A stretch of DNA of 64,000 bases from Gillisia sp. (lineage in GTDB: Bacteria; Bacteroidota; Bacteroidia; Flavobacteriales; Flavobacteriaceae). Shown in pieces: positions 1 through 64,000 of this stretch. How positions within the stretch are numbered: position 1 is the first letter of the stretch; every line of letters begins with the position of its first letter. Where the stretch lies: positions 5,157-69,156 of the forward strand of contig JBGTNH010000020.1 of the NCBI GenBank assembly GCA_041743165.1. The letters are read 5' to 3'. The notes under the pieces were generated by a model. The model did not search any database. It was not told the DNA's origin and saw only the letters and a program-made list of their open reading frames with translations. The position numbers were made by a program, and so were the translations under genes.

Positions 1-648
1 TTCAGATTCCCTGGCCGAGTTCAAACTGAAGCCATTGTCATTACCGCTTACTTTTGAGGCAATGATCTTTTCTTTAAAATCATCCGGAGCCCGGTAGGTG
101 ATCTCCGAAATAGTTTCGCTTAGGTAAACTATTCCGCTGCGGGTAGAATCCAGCCCGCCCCCCAGATCTCCTATTTCCTGACCAAGAATTTTTTCAGGGG
201 CATTCTTTATTCTCCACAATCCCCGGGAATAATAATCTGCAGTGTACTGCTCAAGCCGGGAAAGATTCCTTTTTCGGTTATTTATAGCATTCCTGATGAT
301 CTTATTGGCAGGATTTTCATTTGAATTCACTATTACTTCATCAAGGCTTGTAGTGGCGGGTGTAAGTTGAACGTCTAATGGATATGGGAAATTTTGAATG
401 CTCACATCTTTCCTCAGGGTTTCAAAACCCAGATATTGATAAATCAGCGTGTAATTCCCGGTCCCGGAAAGTTTTAAAATGTAATTTCCATCCTCATTTG
501 TGGTGGTTCCTGATTTTCCATCTTCTGTATATATGTTTACATAGGGAAGAGGTTGTCCCTGGAGATCACGAACTATACCGGTGACCTGGGAGAACATAAG
601 GTTGGTAAAAAAAATAAAAAGGATTACAAACTTGAGGTGTTGTTGCAT
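1..648 (-). CDS. DUF5686 / carboxypeptidase-regulatory-like domain outer-membrane protein (5' part; runs off window)
   Basis: Not in ORF track. Manual translation from ATG at 648 gives MQQHLKFVILFIFFTNLMFSQVTGIVRDLQGQPLPYVNIY...YLGF...LDEVIV...ENPANKIIRNAI...YLSETISE: signal peptide, CarboxypepD_reg-like domain, start of DUF5686-type region; open to base 1. Confidence 0.8.
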   Translation of the reverse strand, partial: MQQHLKFVILFIFFTNLMFSQVTGIVRDLQGQPLPYVNIYTEDGKSGTTTNEDGNYILKLSGTGNYTLIYQYLGFETLRKDVSIQNFPYPLDVQLTPATTSLDEVIVNSNENPANKIIRNAINNRKRNLSRLEQYTADYYSRGLWRIKNAPEKILGQEIGDLGGGLDSTRSGIVYLSETISEITYRAPDDFKEKIIASKVSGNDNGFSLNSARESE

Positions 649-682
649 TTACAGAGGTTGAAAATATGAGAACGTAAAAGGA

Positions 683-1141
683 TTAATTATATTCTTTTTT
701 AATTCGGTCAAGCTTGCGTTTACTATCCCTATCCTTTATGGTTTCTCTCTTATCATAAAGCTTTTTTCCCCGGGCAAGGGCGATTTGTAATTTTGCCAGT
801 CCGCGATCGTTTATAAACAAACGCAAAGGCACAATTGTAAGTCCGGAACTTTTAACTTCTTTATGAAGTTTATTGAGTTCCCGGCGCTTCATAAGGAGTT
901 TCCTGGCACTTTTTGGATCGTGGTTAAAATGAGTAGCATGAGAGTATTCTTCCACGGTCATATTAATAACAAATAATTCCTCATTCTGAAATTCACAAAA
1001 ACTTTCAGCAATTGAAGCTTTACCCTGCCTTATAGCCTTTATCTCTGTTCCGGCAAGTTTGATTCCGGCTATGAACTTATCAATGATCTCATATTCAAAT
1101 TTGGCTTTCCGGTTCTTTATGTTGATCGTATTTGCTGTCAT
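683..1141 (-). CDS. smpB: SsrA-binding protein SmpB
   Basis: NRKAKFEY, GIKLAGTEIKAIR, RKLLM, GKKLYDKRETIK motifs; start moved to MTANTINIK (ATG 1141) rather than the track's upstream extension. Confidence 0.97.
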   Translation of the reverse strand: MTANTINIKNRKAKFEYEIIDKFIAGIKLAGTEIKAIRQGKASIAESFCEFQNEELFVINMTVEEYSHATHFNHDPKSARKLLMKRRELNKLHKEVKSSGLTIVPLRLFINDRGLAKLQIALARGKKLYDKRETIKDRDSKRKLDRIKKEYN

Positions 1142-1356
1142 TTTGTTTTTTTGAAGAATAACATTCAGAAAATAGAATGCAAAGCCTGATTTTTGATGTC
1201 GTTTAATTACCAATTCACAAAAATAGGAAGGATTACCCAGATAAAGGTACAATGAAAATGTAATTTTGAAATATGACAATAAGGGTGGGAATATATTCCC
1301 TACAAACAGAAAGCAGTTATTTTAACATTCTTTATCTTTACAACTTTGAAAAAATT

Positions 1357-2100
1357 ATGAGGACCATTTTTTTATTGTTGATCGTTGTTTTAATATCATC
1401 CTGTAAAAAGGAGAACACAGAAATCAGTGCACAGGAAATAATTGATAAAACTATTGAAACGGCAGGGGGAGAAAAATATAAAAGAGCAACCATTACATTC
1501 AGGTTCCGGGAACATTTATATAAGAGCAGGCGAAGAGGTGGGGAATTTCAACTGGAAAGAATTAAAGCAGATTCCCTGGGCACTACCAGGGATGTATTGA
1601 ATAATACCGGTTTTCGCAGATATGTTAATGACAGCCTGGTCACAGTACCCGATTCTATGGCGGTAAGATATACCCACAGTGTAAATTCGGTACATTATTT
1701 CGCACACCTTCCTTATGCCTTAAATAACCGTGCTGTAAATAAAGAAAAAGCAGGGGAAATTATAATTCTAAGCGAACCCTATTATAAAATAAAGGTTACC
1801 TTCCAGCAGGAGGGCGGTGGAGCAGATCATCATGACGAATTTATGTACTGGATACACAAAGAAAATTATACAATAGATTATCTGGCATATAAATTTCAGG
1901 TAAATGAAGGCGGTATAAGATTTAGGGTAGCATATAACCCCCGGTATGTTGGAGGAATAAGGTTTGTAGATTATGAAAATTATACCACTGAAGATTACAC
2001 CACAGATCTCAGTGACCTGGTTGATCTATATTTAAAGGGAAAATTGGAAAAACTTTCAACTATTGAAACCGAGGTGATTGAAGTGGACGTGAGAAATTAA
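1357..2100 (+). CDS. DUF6503-like lipoprotein, hypothetical
   Basis: Start MRTIFLLL (ATG 1357), lipobox ISSC; resembles the Flavobacterial family commonly found beside smpB (recognition, not searched). Confidence 0.65.
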   Translation: MRTIFLLLIVVLISSCKKENTEISAQEIIDKTIETAGGEKYKRATITFRFREHLYKSRRRGGEFQLERIKADSLGTTRDVLNNTGFRRYVNDSLVTVPDSMAVRYTHSVNSVHYFAHLPYALNNRAVNKEKAGEIIILSEPYYKIKVTFQQEGGGADHHDEFMYWIHKENYTIDYLAYKFQVNEGGIRFRVAYNPRYVGGIRFVDYENYTTEDYTTDLSDLVDLYLKGKLEKLSTIETEVIEVDVRN

Positions 2101-2271
2101 TTTTTTCTTTTACAATAATACTTATATCTCCATTACGCTCAAGTCGTGGCCCCTTGACTTTCTTTACATCTTCAATCCGGGCATTTAACCTTAAATTCTG
2201 CATAAGATCCTGCCGGCTCAGGATCTTTTGCGCATTGCTTCCCAGAGGATTTTACCATCTTTTAAGTATGA
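2101..2271 (-). pseudogene. DUF421/YetF C-terminal remnant, frameshifted
   Basis: Minus strand reads LKDGKILWEAMRK, then after a frameshift ILSRQDLMQNLRLNARIEDVKKVKGPRLERNGDISII; ERNGDIS is the YetF C-terminal motif; no start or TM region. Confidence 0.65.
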
Positions 2272-2279
2272 CCCTTTGT

Positions 2280-2310
2280 AGATGTACCCCGGAAGGGCCG
2301 GGGTGCATCT
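2280..2310 (-). terminator. Hairpin directly after the alpha/beta-hydrolase stop
   Basis: AGATGTACCCCGG-AAGGG-CCGGGGTGCATCT, 13-bp stem; no long U-tract. Confidence 0.6.
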
Positions 2311-3216
2311 TTAAAAATTGTTGTTTTTGAAGACAAGAATAGCCTTTTCCAGGTCATCTTTATTTTCCATAAATGGCATATGACCTACTTTACTTTCCCA
2401 CATTAAACCTTTTTGAAAGTTTATCCCTTTATAATGATCAGGCCCCACCATCCAGTCTTCGCTGCCATAAAAGAATAACACCGGAACTTCTACATTACCA
2501 GTTTTAACCTTATAATCTTCCCAATAATCTAAAATTGTAAATCCAAGGTTGCTGAAACTACCGTTCCAGTTAGTAATATCTGCATAAGTATCGTCAATAA
2601 GCCTTTCATTTTGTTGATCTTTATAGCCCATTTTCCAAAATGCATTTTGCTCCCTGAGATTATTTATATGAGCCCCTAACATTTCCCTCACCTTTGCAGG
2701 ATCCCCGGAGCAGGGTTTGTTAGCCTTCCCAGTAAACTCGGCAGCTTTGGGACCCCAGCTTTCACAAAAACTTTCCATTATATTAAGAGTACAATTGATC
2801 ATGATCATGCCTTTAATTGAATTGGGAAATCTTTTGTAATACCCCATTTGCAGGATACCTCCAAAAGAGTGTCCAAGGGTTATCCATGATTCATATCCAA
2901 GTTCCTCTCTTAATTCTTCAAAATCCAGCCCCATGCGATCCATGGAATAATCATTGTCGTGATTGCCGGAGGAGCGGCCCACCCCTCTTTGATCCAGATA
3001 GATCATGGTATAATGCTGCTCCAGGAATTCCCCGAAGAATTTTTCAAACCAATAACTGCCAGATCCGGGACCTCCATGAAGGTATAGAACGGGGCTACCG
3101 GAACCTTTAATATTTACAAATAATTGCACCCCGTCTGAGGTTATAATCATTTTTTCTTCAGCCTGCAACCGCAAACCAAAACAGAACATAATTGTTATAA
3201 GAATAAATGTTTTCAT
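2311..3216 (-). CDS. Secreted alpha/beta hydrolase (proline iminopeptidase-like)
   Basis: LHGGPG, DQRGVGRS, GHSFGG nucleophile elbow, GHMPF; signal-peptide start MKTFILIT (ATG 3216). Confidence 0.85.
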   Translation of the reverse strand: MKTFILITIMFCFGLRLQAEEKMIITSDGVQLFVNIKGSGSPVLYLHGGPGSGSYWFEKFFGEFLEQHYTMIYLDQRGVGRSSGNHDNDYSMDRMGLDFEELREELGYESWITLGHSFGGILQMGYYKRFPNSIKGMIMINCTLNIMESFCESWGPKAAEFTGKANKPCSGDPAKVREMLGAHINNLREQNAFWKMGYKDQQNERLIDDTYADITNWNGSFSNLGFTILDYWEDYKVKTGNVEVPVLFFYGSEDWMVGPDHYKGINFQKGLMWESKVGHMPFMENKDDLEKAILVFKNNNF

Positions 3217-3295
3217 CACTTTATGTATTTTTATTATAGAAGAAAAAGAAACCAAAATGTTACAGGTGATTGTAATTTTTTTGGTGCGCATAATG

Positions 3296-3805
3296 TTAAT
3301 TTTGGATTTGACAGCTGCTGAGTCCACAGCTTGAAACGGGTTTTTCCTTTATAATTTCTACTTCAGAATTCTTGCTGTCGCTTCCTGACCATTGTTCCAT
3401 AACTTCAGGTGAAGGCCGGGAATTTATTCCTTCGCCATACACGGTAGCGGTACCATGGGTGTAAAAGGCTTCCCAGTCTACTCCCTGGGGGTCTGTGATC
3501 CAGCTTTTTTGAGATTTGGAATAGCAGCAGGTACATTCGCCCTCCACCCTTATACTGCCTTTGGCCTGTTCCATATTTTGATATACTTCCCGGAGTTCGG
3601 TTTCAGATTCTACCTGCAGACCCAGGTGTTCTATTCCGTTTTCAGCATGACCGGTGGAGATAGCATAATTTATGCGGGGATCTTCAAGCATCCATTTTGC
3701 ATAATCTGGTTTTAAAACGGTTGGCGGCTGGTTAAACAGGGCATTATAAAATGCAAGGCTTTCATTTAGATCCTTAACCCTTACATGTACGTGAAATCTT
3801 TTCAT
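3296..3805 (-). CDS. ArsI/CadI-family VOC metalloenzyme
   Basis: MKRFHVH...DYAKWMLEDPRIN...GIEHLGLQV...TCCYSKSQKSWITDPQGVDWE: family signature with vicinal Cys pair. Confidence 0.88.
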   Translation of the reverse strand: MKRFHVHVRVKDLNESLAFYNALFNQPPTVLKPDYAKWMLEDPRINYAISTGHAENGIEHLGLQVESETELREVYQNMEQAKGSIRVEGECTCCYSKSQKSWITDPQGVDWEAFYTHGTATVYGEGINSRPSPEVMEQWSGSDSKNSEVEIIKEKPVSSCGLSSCQIQN

Positions 3806-3836
3806 TTTGAATATGTTTTTAAGTTTACATATTCAG

Positions 3837-3862
3837 GACGTATGGGGTTCAAAAAAGATGCA
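3837..3862 (-). promoter_or_regulatory. ECF-sigma-type promoter upstream of the arsI-like gene
   Basis: Minus strand TGCATC-TTTTTTGAACCCCATA(16 nt)-CGTC in the 64-bp gap after the ECF gene. Confidence 0.6.
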
Positions 3863-3869
3863 TAATTTT

Positions 3870-4454
3870 TTAAAAAATTTCTTTTTTAATTTTTTGAAGG
3901 GGGGCACAACTTTCTTTTATTTCAAAAGAGAGAAGATTTCCCGTAGAGTCTTTTTCAAAATGACAACATGTAATAAATTCTTCCATAAGAAGCTGTCTGC
4001 CTCTCTGTATACGTGATTTGGTTGCCGGGAGGCTTAGCCCCAGCCGATTTGCAATATCTGCCTGTTTCATTCCTTCTAAATCAGATAATTTCAAAGGGAG
4101 TGAATAAGTCTCGGGAAGAAATTCCAGCATGGGAGTTATGTATTTCACGGCATCATTAAAGGCCAGATTTTCATCTTCTACCGCTTGTTCAGGAACATCC
4201 CTTACAGTGAATTTTGCCTGTTTTCTAAAATGATCAGTTATTGTGTTTTGAGCGATCTGAAACAGCCAGCTGCGCACATTCCTTACGCCGGATTTTGCCT
4301 GGCAGAAATTATAAACCTTGAGCAATACCTCCTGGGAAATATCATTGGCAATATCCTTGTCTTTTACTCTTTTATAAATAAAATTCTTTAGTCCTTTTTG
4401 ATGTTCCAGCCAAAGCCCGGGTACATCACAATTAACATGAGTTTTAAGTTCCAT
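3870..4454 (-). CDS. ECF RNA polymerase sigma factor (SigZ-like) with Cys-rich C-terminus
   Basis: Region 2 (DISQEVLLKV, SWLFQIAQNTITDHFRK), region 4 (GMKQADIANRLGLSLPATKSRIQRGR), tail ITCCHFE...ESC. Confidence 0.88.
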   Translation of the reverse strand: MELKTHVNCDVPGLWLEHQKGLKNFIYKRVKDKDIANDISQEVLLKVYNFCQAKSGVRNVRSWLFQIAQNTITDHFRKQAKFTVRDVPEQAVEDENLAFNDAVKYITPMLEFLPETYSLPLKLSDLEGMKQADIANRLGLSLPATKSRIQRGRQLLMEEFITCCHFEKDSTGNLLSFEIKESCAPLQKIKKEIF

Positions 4455-4547
4455 AATTTTTGATTCAGATAATCATCGGCTATTTCGAAATTACAAATTT
4501 TCAAGATCTGTCATGCAGCAAACAAAAATATATTGGGAGAATATTAC

Positions 4548-5033
4548 TCAGGTAAGTTCAAGTAATTTTTCAAGATCCAGGGGCCGGGTATACATGCCCA
4601 GTGAACCATCTGGTTTTTTAGGCCATTCCTTTTGTGGTCTGTCCCAGTACAATTCTACCCCATTCCCATCTGGATCATTGAGGTAAATGGCTTCAGAGAC
4701 ACCATGGTCGGCTGCGCCGGTTAAGGGATATGTTTCAGCAAGAATTCGTTTTAATATCCTGGCCAGATCTTTTTTTTCGGGATAAAGTATTGCAGTATGA
4801 AACAGGCCCGGCAAATTTGCAGGCGCTGGGGAAGAGCCTTTACTATTCCAGGTATTAAGGCCAATATGGTGATGATAACCGCCTGCAGAGAGAAAAGCTG
4901 CCTGGTCACCATAAAACTGTGTCACCTCAAAACCCAGTAAGTCCCGGTAAAATTTCAGCGCACGCTCAAGGTCTGAAACTTTGAGATGTATATGTCCAAT
5001 GCGGGTTTGAGCCGGGATCTGATATTTTTCCAT
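4548..5033 (-). CDS. VOC family protein (CatE-like N-terminal domain)
   Basis: IGHIHLKV, GGYHHHIGLNTW, GLFHTAIL, DHGVSEAIYLNDPDGNGVELYWDRP. Confidence 0.85.
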   Translation of the reverse strand: MEKYQIPAQTRIGHIHLKVSDLERALKFYRDLLGFEVTQFYGDQAAFLSAGGYHHHIGLNTWNSKGSSPAPANLPGLFHTAILYPEKKDLARILKRILAETYPLTGAADHGVSEAIYLNDPDGNGVELYWDRPQKEWPKKPDGSLGMYTRPLDLEKLLELT

Positions 5034-5071
5034 TGAATTGAATAATTATAATTCATCCAGGTCCATGACCC

Positions 5072-5689
5072 TTAATTAAAGATCAGGGAATTTGCCTGGT
5101 CAATTTCGTCCCTGGAAACGCTATGAGTTTTATTCTTATAGACTTCGACCCTCACCGCAGCATTGAGACTGTTCATAATTGCAGCAGTTTGGTTCACCCG
5201 TTCTAAAGGTACATGATCATCGGGATCTCCTGTTCCTATAAACACCCGTGTTCCTTCCAAATCCCCCGCATAATCATTTTCATCTATTATTTTCCCCGGT
5301 AAACCTCCCGTAAAAGCTGCTACACCTCCATATCTACGTGGGTTTTTTGTGACATATTCCAGAACCAGGCACGCCCCCTGGGAGAATCCAAGAAAATAAA
5401 TATTTTCATATTCTATTCCCTGTTTTCTTATATCCTGAACAGTTTCTTCTATCAAGGCCAAAGCCGAGGACAGCCAGGGCTCATTTTGTTCTTTGGGAAG
5501 CAGGAAGGAACCCGGATACCACGTGTTATTTGTGGCCTGGGGTGCAAATATTGCATACTCCCCGACATTCAATTGTGATGCCAGCACTAAAATATCATTT
5601 GCACCTGCACCCCGTCCATGAACCATGATAAGTGCCTTTCTTGCCTCGGTTGCAGGTTTTCCTGTGGTGATTATATTTTTTATATGCAT
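5072..5689 (-). CDS. Phospholipase/carboxylesterase (MhqD-like)
   Basis: HGRG, GFSQGA, DDHVP, H near C-terminus; next to ring-cleaving dioxygenase. Confidence 0.85.
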   Translation of the reverse strand: MHIKNIITTGKPATEARKALIMVHGRGAGANDILVLASQLNVGEYAIFAPQATNNTWYPGSFLLPKEQNEPWLSSALALIEETVQDIRKQGIEYENIYFLGFSQGACLVLEYVTKNPRRYGGVAAFTGGLPGKIIDENDYAGDLEGTRVFIGTGDPDDHVPLERVNQTAAIMNSLNAAVRVEVYKNKTHSVSRDEIDQANSLIFN

Positions 5690-5752
5690 ATCCTGATTTT
5701 TAAATTATATTGATTTTTTACAAATTCTTTAAAATAGAGAGGAAGATCATTT

Positions 5753-6691
5753 TTAAATTTTCAACTCCGGCAAAGAATTTTCAATTTGTGCACGTTGTCC
5801 CTTATATCTATCGGGTAACTGCAATCTGCTACCCAGCTCGTCTACACTCTCATCTGTTGCAAAACCCGGATTATCTGTTGCAATTTCAAAAAGGACCCCA
5901 CCCGGTTCCCTAAAATACAGGGAGAAAAAATAGTCCCTGTTGATCTTCTCTGTGATCTGAAGTCCGCTTTTAAGGACTTTCTCTCTAAAAAACATCAGGG
6001 TTTCTTCATCTTTAACCCTGAATGCCACATGGTGGTTTGTTCCTCCTGCATTTACTCCCCGTTCACCGTCAGGTTTTTCCAAAAGATCAACTATTGCTGC
6101 GGTAGAAACTGCATCTGTCTTAAAACGATAGAGATTGCCCTCCTGACCGGTAAATTTGTATCCGAATATATCCGTGAGGATCGCGGCAGTTGGCTGGATA
6201 TTCCAAAGGCTCAGGGTCACATTATGGAATCCTTTTATAGCAGAATTTTGATCTACCTCACTGGTTTCAAATCCCTCCCGGTCATCCTGGGAATCTGAAA
6301 CTATCAATTCCAGGTTAAGGCCGTCGGGATCGCGGAAGGGTATAAAATCTTCACCAAATTTTCTGTTGATATTTCCATAGTCAACACCAAATTTTTCAAA
6401 CCTTTCCCTCCAGAATTCCAAACTCCCGGGCGGAACAGAATAACCTACTTCAGTTGCCATTCCCACCCCGGCCTTACCCTGTTTTACGCGTGGCCAGGGA
6501 AAAAAAGTGAGTATTGTTCCCGGGCTTCCCACCCGGTCTCCAAAATAGAAATGATAAGTATTGGGATCATCAAAATTCACAGTTCTCTTCACCATTCTCA
6601 ATCCCAGGACCGCGGTGTAAAAATCATAATTGCGCTGGGCATCGCCGGCGATTGCCGTTATATGGTGAAGGCCGAGTATCTGGTTATTCAT
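5753..6691 (-). CDS. Ring-cleaving dioxygenase (MhqA/MhqO-like)
   Basis: GLHHITAI, KRTVNFDDPNTYHFYFG, HHVAFR, DRDYFFSLYFREPGGVLFEIATDNPGF. Confidence 0.92.
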   Translation of the reverse strand: MNNQILGLHHITAIAGDAQRNYDFYTAVLGLRMVKRTVNFDDPNTYHFYFGDRVGSPGTILTFFPWPRVKQGKAGVGMATEVGYSVPPGSLEFWRERFEKFGVDYGNINRKFGEDFIPFRDPDGLNLELIVSDSQDDREGFETSEVDQNSAIKGFHNVTLSLWNIQPTAAILTDIFGYKFTGQEGNLYRFKTDAVSTAAIVDLLEKPDGERGVNAGGTNHHVAFRVKDEETLMFFREKVLKSGLQITEKINRDYFFSLYFREPGGVLFEIATDNPGFATDESVDELGSRLQLPDRYKGQRAQIENSLPELKI

Positions 6692-6860
6692 GAAATTCCT
6701 GTATATAATTGAGTTTTTTAAAAGTATATAAGTTAAGAAAATTAATTTGAAACAGATGTTTTGAAACAGAGAGAATGAAGCTAATAATACCCTTTACAAC
6801 CCAAGGAAAAATGTGACGGTTTTTTAGTTACATTAGTAATTAATTAACAAAACCAATTAT

Positions 6861-8777
6861 ATGAAGAACCAAATTTTATTATTGGCAGTTTTGTTCTCGT
6901 TTTTTTCCTGTAAAAAAGAAGAAAAAAAAGAAGAGAATAAAGAGATCGCAACTTATAGCATTGAGCAGTTCATGGACAATGAATCTGTGTTTGGAGGCAG
7001 CTTTTCCCCGGATAACACCAAACTTCTTGTTACAAGCAATCGTTCAGGAATTTTCAATATGTATACAGTGCCAACTTCGGGAGGAGAATTCACGCCGCTA
7101 TCCACATCAGACAGTTCATCAGTTTACGCTATTTCATACTTTCCTGATGATGAAAGAATTCTCTTTAGAATGGACGATAACGGCGATGAGATTTTCAAGA
7201 TTTTTGTCATGGATGGCGATAATGTTACCCGCCTAACCCCCGAAAAAAATGCCCGGGCTATTTTTTACGGATGGGCAAAGGATGGGAAAAGCTTTTATTA
7301 TGGCAGCAATGAAAAAGATGCTCGGTTTATGGATGTATATCAGATGAATACTGCCGATTTTTCCCCTGAACTCATTTACAATAATTCTGAAGGATATAAT
7401 TTCGGTGGAATATCTCCGGACGGAAATTATATGGCAGTTTCTAAATCTATCAATACCAATGATTCAGACCTGTTTATATATAATTTAAAGGATAGGTCAT
7501 TAACTAAGATCAATGACTCCCAAAGCGGAAATTCTTCTCAGGATTTCTCAAAAGACAATAAATATCTCTACTATACTACAGATGAAGGAGAAGAATTTGC
7601 ACGGCTTATGAGATTTAATTTAGAAGATAAATCTTCAGAAGAAGTAATGAAAAAGGATTGGGATATCATGGGAATGGGCTTTAGTGAAAATGGCACTTAC
7701 CGGGTAACTTATATCAACGAAGATGCAGCCAATTCAGTAGAACTTATAAATACTTCAACAGGAAATGAAGTTGATCTTCCTGAATTTGAAAACGCTTTTA
7801 TCACAGGAATCAGTATTTCAAGAGATGAAAAAATGGCGATTCTGAATGTGGGGGGATCTCATACTCCTACCAATTTATATTCATATAATTTCGACACAAA
7901 AGAACAAAAGAAACTTACCCAGGTTTTAAATAATGATATTGATCCTGAAGATCTTGTTGCTGCTGAGGTTATAAGATATGAATCTTTTGATGGCACCGTG
8001 ATACCTGCTATTTATTATAAACCACATAATGCTTCGGCAGACAATAAAGTACCCGCGCTGGTATGGGTTCACGGCGGGCCAGGGGGGCAGTCCCGGCAGA
8101 ATTTTAATTCGGTAATCCAATATTTGGTGAATAATGGTTATGCTGTGCTGGCTGTTAATAACAGAGGTAGTAGCGGTTATGGTAAAACATTCTACCAAAT
8201 GGATGATCAAAACCATGGGGAGAAAGACCTGCAGGATTGTGTAGAAGGTAAAAACTGGCTTGCAGAACAACCCGAGATAGATCCCGAAAAAATCGGCATA
8301 ATCGGAGGTTCCTATGGCGGATTTATGACAATGGCTGCTCTTGCTTTTGCTCCGGAAGAATTTGATGTTGGAGTGAATATTTTTGGGGTAACAAACTGGA
8401 TAAGAACTCTCCAAAGCATCCCGCCCTGGTGGGAAGCTCAAAAAGAAGCTCTTTACCTGGAAATGGGAGATCCTAATACCCAAGACAGTATTCGTTTAAG
8501 GAAAATATCCCCTTTATTTCACACTGAAAATGTTACCAAACCTTTACTGGTATTACAAGGCGCACAGGATCCCAGGGTGTTACAGATAGAATCTGATGAG
8601 ATTGTTGAAAATGTAAGGAAAAACGGAGTCCCGGTGGAGTATGTATTATTTGAAGATGAAGGACATGGATTTGTAAAAAAGGAAAACCAGATCGAGGCAT
8701 ATGAAAAAACCCTTCAGTTCCTGGATACTTATTTAAAAGGAAAGCCTGAAGGCGAAGTGAAAAAAATTAAGACTTAA
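6861..8777 (+). CDS. S9 family peptidase lipoprotein (beta-propeller + catalytic domain)
   Basis: Lipobox FFSC; VHGGPGG, GGSYGG, DPRV, EGHGF. Confidence 0.92.
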   Translation: MKNQILLLAVLFSFFSCKKEEKKEENKEIATYSIEQFMDNESVFGGSFSPDNTKLLVTSNRSGIFNMYTVPTSGGEFTPLSTSDSSSVYAISYFPDDERILFRMDDNGDEIFKIFVMDGDNVTRLTPEKNARAIFYGWAKDGKSFYYGSNEKDARFMDVYQMNTADFSPELIYNNSEGYNFGGISPDGNYMAVSKSINTNDSDLFIYNLKDRSLTKINDSQSGNSSQDFSKDNKYLYYTTDEGEEFARLMRFNLEDKSSEEVMKKDWDIMGMGFSENGTYRVTYINEDAANSVELINTSTGNEVDLPEFENAFITGISISRDEKMAILNVGGSHTPTNLYSYNFDTKEQKKLTQVLNNDIDPEDLVAAEVIRYESFDGTVIPAIYYKPHNASADNKVPALVWVHGGPGGQSRQNFNSVIQYLVNNGYAVLAVNNRGSSGYGKTFYQMDDQNHGEKDLQDCVEGKNWLAEQPEIDPEKIGIIGGSYGGFMTMAALAFAPEEFDVGVNIFGVTNWIRTLQSIPPWWEAQKEALYLEMGDPNTQDSIRLRKISPLFHTENVTKPLLVLQGAQDPRVLQIESDEIVENVRKNGVPVEYVLFEDEGHGFVKKENQIEAYEKTLQFLDTYLKGKPEGEVKKIKT

Positions 8778-8796
8778 AAGAAGTCATTTAACTGAA

Positions 8797-8860
8797 GCTT
8801 TCTGTACAGGATACCGGGTTAAAAATTGTCTGGTCTTAGTTCTGGTACAGAAGGCTTTTT
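8797..8860. terminator. Long bidirectional hairpin between convergent genes
   Basis: AGCTTTCTGTAC...GTACAGAAGGCT followed by T-run. Confidence 0.55.
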
Positions 8861-9699
8861 TAATTAGTTTTTTCCATTTTTTGATCATTATTTTCGGTAT
8901 CATAGGTAGCGCCAAGGGAGAACATAAATAATCCGTAACAAATGGTACCTATAGCCACTAAAATAAAAGGAAGATGACCAATATTCTCTCCTATAAAGTT
9001 AAATGCTTTATCTGTATTTACCACAAATTGGGGATTCTCAACTATCCCGGCTTTAATGAAAAAGAACCCAATGATCCCTATAATTATTCCCCGGGCTGTA
9101 TACCCAACCCAGGCGAAAAAATGAATTAGTTTCTTGATCTCTTTACTAAACTGCTTAATATTCAGCCTTTCCCTGTACCCTCTTGTAACTCCATAATAGA
9201 ACTGGATAATTGCTGTGATCGCAATGATTGATCCCAGGGTAATAATGGCAATATCACCCCAGCTTTCTCTTAACATGGAACCCACCATTTCCCGTTGTTC
9301 CTCGGGTCGCCCGTCTTCCTGGATTTCACTAATTCCAAGGATCACCATTATTGCAGAATAAGCAATAAATATATCTGCGATAGAGCTCAGGCCAATTCCT
9401 GTTCTTCGGAAAATTCCTTTCCAGCTGTTGCCGTAATTGTACGGATCCCTGAATGCCTCAAAGATGCGCCATGCAATGTAACTCAATGTTCCTAAAAGGA
9501 TAACCCAAACAAATATCTTTCCTGCCAGGTAATCGTACATGAATGCCAGAAGACTACCTTCATCTGCTCCTCCATCTTTTATTTTTAAAAAAGATAAGAT
9601 CGCTATCACTCCTATCGCAGTATAGATCAACCCGGTTGAAATACACCCATAAATAGGCAGATAATGGATAAAAAATCTCTTCTCTTTACTGTCTTTCAC
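8860..9699 (-). CDS. DUF1206-family membrane protein
   Basis: Repeated TM units, GVVYTAIG/ARGIIIG...A pattern, about 6 TM. Confidence 0.75.
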   Translation of the reverse strand: MKDSKEKRFFIHYLPIYGCISTGLIYTAIGVIAILSFLKIKDGGADEGSLLAFMYDYLAGKIFVWVILLGTLSYIAWRIFEAFRDPYNYGNSWKGIFRRTGIGLSSIADIFIAYSAIMVILGISEIQEDGRPEEQREMVGSMLRESWGDIAIITLGSIIAITAIIQFYYGVTRGYRERLNIKQFSKEIKKLIHFFAWVGYTARGIIIGIIGFFFIKAGIVENPQFVVNTDKAFNFIGENIGHLPFILVAIGTICYGLFMFSLGATYDTENNDQKMEKTN

Positions 9700-9727
9700 A
9701 ATAAAAGCATTTTATATAGGCGATTTC

Positions 9728-11614
9728 TTAGAATTCGATGGCCGAGACCACTTCAAGAGTGATTTCCTTATCTATTTTATCTTCAATTTGTTTTTTGATG
9801 ATCTGCATATCCTTGGCATCAATTGCTTCAGAACTAACTAATTTCACTGAAACTACCAGCCTTTTTCCGAATCTCACCTTAACATCCTTTAATATAACTT
9901 CTTCAAATTGAGATCCTTCAAGTTCCCTGGTAATGCTGGCTTCCTCCTTGATCCGGTTGAAGGAAAGGGAAAGAGGAACCATCACGAGGATTATGATGAT
10001 CAAAGTGTAGATAAGGCCCATTCTGGCACGACGAAAGGGGGCAAAACCAAGGATAAGAAAAGTAATACCTGCAAACATAATAATGCCTGCAAGATTTGTA
10101 AGATAAAGCAGGAATGCCCCTGAAAATACTTCCCAGTCCCACCATCCAATACCAATTCCTGCCACAGATAGTGGAGGAACAAGTGCTACAGCGATCGCAA
10201 CACCGGCAAGGCTTTTGGCAATACCTTTTTCAGCATGGGCATATGCGGCCGCAACACCTGAAGCAACTGCTATTCCCATATCGAGTAAGGTGGGGGAGAG
10301 ACGGGCATCAATTTCAGGAGTCAGGATCTGCAGGGGTATTATTATGCTTACTCCTGCAGCAAAAATAAGCGATACCACGGTTCCCATGATTATCGTCGTA
10401 ATACCCGTTTTTAGCATATTAACGTCATACCTCACCATACCCATGGCAAAGGAGACTATAGGAGTGATGATGGGAGCAAGGATCATAGCTCCAATGATTA
10501 CCGGCGAGGAATTCCCAAACAACCCAAAAGTAGCAATGAGTGTTGAAAGAATCATCATGATAATGTATGGAGCTGTGATCTTTCCGTTGGTACGAAGAAC
10601 TTTAAACAGATCTTCAAATTCCTCGGTAGTGGCTCTTGGGAAAAGCGGGAGTTTTCTTTTGGTGAGTTCCTCACGTTTTTCCCCGGTGGGCAATCTCCCT
10701 ATTTTATAGCTATTTTTAACTTTTTTCACCCCCGGGGAAGTATGTAAACTTTTTTGGTGTAGCAACAAAGCCCCTATTTCTACTTTTAATTCAATTTCCT
10801 TTGCCCTATGTTTTTCACCGTCAATTATATATTCAATTTCTTCTTCATTTTTTATATTGATCTGGGATGTTTTGATCTGGCCAATAAAATCGGGGAGATT
10901 TTCAATAGGTTTCTTCCTGGGTATAAGGCTTCGGAATAAAAACCAGAGCAATTCAATTACATTGTGTGGCGAAATAATAAGTAAATGGAACTTGCCATCG
11001 TCAATAGAGGTTGTTGTCAACAGCCGTTTTGAGATCACAGAATTAAGTGGGTGCTCTACTGCGATCATTCCCAATGCCGAGGTATGGATGATCTTCTCAC
11101 CTTCTGAACTAAACAAAAAAGAGCGGTGTGATAAAGAAGGGATCTTTCTTAAATTCCGTAAAAAAGTATATACTTCAGTAGTAAAATTATTCTTTACGGG
11201 ATTTTTGGTAAGGGCAAATACATCCCCAATATTCACCGCCTGAAATACCAGAAGCCCGTTACAAAAAAGCAAATCCAGTTTTTCACATTCCTTTTGCTCC
11301 AGGATCTCTTCAATTACTTCTCTTATCTTGCCGGAAATCCCCAGGCCTTTGGCCGTATATTTATTGTCTGGATTAGGTAAAACACCCAGCTGAATTTTTT
11401 TCTTTAAGGCCGTCAAAATGAATTCCCTTAAGGAATCATCACATAAATAGGTAAGGGCCAAATCTTTTTCCTCAAGTTCAGTATCCTTCACCGGATATTG
11501 GAGAAGCTTATAATTTTGATCCTGAAGGAGGGGTACAATATCTAATGCTACTTTCTCAACATCTTGCTTTTCATGTAATATATATAGCATAGGCGATCCC
11601 GGATTTTCCTGCAA
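9728..11614 (-). CDS. DUF389/TIGR00341 membrane protein with N-terminal diacylglycerol-kinase-like domain
   Basis: C-terminal SSPVIIGAMILAP, GVAIAVALVPPL, LYLTNL; N-terminal LGVLP...AKGLGI and KLDLLFCNG resemble the YegS/DAGK fold. Confidence 0.75.
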   Translation of the reverse strand: MQENPGSPMLYILHEKQDVEKVALDIVPLLQDQNYKLLQYPVKDTELEEKDLALTYLCDDSLREFILTALKKKIQLGVLPNPDNKYTAKGLGISGKIREVIEEILEQKECEKLDLLFCNGLLVFQAVNIGDVFALTKNPVKNNFTTEVYTFLRNLRKIPSLSHRSFLFSSEGEKIIHTSALGMIAVEHPLNSVISKRLLTTTSIDDGKFHLLIISPHNVIELLWFLFRSLIPRKKPIENLPDFIGQIKTSQINIKNEEEIEYIIDGEKHRAKEIELKVEIGALLLHQKSLHTSPGVKKVKNSYKIGRLPTGEKREELTKRKLPLFPRATTEEFEDLFKVLRTNGKITAPYIIMMILSTLIATFGLFGNSSPVIIGAMILAPIITPIVSFAMGMVRYDVNMLKTGITTIIMGTVVSLIFAAGVSIIIPLQILTPEIDARLSPTLLDMGIAVASGVAAAYAHAEKGIAKSLAGVAIAVALVPPLSVAGIGIGWWDWEVFSGAFLLYLTNLAGIIMFAGITFLILGFAPFRRARMGLIYTLIIIILVMVPLSLSFNRIKEEASITRELEGSQFEEVILKDVKVRFGKRLVVSVKLVSSEAIDAKDMQIIKKQIEDKIDKEITLEVVSAIEF

Positions 11615-11714
11615 GTTAATATTTTTAAAAACCCGAATGTTGGTTTTAACCTTAACTTTACATCCCTGAAATAAAGATCCTATACTACCCTGATCTTATT
11701 AAATAAATTCCGGA

Positions 11715-13400
11715 TTAACTAAGGCCGAATATTACTCCGTCGTTATCAATTGTTATATTTTCTGAAGCGGGATGTGCGGGTAATCCCGGCATCCTCATCA
11801 TATCTCCCAGTATTGGCACCACAAATCCTGCGCCGGCGGCTATCTCGATCTCCCTTACCGTTACGGTGAAATTGCGAGGCCTTCCTATAATCGCAGGATC
11901 ATCTGAAAGTGATTTCTGGGTTTTGGCCATACATACGGGCAGGTTTTGCAAACCCAGGTTGGTTATTGTTTTTAGATCCTTTTTTGCCTGTGGTGAAAAT
12001 TCCACATTTCCGGCTCCATATATTTTTTTGGCAATGGTTTCAATTTTAGTCACCACATCTGTATTCCAGTTGTAAAGCGGAGTGAAATTACTGGTGTTTT
12101 CGTCAACTACTTCTATCACTTTTCTCGCAAGTTCTATAGCACCTTCACCGCCGCTGCCCCACACATCTGCCACAGCAACTTTGACTCCTTTTTCCTTTGC
12201 AAAAGCCTTAATTATTGCTATTTCCTCTTCACTGTCTGAGGAAAATAAATTTATTGCTATAACAGGGGTAACGGTAAACAGCATTGCGCTTTCCAGATGT
12301 TTTTCAAGGTTTGGTAATCCTTTTTCAAGCGCCTCTGGATTAGGTATTTTTAAGGAATCCAGAGGTGCACCTCCATGATATTTAAGTGCCCTTATGGTTG
12401 CGGTGATAACCACGGCTTTAGGGGCAAGATTGGCACTCTGGCATTTTATATTGAAGAACTTTTCTGCACCCAGATCAAAACCAAAGCCTGCTTCGGTAAC
12501 AGTATAATCTCCAAGTGTAAGCCCCATTTTTGTGGCTATCACAGAATTTGTTCCCTGAGCTATGTTTGCAAAGGGCCCAAGGTGGATGATAGCCGGGTTA
12601 CCATTAATTGTTTGTACAAGGTTGGGCTTAATAGCATCTTTAAGAAGACTGGCCATTGCTCCTTCTGCTTTAAGATCCCGGGCATAAATTGGTTTCTTGT
12701 CAAAGGTGTAGCCTATAAAAATATTTCCCAGACGTTTTTTTAAGTCTTCCCTGTCTTCAGCAAGACAAAGAATAGCCATTACTTCAGAAGCAGCTGTAAT
12801 ATCAAATCCGGTCTCACGGGGTATACCATTGGCAGTTCCTCCAAGACCAATCACAATATTACGCAAAGCACGATCATTCATATCCATTACCCTTTTTAGG
12901 GAAACCGTACGGGGATCTATATTCAGGCTGGTATTTTTATTCTGAATATTATTATCAACAAGTGCCGCAAGTAAATTATGAGCTTTTTCAACGGCCGAAA
13001 AATCTCCCGTGAAATGCAGGTTGATATCTTCCATTGGAAGGACCTGTGAATATCCACCACCTGTAGCACCTCCCTTAATTCCAAAAACCGGCCCCAGGGA
13101 GGGTTCCCTTATCACAACTATGGATTTTTTCCCTAGCATGTTCAGGCCTTCAGAAAGCCCTATGGAAACTGTGGTTTTTCCCTCGCCTGCGGGAGTAGGT
13201 GAAATTGCGCTTACAAGTATGAGATTTCCCTTAGCAACTTTTTCTTCGTTGATAATGGAGAGTAGAAGTTTTGCTTTGTACTTGCCATACATTTCTATAT
13301 CATCCTGGTCCAGGCCAAGTTTATTGGCAATTAGGGTAATGTGTTTTAAAACTGCATTTTGAGCTATTTCAAGGTCTGAAGGTACTGATAGAATTTCCAT
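11715..13400 (-). CDS. fhs: Formate--tetrahydrofolate ligase
   Basis: PTPAGEGKTT, REPSLGPVFGIKGGATGGG, GPFANIA, TEAGFG, CMAKTQ, MPGLP. Confidence 0.97.
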   Translation of the reverse strand: MEILSVPSDLEIAQNAVLKHITLIANKLGLDQDDIEMYGKYKAKLLLSIINEEKVAKGNLILVSAISPTPAGEGKTTVSIGLSEGLNMLGKKSIVVIREPSLGPVFGIKGGATGGGYSQVLPMEDINLHFTGDFSAVEKAHNLLAALVDNNIQNKNTSLNIDPRTVSLKRVMDMNDRALRNIVIGLGGTANGIPRETGFDITAASEVMAILCLAEDREDLKKRLGNIFIGYTFDKKPIYARDLKAEGAMASLLKDAIKPNLVQTINGNPAIIHLGPFANIAQGTNSVIATKMGLTLGDYTVTEAGFGFDLGAEKFFNIKCQSANLAPKAVVITATIRALKYHGGAPLDSLKIPNPEALEKGLPNLEKHLESAMLFTVTPVIAINLFSSDSEEEIAIIKAFAKEKGVKVAVADVWGSGGEGAIELARKVIEVVDENTSNFTPLYNWNTDVVTKIETIAKKIYGAGNVEFSPQAKKDLKTITNLGLQNLPVCMAKTQKSLSDDPAIIGRPRNFTVTVREIEIAAGAGFVVPILGDMMRMPGLPAHPASENITIDNDGVIFGLS

Positions 13401-13477
13401 AAGATCAAATATTTTAGGGCTTAAAAGTATCTGAACTCAGGAAGATAAAAAATGATAAAAGTCAGTATTTGAATGAT

Positions 13478-14059
13478 TTATTCTATGAAGCCTTCAAGTT
13501 TCAGGTGCTGCAAAAGTATAATGGTTTTGGCATCCTTGATTTCTCCGGTTCTCATCATACTCCATGCCTCATTAAAATCCATTTGAAGCACTTTAATATC
13601 TTCCTGCTCCTCCTCCAGCCCTCCACCTTCGCTTACTTTCATATTTTCATTATATTCTGCTATAAAAAGATGCATGATCTCTGTCATAGAGCCGGGAGAC
13701 ATATATGTTTCAGCTACTTTCAAGGGATTATTGATCCTGTATCCGGTTTCTTCTTCGGCTTCCTTCAGCACACACTCTTCGGGTGAATCCTTATCGAGCA
13801 GTCCCGCGCAAACTTCGGTAAGCATTCCGCCAGGGTTGCCGTTAAGGTAAGTGGGAAGGCGAAATTGTCTTGTAAGTATAATCTTTTTGGTTTTTGGATT
13901 ATATAAAAGCACGGCGGCACCATCGCCGGTGTCATAACTTTCCCTTTTCAGGTCCAGCCATTCTCCCCGGGAACTTTTTAGTTTAAATTTTATTTCATTT
14001 AGGATTCCCCATTTTTCTGAAAGGATTTTTGTCTTAATAAGCTTTACTTTTTCTACCAT
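13478..14059 (-). CDS. nudK: GDP-mannose pyrophosphatase-like NUDIX hydrolase
   Basis: RESYDTGDGA, RQFRLP, Nudix box AGLLD...KEAEEETG, GGGLEEEQEDI, DAKTI. Confidence 0.8.
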   Translation of the reverse strand: MVEKVKLIKTKILSEKWGILNEIKFKLKSSRGEWLDLKRESYDTGDGAAVLLYNPKTKKIILTRQFRLPTYLNGNPGGMLTEVCAGLLDKDSPEECVLKEAEEETGYRINNPLKVAETYMSPGSMTEIMHLFIAEYNENMKVSEGGGLEEEQEDIKVLQMDFNEAWSMMRTGEIKDAKTIILLQHLKLEGFIE

Positions 14060-14085
14060 TAATAATTTAATTCTTCTGATTCATT

Positions 14086-15357
14086 TTAAAGACATTCAAA
14101 ACATTCGAGCTGCCGTGGACTAAATTTAATATCTTCAGAGCCCTTTAAGGGGGTTGTTATTGGCTCCCTTTCTTCTATAATTTTTCTAAAGCCAATAGCA
14201 TAATCCACAAGATCATTTTTTCTGTGTAAAATTTTTGTTATTATTTCTTCCCCGTCAAGATCGTAAAGGGCAGGAGGCCATGCCTTTTTCAGGGCTTCGC
14301 TGATATTTTTGGAGGTTAAGACCTGTTGAAGGCTTTGGGCCTCCTTAATATAAATTTCTTCAGGAGTGCCCCGAAGAAAATAAACATCAAAGGGATAAAC
14401 CAGCCCGGGCAGGTAATCAATATCTTTCTCAAATGGTCTTACCAGGGGTTCCACATTTTTATTTGAAATGATAGTGGGAATTATTCCATCTATCTTAAAA
14501 AACGCATTATCCCTGTCACCGGGCAGGGGTATTGCTTTATAGCCCTTTTCTGATTCCTGCAGGACCCACCCCCATTGTTTGGAATGCCTGTCCCAGTCTC
14601 CAATGAGCAGGTCAAACAGTCTTGCACGAACCAGTGCAGACTGGTCGACGTAAAGGGAGTCTCCCATTTTTATTTTAAGTTCCTGAAGGTCATCTGTCTC
14701 TAAAATTCTTACTACATTTTCATAAGAAGTCCAGTTAACCTCACTTTGGGTTTCATATTCAAGAAGAAAAAGCCGATCCCCGTATTTTTCATTATAACCC
14801 TTTAAAACCTCCTGTTCCGGAATGAACATGGGTATGGGATGTGTGTGGAGCACTCCGGCCAATTCTGATATAGCGGCCGCAGCTACAGCTCCATAAGGGT
14901 GCTGGGCAGAAATTCCGTCTATTACTATATTTTCCAGCCCAAGGGTTTTGGCAAATTCAGGAACATGGGAGTGGGGATCTTTATTAATGCTGCGCAGACT
15001 GTATAGTATCCCTTCCTTACTTTGAAGACGCAGGGAATGAGTTTGAGTTCCTCCACCTTCCTTAACTATTTTCATACCCCCTTTAAGGGTGTCCAAATAT
15101 ACCACCGGAACAGTTACTGGCGTTGTCCATGCCCGCCGATAATTTGTCCCTTGCATGGTTTCCTTCAAAAAATTTCCTTTATATAATGTGCTGGCAGCAA
15201 CACGTACAGAATCATGGTCGCGAAAATCTATATTTTCAACATCATCAAAATCTATGATAAGGGCAGTCTCAAATTCCTTATTTCCTAAAACAGAGATATA
15301 TACCAATATCAGAAATATCAGGAATAGAATTACAACCAGCCAGGCGATCTTTTTCAT
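14086..15357 (-). CDS. Membrane-anchored hypothetical protein with atypical-kinase-like motifs
   Basis: N-terminal TM helix; GGGTQTHSLRL...LRSINK, LFDLLIGDWDRH and DRDNAF motifs. Confidence 0.55.
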   Translation of the reverse strand: MKKIAWLVVILFLIFLILVYISVLGNKEFETALIIDFDDVENIDFRDHDSVRVAASTLYKGNFLKETMQGTNYRRAWTTPVTVPVVYLDTLKGGMKIVKEGGGTQTHSLRLQSKEGILYSLRSINKDPHSHVPEFAKTLGLENIVIDGISAQHPYGAVAAAAISELAGVLHTHPIPMFIPEQEVLKGYNEKYGDRLFLLEYETQSEVNWTSYENVVRILETDDLQELKIKMGDSLYVDQSALVRARLFDLLIGDWDRHSKQWGWVLQESEKGYKAIPLPGDRDNAFFKIDGIIPTIISNKNVEPLVRPFEKDIDYLPGLVYPFDVYFLRGTPEEIYIKEAQSLQQVLTSKNISEALKKAWPPALYDLDGEEIITKILHRKNDLVDYAIGFRKIIEEREPITTPLKGSEDIKFSPRQLECFECL

Positions 15358-15445
15358 TTTAGTTTTAGATAGGATGCAGGTCTTAATTTATAGCTTAACC
15401 AAGATAAATAGAATCTTTGGGCGGGGAAAACGCTTTATAAAGACA

Positions 15446-15979
15446 TTAGCTTTTTTTGAAACTGAAATCCATAAAGTTCTCCCATTCCTGGTTGTTATGT
15501 TTGAGAAGTGCCAGGTTATCCACCTCAAACCTTGTTTCGTAATCCTTCGCTTCAAGAAATTTCCGGGCAGCTGGAAAGAGGGCTTCTTCGAGGTCACGTG
15601 TGGCAAGAGTTACATGTGGATGATATTCTTTTTCTTCGGAAATTTCAGGAATGGAAGAAAGATTTTTAAGAAGGTCGTGGTGTAAATCCTTTATTTTTTC
15701 TTTCTCTACAACATCTACAAAGAGCACCCGTGGGGGGAAGTTCCCAAATCCTGAAAGCCGGAGATGAAATGGCTTTCGGGTTGCGGCAAAAACTTCCAGA
15801 GATTGCAACAACTGCAATTCCCGGTCTTCTTTAATCTTGAATGGGGGTATTAAAGTGATATGAGCCGGAAGTTTTAAAGCATGCTCTGCACCAAATCTGG
15901 CCCTTATTTCTTCTTTCAGATATTTTATTTCTTCCCCGATATGCTCCGGAGGAATAATGGCTAAAAAGTAAGGGTTCAT
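15446..15979 (-). CDS. 2'-5' RNA ligase-family 2H phosphoesterase
   Basis: Two HxT motifs (PAHITL, HPHVTL). Confidence 0.85.
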   Translation of the reverse strand: MNPYFLAIIPPEHIGEEIKYLKEEIRARFGAEHALKLPAHITLIPPFKIKEDRELQLLQSLEVFAATRKPFHLRLSGFGNFPPRVLFVDVVEKEKIKDLHHDLLKNLSSIPEISEEKEYHPHVTLATRDLEEALFPAARKFLEAKDYETRFEVDNLALLKHNNQEWENFMDFSFKKS

Positions 15980-16075
15980 CTCCTGTTAATTTTATTCCCA
16001 TTAAGTTAATGAAAATAAATAAAAGAACTCATTTTTGGAATTTCCAAAAATGAGCAGTTATATTTTATTTAGAAC

Positions 16076-17296
16076 CTAAGCTTCTACCCGGTCAAAATTC
16101 ATAATAACCTGACCTTTTATAAGGTCTTCCATGGTTTCCCTCTCCCTTATGAGATGTGCTTTGCCATTATACCACATTACTTCTGCAGGCCTGTACCTTG
16201 AATTGTAATTGCTGGACATTGAGAAACTGTAGGCGCCGGCATTGCTGAATGCCAGAATATCCCCTTCAGTGATCTCTGAAATTCTAATGTTGCTTGCAAA
16301 AGTATCTGTTTCACAAATATATCCTACTACAGAATAAAAACGCTGTTTCCCATTGGGGTTGGAGATATTGTGTATGTCATGGTGAGAACCGTAAAACATG
16401 GGTCGTACAAAATGGTTAAAACCACTGTCCACTCCTGCAAAAACCGTTGAAGTTGTTTGTTTGATCACATTTACCCGCACCAGAAATTTACCGGCTTCGC
16501 TCACAAGGAATTTGCCGGGTTCAAAAACCAGGCGTAGCTCCCGACCATAATCTTTACAAAAATCATTGAAACGTTTGGTGAGCTTTTCACCCAATTCTTC
16601 AATATCTGTTTCGATATCTCCGGGAGTATATGGTACTTTGAAACCACTTCCAAAATCCAGAAATTCAAGATTTTTAAAGTTTTTGGCGGCATCAAATAAG
16701 ATTTCTGAAGCTCTCAGGAAAACTTCAATATCGAGGATATCACTTCCGGTATGCATATGCACCCCGTTGATATTCATTTTTGTGTTTTCCACTATTCGTA
16801 ACAGGTGAGGTATCTGGTGAATTGATATCCCGAATTTGGAATCTACATGACCTACCTGGATCTTGGAGTTCCCCCCGGCAAGAATGTGCGGGTTTATCCT
16901 TATACAAACCGGAACTTTAGGGTGCCTGGTTCCAAATTGCTCAAGAATGGAAAGATTATCAATATTTATCTGAACGCCCATCTCAGCAATCTCTTCAATT
17001 TCTTCCAGAGAAACTCCATTAGGGGTGTAAAGAATCTCAGATGGTTCAAAACCTGCTTCAACGCCCAACATCACTTCCTGAAAGGAAACGGTGTCGAGTC
17101 CTGCTCCCTGCATTTTCATCAGTTTTAAGACAGAAATGTTGGAAAGTGCTTTTACTGCGTAATTTATTCGCAAATCCTTAATCTTTCCAAAAGCTTTTTG
17201 TAACCGGTTATATTGTGAAATGATCTTTTCGGCATCATAAACATACACGGGGCTTCCAAATTCTTCAGCAACTTTAAGGAGGTCTTGATTATTCAT
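16076..17296 (-). CDS. lysA: Diaminopimelate decarboxylase
   Basis: YAVKA (PLP Lys), SKFG, HMHTGS, FGSG, EPGKFLV, GYICETD, GAYS..MSSNYN. Confidence 0.96.
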   Translation of the reverse strand: MNNQDLLKVAEEFGSPVYVYDAEKIISQYNRLQKAFGKIKDLRINYAVKALSNISVLKLMKMQGAGLDTVSFQEVMLGVEAGFEPSEILYTPNGVSLEEIEEIAEMGVQINIDNLSILEQFGTRHPKVPVCIRINPHILAGGNSKIQVGHVDSKFGISIHQIPHLLRIVENTKMNINGVHMHTGSDILDIEVFLRASEILFDAAKNFKNLEFLDFGSGFKVPYTPGDIETDIEELGEKLTKRFNDFCKDYGRELRLVFEPGKFLVSEAGKFLVRVNVIKQTTSTVFAGVDSGFNHFVRPMFYGSHHDIHNISNPNGKQRFYSVVGYICETDTFASNIRISEITEGDILAFSNAGAYSFSMSSNYNSRYRPAEVMWYNGKAHLIRERETMEDLIKGQVIMNFDRVEA

Positions 17297-17569
17297 ACAG
17301 GTAAAAAATTAAGCTCCAAAAATACAGAGAAAATGCTATTCCACTAAGGCAACCCGTAAAAAATAACCAAATACTTAAATTTGTTATTAAGGGGTACTTT
17401 GATTAGCTGTTATAAGGCAATCCCATTGCCTTCAGGTTCATTTTTAAAGAGATTTTCTTGTAAAGAACCCAGGAAAGACGTATCAATCTTAATCCTAAAA
17501 AAGATTGGTACATCTTGTATCATTTGCTACTTTTGTAACCCGTAATAAATACTGAAGAAAAAGCAGATT

Positions 17570-18763
17570 ATGAACATACATGAATTTCAGGGTAAAGAAA
17601 TCTTAAGCAGCTTTGGCGTACGCATACAGCGTGGAATTGTTGCTCAAAATGCTAACGAAGCTGTTGAAGCGGCAAAAAAATTAACCGAAGAAACCGGTAC
17701 AGGCTGGCATGTTATTAAAGCCCAGGTTCACGCTGGTGGCCGCGGAAAAGGTGGCGGGGTGAAACTTGCTAAAAACCTTAAAGAAGTTGAAGAAATTGCA
17801 GGACAAATCATAGGCATGGACCTTGTAACTCCACAAACTTCAGCCCAGGGCAAACGTGTACACCAGGTTTTGGTAGCTGAAGATGTTTACTATCCCGGAG
17901 ACAATGAGCCGGAAGAATACTACATGTCTGTGCTCTTAAACCGGGGAACAGGGCGTAATATGATCATGTATTCTACAGAAGGCGGAATGGACATTGAATC
18001 TGTTGCTGAAAACACCCCTGAATTGATCTTTACTGAAGAAATTGACCCTACTGTAGGATTAAGAGCTTTTCAGGCAAGAAGGATTGCCTTTAATCTTGGA
18101 TTAAGCGGAAATGCATTTAAGGAAATGACAAAATTTGTGGAAGCACTGTATGAGGCATTTGAAAAATCTGATTCCTCACTTTTTGAAATAAATCCGGTTC
18201 TTAAAACCAGCGATGACAAGATCATGGCGGTTGATGCCAAAGTAACTTTGGATGATAATGCATTATACCGCCATAAGGATTATGCCGACATGCGCGATAT
18301 TCGTGAGGAAAGTCCTGTTGAAGTGGAAGCCAGAAAAGTTGGTCTTAACTATGTTGATCTTGATGGAAACGTGGGATGTATGGTAAACGGTGCCGGTCTT
18401 GCCATGGCAACAATGGACCTTATCAAGCAGGCAGGTGGAGAACCTGCAAATTTTCTTGATGTGGGAGGTACAGCAGATGCTAAAAGAGTAGAAGAGGCTT
18501 TGAGACTTATCTTAAAAGACGATAAGGTTAAAGCTATCCTAATCAATATATTTGGAGGTATTGTACGTTGTGACCGTGTGGCCCAGGGTATTGTTGATGC
18601 CTGCCGAAATATGGGAGATGCAGTACGAGTGCCAATCATTGTGAGACTGCAGGGAACTAATGCCGATATCGCTAAGGAAATAATTGAGAATAGCGGATTC
18701 GATTTCCACAGTGCTACCGAATTCCAGGAGGCAGCAGATAAAGTACAGGCTGTATTAGCATAA
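17570..18763 (+). CDS. sucC: Succinyl-CoA ligase (ADP-forming) beta subunit
   Basis: MNIHEFQGK, KAQVHAGGRGKGGG, NGAGLAMATMD, ANFLDVGG, NIFGGIVRCD. Confidence 0.97.
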   Translation: MNIHEFQGKEILSSFGVRIQRGIVAQNANEAVEAAKKLTEETGTGWHVIKAQVHAGGRGKGGGVKLAKNLKEVEEIAGQIIGMDLVTPQTSAQGKRVHQVLVAEDVYYPGDNEPEEYYMSVLLNRGTGRNMIMYSTEGGMDIESVAENTPELIFTEEIDPTVGLRAFQARRIAFNLGLSGNAFKEMTKFVEALYEAFEKSDSSLFEINPVLKTSDDKIMAVDAKVTLDDNALYRHKDYADMRDIREESPVEVEARKVGLNYVDLDGNVGCMVNGAGLAMATMDLIKQAGGEPANFLDVGGTADAKRVEEALRLILKDDKVKAILINIFGGIVRCDRVAQGIVDACRNMGDAVRVPIIVRLQGTNADIAKEIIENSGFDFHSATEFQEAADKVQAVLA

Positions 18764-18788
18764 AGTATTTAAATAAAATAAACTTATA

Positions 18789-18816
18789 AAACCCCTGGAT
18801 TTTTTTTCAGGGGTTT
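18789..18816 (+). terminator. Intrinsic terminator after sucC
   Basis: AAACCCCTG/CAGGGGTTT stem followed by T-rich tail. Confidence 0.7.
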
Positions 18817-18866
18817 CTCTTTTTTGTAGCTAATTGGCTACTAAAATGTTAAACTTTCTCATTTAC

Positions 18867-18894
18867 TGTAACATAAGGTGGTGATACCACGTCT
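18867..18894 (+). promoter_or_regulatory. ECF-type promoter candidate
   Basis: TGTAAC-N17-CGTCT upstream of the 18933 gene. Confidence 0.45.
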
Positions 18895-18932
18895 TTAAAG
18901 TATCAATCAATCATCATTTAAAACGAACAGTT

Positions 18933-19271
18933 ATGAAAAATTTAAAAACATTTGCCATTGCTTTGGCGATCATGATCAGCAGCAACACTTTTGCTTCCAA
19001 AGACAAACCGGTAACAGACAAAAATTCCAAATCCTACGAACTAAGCAAGTTGCTGGAAGACCGTTATCTTGAAATTGAAAAGGACTATTATGGAAATGTA
19101 TTATTTTCTGTAAATGAAGAAAATCAAATTGTACTTCATTCCGTTCTAAGCAAAGATGAATTTGTCAGGAATTACATCAATGAAAAATTAACTGATAAGT
19201 TCCTTACTGGCACCAGGTGGGAGGTGGGAAAAATATACAATCTCCCGGTAAAAATGAAAATGAAAAAGTAA
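18933..19271 (+). CDS. Secreted hypothetical protein
   Basis: Signal peptide MKNLKTFAIALAIMISSNTFA; typical AT-rich start context; own terminator. Confidence 0.7.
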   Translation: MKNLKTFAIALAIMISSNTFASKDKPVTDKNSKSYELSKLLEDRYLEIEKDYYGNVLFSVNEENQIVLHSVLSKDEFVRNYINEKLTDKFLTGTRWEVGKIYNLPVKMKMKK

Positions 19272-19277
19272 AATGAG

Positions 19278-19303
19278 AAATCCCGGTTTTGCCGGGATTT
19301 TTT
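19278..19303. terminator. Bidirectional intrinsic terminator
   Basis: AAATCCCGG-TTTTG-CCGGGATTT + T-run between convergent genes. Confidence 0.75.
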
Positions 19304-19345
19304 ATGATATTTTCAGAAGAACCAGGGGTTTAAATGAATCATATA

Positions 19346-19597
19346 CTATTGTGGTTCTACTTTCTTTTTTGGAGGCATTGGACCCCGTTTGTAAATTACC
19401 AGGCCGTTCAGAAAATTTCTTAAAAACTGATCTCCGCATTCCATATATTTTGGATGGTCTTCTGCGCGAAAGATCGCTCCAAGTTCGCTTTTGGTCACTT
19501 TGAAATCCACAAGACCACATATCTCCACGATATCATCGTCGCGAAGTTTTAGTGCAACTCTTAATTTTTTAAATATGTCGTTGTTTGATAATGCCAT
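19346..19597 (-). CDS. DUF1456 family protein
   Basis: NNDIFKKLRVALKL, CGDQFLRNFLNGLVIYKRG. Confidence 0.85.
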   Translation of the reverse strand: MALSNNDIFKKLRVALKLRDDDIVEICGLVDFKVTKSELGAIFRAEDHPKYMECGDQFLRNFLNGLVIYKRGPMPPKKKVEPQ

Positions 19598-19684
19598 AAA
19601 ACAAAAATAAGGATTTAAATGAATAAGAGCTATTCCTATCTTTTTCTTTTCATAATCTTGCTGGTTGCATTGACAAAAAATTAC

Positions 19685-19703
19685 AAATGTATCCCTTACA
19701 TTT
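19685..19703. promoter_or_regulatory. NrtR-type operator upstream of the sugar symporter
   Basis: AAATGTA-TCCCT-TACATTT palindrome with GT-N7-AC core; second copy at 24372. Confidence 0.7.
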
Positions 19704-19808
19704 ATATCATTTTTAATTTTATATTTATCCCCGAGGTTTTTAAATAATATCCTGAAAGCCTCATATAAACAAATATTTTAATAAGATTAAAACATACAAA
19801 CGCATAGT

Positions 19809-21461
19809 ATGACAACTACTTTTGAATTCTGGGATTATATAATTTTTATTGGGTATGCGGTAATTATTCTTGGTGTGGGCCTCTGGGTATCCAGAGAAAA
19901 GAAAGGGCATCAAAAAAATGCCGAAGATTATTTTCTGGCCAGTAAATCCTTACCATGGTGGGCAATTGGAACCTCCCTTATTGCAGCAAATATCTCGGCA
20001 GAGCAATTTATAGGTATGTCAGGATCAGGATTTGCCCTTGGTCTCGCTATTGCGTCTTATGAATGGATGGCGGCAATAACCCTTATCATTGTTGGAAAAT
20101 ATTTTCTACCCATTTTTATAGAAAAAGGGCTTTACACAATTCCTGAATTTGTTGAAAAACGCTATTCAACTAATCTCAAAACCATATTGGCGGTTTTTTG
20201 GATCGCACTTTATATTTTTGTTAACCTTACCTCGGTTCTTTATTTGGGTTCGCTTGCATTAGAAACTATAATGGGAATTCCGCTGGTATACGGAATATTG
20301 AGTCTCGCATTATTTGCTGCAGCATATTCCCTTTATGGCGGACTCAAAGCCGTGGCATGGACAGATGTGATCCAGGTTGTATTTCTTGTTTTGGGTGGTT
20401 TTGCCACTGCCTATTTTGCGCTTAATATGGTTTCGGAAGGGGAAGGTTTCATAGCCGGTCTGGGAACAATTTACGAAGCCGCACCAGATCGTTTTGCGAT
20501 GATCCTCGATAAATCCAATCCTGAATATAAGAATCTTCCCGGATTGGGAGTATTATTGGGGGGTATGTGGGTGGCCAACCTTTATTACTGGGGATTCAAT
20601 CAATATATCATTCAGCGAACCCTTGCGGCTAAATCCCTTAAGGAGGCTCAAAAAGGTATTCTTCTGGCGGCAGGATTAAAATTGATCATTCCTCTAATCG
20701 TTGTTATACCAGGAATTGCCGCCTACGTAATTGTAAATGATCCGGGTATCCTTGGACGGCTTGGTGAAGCAGGATTGGTGAATTTACCATCAGATGGGCA
20801 GGCAGACAGAGCATATCCCTGGCTGTTGCAGTTCCTGCCTACAGGTTTGAAAGGAGTGGCTTTTGCCGCCCTGGCGGCAGCAATAGTTTCCTCCCTTGCT
20901 TCTATGCTTAATTCTACTTCTACCATATTCACAATGGATATCTATAAGCAGTATTTTAATAAGAATGCCAGCGATAGGGCAACAGTGAATACAGGCCGAA
21001 TCTCTGCAACGGTAGCATTGATCATTGCATGCATCATGGCACCTTTATTGGGAGGAATTGACCAGGCTTTCCAATTTATTCAGGAGTATACCGGAGTAGT
21101 GAGTCCGGGTATTCTGGCAGTCTTCGTCCTTGGACTCTTCTGGAAAAAAACCACTAATAAAGCGGCTATAATTGGCGCCCTCTCCTCTATTCCTATAGCT
21201 ATGTATTTCAAAGTGGGTCCCAAAGGCTGGTCTTCCAGTCCAATATTTTTGGATGTTCCTTTCCTGGATCAAATGGGATATACGGCGGTGCTCACCATGA
21301 TTATTATAGCAATAGTTTCCCTGGTTGAAAATAAAGGGAAAGATGATGCGAAGGGAATTTTTATATCCAAAAAATTATTTGATACCAGTCCGGCTTTTAA
21401 TATTGGAGCCTTTGCACTTATGATCATTCTGGTGGTATTGTATGCACTTTTCTGGAAATAG
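19809..21461 (+). CDS. Sodium/sugar (galactose/glucose) symporter, SSS family
   Basis: EDYFLASKSLPWWAIG.SLIAANISAEQFIGMSG, GGLKAVAWTD, NQYIIQRTLAAK. Confidence 0.93.
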   Translation: MTTTFEFWDYIIFIGYAVIILGVGLWVSREKKGHQKNAEDYFLASKSLPWWAIGTSLIAANISAEQFIGMSGSGFALGLAIASYEWMAAITLIIVGKYFLPIFIEKGLYTIPEFVEKRYSTNLKTILAVFWIALYIFVNLTSVLYLGSLALETIMGIPLVYGILSLALFAAAYSLYGGLKAVAWTDVIQVVFLVLGGFATAYFALNMVSEGEGFIAGLGTIYEAAPDRFAMILDKSNPEYKNLPGLGVLLGGMWVANLYYWGFNQYIIQRTLAAKSLKEAQKGILLAAGLKLIIPLIVVIPGIAAYVIVNDPGILGRLGEAGLVNLPSDGQADRAYPWLLQFLPTGLKGVAFAALAAAIVSSLASMLNSTSTIFTMDIYKQYFNKNASDRATVNTGRISATVALIIACIMAPLLGGIDQAFQFIQEYTGVVSPGILAVFVLGLFWKKTTNKAAIIGALSSIPIAMYFKVGPKGWSSSPIFLDVPFLDQMGYTAVLTMIIIAIVSLVENKGKDDAKGIFISKKLFDTSPAFNIGAFALMIILVVLYALFWK

Positions 21462-21848
21462 GATTCAAAGTTTAAAATTTAAAATTCAAGATTCAAGATT
21501 CCAGGTTTCGGCTTCCAGATAACAGATTCAAAGTTTCCCGCAGATAAACGCAAAAAAATAGCAGATCTTCGCAGAATTCTTTAGAATCAAGATTAAAGAG
21601 AAGAACCAAGAACCAAGAACCAAGAACCAAGAGTCAAGAGTCAAGAATCAAAATTCAAAATTCAAGATTCCAGGTTCCAGGTTTCATGTTTCACCGAGAC
21701 TATAAAACTCATGGTTTCCCGCAGATTTACGCAGATGAATATCATATTTCGCAGAATTCTTTAGAATCCCGATTAAAGAGAAGAGAGAAGAGAGAAGAGA
21801 CCTTATAGTGAATAGTGAATAGTGAATAGGAAATAGGAAATAGGAAAT
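21462..21848 (+). repeat. Heptamer tandem arrays with a duplicated ~180-bp unit containing CGCAGA repeats
   Basis: AGAACCA x4, AGAGTCA x2, AGATTCA/AGGTTCC, TAGTGAA x3, TAGGAAA x3; GCAGAATTCTTTAGAATC..GATTAAAGAGAAGA at 21571 and 21751. Confidence 0.9.
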
Positions 21849-21965
21849 TAATCTTAAAGAAAATTCTGGGAAATTTATGCTCCTAACTCAACAACGAATT
21901 TATGTTACCAGAGGAAAGACACCTAATTTTAAGGCTTCACTCAAACGGTCAATCGTATTCAGGAC

Positions 21966-22062
21966 TCCACAAACCCACAACCCACAACTGTCAGTATACA
22001 TCCTACAATATACATTATACAGAAAAAACTACTCACCATTTACTATTCCCTATTCCCTAAAA
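21966..22062 (-). repeat. Drifting heptamer array abutting the galT stop
   Basis: Minus strand TAGGGAA TAGGGAA TAGTAAA TGGTGAG ... TATAATG TATATTG TAGGATG TATACTG ACAGTTG TGGGTTG TGGGTTT. Confidence 0.8.
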
Positions 22063-23093
22063 GAATAATGCACCGGTGAAAGATTCCTCAATGTCTCTGC
22101 CGCCTGCTCTGCTGTGATATCACGTTGGGGGCTTGCAAAAAGTTCATAGCCTACCATGAATTTTTTCACAGTGGCAGATCGTAAAAGGGGAGGGTAGAAG
22201 GACATATGGAAATGCCATTCAGGATGTTCTTCCACGGTAGTAGGTCTTTGGTGGATCCCGGCGGAATATGGAAAAGACGTTCCAAATAGATTGTCATACC
22301 TGATGCAAAGTTCTTTAATGATCTCTGCAAAGGATATCTCTTCTTTTGCATTCAACTGGCTGATATCAGAAAAGTGGGTACGCGGAATAATCATTACCTC
22401 ATAAGGCCATACTGCCCAATAGGGCACCAGGGCGACAAAATGATCGTTGCTTATCACCCATCTTTCCCCCGAAGCCAGTTCCTGTTCCAGATATGCACTT
22501 AGCAGGCTTTGGTTATTTGCAATCCAGTATTCCTGAAGTTTAGCTGTTTTCTTTACTACCTCATTGGGAATAGACCGTTGAGCCCATATTTGTCCGTGGG
22601 GATGCGGATTGCTGCAGCCCATAACATCTCCCTTATTTTCAAAGATCTGTACATAATTGATCCCTTCCTGTTCCCCCAATTTCCGGAATTCCTTTTTCCA
22701 TGTCTGAACCACCCGGGTAATATCTTCAATCTTCATTAGGGGTAAGGTGAGGGAATGGTCAGGTGAAAAGCATATCACTTTGCAAATACCTGTTTCAGAC
22801 TCGGCTTTTAATAGTCCGTTGGATATATTTTCTTCCGGGCCCTCAGGCATTAATGCAGGAAAATCGTTGTAAAAACTAAAAGGTTCTTTATAATCGGGGT
22901 TCACCTGGCCGCTGCTTCGTGTATTCCCCGGGCACAGATAACAGTGTGGATCGTATAGAGGTCTTTGGACGTTAGTCTGGTTTTCGGTTTTGCCCTGCCA
23001 GGGTCTGTTGGTTCTGTGTGGAGAAACCAATACCCACTCCCCGGTTAGAATATTATATCTTCTATGTGGAGCCGTATTCAGTTTTTTAGTCAT
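22050..23093 (-). CDS. galT: UDP-glucose--hexose-1-phosphate uridylyltransferase
   Basis: HRRYNILTGEWVLVSPHR, CYLCPGN, GCSNPHPHGQ, PPLLRSATVKKF. Confidence 0.96.
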   Translation of the reverse strand: MTKKLNTAPHRRYNILTGEWVLVSPHRTNRPWQGKTENQTNVQRPLYDPHCYLCPGNTRSSGQVNPDYKEPFSFYNDFPALMPEGPEENISNGLLKAESETGICKVICFSPDHSLTLPLMKIEDITRVVQTWKKEFRKLGEQEGINYVQIFENKGDVMGCSNPHPHGQIWAQRSIPNEVVKKTAKLQEYWIANNQSLLSAYLEQELASGERWVISNDHFVALVPYWAVWPYEVMIIPRTHFSDISQLNAKEEISFAEIIKELCIRYDNLFGTSFPYSAGIHQRPTTVEEHPEWHFHMSFYPPLLRSATVKKFMVGYELFASPQRDITAEQAAETLRNLSPVHYSFRE

Positions 23094-23168
23094 ATCATTT
23101 AATATTACGGGAGGTATTTTATGAAGGCATCTTAATCCTCAATATCAGAATATCGCAATTCCAATATT

Positions 23169-24332
23169 TTAAACATAACTTACTATGGTTCCCTCATCGG
23201 GGATAACGGTAATAAGGTCTGGTTTTATCGCAAATTTTTCAAAATAAGCCTCACTCACTTCTTTTCCGATTTCTTCTATCTTATCTGATTCAATAATATT
23301 TATGGTACATCCTCCAAAGCCACCACCCATCATGCGGGCACCATAGATATAGGGCTTATCTTTTACAAATTCAACCAGGTAATCAAGTTCGGGACAACTT
23401 ACTTCGTAAAGCTCCCTTAAACCTTTATGGGACCCAAACATTAGTTTTCCAAATTCTTTAAGCTCTCCTGTTTTCAGAAATTCTGCTGCCTTTAAAACAC
23501 GCATATTTTCCTGGAGCACAAATAGGACCCTATTATATTGCTTTACGCTAAGATGTTGAAGCACTCCTTTAAGCATCTCCTCATCCACATCGCGAAGGGT
23601 TTTCACATTGCGGTAGTCCTCGCTTATAATTTGCAGCGTGGTTTCACACTCCCTTCTGCGAGTATTGTATTCGCTGCTTGCAATGCTGTGAGAAACTTTT
23701 GAATTAATCAGAAGTACTTTGCAGGTGCCAAAATCTGCCGGGATATAATTAGCTTCCAGTGAGAGGCAATCCAACATAATAAGGTGGCCCTTTTTACTCA
23801 TTACAGATGCATACTGGTCCATGATCCCGCAATTGGATCCTACAAAGTTATTTTCTGCGGCCTGGGAGAGGTAAACTATTTGTTCCTTGCTCAATTCAAG
23901 ATCAAATAATGAATTAAGACCGGCTGCCAATCCGCATTCCAGGGCGGCAGAAGAGCTTATTCCTGCCCCAATGGGTACCTCACTTTTGATAATACAATCA
24001 AAACCCCGAAGCTTTTTCCCCAATTTTTGTATTTCGCTCATTACCCCAAGAATATAATTTTCCCAGGTCTCCTCCCTTTTGGTGTAGTTGTTAAGCTCAA
24101 ATTTAAGTACCGAATCAAAAGTTGCGCTATAAATAGTGCAGGAAGAGGGTGACCCATTCTTCCGCAATGCAAAAAATATCTTTTTATCAATGGCGGTGGG
24201 CATTACAAAACCCATATTATAATCTGTATGTTCCCCGATGAGATTAATCCTTCCCGGGGATGCTACCTTCACTTCCGCTAAAAATTCTCCATTAAAAGCT
24301 TGCCTGCCATTTTTGGTTCCGGGGATTTTCAC
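23169..24332 (-). CDS. galK: Galactokinase
   Basis: PGRINLIGEHTDYN, PIGAGISSSAA, CGIMDQ, GARMMGGGFGG; GTG start. Confidence 0.96.
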   Translation of the reverse strand: MKIPGTKNGRQAFNGEFLAEVKVASPGRINLIGEHTDYNMGFVMPTAIDKKIFFALRKNGSPSSCTIYSATFDSVLKFELNNYTKREETWENYILGVMSEIQKLGKKLRGFDCIIKSEVPIGAGISSSAALECGLAAGLNSLFDLELSKEQIVYLSQAAENNFVGSNCGIMDQYASVMSKKGHLIMLDCLSLEANYIPADFGTCKVLLINSKVSHSIASSEYNTRRRECETTLQIISEDYRNVKTLRDVDEEMLKGVLQHLSVKQYNRVLFVLQENMRVLKAAEFLKTGELKEFGKLMFGSHKGLRELYEVSCPELDYLVEFVKDKPYIYGARMMGGGFGGCTINIIESDKIEEIGKEVSEAYFEKFAIKPDLITVIPDEGTIVSYV

Positions 24333-24371
24333 AAGGTATAATTTAAAGAATTGTTGTTTTGTAAAGTTAAT

Positions 24372-24390
24372 AAATGTAATTTATACATTA
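24372..24390. promoter_or_regulatory. NrtR-type operator between divergent galK and the regulator
   Basis: AAATGTA-ATTTA-TACATTA, GT-N7-AC core. Confidence 0.7.
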
Positions 24391-24435
24391 ATTTCATAAC
24401 TTATAAAATTATCTGCAAAAAGTAAATGCATTAGT

Positions 24436-25137
24436 ATGGCTGAAGATGTAAAAGATTTTTATTCCCGGGAGGACAAGATGTATGTCGCAACAGACTGTAT
24501 CATTTTTGGGTTTGATGAAGCTAAAATAAAATTATTGATTTTCAAAAGAAGGGTCGAACCCCTGAAAGGTCAATGGTCACTCATAGGGAGCTTTGTAAGA
24601 ATCGATGAAGATGTTGACTCTGCGGCCCAGCGTGTTCTTATGGAAATCACGGGGCTGGAGAATGTTTTTATGGAAGAGTTGAAGACATACGGGTCTGCAA
24701 ACAGGGATCCCGGATACAGATGTGTGAGCATAGGCCAATATGCATTGATAAGAATTAATGATTATGACCGGGAATTGGTGGAAAAGCATGGAGCTCACTG
24801 GTATGATCTTGAGGATGTACCGGACCTTGTCCTGGATCACGGGCAAATGGTAAATGATGCCCTTGAGAGACTAAAAAGGAAAGCCCGGTTCCAGCCAATA
24901 GGTTTTGAATTACTTCCTGAAAAATTTACCCTTCCGCAGTTACAAAAACTTTATGAAGCCATATATCAGACAAAACTTGACGCGAGGAATTTTAGAAAAA
25001 AAGTGCTCTCCCATAATGTTCTGGAAAAATTAGATGAAAAGGATAAAACCAGTTCAAGAAGAGGAGCGTTCTTATACAAATTTGATCATAAGAATTACAG
25101 GCGTTTACTTAAATCCGGGTTCAATTTTGAGATATGA
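24436..25137 (+). CDS. NrtR-family NUDIX-wHTH transcriptional regulator
   Basis: VATDCIIFGF, WSLIGSFV, RDP, FELLPEKFTLPQLQKLYEAI, DARNFRKK, RRGAFLYKF. Confidence 0.9.
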   Translation: MAEDVKDFYSREDKMYVATDCIIFGFDEAKIKLLIFKRRVEPLKGQWSLIGSFVRIDEDVDSAAQRVLMEITGLENVFMEELKTYGSANRDPGYRCVSIGQYALIRINDYDRELVEKHGAHWYDLEDVPDLVLDHGQMVNDALERLKRKARFQPIGFELLPEKFTLPQLQKLYEAIYQTKLDARNFRKKVLSHNVLEKLDEKDKTSSRRGAFLYKFDHKNYRRLLKSGFNFEI

Positions 25138-25427
25138 TTTCAAATTGGAAAGGAACCCGGTTATATTTAAGCAATATAAATTATTGTATTTTAATAGAAA
25201 GAACATGAGTTCCTGCCATTACCGGTAGACGCCTTACTAAACCTCAAGCCAAACTTTTCACACCCAGGACTTGGGGAACAGGAGCAACCTCCACATTGTT
25301 CTTTTATACTAATTTTTTCACAGATTAATTAGTTTAACTATGTTTTAACCTTATATTCTCACTTCCTGCGGTTAAATGTAGGTAAAAAGAAGGCGCTTAT
25401 TACGGCGGTATCTCCCGGTAACAGGAC

Positions 25428-25441
25428 CGAAAACGTTTTCG
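25428..25441. promoter_or_regulatory. LacI-family operator
   Basis: Perfect palindrome CGAAAACGTTTTCG 93 bp upstream of the lacI-family gene. Confidence 0.75.
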
Positions 25442-25533
25442 TGTTGAAAACTTTTTTAAATTAGGTAATCCTTAAAATATTTATAATATTTTTACGGAAG
25501 TGCCAATTATCGATTGGTTGTTTTTATTGCCCA

Positions 25534-26556
25534 ATGAAAAAGAAACTAACTTTAAAACAAATTGCCAGGGAATTGGATGTTTCCGTTTCCACGGTTTCAA
25601 AAGCCTTGAGGGACAGCGTTGAAATTAGCGAGGATACCCGGCATAAAATAAAGGCTTTTGCCAAACTTTATAACTACAAGCCCAATAATATTGCATTAAG
25701 TCTAAAGAACAGGAGAACCAAAACAATAGGAGTATTAATTCCCGAAATAATCCATCATTTTTTCACAACGGTAATTAGTGGAATAGAGCAGGTGGCCAAT
25801 GAAAAGGGATATCATGTTATTATTTGTGTGTCTAACAATTCATTTGACAAGGAAGTTGTAAATATGGAAATTCTCGCTAATGGTAGTACAGATGGTTTTA
25901 TTATTTCTGTTGCAAAAGAAACCCAGCAAAAAGGAGATTACCATCACCTGCAGGAAGTAATAGAGCAAGGGATGCCTCTGGTTATGTTTGACCGGGTTAT
26001 AGATGAGATTAACTGTGATAAAGTGATCATTGATGATGTTATTGGTGCAAGGAAGGCTGTACAACATCTTATTAATGCTAATTGTAAAAATATAGCTCTT
26101 TTATCAACGATTGATTATGTAAGCGTGGGAAAGTTAAGAACACAGGGATATCTCGAGGCTTTAAATGAGAATAATATTGTGATCAATGAGAACCTTATAC
26201 TTAAGATAGAGGATTATGATAATAGTGAGCATGAGATCAAAGAGTTTCTTAAGGGCAAAAAAATTGACGGGTTGTTTGCCGTAAATGAACATTTTGCCAT
26301 TTATGCCATAAATGCATTTACAGCTCAGGGTCTTAAGGTGCCTGATGATGTGTCTGTAGTGGGCTTTACAAACGGGGAATTGTCAAAATTGTTTATACCC
26401 AGTCTAACCACTGTAAATCAACATGGAGCAGAGATTGGTGCCCAGGCGGCCCGTCTGCTTATTAAAAAACTTGAAAGTAAGGAAGGGGAGGAAGATGCTT
26501 TTGAGACTATTATTGTTGAAACCGGACTTATTCAACGAAATTCTACAAAAAATTGA
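25534..26556 (+). CDS. LacI-family regulator (MalR-like)
   Basis: TLKQIARELDVSVSTVSKAL, YKPNNIALSLK, PSLTTVNQ. Confidence 0.93.
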   Translation: MKKKLTLKQIARELDVSVSTVSKALRDSVEISEDTRHKIKAFAKLYNYKPNNIALSLKNRRTKTIGVLIPEIIHHFFTTVISGIEQVANEKGYHVIICVSNNSFDKEVVNMEILANGSTDGFIISVAKETQQKGDYHHLQEVIEQGMPLVMFDRVIDEINCDKVIIDDVIGARKAVQHLINANCKNIALLSTIDYVSVGKLRTQGYLEALNENNIVINENLILKIEDYDNSEHEIKEFLKGKKIDGLFAVNEHFAIYAINAFTAQGLKVPDDVSVVGFTNGELSKLFIPSLTTVNQHGAEIGAQAARLLIKKLESKEGEEDAFETIIVETGLIQRNSTKN

Positions 26557-26691
26557 AATAATTTAAACCTGATAAAAAAAATTATATCTTTATCGGCGTA
26601 AATAATATTGTCAAAACTTATATTTTCACTTCCGCTAATAATGTTTTGACAAGACTTAGTGCTTGTCGGAGTAATAAAATCAGCTCACGAT

Positions 26692-28212
26692 ATGCAAAAA
26701 CGCAATCTCAGTTTTTGGGAAATATGGAACATGAGTTTCGGTTTCCTGGGAATACAATTTGGTTTTGCCTTACAAAACGCAAACACCTCCCGAATTTTTG
26801 AAACCCTTGGTGCAAATGTTGAAGATATCCCCATTTTATGGATAGCTGCTCCTGTCACAGGGTTAATTGTTCAGCCAATAATAGGTTATTTTAGTGACAG
26901 GACCTGGACAAGGCTTGGACGCCGAAGGCCTTATTTTCTTATTGGCGCAATTCTTTCCTCAATCGCATTATTTATAATGCCGAATTCCCCCACGTTATGG
27001 ATTGCTGCCGGTACTTTGTGGATCATGGATGCATCCATAAATATTTCCATGGAACCCTTTCGGGCTTTTGTAGGAGATAATTTGCCGGAACGGCAAAGAA
27101 CTCTTGGATTTGCCATGCAAAGTTTTTTTATTGGAATAGGTGCAGTTGTAGGATCTGCCTTGCCCTGGATATTTACAAACCTCATAGGTTTGAGCAATAC
27201 TGCCCCGGAGGGAGTCATACCAGACTCGGTAAAATGGTCTTTTTATGTGGGAGGTGTAGTTTTCTTCCTCGCCGTACTCTGGACGGTAATAAAATCAAGG
27301 GAATATACTCCCGCTCAACTGGCGGCTTTTGAAGAAGCTAAGCAAAAAGTGAATCCCGCCGTAGTTGAAGTTGTTGACAAGATAAAGAATATAAGAAATC
27401 AATTCATTTCAGGCTTGATCATGTTTATCACCGGGCTTGCGGTCTCTGCAGTAATTTATTATAATGATCTTACCCAGGAATTATATATACTCTTCATTGG
27501 CTTGATAATTATAGGTCTGCTATTTATGGTTGTGTCCCAGTTACGCTCTAAAGAGGTCAGGAATGGATTCACAATAATAATGACAGATATGTTGAATATG
27601 CCTCCTACCATGAAACAACTGGCGTGGGTACAATTTTTCTCCTGGTTTGCATTATTCTCCATGTGGATCTATACTACCCAGGCGGTAACCGGTCATGTCT
27701 TTGGAACCACAGATCCTACCAGTGTTCTTTATAATGACGCGGCAGACTGGGTAACCATAATGTTTGGAGTTTACAATGGAGTGGCAGCTGCTGTTGCATT
27801 CCTGTTGCCGGTACTGGCCAGAAGGACCAGTAATAAATTTACACATATGCTGGCACTTATTGCAGGAGGTTTGGGCTTGCTATCTATTTATTTTGTGTCA
27901 GATAAAATAGGTTTAATAATGGCCATGGTGGGTGTGGGAATCGCATGGGCGAGTATACTTTCAATTCCCTACGCGATGCTGTCGGGTTCATTACCGGCAG
28001 ACAAAATGGGGTATTATATGGGTGTGTTTAACTTCTTTATTGTAATCCCCCAAATAGTGGCAGCCACCATTCTTGGATTTCTGGTCAAGGAATATTTTAA
28101 CAGTGAACCAATTTATGCGCTTATGATAGGTGGATTTGCTTTTATTCTGTCAGGCCTTCTCACATTAAGAGTAAAAACACAACGTAAAATAGATATAAGT
28201 GTACAGCACTAA
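26692..28212 (+). CDS. MFS maltose/sugar transporter
   Basis: WNMSFGFLGIQFGFALQ, QPIIGYFSDRTW..GRRRPYF, GYYMGVFNFFIVIPQ; start at ATG 26692 preferred. Confidence 0.9.
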   Translation: MQKRNLSFWEIWNMSFGFLGIQFGFALQNANTSRIFETLGANVEDIPILWIAAPVTGLIVQPIIGYFSDRTWTRLGRRRPYFLIGAILSSIALFIMPNSPTLWIAAGTLWIMDASINISMEPFRAFVGDNLPERQRTLGFAMQSFFIGIGAVVGSALPWIFTNLIGLSNTAPEGVIPDSVKWSFYVGGVVFFLAVLWTVIKSREYTPAQLAAFEEAKQKVNPAVVEVVDKIKNIRNQFISGLIMFITGLAVSAVIYYNDLTQELYILFIGLIIIGLLFMVVSQLRSKEVRNGFTIIMTDMLNMPPTMKQLAWVQFFSWFALFSMWIYTTQAVTGHVFGTTDPTSVLYNDAADWVTIMFGVYNGVAAAVAFLLPVLARRTSNKFTHMLALIAGGLGLLSIYFVSDKIGLIMAMVGVGIAWASILSIPYAMLSGSLPADKMGYYMGVFNFFIVIPQIVAATILGFLVKEYFNSEPIYALMIGGFAFILSGLLTLRVKTQRKIDISVQH

Positions 28213-28855
28213 AGGAGTAATATTTGATCTGGACGGCGTTATCGTTGATACCGCAAAATTCCATTATCTGGCCTGGAGAAAACTGGCGAACGATCTTGGT
28301 TTTGACATTACTGAAGCTCAAAATGAACAATTAAAGGGTGTAAGCAGGGTACGATCTCTGGAAAAGATATTGGAATGGGGTAAAAAAACCCTTACAGAAG
28401 ACCAGTTCATGGAACAAATGGCGATCAAGAATGATAATTATCTGTCTTATATCTCTACCATGACAGCAAAGGATATTTTACCCGGAGTAAATAAGGTCAT
28501 CGATTTTCTACTTGAAAAACAGGTTCCCATTGCTCTTGGATCTGCCAGTAAAAATGCCAGATCCATTCTTGAGAAAACCGGTTTATATCAAAGTTTTGAT
28601 GCGGTAGTAGATGGTAATGATGTGAGTAAAGCCAAACCAGACCCGGAAGTTTTCTTGAGAGCCGCTTCCAAATTGGGAGTGGAATCCCACGATTGTATAG
28701 TATTTGAAGATTCCCAGGCGGGGATTGAAGCCGCAAAAAATGCCGGAATGTTGAGCATAGGAATTGGAGATAAGGAAGTTTTAAAAAGTGGTGATCATGT
28801 TTTTGAGGATTTCACCAAAATAGAAATAGATTTTATAAAAGCAATATTGAAATAG
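28199..28855 (+). CDS. pgmB: Beta-phosphoglucomutase (HAD)
   Basis: FDLDGVIVDTA, SASKNA, KPDPEVF, FEDSQAG; precedes GH65. Confidence 0.92.
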   Translation: MYSTKGVIFDLDGVIVDTAKFHYLAWRKLANDLGFDITEAQNEQLKGVSRVRSLEKILEWGKKTLTEDQFMEQMAIKNDNYLSYISTMTAKDILPGVNKVIDFLLEKQVPIALGSASKNARSILEKTGLYQSFDAVVDGNDVSKAKPDPEVFLRAASKLGVESHDCIVFEDSQAGIEAAKNAGMLSIGIGDKEVLKSGDHVFEDFTKIEIDFIKAILK

Positions 28856-28858
28856 ATT

Positions 28859-31165
28859 ATGAATCAGGATTATATTATACCAGATAACTGGTCAATTATT
28901 GAAGAAGGATTTGAAAAAGACCGGGTCAAATCTTCTGAAAGTTTGTTTAGTATTGGTAATGGTGCCATGGGCCAAAGAGCCAATTTTGAAGAAACGTACA
29001 GCGGGCCCTCCTTCCAGGGAAGCTATATAGGAGGGATCTACTACCCCGACAAGACAAAAGTGGGCTGGTGGAAGAATGGTTATCCCGAATATTTCGCCAA
29101 GGTTCTTAATGCCCCAAATTGGATTGGGATTGAAGTTTTAATAAATGGGGAGCAACTCGATCTTAATACATGTAAGGAAGTCAAAGACTTCAGGCGCGAA
29201 TTAAATATGAAAGAAGGCTGGTATCAACGGAGTTTCACGGCCACCCTTCAGAATGACATTAGCATCAGGATAATGTCTACCCGTTTCCTTTCAATGGAAA
29301 TAGATGAACTTGGAGTTATTGATTATTCCGTAGAGCTTCTTAGTGGACCTGCCGAGGTGATCTTCCGGCCTTACCTGGACAGCGGAATATCAAATACCGA
29401 TGCCAATTGGGAAGAAAAGTTCTGGGAAACCACAAATGTAAAGACAGACGGTCACCAGGGTTTTATAACCGCAAAAACATTGAAAACCGAATTTCATGTT
29501 TGTACTTATATGCAATCAAAAGTTCTGCTTGATCATACAGAAACAGAAGCCGAGTTCAGCAAAGAAGTTTTGAATGAAAAGGTGATCTTTTCTTATAGCC
29601 TTAAAGGACAAAAAGACCAAATTATCAGCATTCAGAAAATGGCTGGTTATGTGACCGGTCTCAATCACTCTCATGATAATCTATTGGGAGCTGCTAAAAA
29701 TGTTCTTGCAAAAGGATCTTCCCTTGGCTTTGAAGAATTGATGAACATGCAAACGAAGGCCTGGGCCCGAATATGGGATATGGCCGATATTTCTATAAAA
29801 GGTGATACAAAGGCACAGCAGGGAATAAGATTCAATATTTTTCAGCTTAACCAAACATATTCCGGTAAAGATGCAAGACTGAACATAGGCCCAAAAGGTT
29901 TTACCGGGGAGAAATACGGCGGAAGCACCTACTGGGATACAGAGGCTTATTGTATACCTTTTTACATGGCTACCAAAGATCAGGAGGTTGCCCGTAATCT
30001 ATTGACCTATCGTTATAATCACCTCGAAAAGGCGATTGAAAACGCGACCAAATTAGGATTTTCCAATGGAGCGGCACTATATCCCATGGTAACTATGAAT
30101 GGAGAAGAAAGCCATAATGAGTGGGAGATAACTTTTGAAGAGATACACCGTAACGGGGCCATAGTTTTTGCTATTTATAATTATGTGAGATTTACGGGAG
30201 ATTTTGACTACATCCCCGAAAAAGGCCTGGAAGTGATCATTGCGGTTGCCAGATTCTGGAAACAACGCGCTACTTACAGTACTCCAAAGAACAAATATGT
30301 TATTTTAGGAGTGACAGGCCCAAATGAATATGAAAACAACGTAAATAATAACTGGTATACCAATTATACCGCTCAATGGTGTCTTAACTATTGTCTCTCC
30401 ATGGTAGAGAAAGTTAAAGAAGGACACAAAGAGGAATATGAAAGGATCATAGGTCATACCAGTCTAACCGAAGGAGAGTTGCTTGCAATGAAAGAGGTGG
30501 CAGATAACCTGTATTTCCCTTATTCAGAGGAATACGGAGTTTTTCTGCAACAGGACAATTTTCTGGATAAGGAGGTCATCCCGGTATCAAAACTGGACAA
30601 AGCTCAAAGGCCTATCAATCAAAAATGGAGCTGGGACAGGATCCTCAGGTCCTGTTACATAAAACAGGCAGATGTACTCCAGGGATTTTACTTTTTTGAA
30701 GATCACTTCAGCAGGGAAGCACTCGAGAAACATTTTGAATTCTATGAACCTTTGACCGTGCATGAATCCTCATTGTCACCATGTGTTCACAGCATTCAGG
30801 CTGCCAAACTGGGTAGAATGGAACAGGCTTATAATTTCTACCTTCGCACCTCCAGGCTTGATCTTGATGACTATAACAATGAGGTGAAAGAAGGTTGCCA
30901 CATTACAAGTATGGCCGGTACCTGGATGAGCATAGTAGAAGGATTTGGAGGAATGCGTATTGTTAACGATCAATTATGCTTTACCCCACAAATCCCTGAA
31001 CAATGGCAAGCTTACTCCTTTAAAGTCAATTTCAGGAATAAAATTGTAAAGATTGAAGTAACTGCTGGAAAAACAAATTTTAGCCTTGAAGGTGATGGCC
31101 CCATCGAAATTTTAGTGAATGGTAAAAAAGTTACTGTTGGGTTAAATGAGCCGGTGGCAGTTTAG
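28859..31165 (+). CDS. GH65 maltose phosphorylase
   Basis: ESLFSIGNG, GPKGFTGEKYGG, YWDTE, GPNEYENNV, IKQADVL, HESSLS. Confidence 0.92.
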   Translation: MNQDYIIPDNWSIIEEGFEKDRVKSSESLFSIGNGAMGQRANFEETYSGPSFQGSYIGGIYYPDKTKVGWWKNGYPEYFAKVLNAPNWIGIEVLINGEQLDLNTCKEVKDFRRELNMKEGWYQRSFTATLQNDISIRIMSTRFLSMEIDELGVIDYSVELLSGPAEVIFRPYLDSGISNTDANWEEKFWETTNVKTDGHQGFITAKTLKTEFHVCTYMQSKVLLDHTETEAEFSKEVLNEKVIFSYSLKGQKDQIISIQKMAGYVTGLNHSHDNLLGAAKNVLAKGSSLGFEELMNMQTKAWARIWDMADISIKGDTKAQQGIRFNIFQLNQTYSGKDARLNIGPKGFTGEKYGGSTYWDTEAYCIPFYMATKDQEVARNLLTYRYNHLEKAIENATKLGFSNGAALYPMVTMNGEESHNEWEITFEEIHRNGAIVFAIYNYVRFTGDFDYIPEKGLEVIIAVARFWKQRATYSTPKNKYVILGVTGPNEYENNVNNNWYTNYTAQWCLNYCLSMVEKVKEGHKEEYERIIGHTSLTEGELLAMKEVADNLYFPYSEEYGVFLQQDNFLDKEVIPVSKLDKAQRPINQKWSWDRILRSCYIKQADVLQGFYFFEDHFSREALEKHFEFYEPLTVHESSLSPCVHSIQAAKLGRMEQAYNFYLRTSRLDLDDYNNEVKEGCHITSMAGTWMSIVEGFGGMRIVNDQLCFTPQIPEQWQAYSFKVNFRNKIVKIEVTAGKTNFSLEGDGPIEILVNGKKVTVGLNEPVAV

Positions 31166-31178
31166 GGATTTTTAATAC

Positions 31179-31559
31179 ATTAAGGAAAGGGATTTTCCCG
31201 GAGGCTGGCAGGGCGATAAAAACAATGTCTTTACCCGGGCGGAAAGAAGCGATTTTCAGGAAAACTATCAATCGTTTACAAAGACCTTAGTGAGCTATCG
31301 TAAGAATAAAGAAGTGTTGCTTTTCGGAAAATAGCTGCATTATCTTCACGAAGAGAATGTTTATGTGTATTTTAGATATATTGATTATGACAGAGTGATG
31401 GTGGTACTTACCAATCCCAAAGAAAAGCAGATTGACCTTAGCTGGTATAAAGAAGGTTTGGCCGGGGCAATTGCCGGGAAAAGCATTCTTGATTCTCAAG
31501 CGGTACCCCATGCCAATACATTGGCCATCACGGGAAAGACCCCATGGTTATTGAATTAA
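31179..31559 (+). pseudogene. C-terminal remnant of a GH13 cyclomaltodextrinase/neopullulanase (SusA-like)
   Basis: RDFPGGWQGD...YRKNKEVLLFGK*LHYLHEENVYVYFRY...VMVV; in-frame TAG at 31332; catalytic domain absent. Confidence 0.8.
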
Positions 31560-31563
31560 ACTT

Positions 31564-33981
31564 ATGATTTTGAAAAAGAGTATTTATTTGGAAATATATA
31601 GGATCGCGGTTTCATACTTGATCTTCCTGGTGTTTTCCTCAGGATTTTCTCAGAATAACAACAGGACTTTCGAAAGCTATAATTTTAATAATGACACCCT
31701 CACTATTAAGGTAAATGACGGGGAGTATAAAATCTTGTATTATTCACCCGAAATTGTGGAAACATCCTTTATTCCTTCTGCAGAAAGTTTTATAAAGGAA
31801 TCCTTTGCAGTTGTAATGAAGCCGGAAGGTGTTGATTTGGCTGTAAAGGATGCAGATAATATACTTACCATTGATTCTGAAGGAGTGGATATTTCTATTA
31901 CCAAAAAGCCTTTTCAGATAAAGTATTTTTATAAAGATGAGGAGGTTATTTCGGAAAGATCCGGATTTATCAAAGGGAAAGAGCATCATAAGATCGAATT
32001 TAATATCACTCCCGAGGAAATGTTGTTTGGTGGTGGCGCCAGGGCCCTTGGAATGAACCGAAGGGGAAACAGGCTGGAATTGTATAACAGGGCACATTAT
32101 GGCTATGAGGAAAAGTCAGAATTGATGAATTACACTTTACCTGTATTTTTTTCTTCAAAGAAATATCTGGTCCATTTTGATAATGCCCCCATTGGTTTTC
32201 TGGATCTTGACAGCCAGGAGAACAACACTTTAGCATACGAAACCATAGGTGGCCGCAAAACCTATCAATTGGTGGTAGGGGAGACATGGGAAAGGATCAT
32301 AGAGAATTATACCGGACTTACCGGGCGGCAGCCTATGCCTCCAAGATGGGCTTTGGGTAATTTTTCCAGCAGATTTGGATACCATTCTCAGAAGGAAGTT
32401 CTTGAAACTATTCAGAAATTTAAGGAAGATGCTATACCTGTTGATGCTGTGATCATTGACCTTTACTGGTTTGGAAAGGAGATGAAAGGAACTATGGGAA
32501 ACCTGGAATTTTACAGAGATTCTTTTCCGGAACCTGAAAAAATGATCGCCCAACTCGAAGAGCAGGGGGTGAAAACTATTCTTGTTACAGAGCCGTTCAT
32601 ACTTTCCACCTCAAAACGGTGGGACGAGGCTGTAGAACAAAAAGTTCTGACCACAGATGCTAAAGGCAAGCCATTCACTTTTGATTTTTACTTTGGGAAC
32701 ACAGGTTTGATAGATATCTTTAAACCTGAAGCAAAAAACTGGTTCTGGAATATTTATAAGGAGCTTACCGAAATGGGAATTGGCGGCTGGTGGGGAGATC
32801 TTGGGGAGCCCGAGTTTCATCCTTCAGAATTAAGGCATTTTTCAGGAAGTGCAGATGAGTTGCATAATGTTTACGGGCATGAATGGGCGAAAATGGTTTA
32901 CGAAGGTTACAGGCAGGATTTTCCCGGACAACGACCTTTTATTTTAATGAGAGCAGGAGCGGCAGGATCCCAGAGATATGGCCTGATCCCATGGACCGGA
33001 GATGTGAACCGAACCTGGGGCGGATTAAGATCTCAGCCTGAGATATCCCTTCAAATGGGTATACAGGGATTGGGATATATGCATTCAGATCTGGGAGGAT
33101 TTGCCGGGGATAACCTGGATGATGAACTCTATGTGAGATGGTTGCAATATGGAGTTTTTCAGCCCATATACAGGCCTCATGCCCAGGAAGAAGTTCCATC
33201 AGAGCCTGTTTTTCGGGCAGCAGCGGCCAAAGCACTTTCAAAAAAAGCAATCGAATTAAGATATCAGTTACTGCCATATAATTATACCCTGGCATATGAG
33301 AATAGCAGATCAGGAATTCCTTTGATGCGACCCCTTTTCTTTGAACAACCAGACAGTCTTGATCTTTTCGAAATTGCAAATACTTATTTGTGGGGAAATG
33401 ATATTTTGGTCTCTCCGGTAATGGCAAGCGGCCTGAAAGAAAAGTCGGTAGTTTTCCCTTCGGGTTCCAACTGGTTTGATGCATACACGGGAAGGAAATA
33501 TACAGGAGGCGTTACACGAAACATTCCTGTTGTAGAAGCACATATACCCACTTTTGTAAGAGGCGGTGCATTTATACCTATGGCCAAACCTATGCTAACG
33601 ACTGCCAATTATACAGGTGAAACCCTGGAGGTACATTATTATTTTGATGAGGATATAAAAGAAAGCAGCGGAATACTATATCATGATGATGGTAAAACAC
33701 CTGAAGCATTTGAGGAAAAGAAATATGAAATTATACATTTTTCAAGCAGCCTGGAGCCCAAAATTTTGAATATTAAAGTGGAAAAAGAAGAGGGTGGTGC
33801 GGCTACAGATAAGATCCAATTGATAGAAGTTATAATTGAAAACCTCAAAAAACCTGTAGATGTGGTATGGGTCAATACACTTAGATTCACTGCCAAAAAT
33901 TACATGCACCAGGGAAAACTGGTGATCCCTGTAAGATTTGATGTCAATAACATCACTACTATAAAACTTGAATTCCTTTAG
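31564..33981 (+). CDS. GH31 alpha-glucosidase/transglucosylase
   Basis: QPMPPRWALG, DLYWFG, GWWGDLGEP nucleophile, WTGDV, HSDLGGF. Confidence 0.9.
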   Translation: MILKKSIYLEIYRIAVSYLIFLVFSSGFSQNNNRTFESYNFNNDTLTIKVNDGEYKILYYSPEIVETSFIPSAESFIKESFAVVMKPEGVDLAVKDADNILTIDSEGVDISITKKPFQIKYFYKDEEVISERSGFIKGKEHHKIEFNITPEEMLFGGGARALGMNRRGNRLELYNRAHYGYEEKSELMNYTLPVFFSSKKYLVHFDNAPIGFLDLDSQENNTLAYETIGGRKTYQLVVGETWERIIENYTGLTGRQPMPPRWALGNFSSRFGYHSQKEVLETIQKFKEDAIPVDAVIIDLYWFGKEMKGTMGNLEFYRDSFPEPEKMIAQLEEQGVKTILVTEPFILSTSKRWDEAVEQKVLTTDAKGKPFTFDFYFGNTGLIDIFKPEAKNWFWNIYKELTEMGIGGWWGDLGEPEFHPSELRHFSGSADELHNVYGHEWAKMVYEGYRQDFPGQRPFILMRAGAAGSQRYGLIPWTGDVNRTWGGLRSQPEISLQMGIQGLGYMHSDLGGFAGDNLDDELYVRWLQYGVFQPIYRPHAQEEVPSEPVFRAAAAKALSKKAIELRYQLLPYNYTLAYENSRSGIPLMRPLFFEQPDSLDLFEIANTYLWGNDILVSPVMASGLKEKSVVFPSGSNWFDAYTGRKYTGGVTRNIPVVEAHIPTFVRGGAFIPMAKPMLTTANYTGETLEVHYYFDEDIKESSGILYHDDGKTPEAFEEKKYEIIHFSSSLEPKILNIKVEKEEGGAATDKIQLIEVIIENLKKPVDVVWVNTLRFTAKNYMHQGKLVIPVRFDVNNITTIKLEFL

Positions 33982-34035
33982 ATTATATCCTGAATCTAAG
34001 ATGAAATTATAATCTATATATCAAAGAAGTACGAC

Positions 34036-35928
34036 ATGAAATTAAACAGAATTAAGTACAATATTTTCCTTGTTTCCTTTCTCCTTTTATCCTCATGTAG
34101 ATATGATGCACATCCGGTGGTACAAGCCGCCCCGGAAAATATGGAGGTTCACGGGAAGGCTGTAATTTACCAGGTCTTTACGCGTTTGTATGGAAATACA
34201 AACACCACCAATAAATCCTGGGGTACAATTGAAGAAAACGGGGTAGGGAAATTCAGTGATTTTTCTGAAAAGGCGCTGCAGGAAATCAAAGATTTGGGGG
34301 TTACTCATATTTGGTATACCGGGGTGCCACAGCATGCGGTGATACGGGATTATACCGAATATGGAATTTCCAATGATGATCCTGATGTAATAAAAGGTCG
34401 TGCCGGATCACCATACGCGGTAAAGAATTACTATAGCGTAAATTCTGACCTGGCAGAGGATCCTTCACGGAGAGTAGGGGAATTTGAAGAGTTAATAGCC
34501 CGAACCCATAGGGCGGGAATGAAGGTTCTTATTGACATTGTCCCCAATCATGTTGCAAGGATATACGAAGAAATGGAAAAACCTGAAGGGATTCAAACCC
34601 TCGGAGTTAAGGACGATCAATCTGTCACCTATACCGTAAATAATAATTTTTATTATAATCCCGGGGAAGCCTTCCGGGTTCCTGAATGGAGGGATGGATA
34701 TAAACCGCTGGGGGGGGAGGATCACCCATTGGCCGATGGAAAATTTGATGAATTTCCTGCTAAATGGACAGGTAACGGCTCACGTGAATCCCGGCCCGAT
34801 ATGCACGACTGGTACGAAACGGTTAAGATCAATTATGGAGTTACTCCAGATGGGAAAAAAGAATTTCCTGAATTACCGGCCGGTTTTGATGACAGGGATT
34901 ATACAGAGCATTTTAATTTCTGGAAGGATAAAACAGTTCCCGATTCCTGGGGTAAATTCAAGGACATTACATTATTCTGGATTGATAAGGGGGTAGATGG
35001 TTTCAGGTTTGATATGGCTGAGATGGTTCCTGTGGAATTCTGGAGTTACCTGAATTCGGCTATTAAAATGAAAAATCCGGATGCTTTCCTTCTGGCCGAA
35101 GTCTATCAACCTCATTTGTACAGGGACTATATCAAAAAAGGAAAAATGGACTATCTGTATGATAAAGTTCAACTGTATGACACAATAAGGAAAATTATGC
35201 AGGGAAGGGGAAGCACAGATAATATTCCGCCCATCAGGGAGGAGTTAAAAGATATCGAACATCACATGCTTCACTTTTTGGAAAATCACGACGAGCAGCG
35301 CATTGCAAGTCCGGAGTTTGCGGGCAACGCTGCTAAAGGTAAACCAGCGATGGTAGTATCAGCCACGATCAGTACCTCCCCCACATTGATCTATTTTGGA
35401 CAGGAAGTTGGTGAACCGGGAGCAGAAGACGCAGGTTTTGGAAAACCTTCAAGAACCTCAATTTTCGATTATATAGGAGTTCCGGCACACCAGCGATGGA
35501 TGAACAATAAAAAATTTGACGGGGGTCAATCCACCGCACAGGAAAAGGAACTTCGTGATTTCTACAGGCGTCTGTTGAATTTTACATTGAACAGCCGCGC
35601 CCTGATGGGAAATTATGGCGATCTCCATGCATATAACCGTCAAAATACTTCAAACTATTCAGATAAAATCCTTTCCTATGCCCGTTATAATGAGCAGGAA
35701 AAGTTGGTCATTGTGTCAAATTTTGAAGACCGCAGCCATGAATTTGAATTGAAAATTCCCCAGGAATTTATAAAAGACATGGAACTTCAGGATGGTAATT
35801 ATACGCTCATTGATCAGCTTTACGAGGAACATTCAGCTCAACTAATTGTAGAAGGGGACCATGGCAGGCTAAGGATCAGCCTGGAGCCATTACAATCTTT
35901 CATTTTCAAAATAAATTTACCCAAATGA
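34036..35928 (+). CDS. GH13 alpha-amylase lipoprotein
   Basis: Lipobox LSSC; DIVPNH, GFRFDMA, AEVY, FLENHD. Confidence 0.9.
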   Translation: MKLNRIKYNIFLVSFLLLSSCRYDAHPVVQAAPENMEVHGKAVIYQVFTRLYGNTNTTNKSWGTIEENGVGKFSDFSEKALQEIKDLGVTHIWYTGVPQHAVIRDYTEYGISNDDPDVIKGRAGSPYAVKNYYSVNSDLAEDPSRRVGEFEELIARTHRAGMKVLIDIVPNHVARIYEEMEKPEGIQTLGVKDDQSVTYTVNNNFYYNPGEAFRVPEWRDGYKPLGGEDHPLADGKFDEFPAKWTGNGSRESRPDMHDWYETVKINYGVTPDGKKEFPELPAGFDDRDYTEHFNFWKDKTVPDSWGKFKDITLFWIDKGVDGFRFDMAEMVPVEFWSYLNSAIKMKNPDAFLLAEVYQPHLYRDYIKKGKMDYLYDKVQLYDTIRKIMQGRGSTDNIPPIREELKDIEHHMLHFLENHDEQRIASPEFAGNAAKGKPAMVVSATISTSPTLIYFGQEVGEPGAEDAGFGKPSRTSIFDYIGVPAHQRWMNNKKFDGGQSTAQEKELRDFYRRLLNFTLNSRALMGNYGDLHAYNRQNTSNYSDKILSYARYNEQEKLVIVSNFEDRSHEFELKIPQEFIKDMELQDGNYTLIDQLYEEHSAQLIVEGDHGRLRISLEPLQSFIFKINLPK

Positions 35929-37601
35929 GAAAGTTTATAGGTTTAGTATTAATATTGGCAGCTTTTAGTTGTAACACACTGGTTTCAAAAGATGAAGCCC
36001 GGGAAGATTCAGGGGAAATAGCAGATAACTATACCCCGTTTGTGTGGGAAGCTGCAAATGTATATTTCTTACTCACAGACAGATTCAATAATGCAGACCC
36101 AGCCAATGATGTAAATTTTGGAAGAACAGAAGAAACTGCAATCCTGCGGGGTTTTGAGGGTGGGGATCTTAAAGGAATTACTCAAAAGATCAATGAAGGC
36201 TATTTTACAGATCTGGGAATAAATGCTATCTGGATGACACCGGTAGTAGAGCAAATTCATAGTTTTACAGATGAGGGAACGGGGAAAACCTATGGCTATC
36301 ACGGTTACTGGACCAAAGACTGGACAGCAATAGATCCAAATTTTGGTACCAGAGAAGATTTGAAGGAACTGGTAGATGCAGCGCATAGCAAAGGCATAAG
36401 GATACTGCTGGACGCAGTGATAAATCATACGGGTCCCGTTACAGAGAAAGATCCTGTTTGGCCAGATGGGTGGGTAAGAAATCATACTCCATGCACCTAC
36501 CAGGATTATGAAACTACTATAACCTGTACCCTGGTGAAGAATTTACCTGATATAAGGACAGAGAGCAATGAAGCCGTGGATTTACCTCCACAGCTGGTGG
36601 AAAAATGGAAAGCTGAAGGCAGGTATGAGCAGGAAATAGCAGAGCTTGATGAATTTTTTGAACGTACAGGCCACCCTCGTGCCCCGAGGTTTTATATCAT
36701 GAAATGGCTTGCAGATTACATTACAGATTTTGGAATTGACGGGTATCGGGTAGACACGGTAAAACATACCGAAGAATACGTGTGGAGCGAATTCAGGGAA
36801 ATAGCAGATTATGCCTTTGCCGAATATAAGCGACAGAATCCAGAAAAGGTTTTGGATGACAACGAGTTTTACATGGTTGGGGAGGTATACAATTACAGCA
36901 TAAGCCACGGCCGCGATTTTGACTTTGGAGACAGGAAGGTTGACTATTTTGATCATGGATTCCAGAGCCTGATCAATTTTGAACTTAAATGGAACGCCCG
37001 GCAACAGGACCTTCAATCAATATTCAGTCGGTATGATGGAATCCTGAATGCAGATCAGGATGAATTTTGGGTGATGAATTATCTCACTTCTCATGATGAT
37101 AGCGATCCTTTTGATAAAGAGAGGGAAAAACCATTTGAAACCGCCACCATTCTTTTGCTCAGCCCCGGCACTTCCCAGGTTTATTATGGAGATGAATCTT
37201 CCCGTTCCTTAATAATAGAAGGAACTGCGGGAGACGCTACCCTGCGATCCAATATGAATTGGGATCAAATATCTACAAATAAACAACTACAGGAGATCCT
37301 GGAACATTGGCAAAAACTGGGACAGTTCAGAGCCGCACATCCCGCTGTTGGTGCCGGGAAACATAAATTGATTTTAGAAGAGCCTTATTATTTCTCCCGC
37401 TCCTATACTTCTGAAAATTTTGAAGATCAAGTTATAATAGGGATAGATCTTCCCGAAGGCAAGAAAGTGGTTGATGTTTCTTCAATCTTTAAAAATGGAG
37501 ACAGGATCATTGACAAATACTCAAATACCCTAACTGAAGTAAAAGAGGGGAAGGTTGAAATAGATTCAGAATATCCCATCATATTATTGGAAAAAAATTA
37601 A
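35925..37601 (+). CDS. GH13 alpha-amylase lipoprotein
   Basis: Lipobox AFSC; DAVINH, GYRVDTVKH, GEVY, YLTSHD. Confidence 0.9.
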   Translation: MRKFIGLVLILAAFSCNTLVSKDEAREDSGEIADNYTPFVWEAANVYFLLTDRFNNADPANDVNFGRTEETAILRGFEGGDLKGITQKINEGYFTDLGINAIWMTPVVEQIHSFTDEGTGKTYGYHGYWTKDWTAIDPNFGTREDLKELVDAAHSKGIRILLDAVINHTGPVTEKDPVWPDGWVRNHTPCTYQDYETTITCTLVKNLPDIRTESNEAVDLPPQLVEKWKAEGRYEQEIAELDEFFERTGHPRAPRFYIMKWLADYITDFGIDGYRVDTVKHTEEYVWSEFREIADYAFAEYKRQNPEKVLDDNEFYMVGEVYNYSISHGRDFDFGDRKVDYFDHGFQSLINFELKWNARQQDLQSIFSRYDGILNADQDEFWVMNYLTSHDDSDPFDKEREKPFETATILLLSPGTSQVYYGDESSRSLIIEGTAGDATLRSNMNWDQISTNKQLQEILEHWQKLGQFRAAHPAVGAGKHKLILEEPYYFSRSYTSENFEDQVIIGIDLPEGKKVVDVSSIFKNGDRIIDKYSNTLTEVKEGKVEIDSEYPIILLEKN

Positions 37602-37779
37602 ATATCATGAATGCTGCTTCGGCTGAAGATAAACAGGAAAATCAGATCATTTAAATCTTATGTCATGAAAAAATATATTTTCAGGTTCAATTAGTGGAAA
37701 ATATTGAAATGGAAATTTGGCCCATGGGAATACAAAGTTTTCACAAAAAGATAGTTTTATTCTTAATGGACTAAAAAGC

Positions 37780-37802
37780 GCCTCTGAAAAGAGGCTTTTT
37801 TT
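37780..37802 (+). terminator. Intrinsic terminator before pfkA
   Basis: GCCTCT-GAAA-AGAGGC + T7. Confidence 0.75.
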
Positions 37803-37815
37803 ATGAGTTATTAAC

Positions 37816-37829
37816 CGAAATCGTTTGAG
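37816..37829. promoter_or_regulatory. Degenerate LacI-type operator upstream of pfkA
   Basis: CGAAATCGTTTGAG, 11/14 identical to the 25428 palindrome. Confidence 0.45.
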
Positions 37830-37878
37830 TTATAAGGAAAATTAGGTTTTAATCCAAATTTCAAATAGTTTTACAGTA

Positions 37879-38865
37879 ATGCAAGTCAATATTAAGAAAA
37901 TCGGGGTATTAACCTCTGGTGGGGATGCTCCGGGAATGAATGCCGCTATAAGAGCGGTAGTAAGAAGTTGTTCATATCACGGGATTGCCTGTGCAGGTGT
38001 CTTCAGAGGATATCAGGGCCTTATAGAAAATGATATAGAAGATCTTGGACCAAGATCTGTCCAGAATATAATAAATAAAGGCGGTACATTTCTTAAATCT
38101 GCACGCTGTATGGCTTTTCATACCCCGGAAGGTCGTGAGACAGCATATAATAATCTTAAAAATGCAGGCATAGATGCCTTAATCGTGATAGGAGGGGATG
38201 GGACCTTTACAGGGGGGCTTGTTTTTGCTTCAGAATTTAAATTTCCCGTTGTAGGTATACCTGCTACCATAGATAATGATATAAGCGGTACAGATTTTAC
38301 TATTGGTTACGATACAGCACTTAATACAGTTGTGGAGGCCATTGATAAGATCAGAGATACGGCCAGCTCTCATAACAGGCTTTTCCTGGTGGAAGTGATG
38401 GGGCGTGATGCAGGAGCCATCGCTTTAAACAGTGGAATAGGAGCAGGGGCAGAAGAAATACTTGTTCCGGAGGAAGATAAGGGAATAGAGAGATTGATTG
38501 AATCTTTAAAGCGCAGTAGAAAATCGGGAAAGACTTCGAGTATTATTGTGGTTGCTGAAGGCGATAAAAGTGGAAAGAACGTGTTTGAGCTCGCAGATTA
38601 TATAGGAGAGACCCTGGAAAATTACGATATAAGAGTATCTGTGCTCGGGCATATTCAAAGAGGTGGTTCTCCCAGCTGTTTTGACAGGGTGCTTGGCAGT
38701 AAGTTGGGTGTGGGGGCCGTTGATGCTATTTTAAGAGGAGAAAAAGATATTATGGTAGGAATATACCATCAAAAGGTAATAACAGTATCCCTGAAGACAG
38801 GAATCAAAGGAGAAAACAAATTTGATAAGGATCTTAGAAGGGTTGCAGATATTACTTCAGTTTAA
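37879..38865 (+). CDS. pfkA: 6-phosphofructokinase
   Basis: TSGGDAPGMN, GGDGT, PATIDND, VEVMGRD, LGHIQRGG. Confidence 0.97.
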   Translation: MQVNIKKIGVLTSGGDAPGMNAAIRAVVRSCSYHGIACAGVFRGYQGLIENDIEDLGPRSVQNIINKGGTFLKSARCMAFHTPEGRETAYNNLKNAGIDALIVIGGDGTFTGGLVFASEFKFPVVGIPATIDNDISGTDFTIGYDTALNTVVEAIDKIRDTASSHNRLFLVEVMGRDAGAIALNSGIGAGAEEILVPEEDKGIERLIESLKRSRKSGKTSSIIVVAEGDKSGKNVFELADYIGETLENYDIRVSVLGHIQRGGSPSCFDRVLGSKLGVGAVDAILRGEKDIMVGIYHQKVITVSLKTGIKGENKFDKDLRRVADITSV

Positions 38866-38868
38866 TAA

Positions 38869-39882
<1,014 letters not shown>

Positions 39883-39974
39883 AAATGTCATGCCATAAAA
39901 AGATATTGAAAGGCTGATTTTCAGTAATGTAAAAATCTGAATAATCGGCTTTTTTACCACCTAAAGAAATTCAA

Positions 39975-40835
39975 ATGATATTAATTGCCGATGGCGGTTC
40001 AACCAAATGTGACTGGATTCTACTTAATTATTCCGGTGAACAGATCTTCCAAACAAGGACAAAAGGATTAAATCCTGCAGTTTTTCCGGAATTGATGCTT
40101 GAGCAAAGACTTGAAGAAAATCCTGAACTTCAGGGTGTAAGAGATAAGGTTGAAAGAATTCATTTTTATGGCGCTGGCTGCGGTACAGAGTCTCCCAGAT
40201 TGTTGCTGCAGGGTATTATTGCCAATTTTTTCACCAATGCTTCTGAAGTTTTAGTGAAAGAAGATATGGTGGCTGCAGCCCTGGCTGCAACGACCGAGCC
40301 GGGGATAGTTTGCATCCTGGGAACAGGGTCCAATAGTTGCTATTTTGACGGTGAAAACGTAGAAATGGTCGTTGCCTCCCTTGGTTTTATGCTTATGGAT
40401 GAAGCCAGCGGAAACTATTTTGGAAAAAGGCTTCTTAGGGATTATTATTATAAAAGAATGCCCCCTGATCTGGCCTTGAAATTTTCTGCTGCTTACAATC
40501 TGGATTCAGATGAGATAAAAAGGAATCTCTACAAAAAAGAAAATCCAAATACCTATCTCGCATCTTTTGCAGAATTCATCTTTACCAATGAACGTAATGG
40601 GTATTTCTATAAATTGGTTCATGAGGGAGTACATGAATTTATCAATACCAGAGTATTGTGTTTTAAACAATCCCAGAATGTGCCCATACATTTTATTGGG
40701 AGTATAGCGTATTTTAGTGAAGATATAATACGGGCGGTGGCACAGCCTTATAATCTCGAAATTGGACAGATCATAAGAAGACCCATTGATGCCCTTATAA
40801 AGCATTATCGTAAAAATGTACTGGTAACTTATTAA
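39975..40835 (+). CDS. BadF/BadG-type N-acetylglucosamine kinase-like protein
   Basis: IADGGSTK, FYGAGC, ILGTGSNS, DEASG. Confidence 0.8.
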   Translation: MILIADGGSTKCDWILLNYSGEQIFQTRTKGLNPAVFPELMLEQRLEENPELQGVRDKVERIHFYGAGCGTESPRLLLQGIIANFFTNASEVLVKEDMVAAALAATTEPGIVCILGTGSNSCYFDGENVEMVVASLGFMLMDEASGNYFGKRLLRDYYYKRMPPDLALKFSAAYNLDSDEIKRNLYKKENPNTYLASFAEFIFTNERNGYFYKLVHEGVHEFINTRVLCFKQSQNVPIHFIGSIAYFSEDIIRAVAQPYNLEIGQIIRRPIDALIKHYRKNVLVTY

Positions 40836-40881
40836 ATCTCTTAAATAAAATTTTACTAACTTTAAGTAAATCGAGATTTAC

Positions 40882-42420
40882 ATGTTGGTAAAAGTTTATG
40901 GAAGCGCCGTATTTGGGGTAGAAGCTACCACGATAACGGTAGAGGTCAATATGGCCAAAGGTATAGGTTATAATCTGGTTGGACTACCTGATAATGCTAT
41001 TAAAGAAAGCAGTTTCAGGATAGCGGCCGCTCTTCAGAATAATTCATATAAATTCCCGGGATTTAAGATCACAATCAATATGGCCCCGGCAGATCTTCGG
41101 AAGGAGGGCTCTGCTTATGATCTTACGCTTGCTTTAGGGATCCTGGCCGCTTCACGACAGATCAAAGCACCAAATATTTCAGAATATATTATTATGGGAG
41201 AGCTTTCCCTGGATGGAAGCCTGCAACCCATTAAAGGAGCCCTTCCTATTGCAATCAAAGCCAAGCAGGAAGGCTTTAAGGGTTTTATTCTTCCAAGGCA
41301 GAATGTCAAGGAAGCAGCTATTGTAAGCGATCTGGAAGTATATGGGGTAGATAATATCGGGCAGGTTATAAAGTTCTTCGATAAAGGAGAACCACTTGAA
41401 AGAACGGTCATTAATACAAGAGAAGAGTTTTATAACAATCTCGATCATCTTGAACACGATTTTGCCGATGTAAAAGGGCAGGAATCCATTAAACGCTGTA
41501 TGGAAATAGCCGCAGCTGGTGGCCATAATATTATATTGATAGGTCCTCCCGGAGCCGGGAAAACTATGTTGGCCAAAAGATTGCCCAGCATCCTTCCTCC
41601 AATGACCCTACACGAAGCTTTGGAAACTACCAAGATCCATAGTGTAGTTGGAAAGGTGAAGGAGAATGTGGGGTTGATGTCCCAACGGCCTTTCCGAAGC
41701 CCTCATCATACGATTTCAGATGTGGCTTTAGTCGGCGGCGGAGCATATCCGCAGCCGGGGGAGATCTCCTTATCTCATAACGGGGTGTTATTTCTTGACG
41801 AACTTCCTGAATTCAAGCGGGGAGTCCTGGAGGTGATGAGACAACCCCTGGAAGACAGGGAAGTGACTATTTCCCGTGCAAAATTCACCGTGACCTATCC
41901 TTCCAGCTTTATGCTGGTTGCGAGTATGAATCCCAGTCCCAGCGGATTCTTTAACGATCCAGGAGCCCCCATGACCTCTTCCCCGGCAGAGATGCAGAGA
42001 TATATGGGAAAGATAAGCGGACCATTGCTGGACCGTATTGATATACATATTGAAGTGACCCCCGTTCCATTTGAAAAGCTGAGTGAGGAAAGAAAGGGTG
42101 AAAGCAGTGTTGAAATAAGAAAACGGGTTACTGCTGCAAGACAATTGCAAACCGAGCGGTTCAGGGAATTGGAGAACGTTCATTATAATGCTCAAATGAG
42201 TGTAAAGCACATCAGTAAATTCTGCCAGCTCGACGAAGGATCAAAACAATTATTAAAAACAGCGATGGAAAGACTCAATCTTTCAGCGCGGGCCTATGAC
42301 AGGATCCTGAAAGTCTCCCGCACTATTGCCGACCTGGAAGGGTCTGAAGATATACGTGGAGCCCATATTAGTGAAGCTATTCAGTACAGGAGCCTCGACC
42401 GGGAGGGATGGTTAGGTTAA
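40882..42420 (+). CDS. comM: YifB/ComM Mg-chelatase-like AAA ATPase
   Basis: VGLPD, NMAPADLRKEGS, GPPGAGKT, FRSPHH, LFLDELPEF, SGPLLDRID, SARAYDRILK. Confidence 0.9.
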   Translation: MLVKVYGSAVFGVEATTITVEVNMAKGIGYNLVGLPDNAIKESSFRIAAALQNNSYKFPGFKITINMAPADLRKEGSAYDLTLALGILAASRQIKAPNISEYIIMGELSLDGSLQPIKGALPIAIKAKQEGFKGFILPRQNVKEAAIVSDLEVYGVDNIGQVIKFFDKGEPLERTVINTREEFYNNLDHLEHDFADVKGQESIKRCMEIAAAGGHNIILIGPPGAGKTMLAKRLPSILPPMTLHEALETTKIHSVVGKVKENVGLMSQRPFRSPHHTISDVALVGGGAYPQPGEISLSHNGVLFLDELPEFKRGVLEVMRQPLEDREVTISRAKFTVTYPSSFMLVASMNPSPSGFFNDPGAPMTSSPAEMQRYMGKISGPLLDRIDIHIEVTPVPFEKLSEERKGESSVEIRKRVTAARQLQTERFRELENVHYNAQMSVKHISKFCQLDEGSKQLLKTAMERLNLSARAYDRILKVSRTIADLEGSEDIRGAHISEAIQYRSLDREGWLG

Positions 42421-42493
42421 AAATTCCTTACATTGTAAATCCTTCACATAGATTTTAATACATTTGAAGAAATAACGCCTTCAACCCCTTAGC

Positions 42494-43639
42494 ATGAAAA
42501 ATTTTCTTTCTCTCTTCTTAATAATATTTATCCTGGGTTGTAAGGGTGAAGATCGATTAAAGTCTGAAAATAATACTACAGATACTACAAATGCTGTTTC
42601 CCTGGATGAAGTAATCGCAACAGAAAGAGTGGAAATGAACCTGGAACAGGCCAATAAACTAGCTGAGTTACCTCTGGCGTGTATCAATAAACAATATCCC
42701 AATAAATTGGGCCAGACATTGGGCAGTGAAAAAGATTTGCAATCACCCCAGGCCCTGCACCCCGCATTCTATGGATGTTTTGACTGGCATTCCAGCGTTC
42801 ATGCCCATTGGTCACTGGTACGTCTGCTTAAGAAATTCCCCAAGCTGGAGCGGGCCAATGAGATCAAGGAGGTATTGGAAACCTCTCTATCAAAAGAAAA
42901 TATCAGCAAGGAGATCGAATATTTCAGACAGGAGCATAATAAGGATTATGAGCGTACTTACGGCTGGGCCTGGCTCTTAAAATTATCTCAGGAACTCTAT
43001 ACCTGGGAGACAGATATTGGAGAGGAACTCTCTGCCAACATTCAACCTCTGGCAGATCTGATAGTGGAAAGGTATAGGGATTTTCTTCCAAAACTCAATT
43101 ATCCTATTAGAGTTGGTGAACATACAAATACCGCCTTTGCTTTAAGTTTTGGATATGATTTTGCAGTTGCTACAGAAAATGCTGAATTCCGCTCTCTGAT
43201 AGAAAAACGGGCCCGGGATTTTTATCTCAGTGATAAAAATTGCCCTATTTCATGGGAGCCCAGTGGTTTTGATTTTTTCTCTCCCTGTCTTGAAGAGGTG
43301 GATGTAATGAGAAAAATCATGCCCCGAGCCGCATTTTCTATGTGGATTGATAATTTTATGCCACAGTTAAAAAATAACGACTTCACATTGGAGGTGGGAG
43401 AGGTTTCAGACAGGCAGGATGGTAAACTGGTTCATCTTGACGGATTGAACTTTAGCAGAGCGAGGATACTTTATGGCCTTGCAAATCAATATCCTGAAGA
43501 TTTTGCACATTTGAGATTGGTTGCACACAGACACGTGAATCATTCATTTCCCAATCTTGTAGGTGATAGTTATGAAGGGGGACATTGGCTGGGGAGTTTT
43601 GCTATCTACGCCCTCGAGGAATCCAGAAAAGGACGGTGA
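42494..43639 (+). CDS. DUF2891 lipoprotein
   Basis: Lipobox ILGC; HPAFYGCFDWHSSVH, YERTYGWAW, HLDGLNFSR, YEGGHWLGSFA. Confidence 0.85.
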   Translation: MKNFLSLFLIIFILGCKGEDRLKSENNTTDTTNAVSLDEVIATERVEMNLEQANKLAELPLACINKQYPNKLGQTLGSEKDLQSPQALHPAFYGCFDWHSSVHAHWSLVRLLKKFPKLERANEIKEVLETSLSKENISKEIEYFRQEHNKDYERTYGWAWLLKLSQELYTWETDIGEELSANIQPLADLIVERYRDFLPKLNYPIRVGEHTNTAFALSFGYDFAVATENAEFRSLIEKRARDFYLSDKNCPISWEPSGFDFFSPCLEEVDVMRKIMPRAAFSMWIDNFMPQLKNNDFTLEVGEVSDRQDGKLVHLDGLNFSRARILYGLANQYPEDFAHLRLVAHRHVNHSFPNLVGDSYEGGHWLGSFAIYALEESRKGR

Positions 43640-44859
43640 AAACCTTCTTAAAGAATATTGGCCCGGGAGTTTTAGTATCAGCAGCTTTTATTGGCCCCGG
43701 AACAGTTACGGTCTGTACCCTGGCAGGAGTTAACTTTCAATATTCCTTATTATGGGCTTTACTGCTATCAATAATCGCCTGTATCATTTTACAGGAAATG
43801 GCCGCCCGTCTCGGGATTATCGCTCAAAAGGGATTGAGTGAATGTATAAGGGAAGAAATCAAACATCCCGTTACAAGAACTTTAGCGATCATTCTTATAT
43901 TCTCTGCTATTGTAATTGGAAATGCTGCTTATGAAGCAGGTAATATAACCGGTGCTGTATTAGGTATTACAGCTATAGCTCCTTCTCTTAATATTGAAAT
44001 TCAGGGATTTTCTTTGAATTTATGGAGCATTATAATAGGTGCGTTGGCATTTATGTTACTTGCTATTGGAAATTACATAATTCTTGAAAAGGTCTTCATT
44101 GCCCTGGTTTGCCTAATGGGTATTTCTTTTCTGATCACTGCTTTTCTGGTTAAACCAGACTTTGGTGAAGTTTTAAAAGGGCTTTTTATACCTTCTGCCG
44201 GATCGGCTGGTTTGCTTACGGTAATGGCTCTTATAGGCACCACAGTAGTGCCTTACAATCTCTTTCTCCATGCTTCTCTTGTAGGAGAGAAGTGGAAGGA
44301 CCCGGGAGACCTGAGAATAGCCAGAAAAGAGCTTTTAATTACTATTTTATTGGGAGGTCTTATTTCTATGGCTATAGTTATCTCAGCCGCTGTTCCCAAT
44401 TTGTTGAATGTAACTTCTGCAGCAGATCTTGCAGTAGGCCTGGAACCACTGTTTGGGAAATATGCCACCTGGTTCATTGCCCTGGGATTACTTGCTGCCG
44501 GGATCACATCTTCTATTACCGCTCCACTGGCTGCTGCATATGTGGTCAAAGGCTGTATGGGCTGGAAGGGGAGTATGGAATCTTATAAGTTCAAAAGTGT
44601 ATGGGCGGGAATCATTTTATTGGGGGTATTCTTTTCTTCATTAAAACTAAACCCGATTGAATTAATAAAATTTGCTCAGGTAGCAAATGGAATTTTATTG
44701 CCGGTGATAGCTATATTTCTTCTTTGGATCGTTAATAAAAGTTCGGTTCTTGGAGAATACAAAAATACGGTATTACAGAATTCCCTGGGTTTCATAATTG
44801 TCGCCATAACTATCCTGCTTGGTGCCCGTTCTATTTATACGGTGGTTCAAACATTTTAA
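43636..44859 (+). CDS. Nramp-family transporter (YcsG-like)
   Basis: GPGVLVSAAFIGPGT, GNAAYEAGN, GTTVVPYNLFLH; GTG start overlapping the previous stop. Confidence 0.85.
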   Translation: MKTFLKNIGPGVLVSAAFIGPGTVTVCTLAGVNFQYSLLWALLLSIIACIILQEMAARLGIIAQKGLSECIREEIKHPVTRTLAIILIFSAIVIGNAAYEAGNITGAVLGITAIAPSLNIEIQGFSLNLWSIIIGALAFMLLAIGNYIILEKVFIALVCLMGISFLITAFLVKPDFGEVLKGLFIPSAGSAGLLTVMALIGTTVVPYNLFLHASLVGEKWKDPGDLRIARKELLITILLGGLISMAIVISAAVPNLLNVTSAADLAVGLEPLFGKYATWFIALGLLAAGITSSITAPLAAAYVVKGCMGWKGSMESYKFKSVWAGIILLGVFFSSLKLNPIELIKFAQVANGILLPVIAIFLLWIVNKSSVLGEYKNTVLQNSLGFIIVAITILLGARSIYTVVQTF

Positions 44860-44869
44860 AATTTTCATC

Positions 44870-45607
44870 ATGAAGTATATTCACATCAATTGCGATCTTG
44901 GAGAAGGGGGTAACAATGATGCAGAACTTATGGCTTTGGTTTCTGCATGCAATATTGCATGTGGAGGTCATGCCGGAACTTTAGATACTATGAGAGAAAC
45001 TGTGGCCCTTGCTTTGAAACATCATGTTCAGATTGGTGCTCATCCCTCATATCCCGATAAGGAGAATTTTGGCAGGTCATCATTGAAAATGACTCCTGAA
45101 GATCTTAAGAGATCATTGGTTGCACAAATCCTTAGCCTTAAACAAATAACCGAATCTGAAGGTGGAAAACTAAGTCATATTAAACCACATGGTGCACTTT
45201 ATAATGATGCTGCCGCCGATGAAAAAACTGCAGAAATAGTGATTCAGGCTGTAGAGGAATTTGGGGAAGATCTTCATCTTTATGCCCCTCAAAATTCTGT
45301 GATTTCCCGTCTCGCCCAAGGACGAATTAAGGTAGTTTTTGAGGCCTTTGCAGACCGCAGATATGAGACAAATTACCTACTTGTTTCAAGGCAAAAAAAG
45401 GATGCTTTAATTACTCAAAAAGAGGAGGTTTTTAACCATCTTTCTGAGATGTTTTTTAAGGGCGAAATCACCAGTATTAATGGCGAAAAATTAGCCTGCA
45501 ATGCTGCTACTTTTTGTATCCATAGCGATACTCCAAATGCTGTTGAGATATTGCAATTTTTAGAGGAAAAATTGAAAGGAAATAATATTGAAATTTTAAA
45601 GAATTGA
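44870..45607 (+). CDS. pxpA: 5-oxoprolinase subunit A (LamB/YcsF)
   Basis: INCDLGEG, CGGHAG, GAHPSYPD, HIKPHGALYN, CIHSD. Confidence 0.93.
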   Translation: MKYIHINCDLGEGGNNDAELMALVSACNIACGGHAGTLDTMRETVALALKHHVQIGAHPSYPDKENFGRSSLKMTPEDLKRSLVAQILSLKQITESEGGKLSHIKPHGALYNDAAADEKTAEIVIQAVEEFGEDLHLYAPQNSVISRLAQGRIKVVFEAFADRRYETNYLLVSRQKKDALITQKEEVFNHLSEMFFKGEITSINGEKLACNAATFCIHSDTPNAVEILQFLEEKLKGNNIEILKN

Positions 45608-46338
45608 TGGAGAATTTTCCGCATATAAAAGTGATGGGGGAGAGGGCAATTCTCGTTGAATTTTCTCCGGAAATAAGTGAAACTCTGCTTAAAAAGCTTC
45701 TTTTTTATAAAAATTTACTGCAAAAAAATTTTTTTAAACAAAAGGTTGAGGTTATTAACGCATATTCCTCGTTATTAATATATTATCATTATGATATAGA
45801 TAATATCTATAGTGAGGTTTCAAAGGTAAATCGACTTTTTTACAGGGCTAATGTAGACAAAAAATTTAACTCTCATTTATTTTATATACCAGTGTGCTAT
45901 GATCGGGAATTTGGTCTTGATCTGGATTATATTTCCAAAGAGAAAAAGCTTACGAATGAGGAAATTATCAGGCTGCATTCCAACCCAATTTACACGGTTT
46001 ATTTTATTGGTTTTTTACCCGGATTTTTATACCTGGGAGGTCTCGATAAAAAGCTTCATATCTCGCGGAAAAATACACCCAGATCGAGGGTTGAAAAAGG
46101 GGCAGTGGGGATAGGTGAAAATCAGACCGGAATTTATCCAAAATCCAGCCCGGGAGGATGGCAGATAATCGGGAATTCTCCGGTGGAAATGTTTGATAAA
46201 AACAGTGATCCTCCCTGCCCCATAAATGCCGGGGATAAAATAAAATTTCAACCGGTTTCCCGGGATGAATATGAGGTCATAAAAACCCGGGTTAGTCAGG
46301 GTACATTTCAATTAAGAAGGGAGGAATATGAGGGCTGA
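45607..46338 (+). CDS. pxpB: 5-oxoprolinase subunit B
   Basis: IPVCYD, GFLPGFLY, GIYP..SPGGWQIIG. Confidence 0.93.
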   Translation: MENFPHIKVMGERAILVEFSPEISETLLKKLLFYKNLLQKNFFKQKVEVINAYSSLLIYYHYDIDNIYSEVSKVNRLFYRANVDKKFNSHLFYIPVCYDREFGLDLDYISKEKKLTNEEIIRLHSNPIYTVYFIGFLPGFLYLGGLDKKLHISRKNTPRSRVEKGAVGIGENQTGIYPKSSPGGWQIIGNSPVEMFDKNSDPPCPINAGDKIKFQPVSRDEYEVIKTRVSQGTFQLRREEYEG

Positions 46339-47212
46339 AATCGAAGTGCTGAAACCGGGATTGTTTTCCACCATTCAGGATAAGGGCAGGTTTGGATTTA
46401 TGGATTCTGGAGTTCCAACCAGTGGACCTATGGATATGTATGCTTCCCGACTTGGAAATTTGCTTCTCAATAATTCACCGGATAGACCTGTATTGGAAAT
46501 TACCCAAACAGGTCCAACATTAAAATTCTGGTCCCCGGCAAATATTGTGATCACCGGCGGTAATTTATCGCCAATGATTAATGATTCCGAAATTAAAAAT
46601 GGCAGGATCTCCATCTTAAAAAAAGGGGATGTTTTAAGTTTTGGTAAAAGGATTCTTGGTAGCCGGGCTTATGTTTGTATTCAGGGTGGATTTACGGGCA
46701 ATAAAGTTTTGGGTAGTTACAGTTGGTATGATGGATTGACCGAGCATTTTCGGTTGGAAAAAGGCATGAATCTTTATTTGGATTCTGAATTACAAGGGGA
46801 AATTAATACCACCTCCCTGGTAAAGTATAGTGAAAATTATCTCTCTGAGTGTATAGTTACAGTTTATCCGGGACCGGAGTTTTATTCTCTTCCTGGTGTT
46901 ATGCAACAGGAAATTTTGAAGAGGAATTTTACCGTTGATTCAAAAAGTAATCGTATGGCAATTCTGTTTAAAGAAATATTTAAGAATTATATGGAACCTA
47001 TAATTTCGGGACCTGTGATCCCCGGGACTGTTCAATTGACCCCTTCCGGAAAGATGATTATTCTTATGAGGGACTGTCAGACAACAGGCGGATATCCCCG
47101 GGTCTTACAGATAAGTACCAAGGGTCTTAATGTGCTCGCTCAAAAAATGACAGGAGATAAAATAAAATTTCAGTTGGTTGATCCTATTAAAAAAGAAGTG
47201 TCGCCGATATAA
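46328..47212 (+). CDS. pxpC: 5-oxoprolinase subunit C
   Basis: TIQDKGRFG, GPMD, PGTVQL, DCQTTGGYP. Confidence 0.93.
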   Translation: MRAEIEVLKPGLFSTIQDKGRFGFMDSGVPTSGPMDMYASRLGNLLLNNSPDRPVLEITQTGPTLKFWSPANIVITGGNLSPMINDSEIKNGRISILKKGDVLSFGKRILGSRAYVCIQGGFTGNKVLGSYSWYDGLTEHFRLEKGMNLYLDSELQGEINTTSLVKYSENYLSECIVTVYPGPEFYSLPGVMQQEILKRNFTVDSKSNRMAILFKEIFKNYMEPIISGPVIPGTVQLTPSGKMIILMRDCQTTGGYPRVLQISTKGLNVLAQKMTGDKIKFQLVDPIKKEVSPI

Positions 47213-47288
47213 ACGATAGCAGCCCTACCTACTATGTCAACATCTTTGCGACACTTTTTTACCCCTGAAAGGAGTTTATCCAACTTTA
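47189..47288 (-). ncRNA. Predicted ~100-nt small RNA, copy 1
   Basis: Minus-strand promoter (TTG 47323-47321, TAAATTTG 47300-47293); long hairpin AAGUGUCGC/GCGACACUU with apex UAGGUAGGGCUG, then UUCUUUUUU; ends approximate. Confidence 0.5.
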
Positions 47289-47292
47289 AAAC

Positions 47293-47340
47293 CAAATTTA
47301 AGTCTAAATTCACCTCCGGGCAAGGGGATTTTTCCCCTTT
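47293..47340. promoter_or_regulatory. Palindromic operator copy 1 plus divergent sigma70 promoter
   Basis: CAAGGGGATTTTTCCCCTTT at 47321-47340, identical to 48862-48881. Confidence 0.8.
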
Positions 47341-47416
47341 TATTCTATAAATGAATATTTCATTCTGAATTTGTTTATTTTTATTTTATTTAACAAAAAT
47401 TTTAAAATCATAAAAT

Positions 47417-47806
47417 ATGGCGAAACCAGAAAAGTGTATAACAGTTGAAGAAGCCAGAGACCTTCAGAATAATTGGAAAAGGACCCGCGGTAAGGAAATA
47501 GAGAGAGGACAGGGTTATGTAGATACACCTGAATTTTGGTACAGCATTGCTGAACTGGAAGAGTATATAGAGTATGTAAAACTTAAGTCTGGGGAACAAG
47601 GGGTGAATAATCCCGGGTTGCGCATTTATCTTGGAGCCTACCCTTCCCTGGGACAGAAGAAAAGCTTCACTACAATTTTCATAACTCCTACCATGCCGAT
47701 GGGTGATGAGAAAAGCCTGAATGAAAATGAAGGGGAACAAGTAAATAATTATGAGATCGATCCTATTAACGAGAGCCAACAGGGATATCCTCCAATCGAT
47801 TATTAA
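47417..47806 (+). CDS. Small soluble hypothetical protein (129 aa), first gene of the signalling cassette
   Basis: No signal peptide; FWYSIAELEEYI, GLRIYLGAY, TIFITPT, C-terminal N..QQGYPPIDY. Confidence 0.8.
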   Translation: MAKPEKCITVEEARDLQNNWKRTRGKEIERGQGYVDTPEFWYSIAELEEYIEYVKLKSGEQGVNNPGLRIYLGAYPSLGQKKSFTTIFITPTMPMGDEKSLNENEGEQVNNYEIDPINESQQGYPPIDY

Positions 47807-47812
47807 GAAGTT

Positions 47813-48559
47813 TTGTTGCTGGAATATTTTATAAAGAACTCGCTCCTGATGTATCTTCTGGAGATTGGGGCAGCTGTGGCAGGGACGATTTATCTCAACC
47901 GCGCAAAATATCCTGTGCCCTACTCAAAACTTTTTGTGGGATATCTGTGGTTAGTAGTACTTGTAGAAATAATAGGGTATTACCCCACATTTAATTTTTT
48001 CACCCATTTTTCCTACATGCCTTTTGTCGAAGGAACTGTATTCGAAAGAAACTTCTGGCTATATAATTCCTACAACATTGTCAAATTCGCTATTTATTTC
48101 ATCTTTTTTATAGCACAATTACGTAGTAAGAGCAGCATACAGGTTTTCAAGTTGGTCCTGGCAGGCTTTGTAATTACGGCTATTTTAAATCTTATATTTA
48201 CCGATGTTTTTTATACCCGGAGCTCTACATATACCTATATAACCGGTTCCCTTACACTTATGATTTTAATCTTTGTTTATTATATGGAGTTGCTTAGGAG
48301 TGACAGGATATTATTCTTTTATAAAAGTCTTCCCTTTTACATTTCGGTAGGCCTGCTGCTATGGAACGTGACTATAACGCCGCTTTTTATATATAATAAA
48401 TATTTTACCAGTGCGAGTCCGGAATTTGTTAGTTTGCATTCTACTATCCTTAGAGTTTCCAATTTCTTCCTTTACGGAATCTATATAACGGCTTTCATTA
48501 TATGTTCATCGAAGAGTAAAAGTAATTTACTCCCTAGTAATCCATCCGTAAAGGTTTGA
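47813..48559 (+). CDS. Seven-transmembrane protein of unknown function
   Basis: Seven hydrophobic segments counted by eye; TTG start 6 nt after the previous stop; no soluble enzymatic domain. Confidence 0.75.
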   Translation: MLLEYFIKNSLLMYLLEIGAAVAGTIYLNRAKYPVPYSKLFVGYLWLVVLVEIIGYYPTFNFFTHFSYMPFVEGTVFERNFWLYNSYNIVKFAIYFIFFIAQLRSKSSIQVFKLVLAGFVITAILNLIFTDVFYTRSSTYTYITGSLTLMILIFVYYMELLRSDRILFFYKSLPFYISVGLLLWNVTITPLFIYNKYFTSASPEFVSLHSTILRVSNFFLYGIYITAFIICSSKSKSNLLPSNPSVKV

Positions 48560-48728
48560 ATCTTCTAGTAACAGGTAATCCACATAACAAGTCTATTTTG
48601 CTTGACTGTCTTTTATAAAATGATAAAGGATATTAGATAAAAAATATTGGAATATAGATGAGCCGTGATGAGGGTAAAAAGTAAGGATCCTGGCTATAAA
48701 ATAGGGAGTTAGTAAAAGAGCCTGAAAT

Positions 48729-48829
48729 AAAAAAAAGTGCCATTCAGATGTATCTTGTTAACAGCCCTACCTATTATCAATTACCTAAAATGACACTTTT
48801 ACTATAATACTTTATAAAGAAAAATTGAC
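48729..48829 (-). ncRNA. Predicted ~100-nt small RNA, copy 2
   Basis: Minus-strand TTG 48864-48862 and TACTTTTA 48841-48834; hairpin AAAAGUGUCAUU/AAUGGCACUUUU (U.G only on this strand), same apex UAGGUAGGGCUG, U8 tail; ends approximate. Confidence 0.5.
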
Positions 48830-48833
48830 CTGG

Positions 48834-48881
48834 TAAAAGTAGGTTTGAGGTTAATACCAAACAAGGGGATTTTTCCCCTTT
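48834..48881. promoter_or_regulatory. Palindromic operator copy 2 plus divergent promoter
   Basis: CAAGGGGATTTTTCCCCTTT at 48862-48881. Confidence 0.8.
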
Positions 48882-48957
48882 ATTTTTGGGAAAATTGTTC
48901 TGTTTAAGCAAATGCCCATAAAATTTTATGTATACTTGTTTAAAGAATTGATTTTCT

Positions 48958-49743
48958 ATGCTTGCCAAAGAGGAAATGCTCTTAATTGTTTATTTTACAG
49001 TTGTCATACTCCTTTTGACCGCCTTCGCCATCGTTTTCTTTATTACTTTCCAAAGAAGAAAGAATAAACTGTTAATGGAAAAATTTGAGACCGAAAAAAG
49101 ATTTGAAGAAGAACTTACCCAATCCCGGCTCGAAATTCAGGAACAAACTTTAAAAAATGTTGCGTGGGAGTTGCATGATAATATTGGACAGTTACTTTCT
49201 GTAGCCAATATGCAGCTTAACATGCTTAGCGGTAAAGTGGAGGAATCATCACAGGGCCCGGTACTGGAGATCAGAAACATTGTAGCCAGTTCCCTTCAGG
49301 AAGTCAGGTCCCTTTCAAAATCTCTAAATAATGAAGTCATCGATTATTCCGGTCTTGAAGCTTCAGTTAAAAATGAACTTGATAGATTTACACGACTTAA
49401 TATCCTTGATGCCAGAATGGAAGTGACAGGCGAAAGTTTTGAGATCCACCAAAAAGATGCCATCATTTTATTCAGGATACTTCAGGAATTTTTCAGCAAT
49501 GTCATCAAACATTCCAGGGCCAGCTTACTTAGCGTGAATTTTAAATTTGAAGCGGAACATTTAATTATTAATGCCAGGGATAATGGGGTGGGTTTTGAGG
49601 TGGAGGATGTTCAGAAGAATTCGGGTTTACTCAATATGAAAAGTAGAGCAGAGGTCATAAATACTCAATTTGATCTAACCTCTTCCAAAGATGTAGGAAC
49701 TTCCTTATCTTTATCCTATCCTTTAACTACATGTAAAGAATGA
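48958..49743 (+). CDS. HisKA_3-type histidine kinase, single TM, no sensor domain
   Basis: N-terminal TM, WELHDNIGQ H-box, RILQEFFSNVIKH, DNGVGF, GLLNM. Confidence 0.92.
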   Translation: MLAKEEMLLIVYFTVVILLLTAFAIVFFITFQRRKNKLLMEKFETEKRFEEELTQSRLEIQEQTLKNVAWELHDNIGQLLSVANMQLNMLSGKVEESSQGPVLEIRNIVASSLQEVRSLSKSLNNEVIDYSGLEASVKNELDRFTRLNILDARMEVTGESFEIHQKDAIILFRILQEFFSNVIKHSRASLLSVNFKFEAEHLIINARDNGVGFEVEDVQKNSGLLNMKSRAEVINTQFDLTSSKDVGTSLSLSYPLTTCKE

Positions 49744-50372
49744 GTAAATCTGTCATAATAGTTGATGATCACAATCTTTTTGGCCAATCCCTTAAGGGCT
49801 TGATTGGATCCTTTCCAAATTTTGAAGTCCTGGAAGTCTTCAAAAATGGCGGGGAATTGGTGGATTACTTATCTGCGAATAAAAAACTACCCGATATCAT
49901 TTTATTGGATGTGAGAATGCCTGTGATGAATGGGTTTGAAACCATGGATTGGGTTAGGAAAAATCTGCCGGATCAAAAGGTTCTGGCATTAACGATGGAA
50001 CATGATGAGGAAACCATTATTAAAATGATCAAGGCGGGTTGCAGGGGATATTTGTTAAAGGATATTGAGCCCAACGAATTTTTACTTGCGCTTAATTGTG
50101 TGACCGAGAGTGGATTTTACCTTAATGAAGAATCTTCCATTGCTTCATGTTCTTCTAATAAAGATAAAGTTGAAGAAAAACTTTCCCAAAGAGAATTAGA
50201 ATTCCTCAATTTGGCTTGTAGTGAACTTACCTATAAGCAGGTGGCAGATGAAATGAACCTTAGCCCGAAAACCATAGATGGATATCGGGAAAGTCTTTTC
50301 AATAAACTCCGGGTTCGTAGCAGGGTGGGCCTGGTATTGTATGCTGTAAAAAACAATATGGTAGAAGTTTAA
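49740..50372 (+). CDS. NarL/LuxR-family response regulator
   Basis: IVDDH, LLDVRMPVMNG, LTM, GYLLK, LSQRELEFL...TIDGYRESLFNKL. Confidence 0.95.
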   Translation: MSKSVIIVDDHNLFGQSLKGLIGSFPNFEVLEVFKNGGELVDYLSANKKLPDIILLDVRMPVMNGFETMDWVRKNLPDQKVLALTMEHDEETIIKMIKAGCRGYLLKDIEPNEFLLALNCVTESGFYLNEESSIASCSSNKDKVEEKLSQRELEFLNLACSELTYKQVADEMNLSPKTIDGYRESLFNKLRVRSRVGLVLYAVKNNMVEV

Positions 50373-50527
50373 AACCTTACCTTAAATAGAATTTCAGATT
50401 TGAATGGGTATTATTGCCACACGATATGATTAACTCCCACCCGTGCTTTAATTTTATTTTAACCTCATTCCCTTTAGATTCAGTGATTTCCTGAGTATCT
50501 TCGCAGACTACTAAATTAAGAACATAC

Positions 50528-52051
50528 GTGATCGATTCGGCCAAAATAGAATTAAGGAATTTAAGATTAAAAGATTACCAGGAGTTAAAAATTTCCATGA
50601 TCAAGAGTTATGGAACAATGGGCGATGAGTACTGGAGTAAGGCTGAAATCAAAACCCTCATCAACAAATTCCCTGACGGGCAGTTCTGTATTGAAATAGA
50701 TGGAAAGATTGCTGGCTGCGCCCTTTCTATTATTGTAGACTACGATAAGTTTGATGCTAACCACAAGTACGAAGATATCATTGGAGGAGAGAATTTCTCT
50801 ACCCACACCAATAATGGAGATGTGCTTTATGGAATTGATGTTTTTATTCACCCCGATTATCGCGGGATGCGCCTGGGAAGAAGATTATATGAAGCCAGAA
50901 AGGAACTTTGCGAGCAGCTCAATTTAAAATCCATAATATTTGGAGGCCGAATTCCAAACTTTGCCGCTTATGCAGATGAATTAACTCCCAAAAAATATAT
51001 TGATAAGGTAAAACTCAAAGAGATCCACGATCCTGTGCTTTCCTTCCAGCTTTCCAATGATTTCCACGTAAAAAAGGTGATCAAAGGTTATTTGCCGGGA
51101 GATGAGGACAGTATGGAATTTGCCACCCTAATGGAGTGGAACAATATTTACTACACCAAGGAGAAGAAGCTTATTGACACCAAAAAAACGGTTGTGCGGC
51201 TGGGATTGGTGCAATGGCAAATGAGGTTGTTTAAGGACTATGACGCCCTGGTGGCCCAGATAGAATTTTTTGTGGATGCGGTGAGCGATTATCAAAGCGA
51301 TTTTATTCTTTTTCCTGAATTGTTCAACGCCCCGTTAATGGCGCAATTTAACCATTTGAATGAAGCTGAAGCCATTCGTGGCCTGTCATCATATACTGAA
51401 AGATTGCTGGAAACATTCAGGGAATTTGCGATAAATTATAATATCAATATCATCACCGGAAGTATGCCCCAGGTTCAGGGAGAGCATATGCATAACGTAG
51501 GATTTTTATGCCGAAGGGATGGTAGCTATGAAAAATATGAGAAACTGCATATCACCCCGGCTGAAGAATCGGCCTGGGGGATGAAAGGCGGATCAATTCT
51601 TCAAACTTATGATACAGATTGCGGTAAGGTAGGTGTCCTGATATGTTATGACGTTGAATTCCCCGAATTACCAAGGCTTCTAGCTGAAGAGGGTATGAAC
51701 ATACTTTTTGTGCCATTTATGACAGATACTCAGAACGGTTATTCCAGGGTGAAGATCTGTGCTCAATCCCGTGCAGTAGAAAATGAATGTTACGTTGCTA
51801 TCGCCGGATCTGTGGGGAATCTTCCAAAGGTGAATAATATGGATATACAATATGCTCAAAGCGCTGTATTCACCCCATCAGATTTTGCTTTTCCTGTAAA
51901 TGGCATCAAGGCCGAAGCTACCCCAAACACAGAAAGTACCCTGCTGGTAGATGTGGATCTTGATTTGTTGAAAGAATTACACGCTTTTGGAAGTGTGAGG
52001 AATATGAAGGACAGGAGAAAAGATCTGTATTCCCTGAAACGGAAAAAATAA
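50528..52051 (+). CDS. Bifunctional GNAT acetyltransferase / carbon-nitrogen hydrolase
   Basis: GNAT: VFIHPDYRGMRLGRRL; nitrilase triad FPE, YEKLH, ICYDVEF; GTG start. Confidence 0.9.
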   Translation: MIDSAKIELRNLRLKDYQELKISMIKSYGTMGDEYWSKAEIKTLINKFPDGQFCIEIDGKIAGCALSIIVDYDKFDANHKYEDIIGGENFSTHTNNGDVLYGIDVFIHPDYRGMRLGRRLYEARKELCEQLNLKSIIFGGRIPNFAAYADELTPKKYIDKVKLKEIHDPVLSFQLSNDFHVKKVIKGYLPGDEDSMEFATLMEWNNIYYTKEKKLIDTKKTVVRLGLVQWQMRLFKDYDALVAQIEFFVDAVSDYQSDFILFPELFNAPLMAQFNHLNEAEAIRGLSSYTERLLETFREFAINYNINIITGSMPQVQGEHMHNVGFLCRRDGSYEKYEKLHITPAEESAWGMKGGSILQTYDTDCGKVGVLICYDVEFPELPRLLAEEGMNILFVPFMTDTQNGYSRVKICAQSRAVENECYVAIAGSVGNLPKVNNMDIQYAQSAVFTPSDFAFPVNGIKAEATPNTESTLLVDVDLDLLKELHAFGSVRNMKDRRKDLYSLKRKK

Positions 52052-52074
52052 TCATTTGCATAAATTTCTATAAG

Positions 52075-52104
52075 ATCGCAGGGCCCATAATTCCTGCGAT
52101 TTTT
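52075..52104 (+). terminator. Intrinsic terminator
   Basis: ATCGCAGG/CCTGCGAT + TTTT. Confidence 0.75.
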
Positions 52105-52120
52105 GATTTTATATAAAAAT

Positions 52121-52153
52121 TTTGTTGAGACTATTGATATTTTTTTACATTTA
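52121..52153 (+). promoter_or_regulatory. Bacteroidota sigma70 promoter of the arg leader
   Basis: TTTG (52121) - 21 nt - TACATTTA (52146); implies a start site near GTG 52158. Confidence 0.55.
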
Positions 52154-52157
52154 CACC

Positions 52158-52220
52158 GTGATTTCAGCATCTCAAATATTAAGACGCATTTCCCTCCGCC
52201 GCACCTACATCCGCCGGTAA
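52158..52220 (+). CDS. Arg-rich leader peptide 1 (MISASQILRRISLRRTYIRR)
   Basis: GTG...TAA; 6 Arg codons in three pairs; below ORF-track size cutoff; 5' of arg operon. Confidence 0.7.
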   Translation: MISASQILRRISLRRTYIRR

Positions 52221-52270
52221 GGATATCTTACGCTCCTATTTGTCTTAATTAATTTGAACTTTTTAAAATT

Positions 52271-52360
52271 TTGAAACACATTACCTCCATATTTAATAAA
52301 CTATATTTCAGTATAATTACTGATATATCTCCAATGCGCAGGCATTACCGTCGCACGTAA
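52271..52360 (+). CDS. Arg-rich leader peptide 2 (MKHITSIFNKLYFSIITDISPMRRHYRRT, or MRRHYRRT from ATG 52334)
   Basis: Open frame from TTG 52271 or ATG 52334 to TAA 52360; 4 Arg in the last 7 codons; stop lies in a CGCAC-GTAA-GTGCG hairpin. Confidence 0.65.
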   Translation: MKHITSIFNKLYFSIITDISPMRRHYRRT

Positions 52361-52448
52361 GTGCGCGCTATCTCTATGGAACTTAGGTGAGTCCGGTTCT
52401 TCTCTCGAAAACATAAATTCATTTTTTTAACCTTAATTTTTTTAGCAG

Positions 52449-53081
52449 ATGAAAATTGTCATTGCTAACAAAACACATGCGAGTTACGCCGATGTAATTT
52501 GCGATACTATTGAAGAATCTGCAAGGGTTCGCGGTACAGGTATTGCCCGAAGGACACCTGAATATATTCTTACAAAAATGGAGAACGGAAACGCCATTAT
52601 TGCGCTGGATGGTGAAAGGTTTGCAGGTTTCTGTTATATCGAGGTGTGGAGCCATGAAAAATTTGTAGCCAATTCGGGCCTTATCGTGCACCCCGATTAC
52701 AGGAATCGAGGTCTGGCTAAGGATATTAAAAAAGCCGTTTTTGAACACTCCCGGAAAAAATATCCCAATGCTAAAATATTTGGAATTACCACCGGCCTGG
52801 CGGTCATGAAGATCAATTACCAACTCGGCTACCAGCCTGTCACTTTTTCTGAACTCACAGATGATGAAAGCTTCTGGGAAGGTTGCCAGACCTGTAAGAA
52901 CTACGATATCCTCACCCGCACCGAGCGCAAAATGTGCCTGTGTACAGGAATGCTTTATGATCCCGTAAAAAGGGAAAAGCCAAAAGAGAAGTCCAAACTC
53001 AATGATAAAGCCTTTACCAGGTTAAAAAGTATCAAGCAAACCCTTTTCTTTAAAAAGGATAAGGAAAAGGAGAAAAACTGA
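52449..53081 (+). CDS. GNAT N-acylglutamate synthase (Bacteroidota ArgA-type)
   Basis: GNAT motif LIVHPDYRNRGLAK; C..C...C.C tail; first gene of the arg operon. Confidence 0.7.
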   Translation: MKIVIANKTHASYADVICDTIEESARVRGTGIARRTPEYILTKMENGNAIIALDGERFAGFCYIEVWSHEKFVANSGLIVHPDYRNRGLAKDIKKAVFEHSRKKYPNAKIFGITTGLAVMKINYQLGYQPVTFSELTDDESFWEGCQTCKNYDILTRTERKMCLCTGMLYDPVKREKPKEKSKLNDKAFTRLKSIKQTLFFKKDKEKEKN

Positions 53082-53134
53082 ATAAAAATGAATCTCAGAT
53101 CCTTATAAAAGGCTGAAGTTTAAAATATTTAAAA

Positions 53135-54322
53135 ATGAAAAAATTAGTATTAGCATATAGTGGCGGCCTCGACACCTCATATTGCGCCAAATATTTATCC
53201 AAAGAAGAAAATTTTGAAGTCCATGCGGTAAGTGTGAATACCGGCGGATTTTCTGCGGAAGAGATACAAAAAATCGGAAATAACGCAAAAATGATTGGCG
53301 CCGCATCATACAGGAACATTAATGCTGTTCCTTCCTTTTATCAAAAAGTGGTGAAATATCTCGTTTTTGGTAATGTTCTGAAAAATGATACATATCCCTT
53401 ATCTGTAAGTGCAGAAAGGATCATACAGGCCATTGAGATCATAAATTATGCAAAGGAAATCAACGCGGAATATATTGCCCACGGAAGTACCGGTGCAGGC
53501 AACGACCAGGTGCGATTTGATATGATCTTCCAGACCCTCGCTCCTTCAATTAAGATCATAACTCCCATAAGAGATAAAAAACTGAGCAGGCAAGAGGAGA
53601 TAGATTATCTCAAGGCAAACGGAGTGGAAATGAACTGGGAAAAGGCCAAATATTCGGTGAACAAAGGACTTTGGGGTACAAGCGTGGGTGGAGCCGAAAC
53701 CCTGACCTCCCACCAGGCTTTGCCAAACGAAGCTTATCCTTCTCAATTGCAGGAAAAACAACCAAAACAAATAAGTCTTGGCTTTTCAAAAGGAGAGCTT
53801 ACAGCTGTAAACGGAGAAGAAAATACGCCGGAAAAAAACATAGAGATCCTTGAGAACATAGCTTCAAAATATGCAATTGGAAGAGATATTCACGTAGGCG
53901 ATACCATCATCGGGATCAAAGGCAGGGTAGGGTTTGAAGCCGCTGCTGCCCTGATCACGATCAAATCCCATCATCTCCTTGAAAAACATACGCTTAGCAA
54001 ATGGCAGCTTCAGCATAAAGATTATTTAGCCAACTGGTATGGAACCCATTTACACGAAGGCCAGTACCTGGATCCCGTGATGCGCGATCTTGAAGCATTT
54101 CTTGATAGCTCGCAGGAGAATGTTAGCGGGACTGTCTACGTAACCCTTCACCCTTATCGCTTTCAGCTGGATGGAATAGAATCTCCCAATGACCTGATGA
54201 ATTCAGGATTTGGAAAATACGGGGAGGAGAATAACGCCTGGACCGCAGAAGATGCCAAAGGATTCATTAAAATCATGTCAAATGCCGGAAAGATCTACCA
54301 ACACGTAAATAATCCATCATGA
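53135..54322 (+). CDS. argG: Argininosuccinate synthase
   Basis: LAYSGGLDTS, AHGSTGAGNDQVRF, KGRVGFEA. Confidence 0.96.
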   Translation: MKKLVLAYSGGLDTSYCAKYLSKEENFEVHAVSVNTGGFSAEEIQKIGNNAKMIGAASYRNINAVPSFYQKVVKYLVFGNVLKNDTYPLSVSAERIIQAIEIINYAKEINAEYIAHGSTGAGNDQVRFDMIFQTLAPSIKIITPIRDKKLSRQEEIDYLKANGVEMNWEKAKYSVNKGLWGTSVGGAETLTSHQALPNEAYPSQLQEKQPKQISLGFSKGELTAVNGEENTPEKNIEILENIASKYAIGRDIHVGDTIIGIKGRVGFEAAAALITIKSHHLLEKHTLSKWQLQHKDYLANWYGTHLHEGQYLDPVMRDLEAFLDSSQENVSGTVYVTLHPYRFQLDGIESPNDLMNSGFGKYGEENNAWTAEDAKGFIKIMSNAGKIYQHVNNPS

Positions 54323-55281
54323 TAGAAGCAGGAATAATTGGCGGTGCCGGGTATACAGCAGGAGAACTTATAAGAATACTTATAAGACATCCCAGAGTAA
54401 AACTGAATTTCATTTACAGTACATCTCAGGTTGGAAAACCTGTCGCTTCCATCCATCAGGATCTTTTAGGAGATACCGATATCGAATTCACTGGGGCGAT
54501 AAACCCGGAGATAGATGTTGTTTTCCTTTGTCTGAGTCATGGGAATTCAAAGAAGTTCTTGCAGGAAAATCATTTTTCAGCAGAAACAAAGATCATTGAC
54601 TTAAGTACCGACTTCAGGATTTTGGATAAAGAACATTCATATGTTTACGGTTTACCGGAACTCAACAGGACGGATATTAGCTCCGCGCAATTTGTTGCCA
54701 ATCCGGGCTGTTTTGCCACCGCTATCAATCTCGCGCTATTGCCTTTGGCTTCTGCCGGATTGATCCGGGATGAGGTTCATGTCAATGCGGTTACGGGTTC
54801 AACCGGCGCGGGAACTTCTTTATCAGAAACTACACACTTCAGCTGGCGGGATAATAATTTTTCTGCCTATAAGGCCTTTGAACATCAGCACCTCGCGGAA
54901 ATCAATCAGAGTCTTAAGTCCCTTCAGGAGAATATTTCAGCAATAAATTTTATTCCCAACCGTGGGAATTTTTCAAGGGGTATTCATTGCACCGCATATA
55001 CAAGGTTTTCAGAAGGTATTGAAGTGGCTATTGAAATATTTGAGAATTACTACAAAGATGCAGCCTTCACATTTGTGGTTGACCAGGACCTTCATCTTAA
55101 ACAGGTGGTCAATACCAACAAATGTCTTATCAGACTTCAGAAGTTTAATGACAAACTGTTGATCACTAGTGTACTTGACAATCTGCTGAAGGGAGCCTCA
55201 GGTCAGGCAGTGCAGAACATGAACCTGATGTTTGGTTTTGAAGAAACCACGGGACTTAATTTGAAGGCCAGTTATTTTTAA
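54319..55281 (+). CDS. argC: N-acyl-gamma-glutamyl-phosphate reductase
   Basis: GGAGYTAGEL, DLSTDFR, YGLPE, ANPGCF, DNLLKGASGQAVQNMN. Confidence 0.95.
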   Translation: MIEAGIIGGAGYTAGELIRILIRHPRVKLNFIYSTSQVGKPVASIHQDLLGDTDIEFTGAINPEIDVVFLCLSHGNSKKFLQENHFSAETKIIDLSTDFRILDKEHSYVYGLPELNRTDISSAQFVANPGCFATAINLALLPLASAGLIRDEVHVNAVTGSTGAGTSLSETTHFSWRDNNFSAYKAFEHQHLAEINQSLKSLQENISAINFIPNRGNFSRGIHCTAYTRFSEGIEVAIEIFENYYKDAAFTFVVDQDLHLKQVVNTNKCLIRLQKFNDKLLITSVLDNLLKGASGQAVQNMNLMFGFEETTGLNLKASYF

Positions 55282-55316
55282 TCTGGGATTTGATTTAATT
55301 CCGAAAAAAGTAAAAT

Positions 55317-56486
55317 ATGAATCTATTTGATGTTTATCCTCTCTACAATATCACTCCGGTAAAAGGAGAAGGGCCTTACGTGTTTGACGAGTCCGGCACA
55401 AAATACCTTGATCTGTACGGAGGTCATGCGGTGATCTCCATTGGTCATTCTCATCCCGAATATGTCAGGGCGATTGGCGAGCAGGTTTCAAAACTGGGAT
55501 TTTACTCCAATTCCATTAAGAACCCGTTGCAGGAAGAACTGGCAGAAAAGCTCGAAAAGTTATCGGGTTGCAAGGATTACAGTCTGTTTTTATGCAATTC
55601 AGGCGCAGAGGCCAATGAGAATGCCTTGAAACTTGCCTCCTTTCACCACGGTAAAAGCAGGGTTATCTATTTTGAGAATGGGTTTCACGGTCGAACCTCC
55701 GGCGTAGTTGCGGTGACCGATAATGAATCGATAAAGGCCCCTTTCAATAAAGATCACAAGGTGACAAAACTCTCCTTTGAAGATGTAACAGGACTCGAGA
55801 AAGAGTTAAGTAAAGGAGATGTGGCTGCAGTTATCTTTGAAGTAATTCAGGGCGTTGGCGGACTCGATGAAGCATCTACTGAATTTTATAGATCTATTGC
55901 TACACTTTGTGAAAAACACAATGCTCTTATGATCGCAGACGAAGTCCAATCGGGTTATGGGAGGACAGGAGATTTCTTTGCCTTTCAAAAACACGGGATA
56001 AGGCCCGATATTATTTCAATCGCTAAAGGAATGGGAAATGGATTTCCTGTTGGCGGGATCCTGATCGATGAGAAGATCAAGGCAAAGCACGGGTTACTGG
56101 GTACAACCTTTGGCGGAAATCATCTGGCCTGTGCTGCGGGAATTGCTGTTTTAGATGTTATTGCTGACGAGAACCTTATGCAAAATGCCGCGAAAATTTC
56201 TGAATATGTAAAAGAAAAAGCAGCCGGGATTCCTGAGATCAAAAGATTGAAAGGACGCGGATTGATGATTGGGCTTGAGTTCGATTTTGAAGTGGCAGCC
56301 TTGAGAAAGGAATTGTTATTCAATCACCGGATCTTTACAGGAGCGGCTTCAAACAAAAAGTTGCTCAGGATCCTTCCACCGCTTAACATTAAAACTGAAA
56401 ATTTTGATGCTTTCTTTGAAGCACTAAAGATCATTTTAGCGCGTCATCCTGAACTTGATTCAGGATCTAACCCAAATAAAAGCTGA
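55317..56486 (+). CDS. argD: Acylornithine aminotransferase (class III)
   Basis: NSGAEANENA, FHGRT, DEVQSGYGRTG, AKGMGNG, TTFGG. Confidence 0.92.
   Translation: MNLFDVYPLYNITPVKGEGPYVFDESGTKYLDLYGGHAVISIGHSHPEYVRAIGEQVSKLGFYSNSIKNPLQEELAEKLEKLSGCKDYSLFLCNSGAEANENALKLASFHHGKSRVIYFENGFHGRTSGVVAVTDNESIKAPFNKDHKVTKLSFEDVTGLEKELSKGDVAAVIFEVIQGVGGLDEASTEFYRSIATLCEKHNALMIADEVQSGYGRTGDFFAFQKHGIRPDIISIAKGMGNGFPVGGILIDEKIKAKHGLLGTTFGGNHLACAAGIAVLDVIADENLMQNAAKISEYVKEKAAGIPEIKRLKGRGLMIGLEFDFEVAALRKELLFNHRIFTGAASNKKLLRILPPLNIKTENFDAFFEALKIILARHPELDSGSNPNKS
56443..56471 (+). repeat. REP-like palindrome
   Basis: GTCATCCTGAACTTGATTCAGGATCTAAC inside the argD 3' end; composite copy at 59444. Confidence 0.8.
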
Positions 56487-56525
56487 AAACATCCAGCTTG
56501 ATGTTAAATGTAAAAAGGTAAAAAA

Positions 56526-57470
56526 ATGAAAAACTACACCCAATTATCAGATATCGAAAACCTGGACCAATTGATTGGCGAAGCTCTGGAATTAAAGAAA
56601 CAGAATTCTGTAGCAAACCTTGGGAAGGGAAAAACATTAGGTATGCTGTTTTTCAACCCGAGCCTGAGAACCCGGTTGAGCACCGAAAAAGCAGCTAAAC
56701 TCCTGGGAATGGACGTGATGGTGATGAATGCCGATAAGGATGGCTGGGCACTGGAGTTTGAAGATGGGGCAGTAATGAATTCCAATAAAGCGGAGCATAT
56801 CAAAGAAGCAGCAGCTGTTCTTTCGCAGTACTGCGATATCATCGCGGTACGGGCATTTCCTGGTCTGGTGGACCGGGAAAAAGATGAACAGGATCTGGTG
56901 ATCAATAGTTTTAAGAAATATGCCAGCGTTCCCATAGTGAATCTCGAGGGGGCGACTAGTCATCCCTTACAGGCACTTACAGATGCGATCACGATAAAGG
57001 AACTCAGCACAAAGCAAAGACCCAATGTCGTCCTTACCTGGGCTCCACATCCCCGGGCGTTACCTCAGGCGGTTCCCAATTCTTTTGTAGAGGTGATGCA
57101 AAGAATGGATGTGGAACTTGTAATCACCAATCCGGAGGGCTATGATCTGGATCCAAGAATTACCAAAAATACGCCGGTAATCCATGATCAGAATGACGCT
57201 TTAAAAGATGCCGATTTTGTTTACATCAAAAACTGGAGCAGTTATGAGCAATACGGGCAGATCCTGAATGAAGACAGGTCGTGGACTTTTGATAAGGAAA
57301 AACTGGATTTGACCAATAATGCCAAAGTGATGCACTGTCTGCCCGTGAGGAGAAATGTTGTGATCTCAGATGAAGTGCTGGACAGCCCAAATTCGGTGGT
57401 CATCCACCAGGCAAATAACCGGACTTTTGCCGCACAGGCGGTGTTGTTGAGATTAGTGAATGGTGAATAG
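56526..57470 (+). CDS. argF: N-acyl(succinyl/acetyl)ornithine carbamoyltransferase ArgF'
   Basis: FNPSLRTRLS, EH..EA, HPLQAL, LTWAPHP, HCLPVRR. Confidence 0.92.
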   Translation: MKNYTQLSDIENLDQLIGEALELKKQNSVANLGKGKTLGMLFFNPSLRTRLSTEKAAKLLGMDVMVMNADKDGWALEFEDGAVMNSNKAEHIKEAAAVLSQYCDIIAVRAFPGLVDREKDEQDLVINSFKKYASVPIVNLEGATSHPLQALTDAITIKELSTKQRPNVVLTWAPHPRALPQAVPNSFVEVMQRMDVELVITNPEGYDLDPRITKNTPVIHDQNDALKDADFVYIKNWSSYEQYGQILNEDRSWTFDKEKLDLTNNAKVMHCLPVRRNVVISDEVLDSPNSVVIHQANNRTFAAQAVLLRLVNGE

Positions 57471-57567
57471 TGATTAGTGAATAGGAAGGATTCTGCGGAA
57501 TTCTGCGAATTCAGCGGGAAATAATCCCAGTGATCTGCGAAAAAAAATCTGCGGTATCAGCGGGAAA
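57454..57567. repeat. TAGTGAA heptamers plus inverted CGCAGA/TTTCCCGC repeat family
   Basis: TAGTGAA TGGTGAA TAGTGAT TAGTGAA TAGGAAG, then two units ending CAGCGGGAAA (reverse complement of the 21.5-kb element). Confidence 0.85.
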
Positions 57568-57587
57568 TCATTAAAATTTCAATTTAA

Positions 57588-58361
57588 ATGAAAGTGCTCA
57601 AAATAATTAAAACGGGAGGTAAGCTTATTGAAAACGAAGATAAGTTCAGGGAATTCCTGAAGGATTTTGCAGCATTGGAAGGTCCTAAGATCCTTGTTCA
57701 CGGAGGAGGAAATTTTGCTACTGAAATGGCTCAAAAACTCGGTTATGAAACCAAAATGGTCGATGGTCGTAGGATCACTGATGCCGATTCCCTCAAAGTA
57801 ATTATCATGACCTATGGCGGGCTGATTAATAAAACCATCGTCGCCCGTTTACAAGCTTTAGACTGTAATGCTATCGGACTTTGTGGTGCAGACGGATTGA
57901 GCATTATCTCAAAAAGAAGGGAACCAAAAGAGATCGATTTTGGATTTGTGGGAGATATTGAAGAAGTAAATGCAGATTTTATTTCATCGCTTTTATCGCA
58001 GGGAATTACGCCGGTATTTTCAGCAATATCCTGCACGAAAGAAGGGGAGCTTCTCAATACCAATGGAGATTCTGTAGCCGCAGAATTAGCTAAAGCAATG
58101 AGCTCAAAATTTGAGACTGAACTCTTCTACTGTTTTGAAAAAAAGGGGGTTCTTTCCGATCCCGCAGATGATAATTCTGTAATCGAACTGATCAACAGAA
58201 AATCCTACCAGAATCTGATGGAGAAAAAGGTTGTCACAGATGGAATGTTGCCAAAGCTTCACAATTGTTTTCAGGCGCTGGAACACGGAGTTTCGAAGAT
58301 CTATCTGGGGGATTCCGGGATGTTGAAGGAGAATGCAAATTATACTAAAATAGTAAACTAA
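57588..58361 (+). CDS. argB: Acylglutamate kinase
   Basis: IKTGG, LVHGGG, GRRITD, LNTNGD, GMLPKL. Confidence 0.93.
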   Translation: MKVLKIIKTGGKLIENEDKFREFLKDFAALEGPKILVHGGGNFATEMAQKLGYETKMVDGRRITDADSLKVIIMTYGGLINKTIVARLQALDCNAIGLCGADGLSIISKRREPKEIDFGFVGDIEEVNADFISSLLSQGITPVFSAISCTKEGELLNTNGDSVAAELAKAMSSKFETELFYCFEKKGVLSDPADDNSVIELINRKSYQNLMEKKVVTDGMLPKLHNCFQALEHGVSKIYLGDSGMLKENANYTKIVN

Positions 58362-59431
58362 TGGAAATCAACCGACTCCAAACAGAAGCCATAGAGCTAT
58401 TAAAAGGACTGATTGAAACCCCTTCTTTTTCCAGGGAAGAAGACCGGTCTGCAAACCTTCTGGAGGAATGGTTTAAGAGATTTGAGATTCCTTTTAACCG
58501 GCACCTGAACAATGTCTGGTCCATCAATAAACATTTTGATCCTTCTAAACCAACGTTGTTGCTCAATTCTCATCACGATACAGTAAAACCGAACTCGGCT
58601 TATACCAATGATCCTTTTGTAGCAGAGGTTAAAGATGGAAAATTATTTGGTCTGGGTAGTAATGATGCCGGGGGATGTCTGGTTTCGCTGTTGGCTACAT
58701 ACACCTGGTATTACAAGCAGGAAGATCTAAACTATAATCTTGTCTTTGCGGGAACGGCTGAAGAGGAAATTAACGGAAATAACGGAATCGCATCTTTGCT
58801 TGCGTTGCTTCCTGAAGTTGATCTGGCCATTGTAGGAGAACCAACTTTGATGCATTTGGCAATTGCCGAAAAAGGTCTGGTGGTTTTTGATGCTGTTGTT
58901 AAAGGTACCCCATCCCATGCCGCACATCCGAACAACAATAACTCGATATATAAGTCGGCTGAAGTTTTGAAATGGTTTGAAAATTTCAAATTTGACAAGG
59001 TCTCCGATGTTCTTGGAGAGGTAAAGCTTACCGTAACCCAGTTCAAAGCGGGGAGTCAGCATAATGTCGTTCCGGCACAGGTAGATATGGTCATTGATGT
59101 TCGGGTAAATGACAAGTATTCCAATGCTGAAGTTGAAAGCATTTTGAAGAAAAACGCCCCGGTAGATGAAATAAAAGCCCGATCCTTAAGACTGAATTCC
59201 TCTTCAATTCCTGCCGATCATGAGTTGGTAATAGCGGGAATCTCGCTTGGAATGAAAACCTACGGGTCCCCCACCTTATCCGATCAGGCGATGCTTAACT
59301 GCCCTTCGGTAAAACTGGGTCCGGGGGATTCAACCCGCTCGCATTCGGCAGACGAATTCATTTATGTGATGGAAGTAGAAGAAGGGATAGAGATGTATAT
59401 TAACCTGCTGGAAAAGGTTTTAAAGGATTAG
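58361..59431 (+). CDS. argE: M20 acylcitrulline/acylornithine deacylase
   Basis: NSHHDTV, GLGSNDAG, AEEE, VGEPT, HSADEF. Confidence 0.85.
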   Translation: MEINRLQTEAIELLKGLIETPSFSREEDRSANLLEEWFKRFEIPFNRHLNNVWSINKHFDPSKPTLLLNSHHDTVKPNSAYTNDPFVAEVKDGKLFGLGSNDAGGCLVSLLATYTWYYKQEDLNYNLVFAGTAEEEINGNNGIASLLALLPEVDLAIVGEPTLMHLAIAEKGLVVFDAVVKGTPSHAAHPNNNNSIYKSAEVLKWFENFKFDKVSDVLGEVKLTVTQFKAGSQHNVVPAQVDMVIDVRVNDKYSNAEVESILKKNAPVDEIKARSLRLNSSSIPADHELVIAGISLGMKTYGSPTLSDQAMLNCPSVKLGPGDSTRSHSADEFIYVMEVEEGIEMYINLLEKVLKD

Positions 59432-59443
59432 AATTATTAACAA

Positions 59444-59495
59444 GTTAGATCCTGAATCCCGCCTGTATATTTCGGGCAGGCAAGTTCAGGATGAC
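59444..59495 (-). repeat. REP-like palindrome with a nested 23-bp hairpin
   Basis: Minus strand GTCATCCTGAACTTG-[CCTGCCCGAAATATACAGGCGGG]-ATTCAGGATCTAAC. Confidence 0.8.
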
Positions 59496-59509
59496 ACATA
59501 ATTAAAAAT

Positions 59510-60796
59510 ATGAAACTCTGGGAAAAAGGAATATCGATAGATAAGAAAATTGAAAAATTTACGGTTGGGAACGATCGCGAACTGGATATGTTCATAGCTA
59601 AATATGATATTATTGCTTCAAAGGCACATGCTAAGATGCTTGAGAAAGTCGGGATCCTCACTTCAGCAGAACTTTCAGATATTTTACGTGAGCTTGATAA
59701 ACTTCAGGCCCAGATCTCTGAAGGAACTTTCAGTATTGGTGAAGAATTTGAGGATGTTCATTCAAAAATTGAATTTGAGCTCACACAGCAATTAGGAGAT
59801 GCAGGAAAAAAGATCCATACAGCCCGCTCCAGGAACGACCAGGTTTTGGTAGCCATGCAGTTATATTTTAAAGAAAATTTGAAAGAAATAATGGGTCAGA
59901 CCAATGCTTTGATCGATGTGCTTTTGAAATTGGCAAATGAACATAAGGAGAAGGTTCTTCCCGGGTATACTCATTTACAGGTGGCAATGCCTTCTTCCTT
60001 CGGACTTTGGTTTTCGGCTTATGGCGAACTATTGATCGATGATCTTTATTTGCTTAATGCAGCGGTGAAAGTTGTGGATCAGAATCCGCTTGGGTCTGCA
60101 GCCGGTTACGGATCCTCATTTCCCATTGACAGAGAATTTACCACCAAGGAACTGGGATTTTCTACATTGAAATACAACGTAGTTGCTGCTCAAATGAGCA
60201 GGGGAAAATCTGAAAGAACAGTTACTTCTGTTATCGCTTCCCTGGCTAATACACTGGCGCGATTTGCGATGGACATCTGTTTATATATGAGTCAGAATTT
60301 TGATTTCATCACTTTCCCTGATGAACTTACAACAGGTTCCAGTATCATGCCCCATAAAAAGAATCCCGATGTTTTCGAACTTATAAGAGGCAAATCAAAT
60401 AAGCTGCAGGCAATATCCAATGAGATCATTCTTATTACCAATAATCTGCCGAGCGGATACCACAGGGACTTTCAGCTAATCAAAGAGAATAGCATTTATT
60501 CCGTAGAAAGCATGAAGGAAATCCTGGATGTTTTCACCCATTCCATTTCCCGGGTTCAGGTAAAGGATGTCGATCTGGGTGATGAGAAATATAAATATCT
60601 GTTTACCGTGGACAGTATAAATGATCTTGTAATGCAGGGTAATTCTTTTCGGGAAGCTTATATGGAAATAGGAAAGCAGGTTCAGGACGATTCTTACCAA
60701 CCCGGAAATTCGATAAAGCACATACATATTGGAAGTAAGGACAATCTTGTGCTGGAAGAAATTGAAAGAAAGAGAAGGGAAGCAGGGGAGAAGTAA
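59510..60796 (+). CDS. argH: Argininosuccinate lyase
   Basis: MKLWEKG, HTARSRNDQ, PGYTHLQ, GSSIMPHKKNPD. Confidence 0.96.
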   Translation: MKLWEKGISIDKKIEKFTVGNDRELDMFIAKYDIIASKAHAKMLEKVGILTSAELSDILRELDKLQAQISEGTFSIGEEFEDVHSKIEFELTQQLGDAGKKIHTARSRNDQVLVAMQLYFKENLKEIMGQTNALIDVLLKLANEHKEKVLPGYTHLQVAMPSSFGLWFSAYGELLIDDLYLLNAAVKVVDQNPLGSAAGYGSSFPIDREFTTKELGFSTLKYNVVAAQMSRGKSERTVTSVIASLANTLARFAMDICLYMSQNFDFITFPDELTTGSSIMPHKKNPDVFELIRGKSNKLQAISNEIILITNNLPSGYHRDFQLIKENSIYSVESMKEILDVFTHSISRVQVKDVDLGDEKYKYLFTVDSINDLVMQGNSFREAYMEIGKQVQDDSYQPGNSIKHIHIGSKDNLVLEEIERKRREAGEK

Positions 60797-60811
60797 GGTT
60801 TAATTACTAAA

Positions 60812-60972
60812 TTCAGGTTTATGGTTTATGGTTTATGGTTTCAGGTTTCAGGTTCAGGTTGGGGGTTTCAAGTTTCAGGTTTCAGGTTTCAAGTTCCTTG
60901 TCTCTTTTCTCTGGTCTATGGTCTCTTCTCTTTGGCACAACTCCTAACTCATAACCCCTAACTCCTAACTCA
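60812..60972. repeat. Facing heptamer arrays between convergent argH and MATE genes
   Basis: GGTTTAT x3, GGTTTCA xN, GTCTCTT-like units; then AACTCCT/AACTCAT/AACCCCT/AACTCCT up to the MATE stop. Confidence 0.88.
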
Positions 60973-62340
60973 ATTCCGGTACTTAAAAACCCTCAACTTC
61001 CAATATCCCATTTTAAGATAAGTGAATGCCACAATCGCGGCGATTAGATTTGAAATGGGAAATGCCCACCATATCCCTTCATGACCAAGGTCTGTGTTAT
61101 AAGATAGAATATAAGCGAGGGGGAACCTAACGACCCACAAACTTAGAATCGAGATCAGCATTGATGCTTTGGTAAATCCCGCGCCGTTGAACACTCCGTT
61201 GGTTACCTGTTGGACACCAAGCAGACCAAAACTGGGTGCCATAATTTTAATAAAAAGAGAACCGTCCCTTATTACATCGGGATCATTGGGTATGAAAAAT
61301 GCCGTGAGAGGTTCTGCAAATATGAAAAGCAGAAGCCCCAGGCCGGTGAGCCCAAAAAATGCAATCTTGTTACTGAGATTTGCAACTTGTTCAGCACGTT
61401 TTATTTTTCTTGCGCCAATATTCTGCCCTATCAATGAGGTAGTAGCGATACCCAGACCAAGTGCCGGTATAACAATTAAGCTAAGGATCCTTGCTCCAAT
61501 CCCATAAGCTGCCACGATCTCACTACCAAAACCTGTTACCAGGATCACCATCATGGTCATACCTAAAGCCCTTGTCGACTGTTCCACACTTGCAGGAAAG
61601 CCGAGATTGAAAATGCGTTTAAGGTTTAAAACATCAAAATACATTTTTTTCAGATTGATCTTAATCCCGTTTTTTCCTCTAAAAAGTATGAAAAGTCCAA
61701 TAGCTGCCGAAAGTCCCTGTGTGATTACACTTGCCCAGGCCGCCCCTGCCACTCCGTAGCCCGGAAGAGGCCCATACCCATATATTAAAAGTGGGTCCAG
61801 AATTAAGTTGAGAAAAACGGTAAGCAGGATGATATATACGGGAAGCATGACGTTTCCTATTCCCCGCATTAAAGACTGGAAAATAAAGAAGAGGAAAAGA
61901 AATACAAATCCCAGGGAGGAAACTTTAAAATAGGCTACGGAATCCTCGTAAATCTCCGCGCCCGCGCCTATAATACTCATTAATGGTCCTGCGGCATAAT
62001 AGCTCATTATGGCCAGCAATATGGAAATTATAAAAATGAGAAAAACACTTTGAGAGGAGGAGAAATCAACCATTTTCTGGTTTTCTGCTCCTTTATATTG
62101 AGCTACCATTACGGTCCCAGCAAGTGTAAGTCCGGATCCTATTGAAAGCACAAGAAACAAGACCGGAAAACTTAAACTGACGGCTGCCACAGCATTAGCA
62201 CCAAGTCGGCCAAGCCAGAAAGTATCTATAAGTTGGTAAGTAGTTTGAAGGATATTGGCAAATATGATGGGAAGGGCAAGGCTGACAAGCGAAGTAAGAA
62301 TTTTGCCTTCTGTATATTTGTTTTTGGGTGCAGCCTTCAT
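60970..62340 (-). CDS. MATE family efflux transporter
   Basis: SLALPII..NILQTTY.LIDTFWLGRLG, ILDPLLIYG, GVAGAAWA; about 12 TM. Confidence 0.92.
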   Translation of the reverse strand: MKAAPKNKYTEGKILTSLVSLALPIIFANILQTTYQLIDTFWLGRLGANAVAAVSLSFPVLFLVLSIGSGLTLAGTVMVAQYKGAENQKMVDFSSSQSVFLIFIISILLAIMSYYAAGPLMSIIGAGAEIYEDSVAYFKVSSLGFVFLFLFFIFQSLMRGIGNVMLPVYIILLTVFLNLILDPLLIYGYGPLPGYGVAGAAWASVITQGLSAAIGLFILFRGKNGIKINLKKMYFDVLNLKRIFNLGFPASVEQSTRALGMTMMVILVTGFGSEIVAAYGIGARILSLIVIPALGLGIATTSLIGQNIGARKIKRAEQVANLSNKIAFFGLTGLGLLLFIFAEPLTAFFIPNDPDVIRDGSLFIKIMAPSFGLLGVQQVTNGVFNGAGFTKASMLISILSLWVVRFPLAYILSYNTDLGHEGIWWAFPISNLIAAIVAFTYLKMGYWKLRVFKYRN

Positions 62341-62451
62341 TAGGGCAAAATTAAGGCAAATGAAAACCCGGGGCTATTAATTATTACTTAATATATTTAA
62401 GGAATATTTTCCGAATTTCAGTGGAAACTTTCCCGGGTAGTGGCAGTTATT

Positions 62452-62886
62452 TTACGTTATAAAAATCGTGAAAGATTTATGTTCAGTTCTTTCAAATTCA
62501 TAGTTTAAGACGTTAAAGTTTTCCAATGTGGGGGAGGAACAACATGAGTCATCGGCCGGAGCTACCTGGAGAATTATTGTTATTTCCAATTCCGGAGAGA
62601 GCACTAACCTATACTCATTATTTCCAACAATTTCCCCTATTACAGATTCAAGATTATTATCATTATTCAGCCAAACCGGTAGCGTCTCATTATTCGCATT
62701 TAGCAATGTTACGTCGGCAATGGTGAATGTATTATTGATAAATAAATTTTCCCCGCTTTCAGCGCTCACAATATTTAAGGTCAGAGGAGGCATTGGGGAA
62801 GTACATTGCACATCGTCACAATCGTTTGTAGTTTGGCAGGAAACCAAAACAGAAATAGAGATCAAAAAAAAGTAAATTTTTTTCAT
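62452..62886 (-). CDS. Hypothetical lipoprotein
   Basis: Lipobox LVSC; C..C and CC motifs. Confidence 0.7.
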   Translation of the reverse strand: MKKIYFFLISISVLVSCQTTNDCDDVQCTSPMPPLTLNIVSAESGENLFINNTFTIADVTLLNANNETLPVWLNNDNNLESVIGEIVGNNEYRLVLSPELEITIILQVAPADDSCCSSPTLENFNVLNYEFERTEHKSFTIFIT

Positions 62887-63032
62887 ATTAAATAACGAAA
62901 TTATTGGAGGGAAATGCCTGGAACAAGATATGCCTTTTCTTTAAAAACTAACATACAATATAGGAATTGGTTTTGGGATTGTAAACCTTGAATTAAGAGG
63001 GAAGATCTTTTAGGAAGTTTTATTTGAACGTT

Positions 63033-63130
63033 TTAAACTTTAAAATGGTTTGAACGATTGTCAAAACTAGTTAAAACTATAAATTCTTTTTTCGTGTATC
63101 TATAAAACATACCGCTAAGTTTTGATAATT
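63033..63130 (-). pseudogene. RelE/ParE toxin C-terminal remnant
   Basis: SKLSGMFYRYTKKEFIVLTSFDNRSN resembles the ParE-type C-terminus (xYRx..I.I...FDNRQ); lies downstream of an antitoxin-like gene. Confidence 0.45.
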
Positions 63131-63132
63131 CT

Positions 63133-63335
63133 AAAGCTCCCTTTTCAGAAGAAGAGGGGAAAATTTCTCTTCCTAAAGGAAGGGGAATGGGGGAGTTTGA
63201 TAAACTATAGTTTTTATTAATTTTTGGATTATAAAAGGAACCCTCCGTCTTAATCAGCCACTAACTTTTCCCATTTAAATCAACTTTGAGGTGGCTGATT
63301 AATCCACCTCCCTTTGAAAAAAAGGGAGGAGCTTT
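63133..63335. repeat. Inverted doublet of REP-like GC-rich palindromes
   Basis: AAAGCTCC (63133) ... GGAGCTTT (63335); internal CTCCCTTT/AAAGGGAG hairpin and 12-bp TTAATCAGCCAC/GTGGCTGATTAA stem. Confidence 0.65.
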
Positions 63336-63345
63336 TGATATAAAC

Positions 63346-63585
63346 TTAAATCCTGAGCCATTTTGAGTATTCCTCCATGACAGAATCATGGCTAATAAGA
63401 TTCTCACTATTGTAACTTTCCTCATAAGAAAGCAGGAGTTCCTCTTTTTCTTCATGGGAAAGGGCATCATACAATTTACCGGAAGTGGTTTTCTGCAATT
63501 GGTCTATTAAGAGATAGTAGCTATGCAGATCCTTTTCATCATCGATGGAATCTATAAGTTTATGAAAACGATCCTTTATTTTCAT
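63346..63585 (-). CDS. Small antitoxin-like protein (addiction-module type)
   Basis: 79 aa, acidic, ends LISHDSVMEEYSKWL, a pattern typical of Bacteroidota antitoxins upstream of ParE. Confidence 0.55.
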   Translation of the reverse strand: MKIKDRFHKLIDSIDDEKDLHSYYLLIDQLQKTTSGKLYDALSHEEKEELLLSYEESYNSENLISHDSVMEEYSKWLRI

Positions 63586-63648
63586 AATGTAATATACTAT
63601 AAATAAAAATAAGGAATTTCTGGAGCAAAAATAAGAGATATCAAAAAT

Positions 63649-64000
63649 TTAAAAACAAGCATCCCAAACAGGATCTTTTGGCGGCGGGGCAATTACATTT
63701 ATCTCCTCTTTACTCACAGGATGTGTAAATACCAGTTTCCTCGCATGAAGATGGATGCTGGCATCTTTATTACTTCTGTCAAATCCATATTTAAGATCGC
63801 CTTTAATAGGACAGCCTATGAAGGATAACTGACTCCTGATCTGGTGATGCCGACCTGTGTGCAGATCTATTTCCAGAAGGTAATAATTATCCAGCTTTTT
63901 CAATACCCGGTAATCCAGGACAGCTTTTTTGCTTTCAGGAACTTCTTTGATATGAGATACAGATTTATTTTGCTTGGGATTCCTTTTTAAATAATGGATT
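63649..64000 (-). CDS. RluA-family pseudouridine synthase (3' part)
   Basis: HTGRHHQIR, PIKGDLKYG, IHLHA; frame stays open to the window edge. Confidence 0.92.
   Translation of the reverse strand, partial: IHYLKRNPKQNKSVSHIKEVPESKKAVLDYRVLKKLDNYYLLEIDLHTGRHHQIRSQLSFIGCPIKGDLKYGFDRSNKDASIHLHARKLVFTHPVSKEEINVIAPPPKDPVWDACF

Follow-up and report, generated by a model that had tools for sequence, protein, structure and literature searches.

The locus studied here raises the question of why a set of four short sequence blocks, among them a palindrome and a long hairpin, occurs twice beside a two-component system in Gillisia sp. (contig JBGTNH010000020.1), within a stretch of 64,000 nt that was analysed as a whole and is referred to as the window. 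According to the original prediction, the two repeats are twin divergent RNAs of about 100 nt. Our results indicate that they are very probably two genes for regulatory RNAs of that length, encoded on the minus strand. Self-contained sRNA genes, controlled by a regulator and acting in trans, are in our judgement a likely reading and the best explanation of the evidence as a whole.

Two collinear repeat units in the window

Re-examination of the window bore out all the sequence statements of the original prediction. The 12-mer CAGCCCTACCTA is found exactly at 47220 and 48762 of the plus strand and at no other site in the window; GACACTTTT follows 30 nt after each (starts 47250 and 48792). An operator block, CAAGGGGATTTTTCCCCTTT, shows 100% identity between its occurrences at 47321 and 48862, and the 12-mers are situated 101 and 100 nt left of it. 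The spacing between the two units is 1542 for the apex block and 1541 for the operator block. The outer and inner stems quoted around the 12-mer do pair, U-tracts follow the hairpins on the minus strand, and the minus-strand promoters show an identical 20-nt spacing, namely TTG-N20-TAAATTTG and TTG-N20-TACTTTTA. Both units display the same succession of four blocks at the same spacing: palindrome, minus-strand promoter, long hairpin capped by CAGCCCTACCTA, and U-tract. Their features are as follows.

47189..47288, minus strand: predicted sRNA gene, copy 1, about 100 nt; start near 47288, 3' end inside the U-tract (47189-47194)
47196..47256, minus strand: predicted terminator hairpin of copy 1, base stem AAGTGTCGC/GCGACACTT
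47189-47197, minus strand: U-tract of copy 1, UUCUUUUUU, just 3' of the hairpin
47220-47231: apex 12-mer of copy 1; hexaloop GUAGGG is the complement of 47223-47228
47293..47300, minus strand: -7 box of copy 1, TAAATTTG, a perfect TAnnTTTG
47321-47323, minus strand: TTG of the copy 1 promoter, separated by N20 from the -7 box
47322..47339, no strand: candidate palindromic operator of copy 1, AAGGGG-N6-CCCCTT, at -51..-34 of the sRNA promoter, centre -42.5
48728..48829, minus strand: predicted sRNA gene, copy 2, about 102 nt; start near 48829, U8 tract at 48729-48736
48733..48800, minus strand: predicted terminator hairpin of copy 2, base stem AAAAGTGCCATT/AATGACACTTTT
48762-48773: apex 12-mer of copy 2; hexaloop is the complement of 48765-48770
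48834..48841, minus strand: -7 box of copy 2, TACTTTTA, 20 nt past the TTG at 48862-48864
48863..48880, no strand: candidate palindromic operator of copy 2; the start codon of the histidine kinase lies 78 nt downstream

In 64 kb, a 12-mer that occurs twice carries no significance by itself, unlike the four collinear blocks. With up to 3 mismatches allowed, AAGGGGATTTTTCCCCTT occurs 2 times in the 64-kb window against 0.21 expected, and the pattern AGGGG-N4-7-CCCCT 2 times against 0.34 expected. Folding of both strands favoured the minus strand in copy 1 (-28.3 vs -20.6 kcal/mol; z -5.2) as well as in copy 2 (-22.7 vs -9.9 kcal/mol; z -4.3), and the full predicted sRNAs fold at -34.1 kcal/mol (z -5.3) and -22.7 kcal/mol (z -3.2), respectively. 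In the window, both predicted RNAs run into convergent genes, not into a same-strand downstream gene.

Distribution of the family and its gene cluster

Five neighbouring features, all relevant to the assessment of the repeats, are listed below.

47376-47383: putative -7 box of p129, TATTTTTA
47417..47806, plus strand: p129, a conserved acidic 129-aa protein (pI 4.6), divergent from sRNA copy 1
47813..48559, plus strand: m248, a membrane protein with at least six hydrophobic segments and without family assignment
48958..49743, plus strand: histidine kinase with one N-terminal membrane helix and HisKA_3 and HATPase_c domains (Pfam)
49740..50372, plus strand: NarL/LuxR-type response regulator with receiver and GerE helix-turn-helix domains (Pfam) and no AAA+ domain

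The nearest NCBIfam models were MctS, UhpB, NarX and LiaS for the kinase, and MctR, NarL and UvrY/GacA for the regulator, all of them under their cut-offs. m248 is syntenic in all related loci; p129 has 39 homologues and no match in Pfam, NCBIfam or PDB. As an RNA-binding partner, p129 was judged unlikely, considering its acidic character, the signal peptides of its paralogues and this lack of database matches. Its AlphaFold2 model was poor (pLDDT 60).

The 11 genome loci fetched solely by p129 homology yielded another 26 copies of the repeat core. A covariance model (R1) then recovered 42 copies in genomes and 39 more in metagenome loci that had been fetched solely by the promoter pattern, for a family of 81 homologous copies from Gillisia, Antarcticibacterium, Salegentibacter, Salinimicrobium, Christiangramia and metagenomes; the window copies were matched at 47189-47261 (minus strand, 60 bits, E 3e-10) and 48728-48803 (minus strand, 67 bits, E 6.5e-12). 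The description of the RNAs as twins, correct for the window, understated a family with 1-3 copies per genome or locus, some in tandem arrays of up to three units with no gene in between. Two CCCTAC sites (L016:5313 and L008:77) were discarded as further family copies. Searches of the window and 7 related loci against Rfam 15, at gathering and permissive thresholds (E<=10), returned only noise and no family; neither this database nor a literature search held a description, in agreement with the statement that none was known. The family is very probably an undescribed sRNA family of marine-type Flavobacteriaceae.

Wherever the contig was long enough, each copy was surrounded by a cluster comprising pxpABC, p129, m248, the histidine kinase and the LuxR-type response regulator. 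Several copies per locus, some of them tandem and each with a long inverted repeat, are also what a MITE- or REP-like element, small and either mobile or repetitive, would display if it carried the hairpin by chance. The distribution makes such an origin extremely unlikely: all 81 copies reside in one syntenic cluster, and the metagenome search, which relied on the promoter only and was blind to the cluster, found none elsewhere; the 64-kb window holds just two. Furthermore, each copy carries a complete promoter, and the copies of one genome differ strongly from each other, with compensatory changes, instead of forming the dispersed near-identical set of a MITE or REP.

The predicted promoter and the candidate palindromic operator

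The palindrome was recognized upstream of 80 of the 81 copies by a regular expression, and a degenerate version is present in the 81st. In 69 copies the -7 box lies exactly 20 nt past CCCCTTG, and in the other 11 it was read one base off, the palindrome ending in TTT or TTA instead of TTG; the 20 nt in between are not conserved in sequence. In Flavobacterium psychrophilum the sigma-A consensus has been mapped as TAnnTTTG at -12..-5 (PMC9723704), and the sRNA start sites were placed on this basis. A sigma-A type Bacteroidota promoter (TTG-N20-TAnnTTTG) would accordingly start the RNA near 47288 in copy 1 and 48829 in copy 2, and its transcription would stop at the intrinsic terminator.

The 18-bp palindrome overlaps the -33 element of this promoter. 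Its GGGG/CCCC halves are invariant, and the rare variants disrupt pairing and never compensate, which points to a protein-binding DNA site; a plain RNA hairpin was rejected, as the stem never covaries. Both in genomes and metagenomes, this 6-N6-6 inverted repeat keeps a fixed position at the promoter and is tied to the kinase/regulator cluster. The centre at -42.5 suggests class II activation, and it is from the position of the site alone that we infer activation rather than repression.

Predicted RNA structure, covariation and strand

All 28 seed copies fold into the long hairpin, with GURGGG as the apical hexaloop in nearly all (2/28 differ slightly). When these hairpins were aligned with MAFFT by sequence only, 84.9% of the cells paired, compared with 37-58% with slid partners; 18/25 pairs vary on both sides, and 0/500 shuffles matched any of five measures. 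Among 59 distinct model-aligned sequences, 88.3% of the cells pair, compensatory cells number 152, and 19/25 pairs vary on both sides. The original prediction had staked itself on covariation and loop conservation in homologous loci, and in the family covariation is strong and the hexaloop invariant. The apex was narrower than the invariant 12 nt once claimed: the 59 distinct members fix only G-GURGGG-(C/U), i.e., 7-8 nt, and the positions flanking this core covary as base pairs (A-U to U-A, G-C to G.U). The hexaloop is closed by G-C or G.U, at the end of an unusually long, interrupted terminator stem.

Most members also display a 5' hairpin (CAUUUUAG-UUAG-CUAAAGUG) and a single-stranded UUUUGGGG linker. 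This hairpin is real in sequence, with weak covariation, and is missing from both window copies, of which copy 1 retains just GGGG and copy 2 neither element. Each RNA has at most two G-rich sites, and the GURGGG loop is devoid of GGA.

On the proposed strand there are 136 G.U cells to 27 A.C cells, approximately 5:1, which fits the minus strand as the transcribed one; in the base stem of copy 2, for instance, a C.A mismatch of the plus strand becomes G.U on the minus strand. The minus strand is the more stable in 26/28 copies, and new members score 25-35 bits higher on it. An RNA from the plus strand was rejected given the G.U asymmetry and the lack of a conserved plus-strand promoter upstream of the hairpin.

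Some of these features could be accounted for with no functional RNA at all, the hairpins being bidirectional terminators or insulators located where pxpC and m248 end, and the palindrome an operator or short terminator serving only plus-strand p129 and the kinase/regulator genes. An A-run and a T-run flank the hairpin base symmetrically, which would make it usable as a terminator for convergent plus-strand genes too; copy 1 overlaps the pxpC stop codon (47210-47212), so that its hairpin may also terminate pxpC. The palindrome and the T's that follow it score as a short plus-strand terminator, and the palindrome of copy 1 lies at about -58 of the divergent p129 promoter, at a conserved distance of 36-39 nt from the p129 -7 box, so that it may control p129 as well. 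However, plain terminators would hardly present an invariant hexaloop across genera on covarying stems, nor the excess of G.U over A.C on the minus strand, nor a minus-strand -7 box at a fixed 20-nt distance from the palindrome in each copy; moreover, tandem triplets occur without genes needing termination, and in Salegentibacter the unit lies 300-1400 nt away from p129. We therefore consider terminators or insulators alone improbable, and retain the reading of minus-strand sRNA genes.

Proposed circuit and its relation to p129

The palindrome is most likely the own binding site of the adjacent LuxR-type regulator, given its linkage to the cluster and the fact that the same module drives the regulator's own operon elsewhere. 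A further 12 metagenome loci carry the palindrome-promoter immediately upstream of distant p129 homologues and in the same orientation, with (m248), kinase and regulator after them; an operon of p129-m248-kinase-regulator, headed by p129, is driven directly by the module in other Bacteroidota. The sRNA family thus appears to be switched by the adjoining two-component system: the membrane kinase would phosphorylate the regulator and thereby turn the sRNA genes on.

That p129-like genes of other lineages are driven directly by the same promoter could also mean that the unit is a cis-acting leader or attenuator of a p129-type gene, or the relic of one, with the terminator conditionally stopping transcription before the coding region. 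Two loci, L008 and L012, have this layout, the whole unit being inverted relative to p129 and co-oriented with an exported p129 paralogue located 95 nt downstream. Nevertheless, in the window and the large majority of copies the RNA points in the direction opposite to p129 and leads into a convergent gene or the next sRNA unit; no alternative anti-terminator pairing is conserved, and in L008 the paralogue is preceded, past the terminator, by a TAnnTTTG box of its own. A leader function is on these grounds very improbable, and the inversion in L008 and L012, together with the gene-free tandem units, indicates instead that the units are autonomous.

As autonomous trans-acting RNAs, the sRNAs would exert their effect by way of the G-rich loop, and of the G-rich linker in members that have one, and could either pair with C-rich sites in mRNAs or hold a protein. 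As candidate target sites, CCCTAC, CCTACC and CCCCAAAA were not conserved in the neighbouring mRNAs. A crude RNAduplex scan, in which intramolecular structure is ignored, of the full sRNAs against the 75 translation-start regions of the window gave a featureless distribution. Among the sequencing runs searched, no RNA run contained the window, Gillisia limnaea or a Tara locus, and one run marked 'RNA?' yielded a single low-depth contig inside m248. An unlikely alternative is that the GURGGG loop and the GGGG linker, where present, form a docking site for an RNA-binding protein, the sRNAs being the output arm of the two-component system, which titrates or recruits it; if true, this would constitute a functional counterpart of Gac/Rsm-CsrA in Bacteroidota, a phylum not known to possess CsrA, Hfq or ProQ.

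Discussion

Sibling sRNAs under a two-component system are a kind already known, and the present family is new within it. Close architectural parallels are the GacS/GacA-RsmX/Y/Z and BarA/UvrY-CsrB/C systems of Gammaproteobacteria, with which it shares a NarL/LuxR-family regulator, several paralogous sRNA genes, an 18-bp 6-N6-6 palindrome (TGTAAG-N6-CTTACA in Gac/Rsm) and the display of G-rich motifs in loops. The Rsm/Csr RNAs, however, titrate CsrA/RsmA by means of many GGA motifs, whereas the present RNAs have one GURGGG loop, at most one GGGG linker and no GGA core; the operator overlaps the -33 element here, while the Gac/Rsm palindrome lies further upstream. The Rfam models of CsrB, RsmY and RsmZ gave no match even at E<=10, and the sequences themselves are not similar. 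The Qrr1-5 RNAs of Vibrio are likewise siblings under one phosphorylated response regulator with a conserved functional segment in common, but use sigma-54 promoters and LuxO (NtrC-type) and need Hfq, in contrast to the sigma-A type TTG/TAnnTTTG promoter and LuxR/NarL-type regulator found here; the Qrr model of Rfam had no match. The likeness to Qrr and Rsm that had been proposed consequently stands as regulatory logic and falls as family membership.

Another comparable system is LisRK-LhrC1-5 of Listeria monocytogenes, also composed of sibling sRNAs, partly in tandem, and induced by a two-component system; LhrC repeats a short seed motif in the loop of a hairpin, a single-stranded segment and the terminator's loop (PMC5880928). 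The present family similarly carries a G-rich motif in linker and terminator loop. The LhrC motifs are CU-rich (UCCC) and pair with AG-rich Shine-Dalgarno regions, while those described here are G-rich. Bacteroidota mostly do without Shine-Dalgarno pairing, and LisR belongs to a different regulator family, being OmpR-type. The LhrC model of Rfam gave no match, and LhrC has no sequence relation to the present family.

Within the phylum, FopS/GibS of Bacteroides thetaiotaomicron are multicopy sRNAs, and the FopS consensus is deposited in Rfam (PMC11697453, PMC7366714); no Rfam 15 match to FopS/GibS was found in the window or the 7 related loci. The FopS genes are dispersed and encode RNAs of about 65-70 nt with the seed in a single-stranded 5' end, with no operator or two-component link defined, whereas the present genes are clustered beside their presumed regulator and the conserved element is the terminator loop.

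sRNA biology is thinly mapped in Bacteroidota and hardly at all in Flavobacteriia, for which a literature search yielded no description of sRNAs forming a family with a defined link to a two-component system and its operator. The family outlined here offers a complete predicted circuit, in which a membrane kinase and a LuxR-type regulator are combined with the 18-bp palindrome at -42.5 and 1-3 sibling sRNAs with an invariant 7-nt loop, with cultured carriers in Gillisia, Salegentibacter, Salinimicrobium and Christiangramia; a new Rfam entry could be built from its covariance model and alignment. From an evolutionary standpoint, the promoter-operator module of the p129-m248-kinase-regulator operon of other Bacteroidota would here have been reversed and duplicated, driving non-coding RNAs.

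Repeated units beside a two-component system

The two predicted minus-strand sRNA genes (copy 1, ~47189-47288; copy 2, ~48728-48829) are surrounded by genes that all lie on the plus strand, copy 1 in the gap between pxpC and p129 and copy 2 between m248 and the kinase gene:

44819-47212, plus strand: pxpA/B/C-like genes, operon upstream
47376-47383, plus strand: putative p129 -7 box TATTTTTA, within 47340-47416
47417-47806, plus strand: p129, 129 aa, acidic, no family match
47813-48559, plus strand: m248, membrane protein with at least six hydrophobic segments
48958-49743, plus strand: histidine kinase, HisKA_3 domain
49740-50372, plus strand: response regulator, receiver and GerE (LuxR-type) domains

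The window originates from a hot-spring metagenome, and its closest relatives are Gillisia-like Flavobacteriaceae. The two copies can be aligned in shared blocks only, the sequence between blocks being different. The window contains the 12-mer CAGCCCTACCTA at two positions only (plus strand, 47220 and 48762), GACACTTTT lies 30 nt past it in both copies, and the 20-nt block CAAGGGGATTTTTCCCCTTT at 47321 is identical to that at 48862. A repeated 12-mer is by itself expected by chance in 64 kb, but four collinear blocks are not. No further copy of the palindrome AAGGGGATTTTTCCCCTT, the putative operator, was found in the 64-kb window at up to 3 mismatches (0.21 expected). Checked against the window sequence, the repeat positions, the 30-nt spacing and the shared operator block of the original prediction were all correct.

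RNA structure and coding strand

The minus strand folds more stably than the plus strand in copy 1 (-28.3 vs -20.6 kcal/mol) and copy 2 (-22.7 vs -9.9 kcal/mol), since C.A mismatches of the plus strand turn into G.U pairs; U-tracts follow the hairpins on the minus strand in both copies, as had been proposed. In a MAFFT alignment of 28 hairpins, which was not fitted to structure, 84.9% of cells were paired, compared with 37-58% when partners were slid, and both-sided changes were present in 18 of 25 pairs, values reached by none of 500 shuffles. The model alignment of 59 distinct sequences gave 88.3% paired cells, both-sided changes in 19/25 pairs and 152 compensatory cells. The family alignment contains 136 G.U cells against 27 A.C cells, folding favored the minus strand in 26 of 28 copies, and newly found members scored 25-35 bits above the other strand with R1, a covariance model of the terminator hairpin; these three results indicate that the minus strand is the sRNA strand.

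Across the family the apex reads G-GURGGG-(C/U), with a closing pair that switches between G-C and G.U and a next outer pair that switches between A-U and U-A, which defines a 6-nt loop on a covarying stem. Thus, the covariation and loop conservation expected in homologous loci are both present, and the apex once described as 12 invariant nucleotides is reduced to an invariant hexaloop and closing G, with covarying flanks.

Members usually consist of a 5' hairpin, CAUUUUAG-UUAG-CUAAAGUG (91% paired, little covariation), followed by UUUUGGGG and the terminator hairpin. Both window copies diverge in the 5' part: copy 1 keeps GGGG, for which local pairing is predicted; both the 5' hairpin and the GGGG element are missing from copy 2. 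The siblings are thus alike in the terminator loop and unlike in their 5' parts. For the segment ACUCCUUUCAGGGGU of copy 1 (47262-47275, minus strand), folding predicts a small hairpin hiding GGGG. Its stretch CUCCUUUC, confined to copy 1, resembles the 16S rRNA 3' tail, probably by chance.

Family members and distribution

Among 80 genome loci retrieved by p129 homology alone, the core GCCC[CT]ACCT yielded 26 additional copies in 11 loci (1-3 per locus), with constant strand relative to p129 and with a GGGG-N-CCCC palindrome 93-136 nt away (typically 100-117). Model R1, built from the 28 hairpins, added 14 copies in Salegentibacter, Salinimicrobium, Christiangramia and unclassified Flavobacteriaceae; Aquimarina, Aequorivita, Marixanthomonas and other genera gave no hit, despite the same gene cluster there. 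The "twin" units are real, and belong to a larger family rather than forming a pair.

Loci carry 1-3 sRNA copies, including tandem triplets, and in two loci, L008 and L012, the unit is inverted relative to p129; the triplets and the inversion show the unit to be autonomous. A leader or attenuator would fit L008 and L012, and no other locus agrees with it. A mobile repeat is contradicted by copies that stay strictly within one gene cluster and have diverged with compensated changes.

Putative promoter and operator

Read in RNA orientation, the palindrome precedes every family copy, and a TAnnTTTG-type box stands exactly 20 nt past CCCCTTG, across a spacer without conservation. The sigma-A box TAnnTTTG is located at -12 to -5 in Flavobacterium psychrophilum (PMC9723704), which places the predicted starts near 47288 and 48829 and the palindrome at -51 to -34 (center -42.5). 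The predicted RNAs would be about 100 nt (copy 1) and 102 nt (copy 2), within a family range of 92-117 nt (a single copy at 136 nt). No compensatory change was seen in the GGGG/CCCC arms, whose rare variants disrupt pairing; this agrees with a DNA site bound by protein, not with an RNA hairpin. Four observations contradict a reading as bidirectional terminators alone plus an operator for the plus-strand genes: the loop is invariant, the strands are asymmetric, the minus-strand -7 box is fixed in position, and units occur in tandem arrays. Autonomous sRNA genes are the preferred reading.

The distance from palindrome to p129 -7 box is 36-39 nt in 13/13 abutting loci (window, L001, L004, L005, L007, L011, L016, L019, L020, L022, L023, L025 and L034, the last ambiguous at 30 or 40 nt), with differing intervening sequence. 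This constancy points to a shared control region with two transcription starts ~100 bp apart, in which a single palindrome may serve both divergent promoters. Directly after the -7 box, the p129 5' UTR contains a conserved short hairpin, CTTAAC-N6-8-TTAAG (window 47384-47416; also L001, L004, L009, L011, L012, L014, L015, L017 and L027).

Association with the two-component system

Every sRNA-bearing genome locus keeps the order pxpABC, [sRNA], p129, m248, [sRNA], kinase, regulator. Metagenomes were scanned with the promoter pattern AAGGGG-N5-6-CCCCTTG-N20-TAnnTTTG, independent of RNA and p129; 25 of the 80 loci obtained carried the sRNA (39 copies), one more had a weak match and one was truncated. 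On contigs long enough, every sRNA-bearing locus had this set of gene neighbors. In 12 other metagenome loci the palindrome-promoter lies directly upstream of, and co-oriented with, genes for distant p129 homologues (29-44% identity), after which come (m248), kinase and regulator; in L091 it precedes a tight four-gene operon. From its position directly ahead of these genes in the 12 loci, the module is predicted to be the autoregulatory promoter of the two-component operon in other Bacteroidota, and in the Gillisia-Salegentibacter group it appears reversed and duplicated, now ahead of the predicted sRNAs.

Related elements in other loci

Salegentibacter loci display AAC-rich degenerate tandem repeats between sRNA unit and p129 (L014:3850-3923; L009, L015, L017), with units such as AACCCAC and also a 35-nt period. 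Upstream of p129, Aquimarina loci (L029-L078, ~3780-3990) have two tandem GGGG-N4-5-CCCC palindromes ~25 bp apart and a conserved block, GGTTTTACCGTAA...AAAGGGT...TATTTGTG...TTTTTTGGATATATTAGC; R1 had no match in these regions. Other genera (L028, L054, L055, L071) have CAGGAAAAACCCTG-type palindromes instead of the tandem pair. Four metagenome contigs (L157:4536-4700, L134, L104, L147), from which the p129 cluster is absent, have the same operator-promoter ahead of another type of sRNA-like unit, ~110 nt in length, in which a G-rich AAUGGGGGU segment occurs together with an internal hairpin and a strong terminator. In a near-identical sequence on six metagenome contigs (L093, L100, L115, L130, L139, L156) a similar palindrome-promoter lies ahead of a short hairpin-plus-terminator unit (~70 nt) unrelated to the family; it could be a further small RNA or have matched by chance.

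A second p129 paralogue (163 aa; L008:3412-3903, with an equivalent in L012) follows a co-oriented sRNA unit at a distance of 95 nt and has a signal or membrane segment at its N-terminus. Several distant metagenome homologues are lipoprotein-like; the p129 domain is thus predicted to be exportable.

Proposed mechanism and known systems

The membrane kinase would phosphorylate the LuxR-type regulator. Judging from anatomy and association, a dimer of the regulator would occupy the 6-N6-6 palindrome, centered at -42.5, and the most likely outcome is activation of each sRNA gene through sigma-A transcription. Since the palindrome overlaps the -33 TTG as well, repression was considered, but is less likely. 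The terminator hairpin would end the RNA and expose GURGGG, and this loop, with the GGGG linker where present, could make contact with a protein or with C-rich sites in mRNAs. No targets were found among neighboring mRNAs and window translation-start regions. Taken together as comparative evidence, covariation, promoter conservation and synteny support the proposed reading as sibling sRNA genes under a two-component regulator.

In Gac/Rsm and BarA/UvrY-Csr, too, several sRNAs are combined with a NarL-family regulator and an 18-bp palindrome of 6-N6-6 form, but GGA repeats are absent from the Gillisia-type family, which also gave no model match. The LhrC motif is opposite in base composition to the present one. 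FopS/GibS, multicopy sRNAs, are the closest Bacteroidota precedent, yet they are unrelated, dispersed and without known operator (PMC11697453). Identity with Qrr was ruled out, as promoter type and regulator class differ. No Rfam 15 family matched the units in the window and related loci, and no published description of the family was found in the literature, in agreement with the original prediction.

Sibling sRNAs under two-component control are a kind of system already known elsewhere; the circuit predicted here would be a clean and complete one, of a sort hardly known so far in this phylum.

Follow-up and report, generated by a model that had tools for sequence, protein, structure and literature searches.

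A palindrome repeated in a Gillisia two-component cassette adjoins a predicted minus-strand promoter for a putative small RNA

Results

The cassette and its neighbours

The window, a 64-kb stretch of a Gillisia contig analysed at its full length, carries on its plus strand a four-gene cassette behind pxpC (CT_A_B; 46328-47212), the last gene of an upstream Nramp-pxpABC operon. The first gene encodes a 129-aa cytoplasmic protein specific to this cassette (47417-47806) and the second a 248-aa protein (47813-48559), whose hydrophobic sequence alone suggests a polytopic membrane protein; searches of Pfam and NCBIfam returned no family for either, and an AlphaFold2 model of the 129-aa protein, built on a 17-sequence alignment, was too poor for a fold search (pLDDT 58). 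These are followed by a 261-aa histidine kinase (HK; 48958-49743) with HisKA_3 and HATPase_c domains, in which one N-terminal transmembrane helix can be read and no sensor domain was seen; LiaS is among its below-cut-off NCBIfam matches. The HK stop codon overlaps, at 49740-49743, the start codon of the response regulator (RR; 49740-50372), such that a cognate HK and a GerE-HTH RR are encoded together. The RR, of the NarL/FixJ family, combines a REC (Response_reg) domain with a GerE/LuxR-C HTH, which is the only recognisable DNA-binding domain of the cassette and makes the RR a candidate binder of the dyad described below. Its best NCBIfam matches are of the MctR, NarL and UvrY types, below every equivalog cut-off (106 bits with the UvrY/SirA/GacA model, cut-off 280). 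The original prediction saw in this locus the hallmark of a quorum-sensing circuit, for which the gene content offers no support: the regulator carries a phospho-receiver and no autoinducer-binding domain, and no synthase domain occurs among the neighbouring genes (pxpABC, Nramp, small protein, membrane protein, HK, GNAT-nitrilase). A literature search found no description of this element or of this cassette.

Two palindromes within a duplicated unit

Exactly two copies of the palindrome CAAGGGGATTTTTCCCCTTT lie in the window (47321-47340 and 48862-48881), and a search allowing up to 3 mismatches adds none (0 expected in shuffles). The palindrome consists of the inverted heptamers AAGGGGA-N4-TCCCCTT; copies and heptamers are as the original prediction described them. 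In copy 1 the dyad AAGGGGA-TTTT-TCCCCTT spans 47322-47339 with its G4/C4 core at 47324-47337, and C47321-A47323 is the complement of a minus-strand -33 TTG; in copy 2 the dyad lies at 48863-48880, the core at 48865-48878 and the TTG complement at 48862-48864. Both copies end 76 nt before an ATG, that of the 129-aa protein (47417) or of the HisKA_3 kinase (48958), and both start codons are consistent with the N-termini of homologues. This equal spacing was taken as meaningful in the earlier reading, and it is true of the window; however, in relatives the ATG follows CCCC at anything between 72 and 130 nt, so that the 76 nt is an inheritance from duplication and not a rule. The surroundings had likewise been described as diverged, and the flanks of the two copies indeed align at 74% with gaps, but a second repeated box, TA(G/A)CAGCCCTACCTA(C/T)TAT, lies about 100 nt upstream of the palindrome in both copies, within a stem showing compensatory changes. 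With this box, the duplicated unit spans about 47180-47417 and 48722-48958. The palindrome is no isolated 20-mer but the element best preserved within this unit of about 230 bp. No tRNA or tmRNA was found as an integration site. A reading of the direct repeats as att-like sites of a two-gene island that had been inserted was rejected, as the unit occurs only at this locus with variable copy number and orientation, and each copy holds a full promoter, RNA and terminator as predicted below.

Predicted promoters on both strands

A scan with the sigma-70 consensus was uninformative for Bacteroidota. On the minus strand, each palindrome is directly adjoined by TTG, followed after exactly 20 nt by TAnnTTT(G/A), and this arrangement is a predicted Bacteroidetes sigma-A promoter in which the dyad is centred at -42.5 of the predicted transcription start site (TSS). 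The -42.5 value and the TSS positions derive from the placement of the Flavobacterium sigma-A -7 box at -12 to -5 (PMC9723704). The predicted promoter of copy 1 has its -7 box TAAATTTG at 47293-47300, a 20-nt spacer at 47301-47320 and a probable TSS at 47288; in that of copy 2 the -7 box TACTTTTA occupies 48834-48841 and the spacer 48842-48861. In 55 of 55 copies, no gap interrupts the 20-nt spacer from CCCCTTG to TAnnTTT(G/A), and the same geometry recurs in nearly all of 43 metagenome copies, from loci picked by protein homology alone, with perfect G4/C4 arms in 39 of the 43. On the plus strand, a -7-like box, TATTTTTA, lies at 47376-47383, 40 nt past the dyad core, and is the presumed promoter element of the small-protein gene, with the dyad centre at about -57.5; a second, TATACTTG, at 48931-48938, 53 nt past CCCC, is presumed to belong to the HK-RR promoter (dyad centre about -71.5) and is kept in the HK-proximal copies of relatives. 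Before the small-protein gene, the plus-strand octamer stands 41±1 nt from the dyad core in both clades that carry the cassette. What is conserved is the predicted promoter geometry: on the minus strand TTG adjoins the palindrome at 0 nt and the -7 box follows after 20 nt, and on the plus strand the -7-like box stands at 41±1 nt. The tightest partner of the palindrome would be a predicted small-RNA gene on the opposite strand, and not the start codons 76 nt away.

A predicted structured RNA

The minus-strand promoters face predicted small RNA (sRNA) genes of about 100 nt, each with its own promoter and a Rho-independent terminator (stem plus U-run). Predicted sRNA-1 (about 100 nt, 47189-47288, minus strand) matches the covariance model at 47189-47299 with 64.2 bits and folds at -34.1 kcal/mol; its 3' end forms a long stem with an inner hairpin (loop GUAGGG) and a U-run, and overlaps the final codons and stop of pxpC. 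This terminator stem may also serve as the pxpC terminator and would then be bidirectional. Predicted sRNA-2 (about 101 nt, 48729-48829, minus strand) matches at 48728-48833 with 68.9 bits, its 5' part being divergent from the family consensus. Compensatory changes were found in 12 of 18 pairs; 94.7% of the cells are paired, a share that drops to 75.5% in shuffles and to 34-58% in slid controls, and double-change cells number 104 against 32.8 in shuffles. The strands are not equivalent: G·U cells outnumber A·C cells by 67 to 5, pairing reaches 94.7% for the minus strand but 82.9% for the plus strand, and the two stems are more stable when read from the minus strand (-28.3 and -22.7 kcal/mol) than from the plus strand (-20.6 and -9.9 kcal/mol). 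At the gathering score, Rfam returned 0 hits both for the window and for 5 loci that hold canonical copies; at E up to 10, for one locus, the sole match was fstAT, with 14.5 bits where the gathering score is 72. An invariant GUAGGG loop and a UUGGGGC stretch are further features of the sRNA; a search of the window for the corresponding targets (CCCTACC and GCCCCAA complements) gave no convincing site near start codons. Unstranded depth of metatranscriptome contigs is raised over the sRNA body, a signal confounded by k-mer sharing among multiple copies and species, and in copy-specific contigs the depth over the sRNA is only about 1.5-2x that of the flanks. Raw reads from three RNA runs that carry the same species label were also examined and yielded 0 reads, and two RNA-labelled runs (X9 and X10) are in fact genome assemblies. 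The runs of the window's own organism are hot-spring metagenome DNA only.

Box and RNA across relatives

The unit of box and predicted sRNA is confined to this locus, in Christiangramia, Salegentibacter, Gillisia and Salinimicrobium; of 46 genome matches all lie here except 4 chance matches, with no dispersal elsewhere in the genomes. Every match to the covariance model has the dyad 32-33 nt upstream, including inverted units (L008, L021, L033, L046) and tandem arrays (L015, L044, L045, L019), such that the box stays with the sRNA promoter whenever the unit is inverted or tandemly arrayed. The G4/C4 arms are sequence-invariant across genera and the centre varies freely among A/T, with an A-tract on the upstream side of the box; the plus-strand T-run is about 90% conserved and missing from L004 copy 1. 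A few copies deviate, in that their dyad arms are spaced by 5 or 7 where 6 is usual, or in that the base of the stem has undergone a compensatory change from A/T to G/C. In some relatives the small-protein, membrane-protein, HK and RR genes form a single operon.

The box family as a whole was found only beside this HK/RR cassette, in two clades and in the context of either the pxp operon or a contractile-injection-system operon. In the sister clade (clade B), the same cassette has CAGGTAAAATCCTG, then TTG, 20 nt and TAnnTTTG at the divergent injection-system promoter; the RR is about 50% identical, and the related 4-6-4 dyad stands at the same position, with 4-bp arms only and no T-run. Phased GGnWWWWnCC boxes, in arrays of 3-5, are 38-fold enriched in the clade-B intergenic region. 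The recognition helix of the RR differs with the box (YRE..KSR against YRQ..KNR), a covariation that is suggestive but weak and not clean, as two loci (L092 and L114) combine a clade-B RR with G-rich boxes. At these same two loci a GGGG-W-CCCC hairpin with a T-run lies 27-40 nt past the pxpC stop, and no sRNA was detected.

Discussion

The comparisons allow a model, considered moderately probable, by which each palindrome would be an RR-bound dyad site in a divergent promoter region that serves both the sRNA and the cassette promoters. This model proposes that the palindrome is a dyad-symmetric 4-6-4 site (GGGG-W6-CCCC) for a dimeric transcription factor, most likely the phosphorylated NarL/GerE-type RR of the same cassette (49740-50372). 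On the minus strand the site would adjoin the TTG that forms the -33 element of a sigma-A promoter (TTG, 20 nt, TAnnTTTG), which places the dyad centre at the class-II activator position of -42.5, and this promoter may drive the structured sRNA of about 100 nt, whose end is the long stem that terminates in both directions. With respect to the plus strand, the site would lie at about -57.5 for the small-protein and membrane-protein genes (copy 1) and at about -71.5 for HK-RR (copy 2); since the unit was duplicated in this lineage in its entirety, with sRNA, box and plus-strand promoter, the effector genes and the kinase/regulator genes would each carry one. Where the four genes form a single operon, control by the RR would amount to autoregulation. 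The dyad is conserved in sequence, holds a fixed position relative to the core promoter elements and co-occurs with the RR. The operator for a NarL/LuxR-type dimer in the original prediction is upheld to the extent that the palindrome behaves, by comparison only, like a cis-regulatory protein site tied to the HK/RR cassette (invariant arms, fixed promoter distances in both directions, a sister-clade dyad); however, that prediction missed the minus-strand sRNA promoter, the -33 region of which the box overlaps. Binding may activate rather than repress. Near-consensus -33 and -7 elements are atypical of class-II activated promoters, and as both divergent promoters are near-consensus at these elements, the site could instead repress. 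The 5 or 7 spacing and the compensatory stem-base change of a few copies also speak against a dimer site, since they would be tolerated by a hairpin.

The dyad could also be bound by a factor other than the RR, for which the 129-aa protein and a global regulator come to mind, or could act as an extended promoter or UP-type element for RNA polymerase. The link of the RR to the dyad is indirect, its recognition-helix differences do not cleanly follow those of the box, the promoters are near-consensus, the A-tract lies on the upstream side and the small protein has no known fold (AlphaFold pLDDT 58), all of which would suit such a reading. It is nevertheless unlikely, as the box family was never found away from this cassette, which it accompanies in two clades with differing genomic contexts, only two sites exist in the 64-kb window, and the GerE HTH of the RR is the sole recognisable DNA-binding domain of the cassette.

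Rather than binding a protein, the palindrome may mainly act on the plus strand as an insulator or an intrinsic (Rho-independent) terminator. It would then back up the large stem in stopping transcription that reads on past pxpC or past the small-protein and membrane-protein genes, and would be conserved only via its overlap with the sRNA -33 element. Intrinsic-terminator scoring does call the 7-bp, G/C-containing stem and T-run terminator-like at both sites (-11 kcal/mol), the T-run is largely retained, rare copies show changes of loop length or a compensatory extension of the stem, and L092 and L114 place their hairpin and T-run behind pxpC where no sRNA was detected. However, the arms show invariance of sequence across genera and no covariation, and two traits are those of a promoter: the palindrome touches TTG with a gap of zero and keeps a constant 41 nt to the plus-strand box. 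A G/C-rich stem-loop with an immediate U-run downstream of a gene on the plus strand is present in the window, but absent from L004 copy 1, which has no T-run, from the inverted units and from the homologous clade-B site. In the inverted units the hairpin and T-run point away from pxpC and hence cannot terminate it, the clade-B injection-system dyad has only its 4-bp arms without a T-run, and the phased clade-B arrays of 3-5 boxes would be senseless as terminators because the upstream gene is divergent. A terminator role as the main function is judged quite improbable.

A plus-strand cis-regulatory leader (riboswitch or attenuator) of about 165 nt, with the palindrome as the terminator of its expression platform, would account for the succession of a conserved structured region, a terminator-like hairpin and a gene start, and an upstream GCCCC could in principle pair with the hairpin GGGG in canonical copies. 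The excess of G·U over A·C favours the minus strand, however, and plus-strand folds are 8-13 kcal/mol weaker; a canonical minus-strand promoter stands at fixed spacing, units occur inverted relative to the genes or in tandem arrays with no gene behind, the putative aptamer of the window would start inside the pxpC coding sequence, and there is no Rfam family match. On strand asymmetry and unit orientation this very improbable reading was rejected. Finally, that the two copies are remnants of a segmental duplication or mobile repeat, with a 20-mer functionless by itself, finds some support in the 74% gapped alignment of the flanks and in the tandem amplification of units in some genomes, but is hardly credible given a 20-mer intact amid diverged surroundings, a core kept over at least 4 genera in which the cassette proteins are only 35-70% identical, the lack of dispersal elsewhere in the genomes and the retention of both paralogous units in several species (L004, L006, L016, L056, L060, L081).

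The favoured arrangement, an RR-bound dyad between divergent promoters, has partial likenesses in known systems. In Vibrio fischeri, the lux box is a palindrome centred near -42.5 of a sigma-70-type promoter in the divergent luxR-luxICDABE region. The locus resembles lux box/LuxR and the tra boxes of TraR in having a palindrome of about 18-20 bp near -42.5 (here a predicted position), a divergent intergenic region and a LuxR-C/GerE HTH dimer, but differs in its REC domain and partner kinase, in having no acyl-homoserine-lactone-binding domain and no autoinducer synthase, in its sRNA target, in keeping a good -33 element, and in its Bacteroidota host with the TTG/TAnnTTTG promoter type. GacS/GacA (BarA/UvrY) with rsmX/Y/Z and csrB/C is similar in that a NarL/FixJ RR is thought to act via a palindrome upstream of multi-copy, sometimes tandem, sRNA genes. 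However, the box differs in sequence and also in position, as it adjoins -33 and is thus nearer to the start site than the Gac UAS. Repeated GGA motifs are missing from the sRNA, and its genes lie inside the two-component locus; we know of no CsrA/RsmA link in this group. With LiaFSR of Bacillus (liaIH-liaGFSR) the locus shares a HisKA_3 kinase without an extracytoplasmic sensor domain, a membrane-protein partner gene, a NarL-type RR, a palindromic RR site before small effector genes and locus autoregulation (proposed here), although the 129-aa and 248-aa proteins have no detected homology to LiaI, LiaH or LiaF (Pfam/NCBIfam), a divergent predicted sRNA is present, and phylum and promoter type differ. 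Duplicated sRNA genes that each lie behind the same regulator site, with a copy number varying by species, are also known from OmrA/OmrB-OmpR, Qrr1-5-LuxO and PrrF1/2-Fur, which differ in sRNA fold and sequence, regulator class and promoter type; the RNA described here has no Rfam match.

A wider proposal, possible but rather doubtful at present, is that a four-gene Flavobacteriaceae cassette uses one GGnW4nCC dyad family for divergent outputs: an extracellular contractile-injection-system operon in marine relatives, or a new locus-specific sRNA family in 1-4 copies in Christiangramia, Salegentibacter, Gillisia and Salinimicrobium. The latter would be the first RR-dependent sRNA family in Bacteroidota, and may have taken over the output of the injection-system switch. 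The cassette of this proposal, with its 129-aa protein, polytopic membrane protein, sensor-less HisKA_3 kinase and NarL-type regulator, would be widespread in Flavobacteriaceae. Gene regulation in this family is poorly mapped, and to our knowledge neither an RR tied to a defined operator nor a two-component-controlled sRNA is on record for Bacteroidota. The locus would represent a compact circuit, in which one dyad, two divergent promoters of fixed geometry and a strongly covarying structured sRNA absent from Rfam are brought together. The same box architecture before contractile-injection-system operons in marine relatives may offer a handle on how these machines are switched on. For annotation, the locus suggests that in Bacteroidota an intergenic 'operator' close to a terminator-like stem may conceal an sRNA gene on the minus strand.

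Results

The 20-mer CAAGGGGATTTTTCCCCTTT, containing the dyad AAGGGGA-N4-TCCCCTT, lies at 47321-47340 and again at 48862-48881, in both cases separated by exactly 76 nt from an ATG, that of a 129-aa protein for which no Pfam or NCBIfam family was found (47417) and that of a HisKA_3 histidine kinase (HK; 48958), whose gene overlaps a REC+GerE response regulator (RR) at 49740-50372. The sequence scan thus bears out the original prediction of an exact palindrome placed twice at this distance, and allowing up to 3 mismatches brought up no further copy across the 64 kb of the window, chance expectation being none. The repeat is larger than predicted, however, as the duplicated unit spans ~47180-47417 and 48722-48958 (74% identity with gaps) and includes a second conserved box, TA(G/A)CAGCCCTACCTA(C/T)TAT, ~100 nt upstream of each palindrome and enclosed by a long stem that is compensatory between the copies (AAGTGTCGC/GCGACACTT versus AAGTGCCAT/ATGACACTT). 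Nor does the 76-nt spacing hold as a constraint, since the palindrome-to-ATG distance ranges from 72 to 130 nt in other copies; the 76 nt results from the geometry of the promoter together with a short leader, and was passed on by the duplication.

The 129-aa protein belongs to a small family of homologues, and the palindrome was present in 6/6 loci fetched on protein identity alone. When 185,579 species genomes were scanned by pattern, 46 loci emerged, 4 of them chance matches and the remainder Flavobacteriaceae (Christiangramia/Gramella, Salegentibacter, Gillisia, Salinimicrobium, Autumnicola and Antarcticibacterium); as this pattern itself required the palindrome, palindrome-independent evidence comes from the protein-selected loci and from copies matched by the covariance model only. 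All Flavobacteriaceae loci of the scan share the order pxpB-pxpC, element, at least one module of small protein and membrane protein, HK-RR and GNAT-nitrilase. The four cassette genes are contiguous, with a single element, in Salinimicrobium and one MAG, and the window's lineage has a second element placed before the HK. The module (window 47417-48559; paralogues in the related loci L007, L020, L030 and L048) is amplified 1-3x in Christiangramia and Salegentibacter, whose loci also hold extra membrane-protein paralogues, many only 30-40% identical mutually. Conservation shifts abruptly along the locus: relative to L004-L006, the GNAT and carbon-nitrogen hydrolase fusion downstream of the RR (50528-52051) is ~99% identical, the neighbouring HK and RR 76-82% and the small protein 67-72%. 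In L010, the membrane-protein gene is in three frame-shifted fragments (5212-5901), followed by a palindrome, GGGGATTTTTCCCCC (5955-5969), with no adjacent sRNA detectable. A ~40-nt stretch between pxpC and the sRNA in L017 (4641-4688) is a high-copy short repeat matched by many contigs, with a word depth of ~3,900 versus ~150 in the flanks, as measured in two Salegentibacter-like assemblies.

On the minus strand, an alignment of 55 copies revealed, past the palindrome, a TTG, a variable but ungapped 20-nt spacer and TAnnTTT(G/A), which fits a Bacteroidetes sigma-A promoter. With the -7 box at -12 to -5, as in Flavobacterium psychrophilum (PMC9723704), the TTG would occupy -35 to -33 and the dyad would be centred on -42.5. 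Downstream lies a ~100-115 nt segment terminating in a long stem and U-run, which RNAalifold folds into an outer stem and an inner hairpin with an invariant GUAGGG loop, the complement of the "CCCTAC" box. Compensatory changes occur in 12/18 pairs; on this structure 94.7% of cells are paired, versus 75.5% when shuffled and 34-58% with slid partners, and double-change cells number 104 versus 32.8 expected. Strand asymmetry is clear (G·U in 67 cells versus A·C in 5; 94.7% paired on the minus strand versus 82.9% on the plus), and the stems are more stable when folded from the minus strand (-28.3 and -22.7 kcal/mol) than from the plus (-20.6 and -9.9 kcal/mol). We infer that this strand is transcribed into small RNAs, predicted here as sRNA-1 (47288→47189; covariance model 64 bits) and sRNA-2 (48829→48729; 69 bits), neither with an Rfam match. 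Metatranscriptome contig depth was 174-319 across the sRNA body versus 14-49, a figure inflated by shared k-mers outside copy-specific contigs, in which sRNA depth was only ~1.5-2x that of the flanks. At its 3' end, terminator stem included, sRNA-1 overlaps the final codons and stop of pxpC (47189-47212), and the stem, bordered by an A-run and a T-run, could terminate both transcripts bidirectionally.

All covariance-model matches, including copies outside the palindrome-pattern selection, are preceded by GGGG-W(5-7)-CCCC+TTG, whose end lies 32-33 nt upstream. Inverted units, running pxpC, box, sRNA, small gene, occur in Salegentibacter sediminis, S. flavus and related MAGs; there the sRNA separates the box from the ATG of the small gene, ~250 nt away. 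Gillisia and Salegentibacter hold 2-4 tandem box+sRNA units with no protein gene between. Among 80 metagenome loci picked on small-protein homology only, which gave 43 non-redundant sRNA matches, the G4/C4 arms were perfect in 39/43 and had a single mismatch in 4/43, the six central bases varying freely among A/T. These arrangements suggest that the box belongs with the sRNA promoter. Tandem arrays occur at L015 1536-2137, L044 266-1096, L045 524-1171, L019 198-991 and L020 6029-6496, some members having diverged to a loop of GAGUAGAG or GGUGGGG in place of GGUAGGG. The sRNA model matched none of three pxpC-linked relatives with a G-rich dyad (L055 5811-5824, L092 3384-3396 and L114 3416-3429); in L092 and L114 the dyad is only 27-40 nt past the pxpC stop, leaving no space for an sRNA, and all three may represent a state before sRNA gain or after its loss.

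The box is likewise coupled to a presumed plus-strand promoter. In small-gene copies, a -7-like octamer (TATTTTTA, TACATTTA, TAAATTTA or similar) starts 41±1 nt past the 10-bp core GGnWWWWnCC; in the window TATTTTTA occupies 47376-47383 (plus strand), placing the dyad centre near -57.5. In HK-proximal copies, TATACTTG lies 51-53 nt past CCCC (48931-48938, plus strand; dyad centre near -71.5).

Cassettes of the sister clade (clade B), mostly from marine metagenomes, have a 118-aa small protein and ~50% identical HK/RR, and neither an sRNA nor a pxpC neighbour was found in them. At least 24 of these cassettes are arranged divergently to an operon for a contractile injection system (Pvc16_N, sheath, tube and gp19-like proteins), as in L053 1-5745 and in L097, L103, L108, L110, L113, L118, L123, L126, L129, L130 and others. 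The operon's promoter reads [C/A]AGGTAAAAT[A/C]CT[G/C], TTG, exactly 20 nt, TAnnTTTG, so that the 4-6-4 dyad recurs where it stands in clade A, the window's group. Between the proximal box and a -7-like box the spacing is again 41 nt, as in clade A. Relative to the ATG of the small gene, 2-3 additional GGnWWWWnCC boxes stand at about -85, -110 and -132 nt, with a phasing of 22-24 bp. Overall, the intergenic region holds 12.25 such boxes per kb, versus 0.32 per kb elsewhere.

Discussion

The most economical reading of these data makes the dyad an operator for the NarL/GerE-type regulator encoded in the cassette itself, presumably bound by this RR. From a single site, the regulator would touch RNA polymerase at two promoters, that of the sRNA (class-II position) and that of the small gene or HK (class-I-like position); with HK-RR downstream of the dyad, an autoregulatory loop would close, and the sRNA would presumably act on targets. 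Activation is favoured, as the zero-gap abutment on the TTG is invariant, suggesting stereospecific contact, while repression may apply instead, as both divergent promoters are near-consensus. Alternatively, the dyad may be occupied by a DNA-binding protein other than the cassette RR. The quorum-sensing circuit originally envisaged found no support, as the locus has no autoinducer-binding domain and no synthase; the RR is of generic NarL/FixJ type, under every NCBIfam equivalog cut-off.

It is plausible that the palindrome hairpin and its T-run form a weak plus-strand terminator, and rare copies do tolerate loop-length changes; as a main role, however, this is argued against by dyad arms invariant in sequence, the inverted box+sRNA units, L004 copy 1, which has no T-run, and the clade B homologue of the dyad. 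A plus-strand leader or riboswitch is contradicted by strand asymmetry and orientation, and a passive duplication remnant by conservation across genera.

Returning to the operator reading, clade B supports a protein site: its dyad, a weak hairpin of 4 bp lacking a T-run, and its phased boxes, arrayed beside a divergent gene, are not terminators but look like arrays of regulator sites. The divergent placement of the clade B cassette beside the contractile-injection-system operon, whose promoter has the dyad architecture of clade A, suggests that there the cassette is a switch for the injection system.

Follow-up and report, generated by a model that had tools for sequence, protein, structure and literature searches.

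Signal transduction and RNA regulation are poorly charted in Bacteroidota, where few small RNAs (sRNAs) are known and promoters are unlike the classical type; we know of no Shine-Dalgarno-based mechanisms in this phylum. The closest described systems each share part of their design with the locus analysed here. In LiaFSR and VraTSR of Firmicutes, a HisKA_3 kinase without an extracytoplasmic sensor and a NarL-type regulator are co-encoded with a membrane accessory protein, and the arrangement includes palindromic-box autoregulation and an upstream gene pair that is inducible, with the signalling genes in a unit of their own. SaePQRS of Staphylococcus aureus comprises four genes with an autoregulated promoter, which code for two small auxiliary proteins (one of them in the membrane), a kinase of the intramembrane type and a regulator, while in UhpABC a HisKA_3 kinase and a NarL-type regulator depend on a separate polytopic membrane sensor. 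With respect to RNA output, the regulators of GacS/GacA-RsmXYZ, BarA/UvrY-CsrBC and LuxO-Qrr activate one to several paralogous sRNAs through a palindromic upstream site; GacA and UvrY are NarL/FixJ-type regulators, as in our locus, and Vibrio qrr1 is divergent from the regulator operon, as are the sRNAs predicted below. Finally, eCIS loci are flanked by GerE regulators, in some cases together with a kinase, and these have been proposed to control eCIS (Geller et al. 2021, PMC8213781).

Here we describe a four-gene cassette found in a 64,000-nt stretch of Gillisia sp. DNA, the whole of which is referred to as the window, and show that it is a real, widely conserved and uncharacterised signalling module of marine-type Flavobacteriaceae.

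A conserved four-gene cassette

All four genes lie on the + strand. The first ORF (47417-47806) encodes a small protein of 129 aa and is separated by a 6-nt gap from the second (47813-48559, TTG start), which encodes a 248-aa membrane protein with seven transmembrane (TM) helices (7TM protein). The kinase ORF (48958-49743, 261 aa) follows 398 nt downstream, and its stop codon is overlapped by the start of the regulator ORF (49740-50372, 210 aa; ATGA, 4-nt overlap). The 398-nt gap has a promoter-like region of its own, unlike in most other genera, where the 7TM and kinase genes abut or, in most cases, overlap. The order small protein, 7TM protein, one-TM HisKA_3 kinase and REC+GerE regulator on one strand recurred at about 140 loci in more than 10 Flavobacteriaceae genera (66 + 80 fetched loci) and in at least four flanking contexts. 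It was kept in every locus not cut by a contig end, indicating that the order is not due to chance. The preliminary description had proposed a self-contained unit of four genes, and this proposal holds: the ORFs lie where it had placed them, and the four families do co-occur across genomes. Paralogues of the cassette proteins were searched for elsewhere in the window and none was found, and PHROGs and PADLOC searches returned nothing relevant.

The kinase consists of a 6-residue N-terminus, a single hydrophobic helix (about residues 7-31), a juxtamembrane FQRRKNK segment, a HisKA_3 domain (residues 68-124; PF07730, 37 bits against a cutoff of 24) with the H-box WELHDN, and a HATPase_c domain (residues 167-257; PF02518, 33.5 bits against 26.4). 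Because only this helix and the 6-residue N-terminus precede the catalytic domains, the kinase has no input domain, a feature already suspected from its ORF and now borne out by domain search and conservation. The H-box was invariant in 102 kinase homologues, and the TM helix was as conserved as the catalytic core (0.66 vs 0.63), which in a sensor-less kinase fits dependence on a membrane partner. The strict Mascher definition of an intramembrane-sensing kinase (two TM helices, short linker) does not apply to a protein with one helix only; the kinase works like this class while standing outside its definition. The regulator combines a REC domain (PF00072, 80.6 bits) with a GerE domain (PF00196, 51.8 bits) whose recognition helix reads SPKTIDGYR; the two proteins have the domain make-up of a two-component system of the HisKA_3/NarL (GerE) class. 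None of the named NCBIfam equivalogs (MctS/MctR, UhpB/UhpA, NarX/NarL, UvrY/GacA, LiaS) was matched at its curated cutoff, with best scores of 98.6 bits against a cutoff of 700 for the kinase and 123.7 bits against 300 for the regulator; UhpB was the second-best match of the kinase (92 bits against 408).

The two remaining proteins belong to orphan families. The 129-aa protein has a conserved alpha/beta domain of about 95 aa, which a variable acidic linker joins to a C-terminal tail that is likewise conserved (NNYxIDPxNxSxxGxPPxxY). The 7TM protein, predicted to act as partner of the kinase or as its sensor, was modelled with seven helices (pLDDT 88.9, pTM 0.85) and has conserved intramembrane residues E17, E52 and N217 as well as a conserved loop, GTxFERNxWLYN. 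Neither protein matched Pfam, NCBIfam, PDB, PHROG or PADLOC entries, and a sequence-profile search of the PDB gave zero matches for both at E up to 10. A Pfam scan across members of both families likewise pointed to no consistent family: AbiTii appeared in 4 of 27 scanned members at E about 0.03, which we judged to be noise, and 7TMR-DISM (PF07695) was matched by one of 25 7TM members (E = 0.005) and not by the others. The small protein had been described as being of unknown fold, and it indeed had no Foldseek match in the PDB; this negative is weak evidence, since the model itself is only moderately confident (pLDDT 70.5). The best Foldseek hit of the 7TM protein to the PDB had an E-value of 0.13, with TM-scores of 0.40-0.55, which reflects a generic seven-helix bundle rather than a rhodopsin- or GPCR-like receptor, and its TM7 (FVSLHSTILRVSNFFLYGIYITAFIICS) lacks the retinal-binding Lys of microbial rhodopsins. 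Among the best 150 of 1358 profile matches of the 7TM family, all were stand-alone proteins of about 240 aa and none was fused to a kinase.

A predicted operator upstream of both gene pairs

The intergenic element noted in the preliminary description is a real duplication, with AAGGGGATTTTTCCCCTT at 47322 and 48863 and AGCCCTACCTAYTAT at 47221 and 48763. The first of these sequences forms two identical palindromes, predicted operator 1 (47322..47339) and predicted operator 2 (48863..48880). Across the fetched loci, palindromes of the form GGR-W4-6-YCC were about 43-fold enriched upstream of the cassette (8.3/kb in the 220 nt upstream of the small gene vs 0.195/kb elsewhere in the loci), where they clustered 80-120 nt before the ATG; 49 of 61 loci had at least one and 35 of 61 at least two, with about 12 of the 61 having no palindrome as defined here. 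Sites of the GGG..CCC type went with the recognition helix TIDGYR and CGG/CCG-type sites with TIENYR or TIENRR, a co-variation that is confounded by phylogeny.

The sigma-A -7 box of Bacteroidota occupies positions -12 to -5 (PMC9723704). By inference, two candidate -7 boxes on the + strand, TGAATTTG (47366-47373) and TATTTTTA (47376-47383), were assigned to a small-protein/7TM transcript; the conserved box lies at +46 to +53 from the palindrome centre, and the centre of operator 1 lies 47-58 nt upstream of the candidate operon start. A further candidate, TATACTTG (48931..48938, +), was assigned in the same way to a separate kinase-regulator transcript and lies within TTTTATGTATACTTGTTAAA, which is kept in all four copies of the intergenic region. 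In the window's clade, a Bacteroidota sigma-A box (TTG-N20-TAnnTTTG) also lies on the opposite strand, at a distance of 24 nt from each palindrome. A different element, block C (GRCACTTTTTT), was considered as a sigma-54 promoter and rejected, as its -24 GG/-12 GC is unconserved and the regulator lacks an AAA+ domain.

We consider it reasonably probable that the cassette is an accessory-protein-dependent two-component system which regulates itself together with lineage-specific divergent cargo. Synteny and conservation suggest that the kinase would most likely receive its input within the membrane from the co-encoded 7TM protein, whose helix bundle has conserved acidic and polar residues in its interior and whose conserved loop faces outward, and that the 129-aa protein may be a further partner, probably docking through its C-terminal tail. 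A membrane or envelope cue is our default guess for the stimulus. As the H-box and the ATPase, REC and GerE domains are intact and the two genes adjacent, the kinase is expected to phosphorylate the NarL-type regulator, a dimer of which would bind GGGG-N6-CCCC-type palindromes. As the same palindromes lie upstream of the small/7TM and the kinase/regulator genes, the module is probably self-regulating. Two findings count against this reading: members of the wider 7TM family can occur alone, with the kinase absent, and in Kordia the domain of the small protein sits in lipoproteins and in one TM-anchored protein, which bears on the cell compartment in which it acts.

The overlap of the 7TM and kinase genes in most genera suggests co-translation at a fixed stoichiometry, which speaks against an alternative that we hold to be unlikely, namely that the small and 7TM proteins are the regulated output of the system (envelope-protective or immunity-like, as LiaIH is for LiaRS) and that the kinase uses the TM helix it has to sense membrane state directly. 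With 25 residues and an outer tail of 6, that helix would also make a poor stand-alone sensor, and no conserved toxin partner lies nearby. This alternative does agree with the palindrome found upstream of the small/7TM pair in all lineages, with the separation of that pair from the kinase/regulator transcription unit in the window, and with the stand-alone 7TM-family members; arrays of three to four 7TM paralogues (loci L006, L016, L049, L077 and L090) recall the frequent expansion of immunity genes, but are equally compatible with receptor diversification.

Predicted sRNAs divergent from the cassette

Each window palindrome is predicted to serve a sigma-A promoter on the minus strand and, from it, a hairpin sRNA of about 100 nt with a GGUAGGGC loop. 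Predicted sRNA 1 (47189..47288, -), whose start was inferred from the position of its -7 box, has a 5' single-stranded or short-hairpin region followed by a long hairpin with the apical loop GGUAGGGC and a U-tract, and its 3' end runs antisense over the final ~24 nt of pxpC, the gene upstream. Its paralogue, predicted sRNA 2 (48729..48829, -), lies between the 7TM and kinase genes. The corresponding -7 boxes are TAAATTTG (47293..47300, -), with a -33 TTG 20 nt upstream at the palindrome edge, and TACTTTTA (48834..48841, -), which matches at 7/8 positions; both operator centres are 42.5 nt upstream of the respective predicted sRNA starts. Covariance-model matches covered 47188-47262 (-) for sRNA 1 and 48727-48804 (-) for sRNA 2, scoring 57.6 and 69.4 bits, respectively, vs 27.2 and 30.3 bits on the + strand, and the folding energies were low for both (MFE -34.1 kcal/mol, z = -5.5 for sRNA 1; z = -3.2 for sRNA 2).

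Besides the two copies in the window, more than 50 were found elsewhere, all with an invariant GGUAGGGC loop and most with a U-tract after the hairpin. The strand antisense to the cassette folded better in 36/36 copies (-26.4 vs -17.2 kcal/mol, p = 1.7e-7). In the alignment, 93.4% of cells were paired and 10 of 17 pairs had a compensatory change, giving a covariation score of 0.359 vs 0.162 +/- 0.012 after shuffling (reached in 0/500 shuffles) and at most 0.095 in slid registers. The promoter box and the palindrome are both outside the covariance model, and still TAnnTTT(G/A) was present 21-37 nt upstream on the RNA strand of 45 of 46 model matches (background, 5.7%), with the palindrome exactly 24 nt beyond the box in 35 of the 40 matches having one. 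Strand asymmetry, covariation and this independently conserved promoter support the existence and strand of two predicted, previously undescribed RNAs of about 100 nt on the minus strand, which by computation have the operational features of trans-encoded sRNAs: a promoter of their own, a covarying conserved structure and an intrinsic-terminator-like 3' end. No Rfam family matched the window at gathering thresholds (only noise appeared in 47100-49000 at E up to 10), and a search of the window for targets through the loop complement AGCCCTACC gave nothing convincing beyond the sRNA genes themselves.

We rejected a + strand sRNA terminated by the palindrome in view of the strand asymmetry, the promoter position and the palindromes of other genera, which are not terminator-like: those of Aequorivita have stems of 3-4 bp, occur in 2-4 repeats and have no T-run, which is also missing from IGR1 of locus L001. 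In the window's clade, the palindrome with its T-run, which the program calls terminator-like, could serve as a terminator as well; it is better read as a predicted operator of the regulator. The preliminary description was right to attach duplicated operators and sRNAs to the circuit, as the computations bear out, and its reading of them is corrected in that the palindrome is the predicted operator and the sRNAs run on the minus strand, divergent from the cassette.

The same data make it quite improbable that the elements are passive, the hairpin serving only to terminate transcription from both sides and the palindrome being another terminator or a repeat element. It does fit this reading that the hairpin sits at gene ends between an A-tract and a T-tract, that the program labels the palindrome terminator-like, and that window sequence was found only in hot-spring DNA metagenomes and in no RNA runs. 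Termination, however, needs neither an invariant 8-nt apical loop nor a 60-nt conserved stem, and would leave aside the strong strand asymmetry with G·U pairs, the sigma-A promoter at a fixed distance in 45/46 copies, the tandem sRNA copies each with its own promoter and palindrome, the Aequorivita palindromes, and the recurrence of the same spacing at protein-gene promoters.

Lineage-specific cargo in the divergent slot

The divergent slot beside the cassette is occupied in Aequorivita and Gilvibacter by the operon of an eCIS, a phage-tail-like injection system, or by a peptidoglycan hydrolase, as assigned by Pfam, and the palindrome-to-box spacing at these cargo promoters is the same as at the sRNA promoters. 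At the eCIS Pvc16 promoter, TAnnTTTG is perfect and, in 11 of 20 loci, preceded by a palindrome at exactly 25 nt, and the Gilvibacter muramidase promoter reads GGGTTTATCCCCTTG-N20-TATTTTTA. With eCIS and hydrolase genes in the divergent slot at the same spacing, the module looks like a portable sensor and switch with lineage-specific cargo. It could conceivably, although we doubt it, go further: the Flavobacteriaceae 7TM/kinase/adaptor/regulator pathway may be a master switch for "firing", that is, for the making and lytic release of injection particles and for cell-wall hydrolases, with window-type lineages rewired through one to four paralogous hairpin sRNAs.

The preliminary description had seen a signal producer and a candidate cell-cell signalling system, which we consider highly unlikely. 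In such a quorum-type circuit, the signal would be the 129-aa protein or its product, the 7TM protein would act as receptor, and the output through kinase, regulator and sRNAs would follow cell density. This model would suit a cassette that is self-contained and autoregulated in appearance, multi-copy sRNAs adjoining the regulator operon divergently (recalling Vibrio qrr/luxO), a small protein with a variable linker before a conserved tail, its exported lipoprotein homologues in Kordia, and eCIS/lysin cargoes that are costly group-level traits of a sort often placed under density control. Against it, searches assigned the small protein to no family of synthases, peptidases or exporters and to no enzyme-like fold; it has no signal peptide in about 140 loci, and its ~95-aa domain is structured and highly conserved, which sets it apart from pheromone precursors. 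No quorum-sensing synthase, peptide precursor, or conserved export or processing gene was found in the cassette or its conserved neighbours.

Cultured carriers of the cassette exist in Aequorivita, Gilvibacter, Christiangramia, Salegentibacter, Gillisia, Aquimarina and Dokdonia, so every step of the proposed accessory-protein-dependent system is directly testable; the predicted sRNA itself is carried by the cultured Christiangramia sediminis, Salegentibacter tibetensis and Gillisia marina.

Comparison with known systems

Compared with LiaFSR, the 7TM family is unrelated to LiaF, a 4-TM protein with DUF2154, which Pfam did not match in the 7TM or small protein, singly or across family members. 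LiaS differs from the cassette kinase in having two TM helices and a HAMP domain, and LiaFSR has no sRNA output and belongs to a different phylum. The small protein's homologues in Kordia resemble SaeP in being lipoproteins, whereas SaeRS pairs a HisKA kinase with an OmpR-type regulator, SaeQ has 4 TM helices, the gene order is different and there is no sequence relationship to the cassette. UhpC, a 12-TM MFS protein, and UhpB, with 8 TM helices, are both unlike the cassette proteins.

The Aequorivita and Gilvibacter loci fit the eCIS-associated GerE regulators, with or without an upstream kinase, of Geller et al. 2021 (PMC8213781). Neither the 7TM and small partners nor the palindromic operator with its fixed promoter geometry is described in that survey, and the same holds for sRNAs or hydrolases taking the place of eCIS; the window itself had no eCIS genes in our search. 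The module is a concrete candidate regulator of eCIS and lysin expression, the control of which is a question in that field. It further supplies two protein families that lack annotation and seem to provide input to a sensor-less kinase, a well-defined predicted operator with rigid promoter geometry, and a new, structurally supported predicted sRNA family of more than 50 copies.

Relative to the Gac, Bar and Lux systems, the predicted RNA consists of one long hairpin carrying a lone GGUAGGGC loop and is neither a multi-GGA sponge nor an Hfq-type Qrr; the regulator scores 106 bits against the UvrY/GacA cutoff of 280, and the kinase architecture of those systems is unrelated. If the master-switch reading were true, the pathway would be a Bacteroidota counterpart of Gac/Rsm or LuxO/Qrr, built from different parts.

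A conserved four-gene cassette in Flavobacteriaceae

The genes for the small protein (47417-47806, plus strand; a 129-aa ORF call), the 7TM protein (47813-48559, plus strand; 248 aa), the HisKA_3 kinase (48958-49743, plus strand; 261 aa) and the GerE regulator (49740-50372, plus strand; 210 aa) form a unit, with a 6-nt gap between the first two and a 4-nt overlap between the last two. The TTG start of the 7TM gene lines up with the ATG starts of its homologues in the alignment. ORFs, domains and gap agree with the preliminary description, which had proposed a co-occurrence survey of the four families. For four 7TM homologues that we looked up, all four genes were again together, with two kinds of flanking genes unrelated to each other, and a scan of species-representative genomes gave 61 loci, every one from Flavobacteriaceae (Aequorivita, Aquimarina, Gilvibacter, Dokdonia, Salegentibacter, Christiangramia, Gillisia, Salinimicrobium, Antarcticibacterium and Kordia); 80 further loci came from a scan of metagenomes that used the small protein as seed. 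Searching all ORFs with HMMs and phmmer, we found the order small-7TM-kinase-regulator on a single strand in every locus uncut by a contig end, and the 7TM and kinase reading frames overlap or abut in most genera.

Ahead of a single kinase-regulator pair, some loci have two small+7TM pairs (L008 and L076) and others 3-4 paralogous 7TM genes in tandem (L006, L016, L049, L077 and L090), which suggests diversified inputs or, alternatively, diversified immunity-like outputs. That the small and 7TM proteins are an output rather than an input seems rather improbable to us, and the 7TM protein is treated here as a putative sensor. At E up to 1e-3 the wider 7TM family takes in 1358 representative clusters; the 150 best-scoring of these 1358 are all stand-alone proteins of ~240 aa, and distant members can lack an accompanying kinase. 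Such distant members stand alone in L067 (4001-4732) and L068: P0212 (profile E about 1e-23) directly upstream of the DUF2891-Nramp-pxpABC operon that also neighbours the cassette, where neither a kinase nor a regulator gene lies nearby, and P0201 beside a Usp gene.

In the window, the cassette follows a same-strand cluster of DUF2891, Nramp, pxpA (LamB_YcsF), pxpB (CT_C_D) and pxpC (CT_A_B) (42494-47212), as it also does in L001, L002, L006, L008-L010, L013 and others, and the same-strand upstream neighbour is pxpC or DUF2891 in 61 of 117 loci from several genera. In B. subtilis the homologue of pxpB is KipI and that of pxpC is KipA. KipI inhibits the kinase KinA and KipA antagonises KipI, and inherited synteny may not be the whole reason why pxpBC lie next to a sensor-less kinase. 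Directly 3' of the regulator gene lies a gene for a 507-aa fusion of a GNAT acetyltransferase with a carbon-nitrogen hydrolase of the nitrilase superfamily (50528-52051), kept in close relatives including L001 and L002.

Domains and predicted structures of the cassette proteins

Pfam and NCBIfam place HisKA_3 at residues 68-124 and HATPase_c at 167-257 of the kinase, leaving only a single hydrophobic helix and a 6-residue N-terminus ahead of HisKA_3, which bears out the earlier observation of one TM helix and no input domain. The regulator consists of Response_reg and GerE domains, and no named NCBIfam equivalog came close to its cutoff for either protein. The kinase TM helix, which carries the motifs LLIVYF and FQRRKNK, is conserved to the same degree as the catalytic core (mean top-residue frequency 0.66, compared with 0.63 in the CA domain and 0.71 in DHp), and this would suit a surface for protein contacts more than a simple anchor.

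Searches of Pfam, NCBIfam, PHROGs, PADLOC and the PDB sequences gave no match for either the 129-aa or the 248-aa protein. AlphaFold2 modelled the 7TM protein from a 25-sequence alignment as a confident seven-helix bundle (pLDDT 88.9, pTM 0.85), for which Foldseek returned only generic GPCR/rhodopsin-like bundles (E > 0.1, TM-score 0.40-0.55); a rhodopsin was ruled out because TM7 is without a lysine. By the positive-inside rule the N-terminus would lie outside and the C-terminus inside, so that GTxFERNxWLYN, the loop with the highest conservation, would face outwards; the conserved E17, E52 and N217 lie within the helix bundle. The small protein, already described as of unknown fold, was modelled with moderate confidence (pLDDT 70.5) as three helices and a beta-hairpin, and this model gave no structural match in Foldseek. 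Its C-terminal part is a variable acidic linker followed by a conserved tail, NNYxIDPxNxSxxGxPPxxY. In the Kordia locus L066 (1024-3970), the 7TM-kinase-regulator genes are preceded by three genes with the small domain, encoding two lipoproteins of ~308 aa, in which the domain is repeated in tandem, and a ~215-aa single-TM-helix protein, all ending in G-x-LSPPP. Because these copies are lipoproteins and a TM-anchored protein, the working compartment of the domain is uncertain.

A putative palindromic operator upstream of the cassette

The duplicated operators proposed earlier are identical copies of AAGGGGATTTTTCCCCTT, one in each intergenic region of the window (47322 and 48863). Across the 61 loci, a GGR-W4-6-YCC palindrome occurs in 49, with at least two copies in 35, and its density reaches 8.3 per kb within 220 nt ahead of the small gene, compared with 0.195 per kb in the rest of these loci, with a concentration 80-120 nt before the small-gene ATG. 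Aequorivita has 2-4 copies at a spacing of about 22 nt; with short stems (3-4 bp) and no T-runs, they resemble an array of operators more than a terminator. Aquimarina and Dokdonia have CGG/CCG-type repeats in place of this palindrome, and the recognition helix of their regulators reads SPKTIENYR or SPKTIENRR as opposed to SPKTIDGYR; this co-variation of helix and half-site is suggestive, although phylogeny confounds it. An operator-type palindrome, GGGATTTTCCC, also stands between genes at 31189-31199, after the ORF at 28859-31165 and with some 375 nt separating it from the ORF for an 805-aa protein downstream (31564-33981). This could be a further site of the regulon or a coincidence, since the window has 0.375 matches per kb to the loose pattern.

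Predicted small RNAs with palindrome-associated promoters

Four blocks are conserved upstream of the palindrome in the window's clade: A (AAAAAAGTGCC), B (AGCCCTACC), C (GRCACTTTTTT) and D (CAAAnnTA). When the minus strand is read, blocks A to C fold into one long hairpin, which has GGUAGGGC as its apical loop and a U-tract behind it; five copies gave folding z-scores of -2.7 to -6.6. The strand antisense to the cassette folded better in 36 of 36 copies (mean -26.4 versus -17.2 kcal/mol, Wilcoxon p = 1.7e-7) and held far more G·U pairs; one basal pair is U·G in 19 copies, U-A in 11 and C-G in 6, so that the 19 would be C·A mismatches on the other strand. A covariance-model search recovered more than 50 copies, 1-4 per locus in tandem and antisense to the cassette with a single exception, opposite-strand scores being 30-50 bits lower; it found none in Aequorivita, Aquimarina, Gilvibacter or Dokdonia loci. 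In the model alignment 93.4% of cells pair, with compensatory change in 10 of 17 pairs, and the covariation score of 0.359 was reached by none of 500 shuffles (0.162 ± 0.012) and fell to 0.095 or less in slid registers. No Rfam family matched. The one copy oriented like the cassette, at 1540-1620 (+) in L076, precedes the first of two small+7TM pairs by about 250 nt (small genes at about 1870 and 2977), indicating that the divergent arrangement is not obligatory. In L007 (Salegentibacter tibetensis), low-complexity A/C-rich repeats of AACCGAAAAC-like units (about 1560-1756) stand between the sRNA with its palindrome and the small gene, in place of the usual promoter region.

Reverse-complemented, block D reads TAnnTTTG and so equals the -7 box of flavobacterial sigma-A promoters, which spans -12 to -5 (PMC9723704), and a TTG lies 20 nt upstream of the box, at the palindrome edge. 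On the RNA strand, TAnnTTT(G/A) was present 21-37 nt upstream in 45 of 46 model matches (background 5.7%), 36 of them with the full TTTG box, and a palindrome lay beyond the box in 40, at exactly 24 nt in 35 of these. As neither element is part of the covariance model, this is independent promoter evidence. The predicted sRNA 1 (about 47288 to 47189, minus strand) and sRNA 2 (about 48829 to 48729, minus strand), placed by hairpin model and promoter position, each have the palindrome centred 42.5 nt upstream of the predicted start, which would correspond to a class-II activator position.

With an A-tract on one side and a T-tract on the other, the hairpin would also terminate plus-strand transcripts, namely those of pxpC in the first intergenic region and of the 7TM gene in the second; the kinase and regulator genes of the window's clade would therefore have a separate, palindrome-associated promoter. 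That hairpin and palindrome are mere terminators is disfavoured by the strand asymmetry of the hairpin, its invariant apical loop, the promoters at the sRNA copies and the same geometry across lineages.

Different putative cargo at a conserved promoter layout

Three types of gene are divergent from the cassette in Aequorivita and Gilvibacter, sharing a palindrome-rich intergenic region: the first gene of an eCIS operon with Pvc16_N, unknown 291-aa, sheath and gp19 tube proteins (in 24 of the 117 loci left after removing redundancy, and in as many as about 28 if four with only 291-aa or sheath matches are added), a PG_binding_1+CHAP hydrolase (5 loci) and a PG_binding_1+N-acetylmuramidase (3 loci). 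By locus, the cargo totals are sRNA 23, eCIS about 24-28 and hydrolase 8. The eCIS promoter has a perfect TAnnTTTG, with CAGG-N6-CCTG exactly 25 nt upstream in 11 of 20 loci and further palindromes about 70, 93 and 115 nt from the box, and the Gilvibacter muramidase promoter, GGGTTTATCCCCTTG-N20-TATTTTTA, has the architecture of the sRNA promoters. This like geometry indicates that the operator-promoter layout is kept while the cargo changes, and the module has a putative modular 'cargo slot'. Geller et al. 2021 (PMC8213781) found GerE regulators beside 25.8% of eCIS loci, 9% of these cases also having an upstream kinase, and proposed a two-component system; the module supplies an anatomy for this observation. 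The 64-kb window itself has no eCIS genes.

Proposed mechanism and relation to known systems

We propose that the 7TM protein would act as a sensor that signals to the single-helix kinase, which would phosphorylate the NarL-type regulator. The regulator would then bind the palindromes and probably activate the divergent cargo promoters, in the window those of the two predicted sRNAs, and probably the module's own genes as well. The analysis shows the conservation of the cassette, its domain set, the enrichment and geometry of the palindromes and the structure and strand of the RNA; the roles in sensing, the contacts between the proteins, regulator binding to the palindrome and the sign of regulation are inferences. 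Of the preliminary interpretation as a self-contained cell-cell signalling circuit, the conserved unit, the duplicated putative operators and the predicted sRNAs are supported, but the signal producer and quorum sensing are unsupported, as no synthase, precursor or exporter was found in the cassette or among its conserved neighbours.

Our literature search found no paper describing the module. Two-component systems that depend on an accessory membrane protein are a known kind (LiaFSR, SaePQRS, UhpABC), as are regulator-driven multi-copy sRNAs (Gac/Rsm, Qrr). The module described here has two unannotated protein families, a strictly single-helix kinase, an undescribed predicted sRNA family and a putative modular cargo slot.
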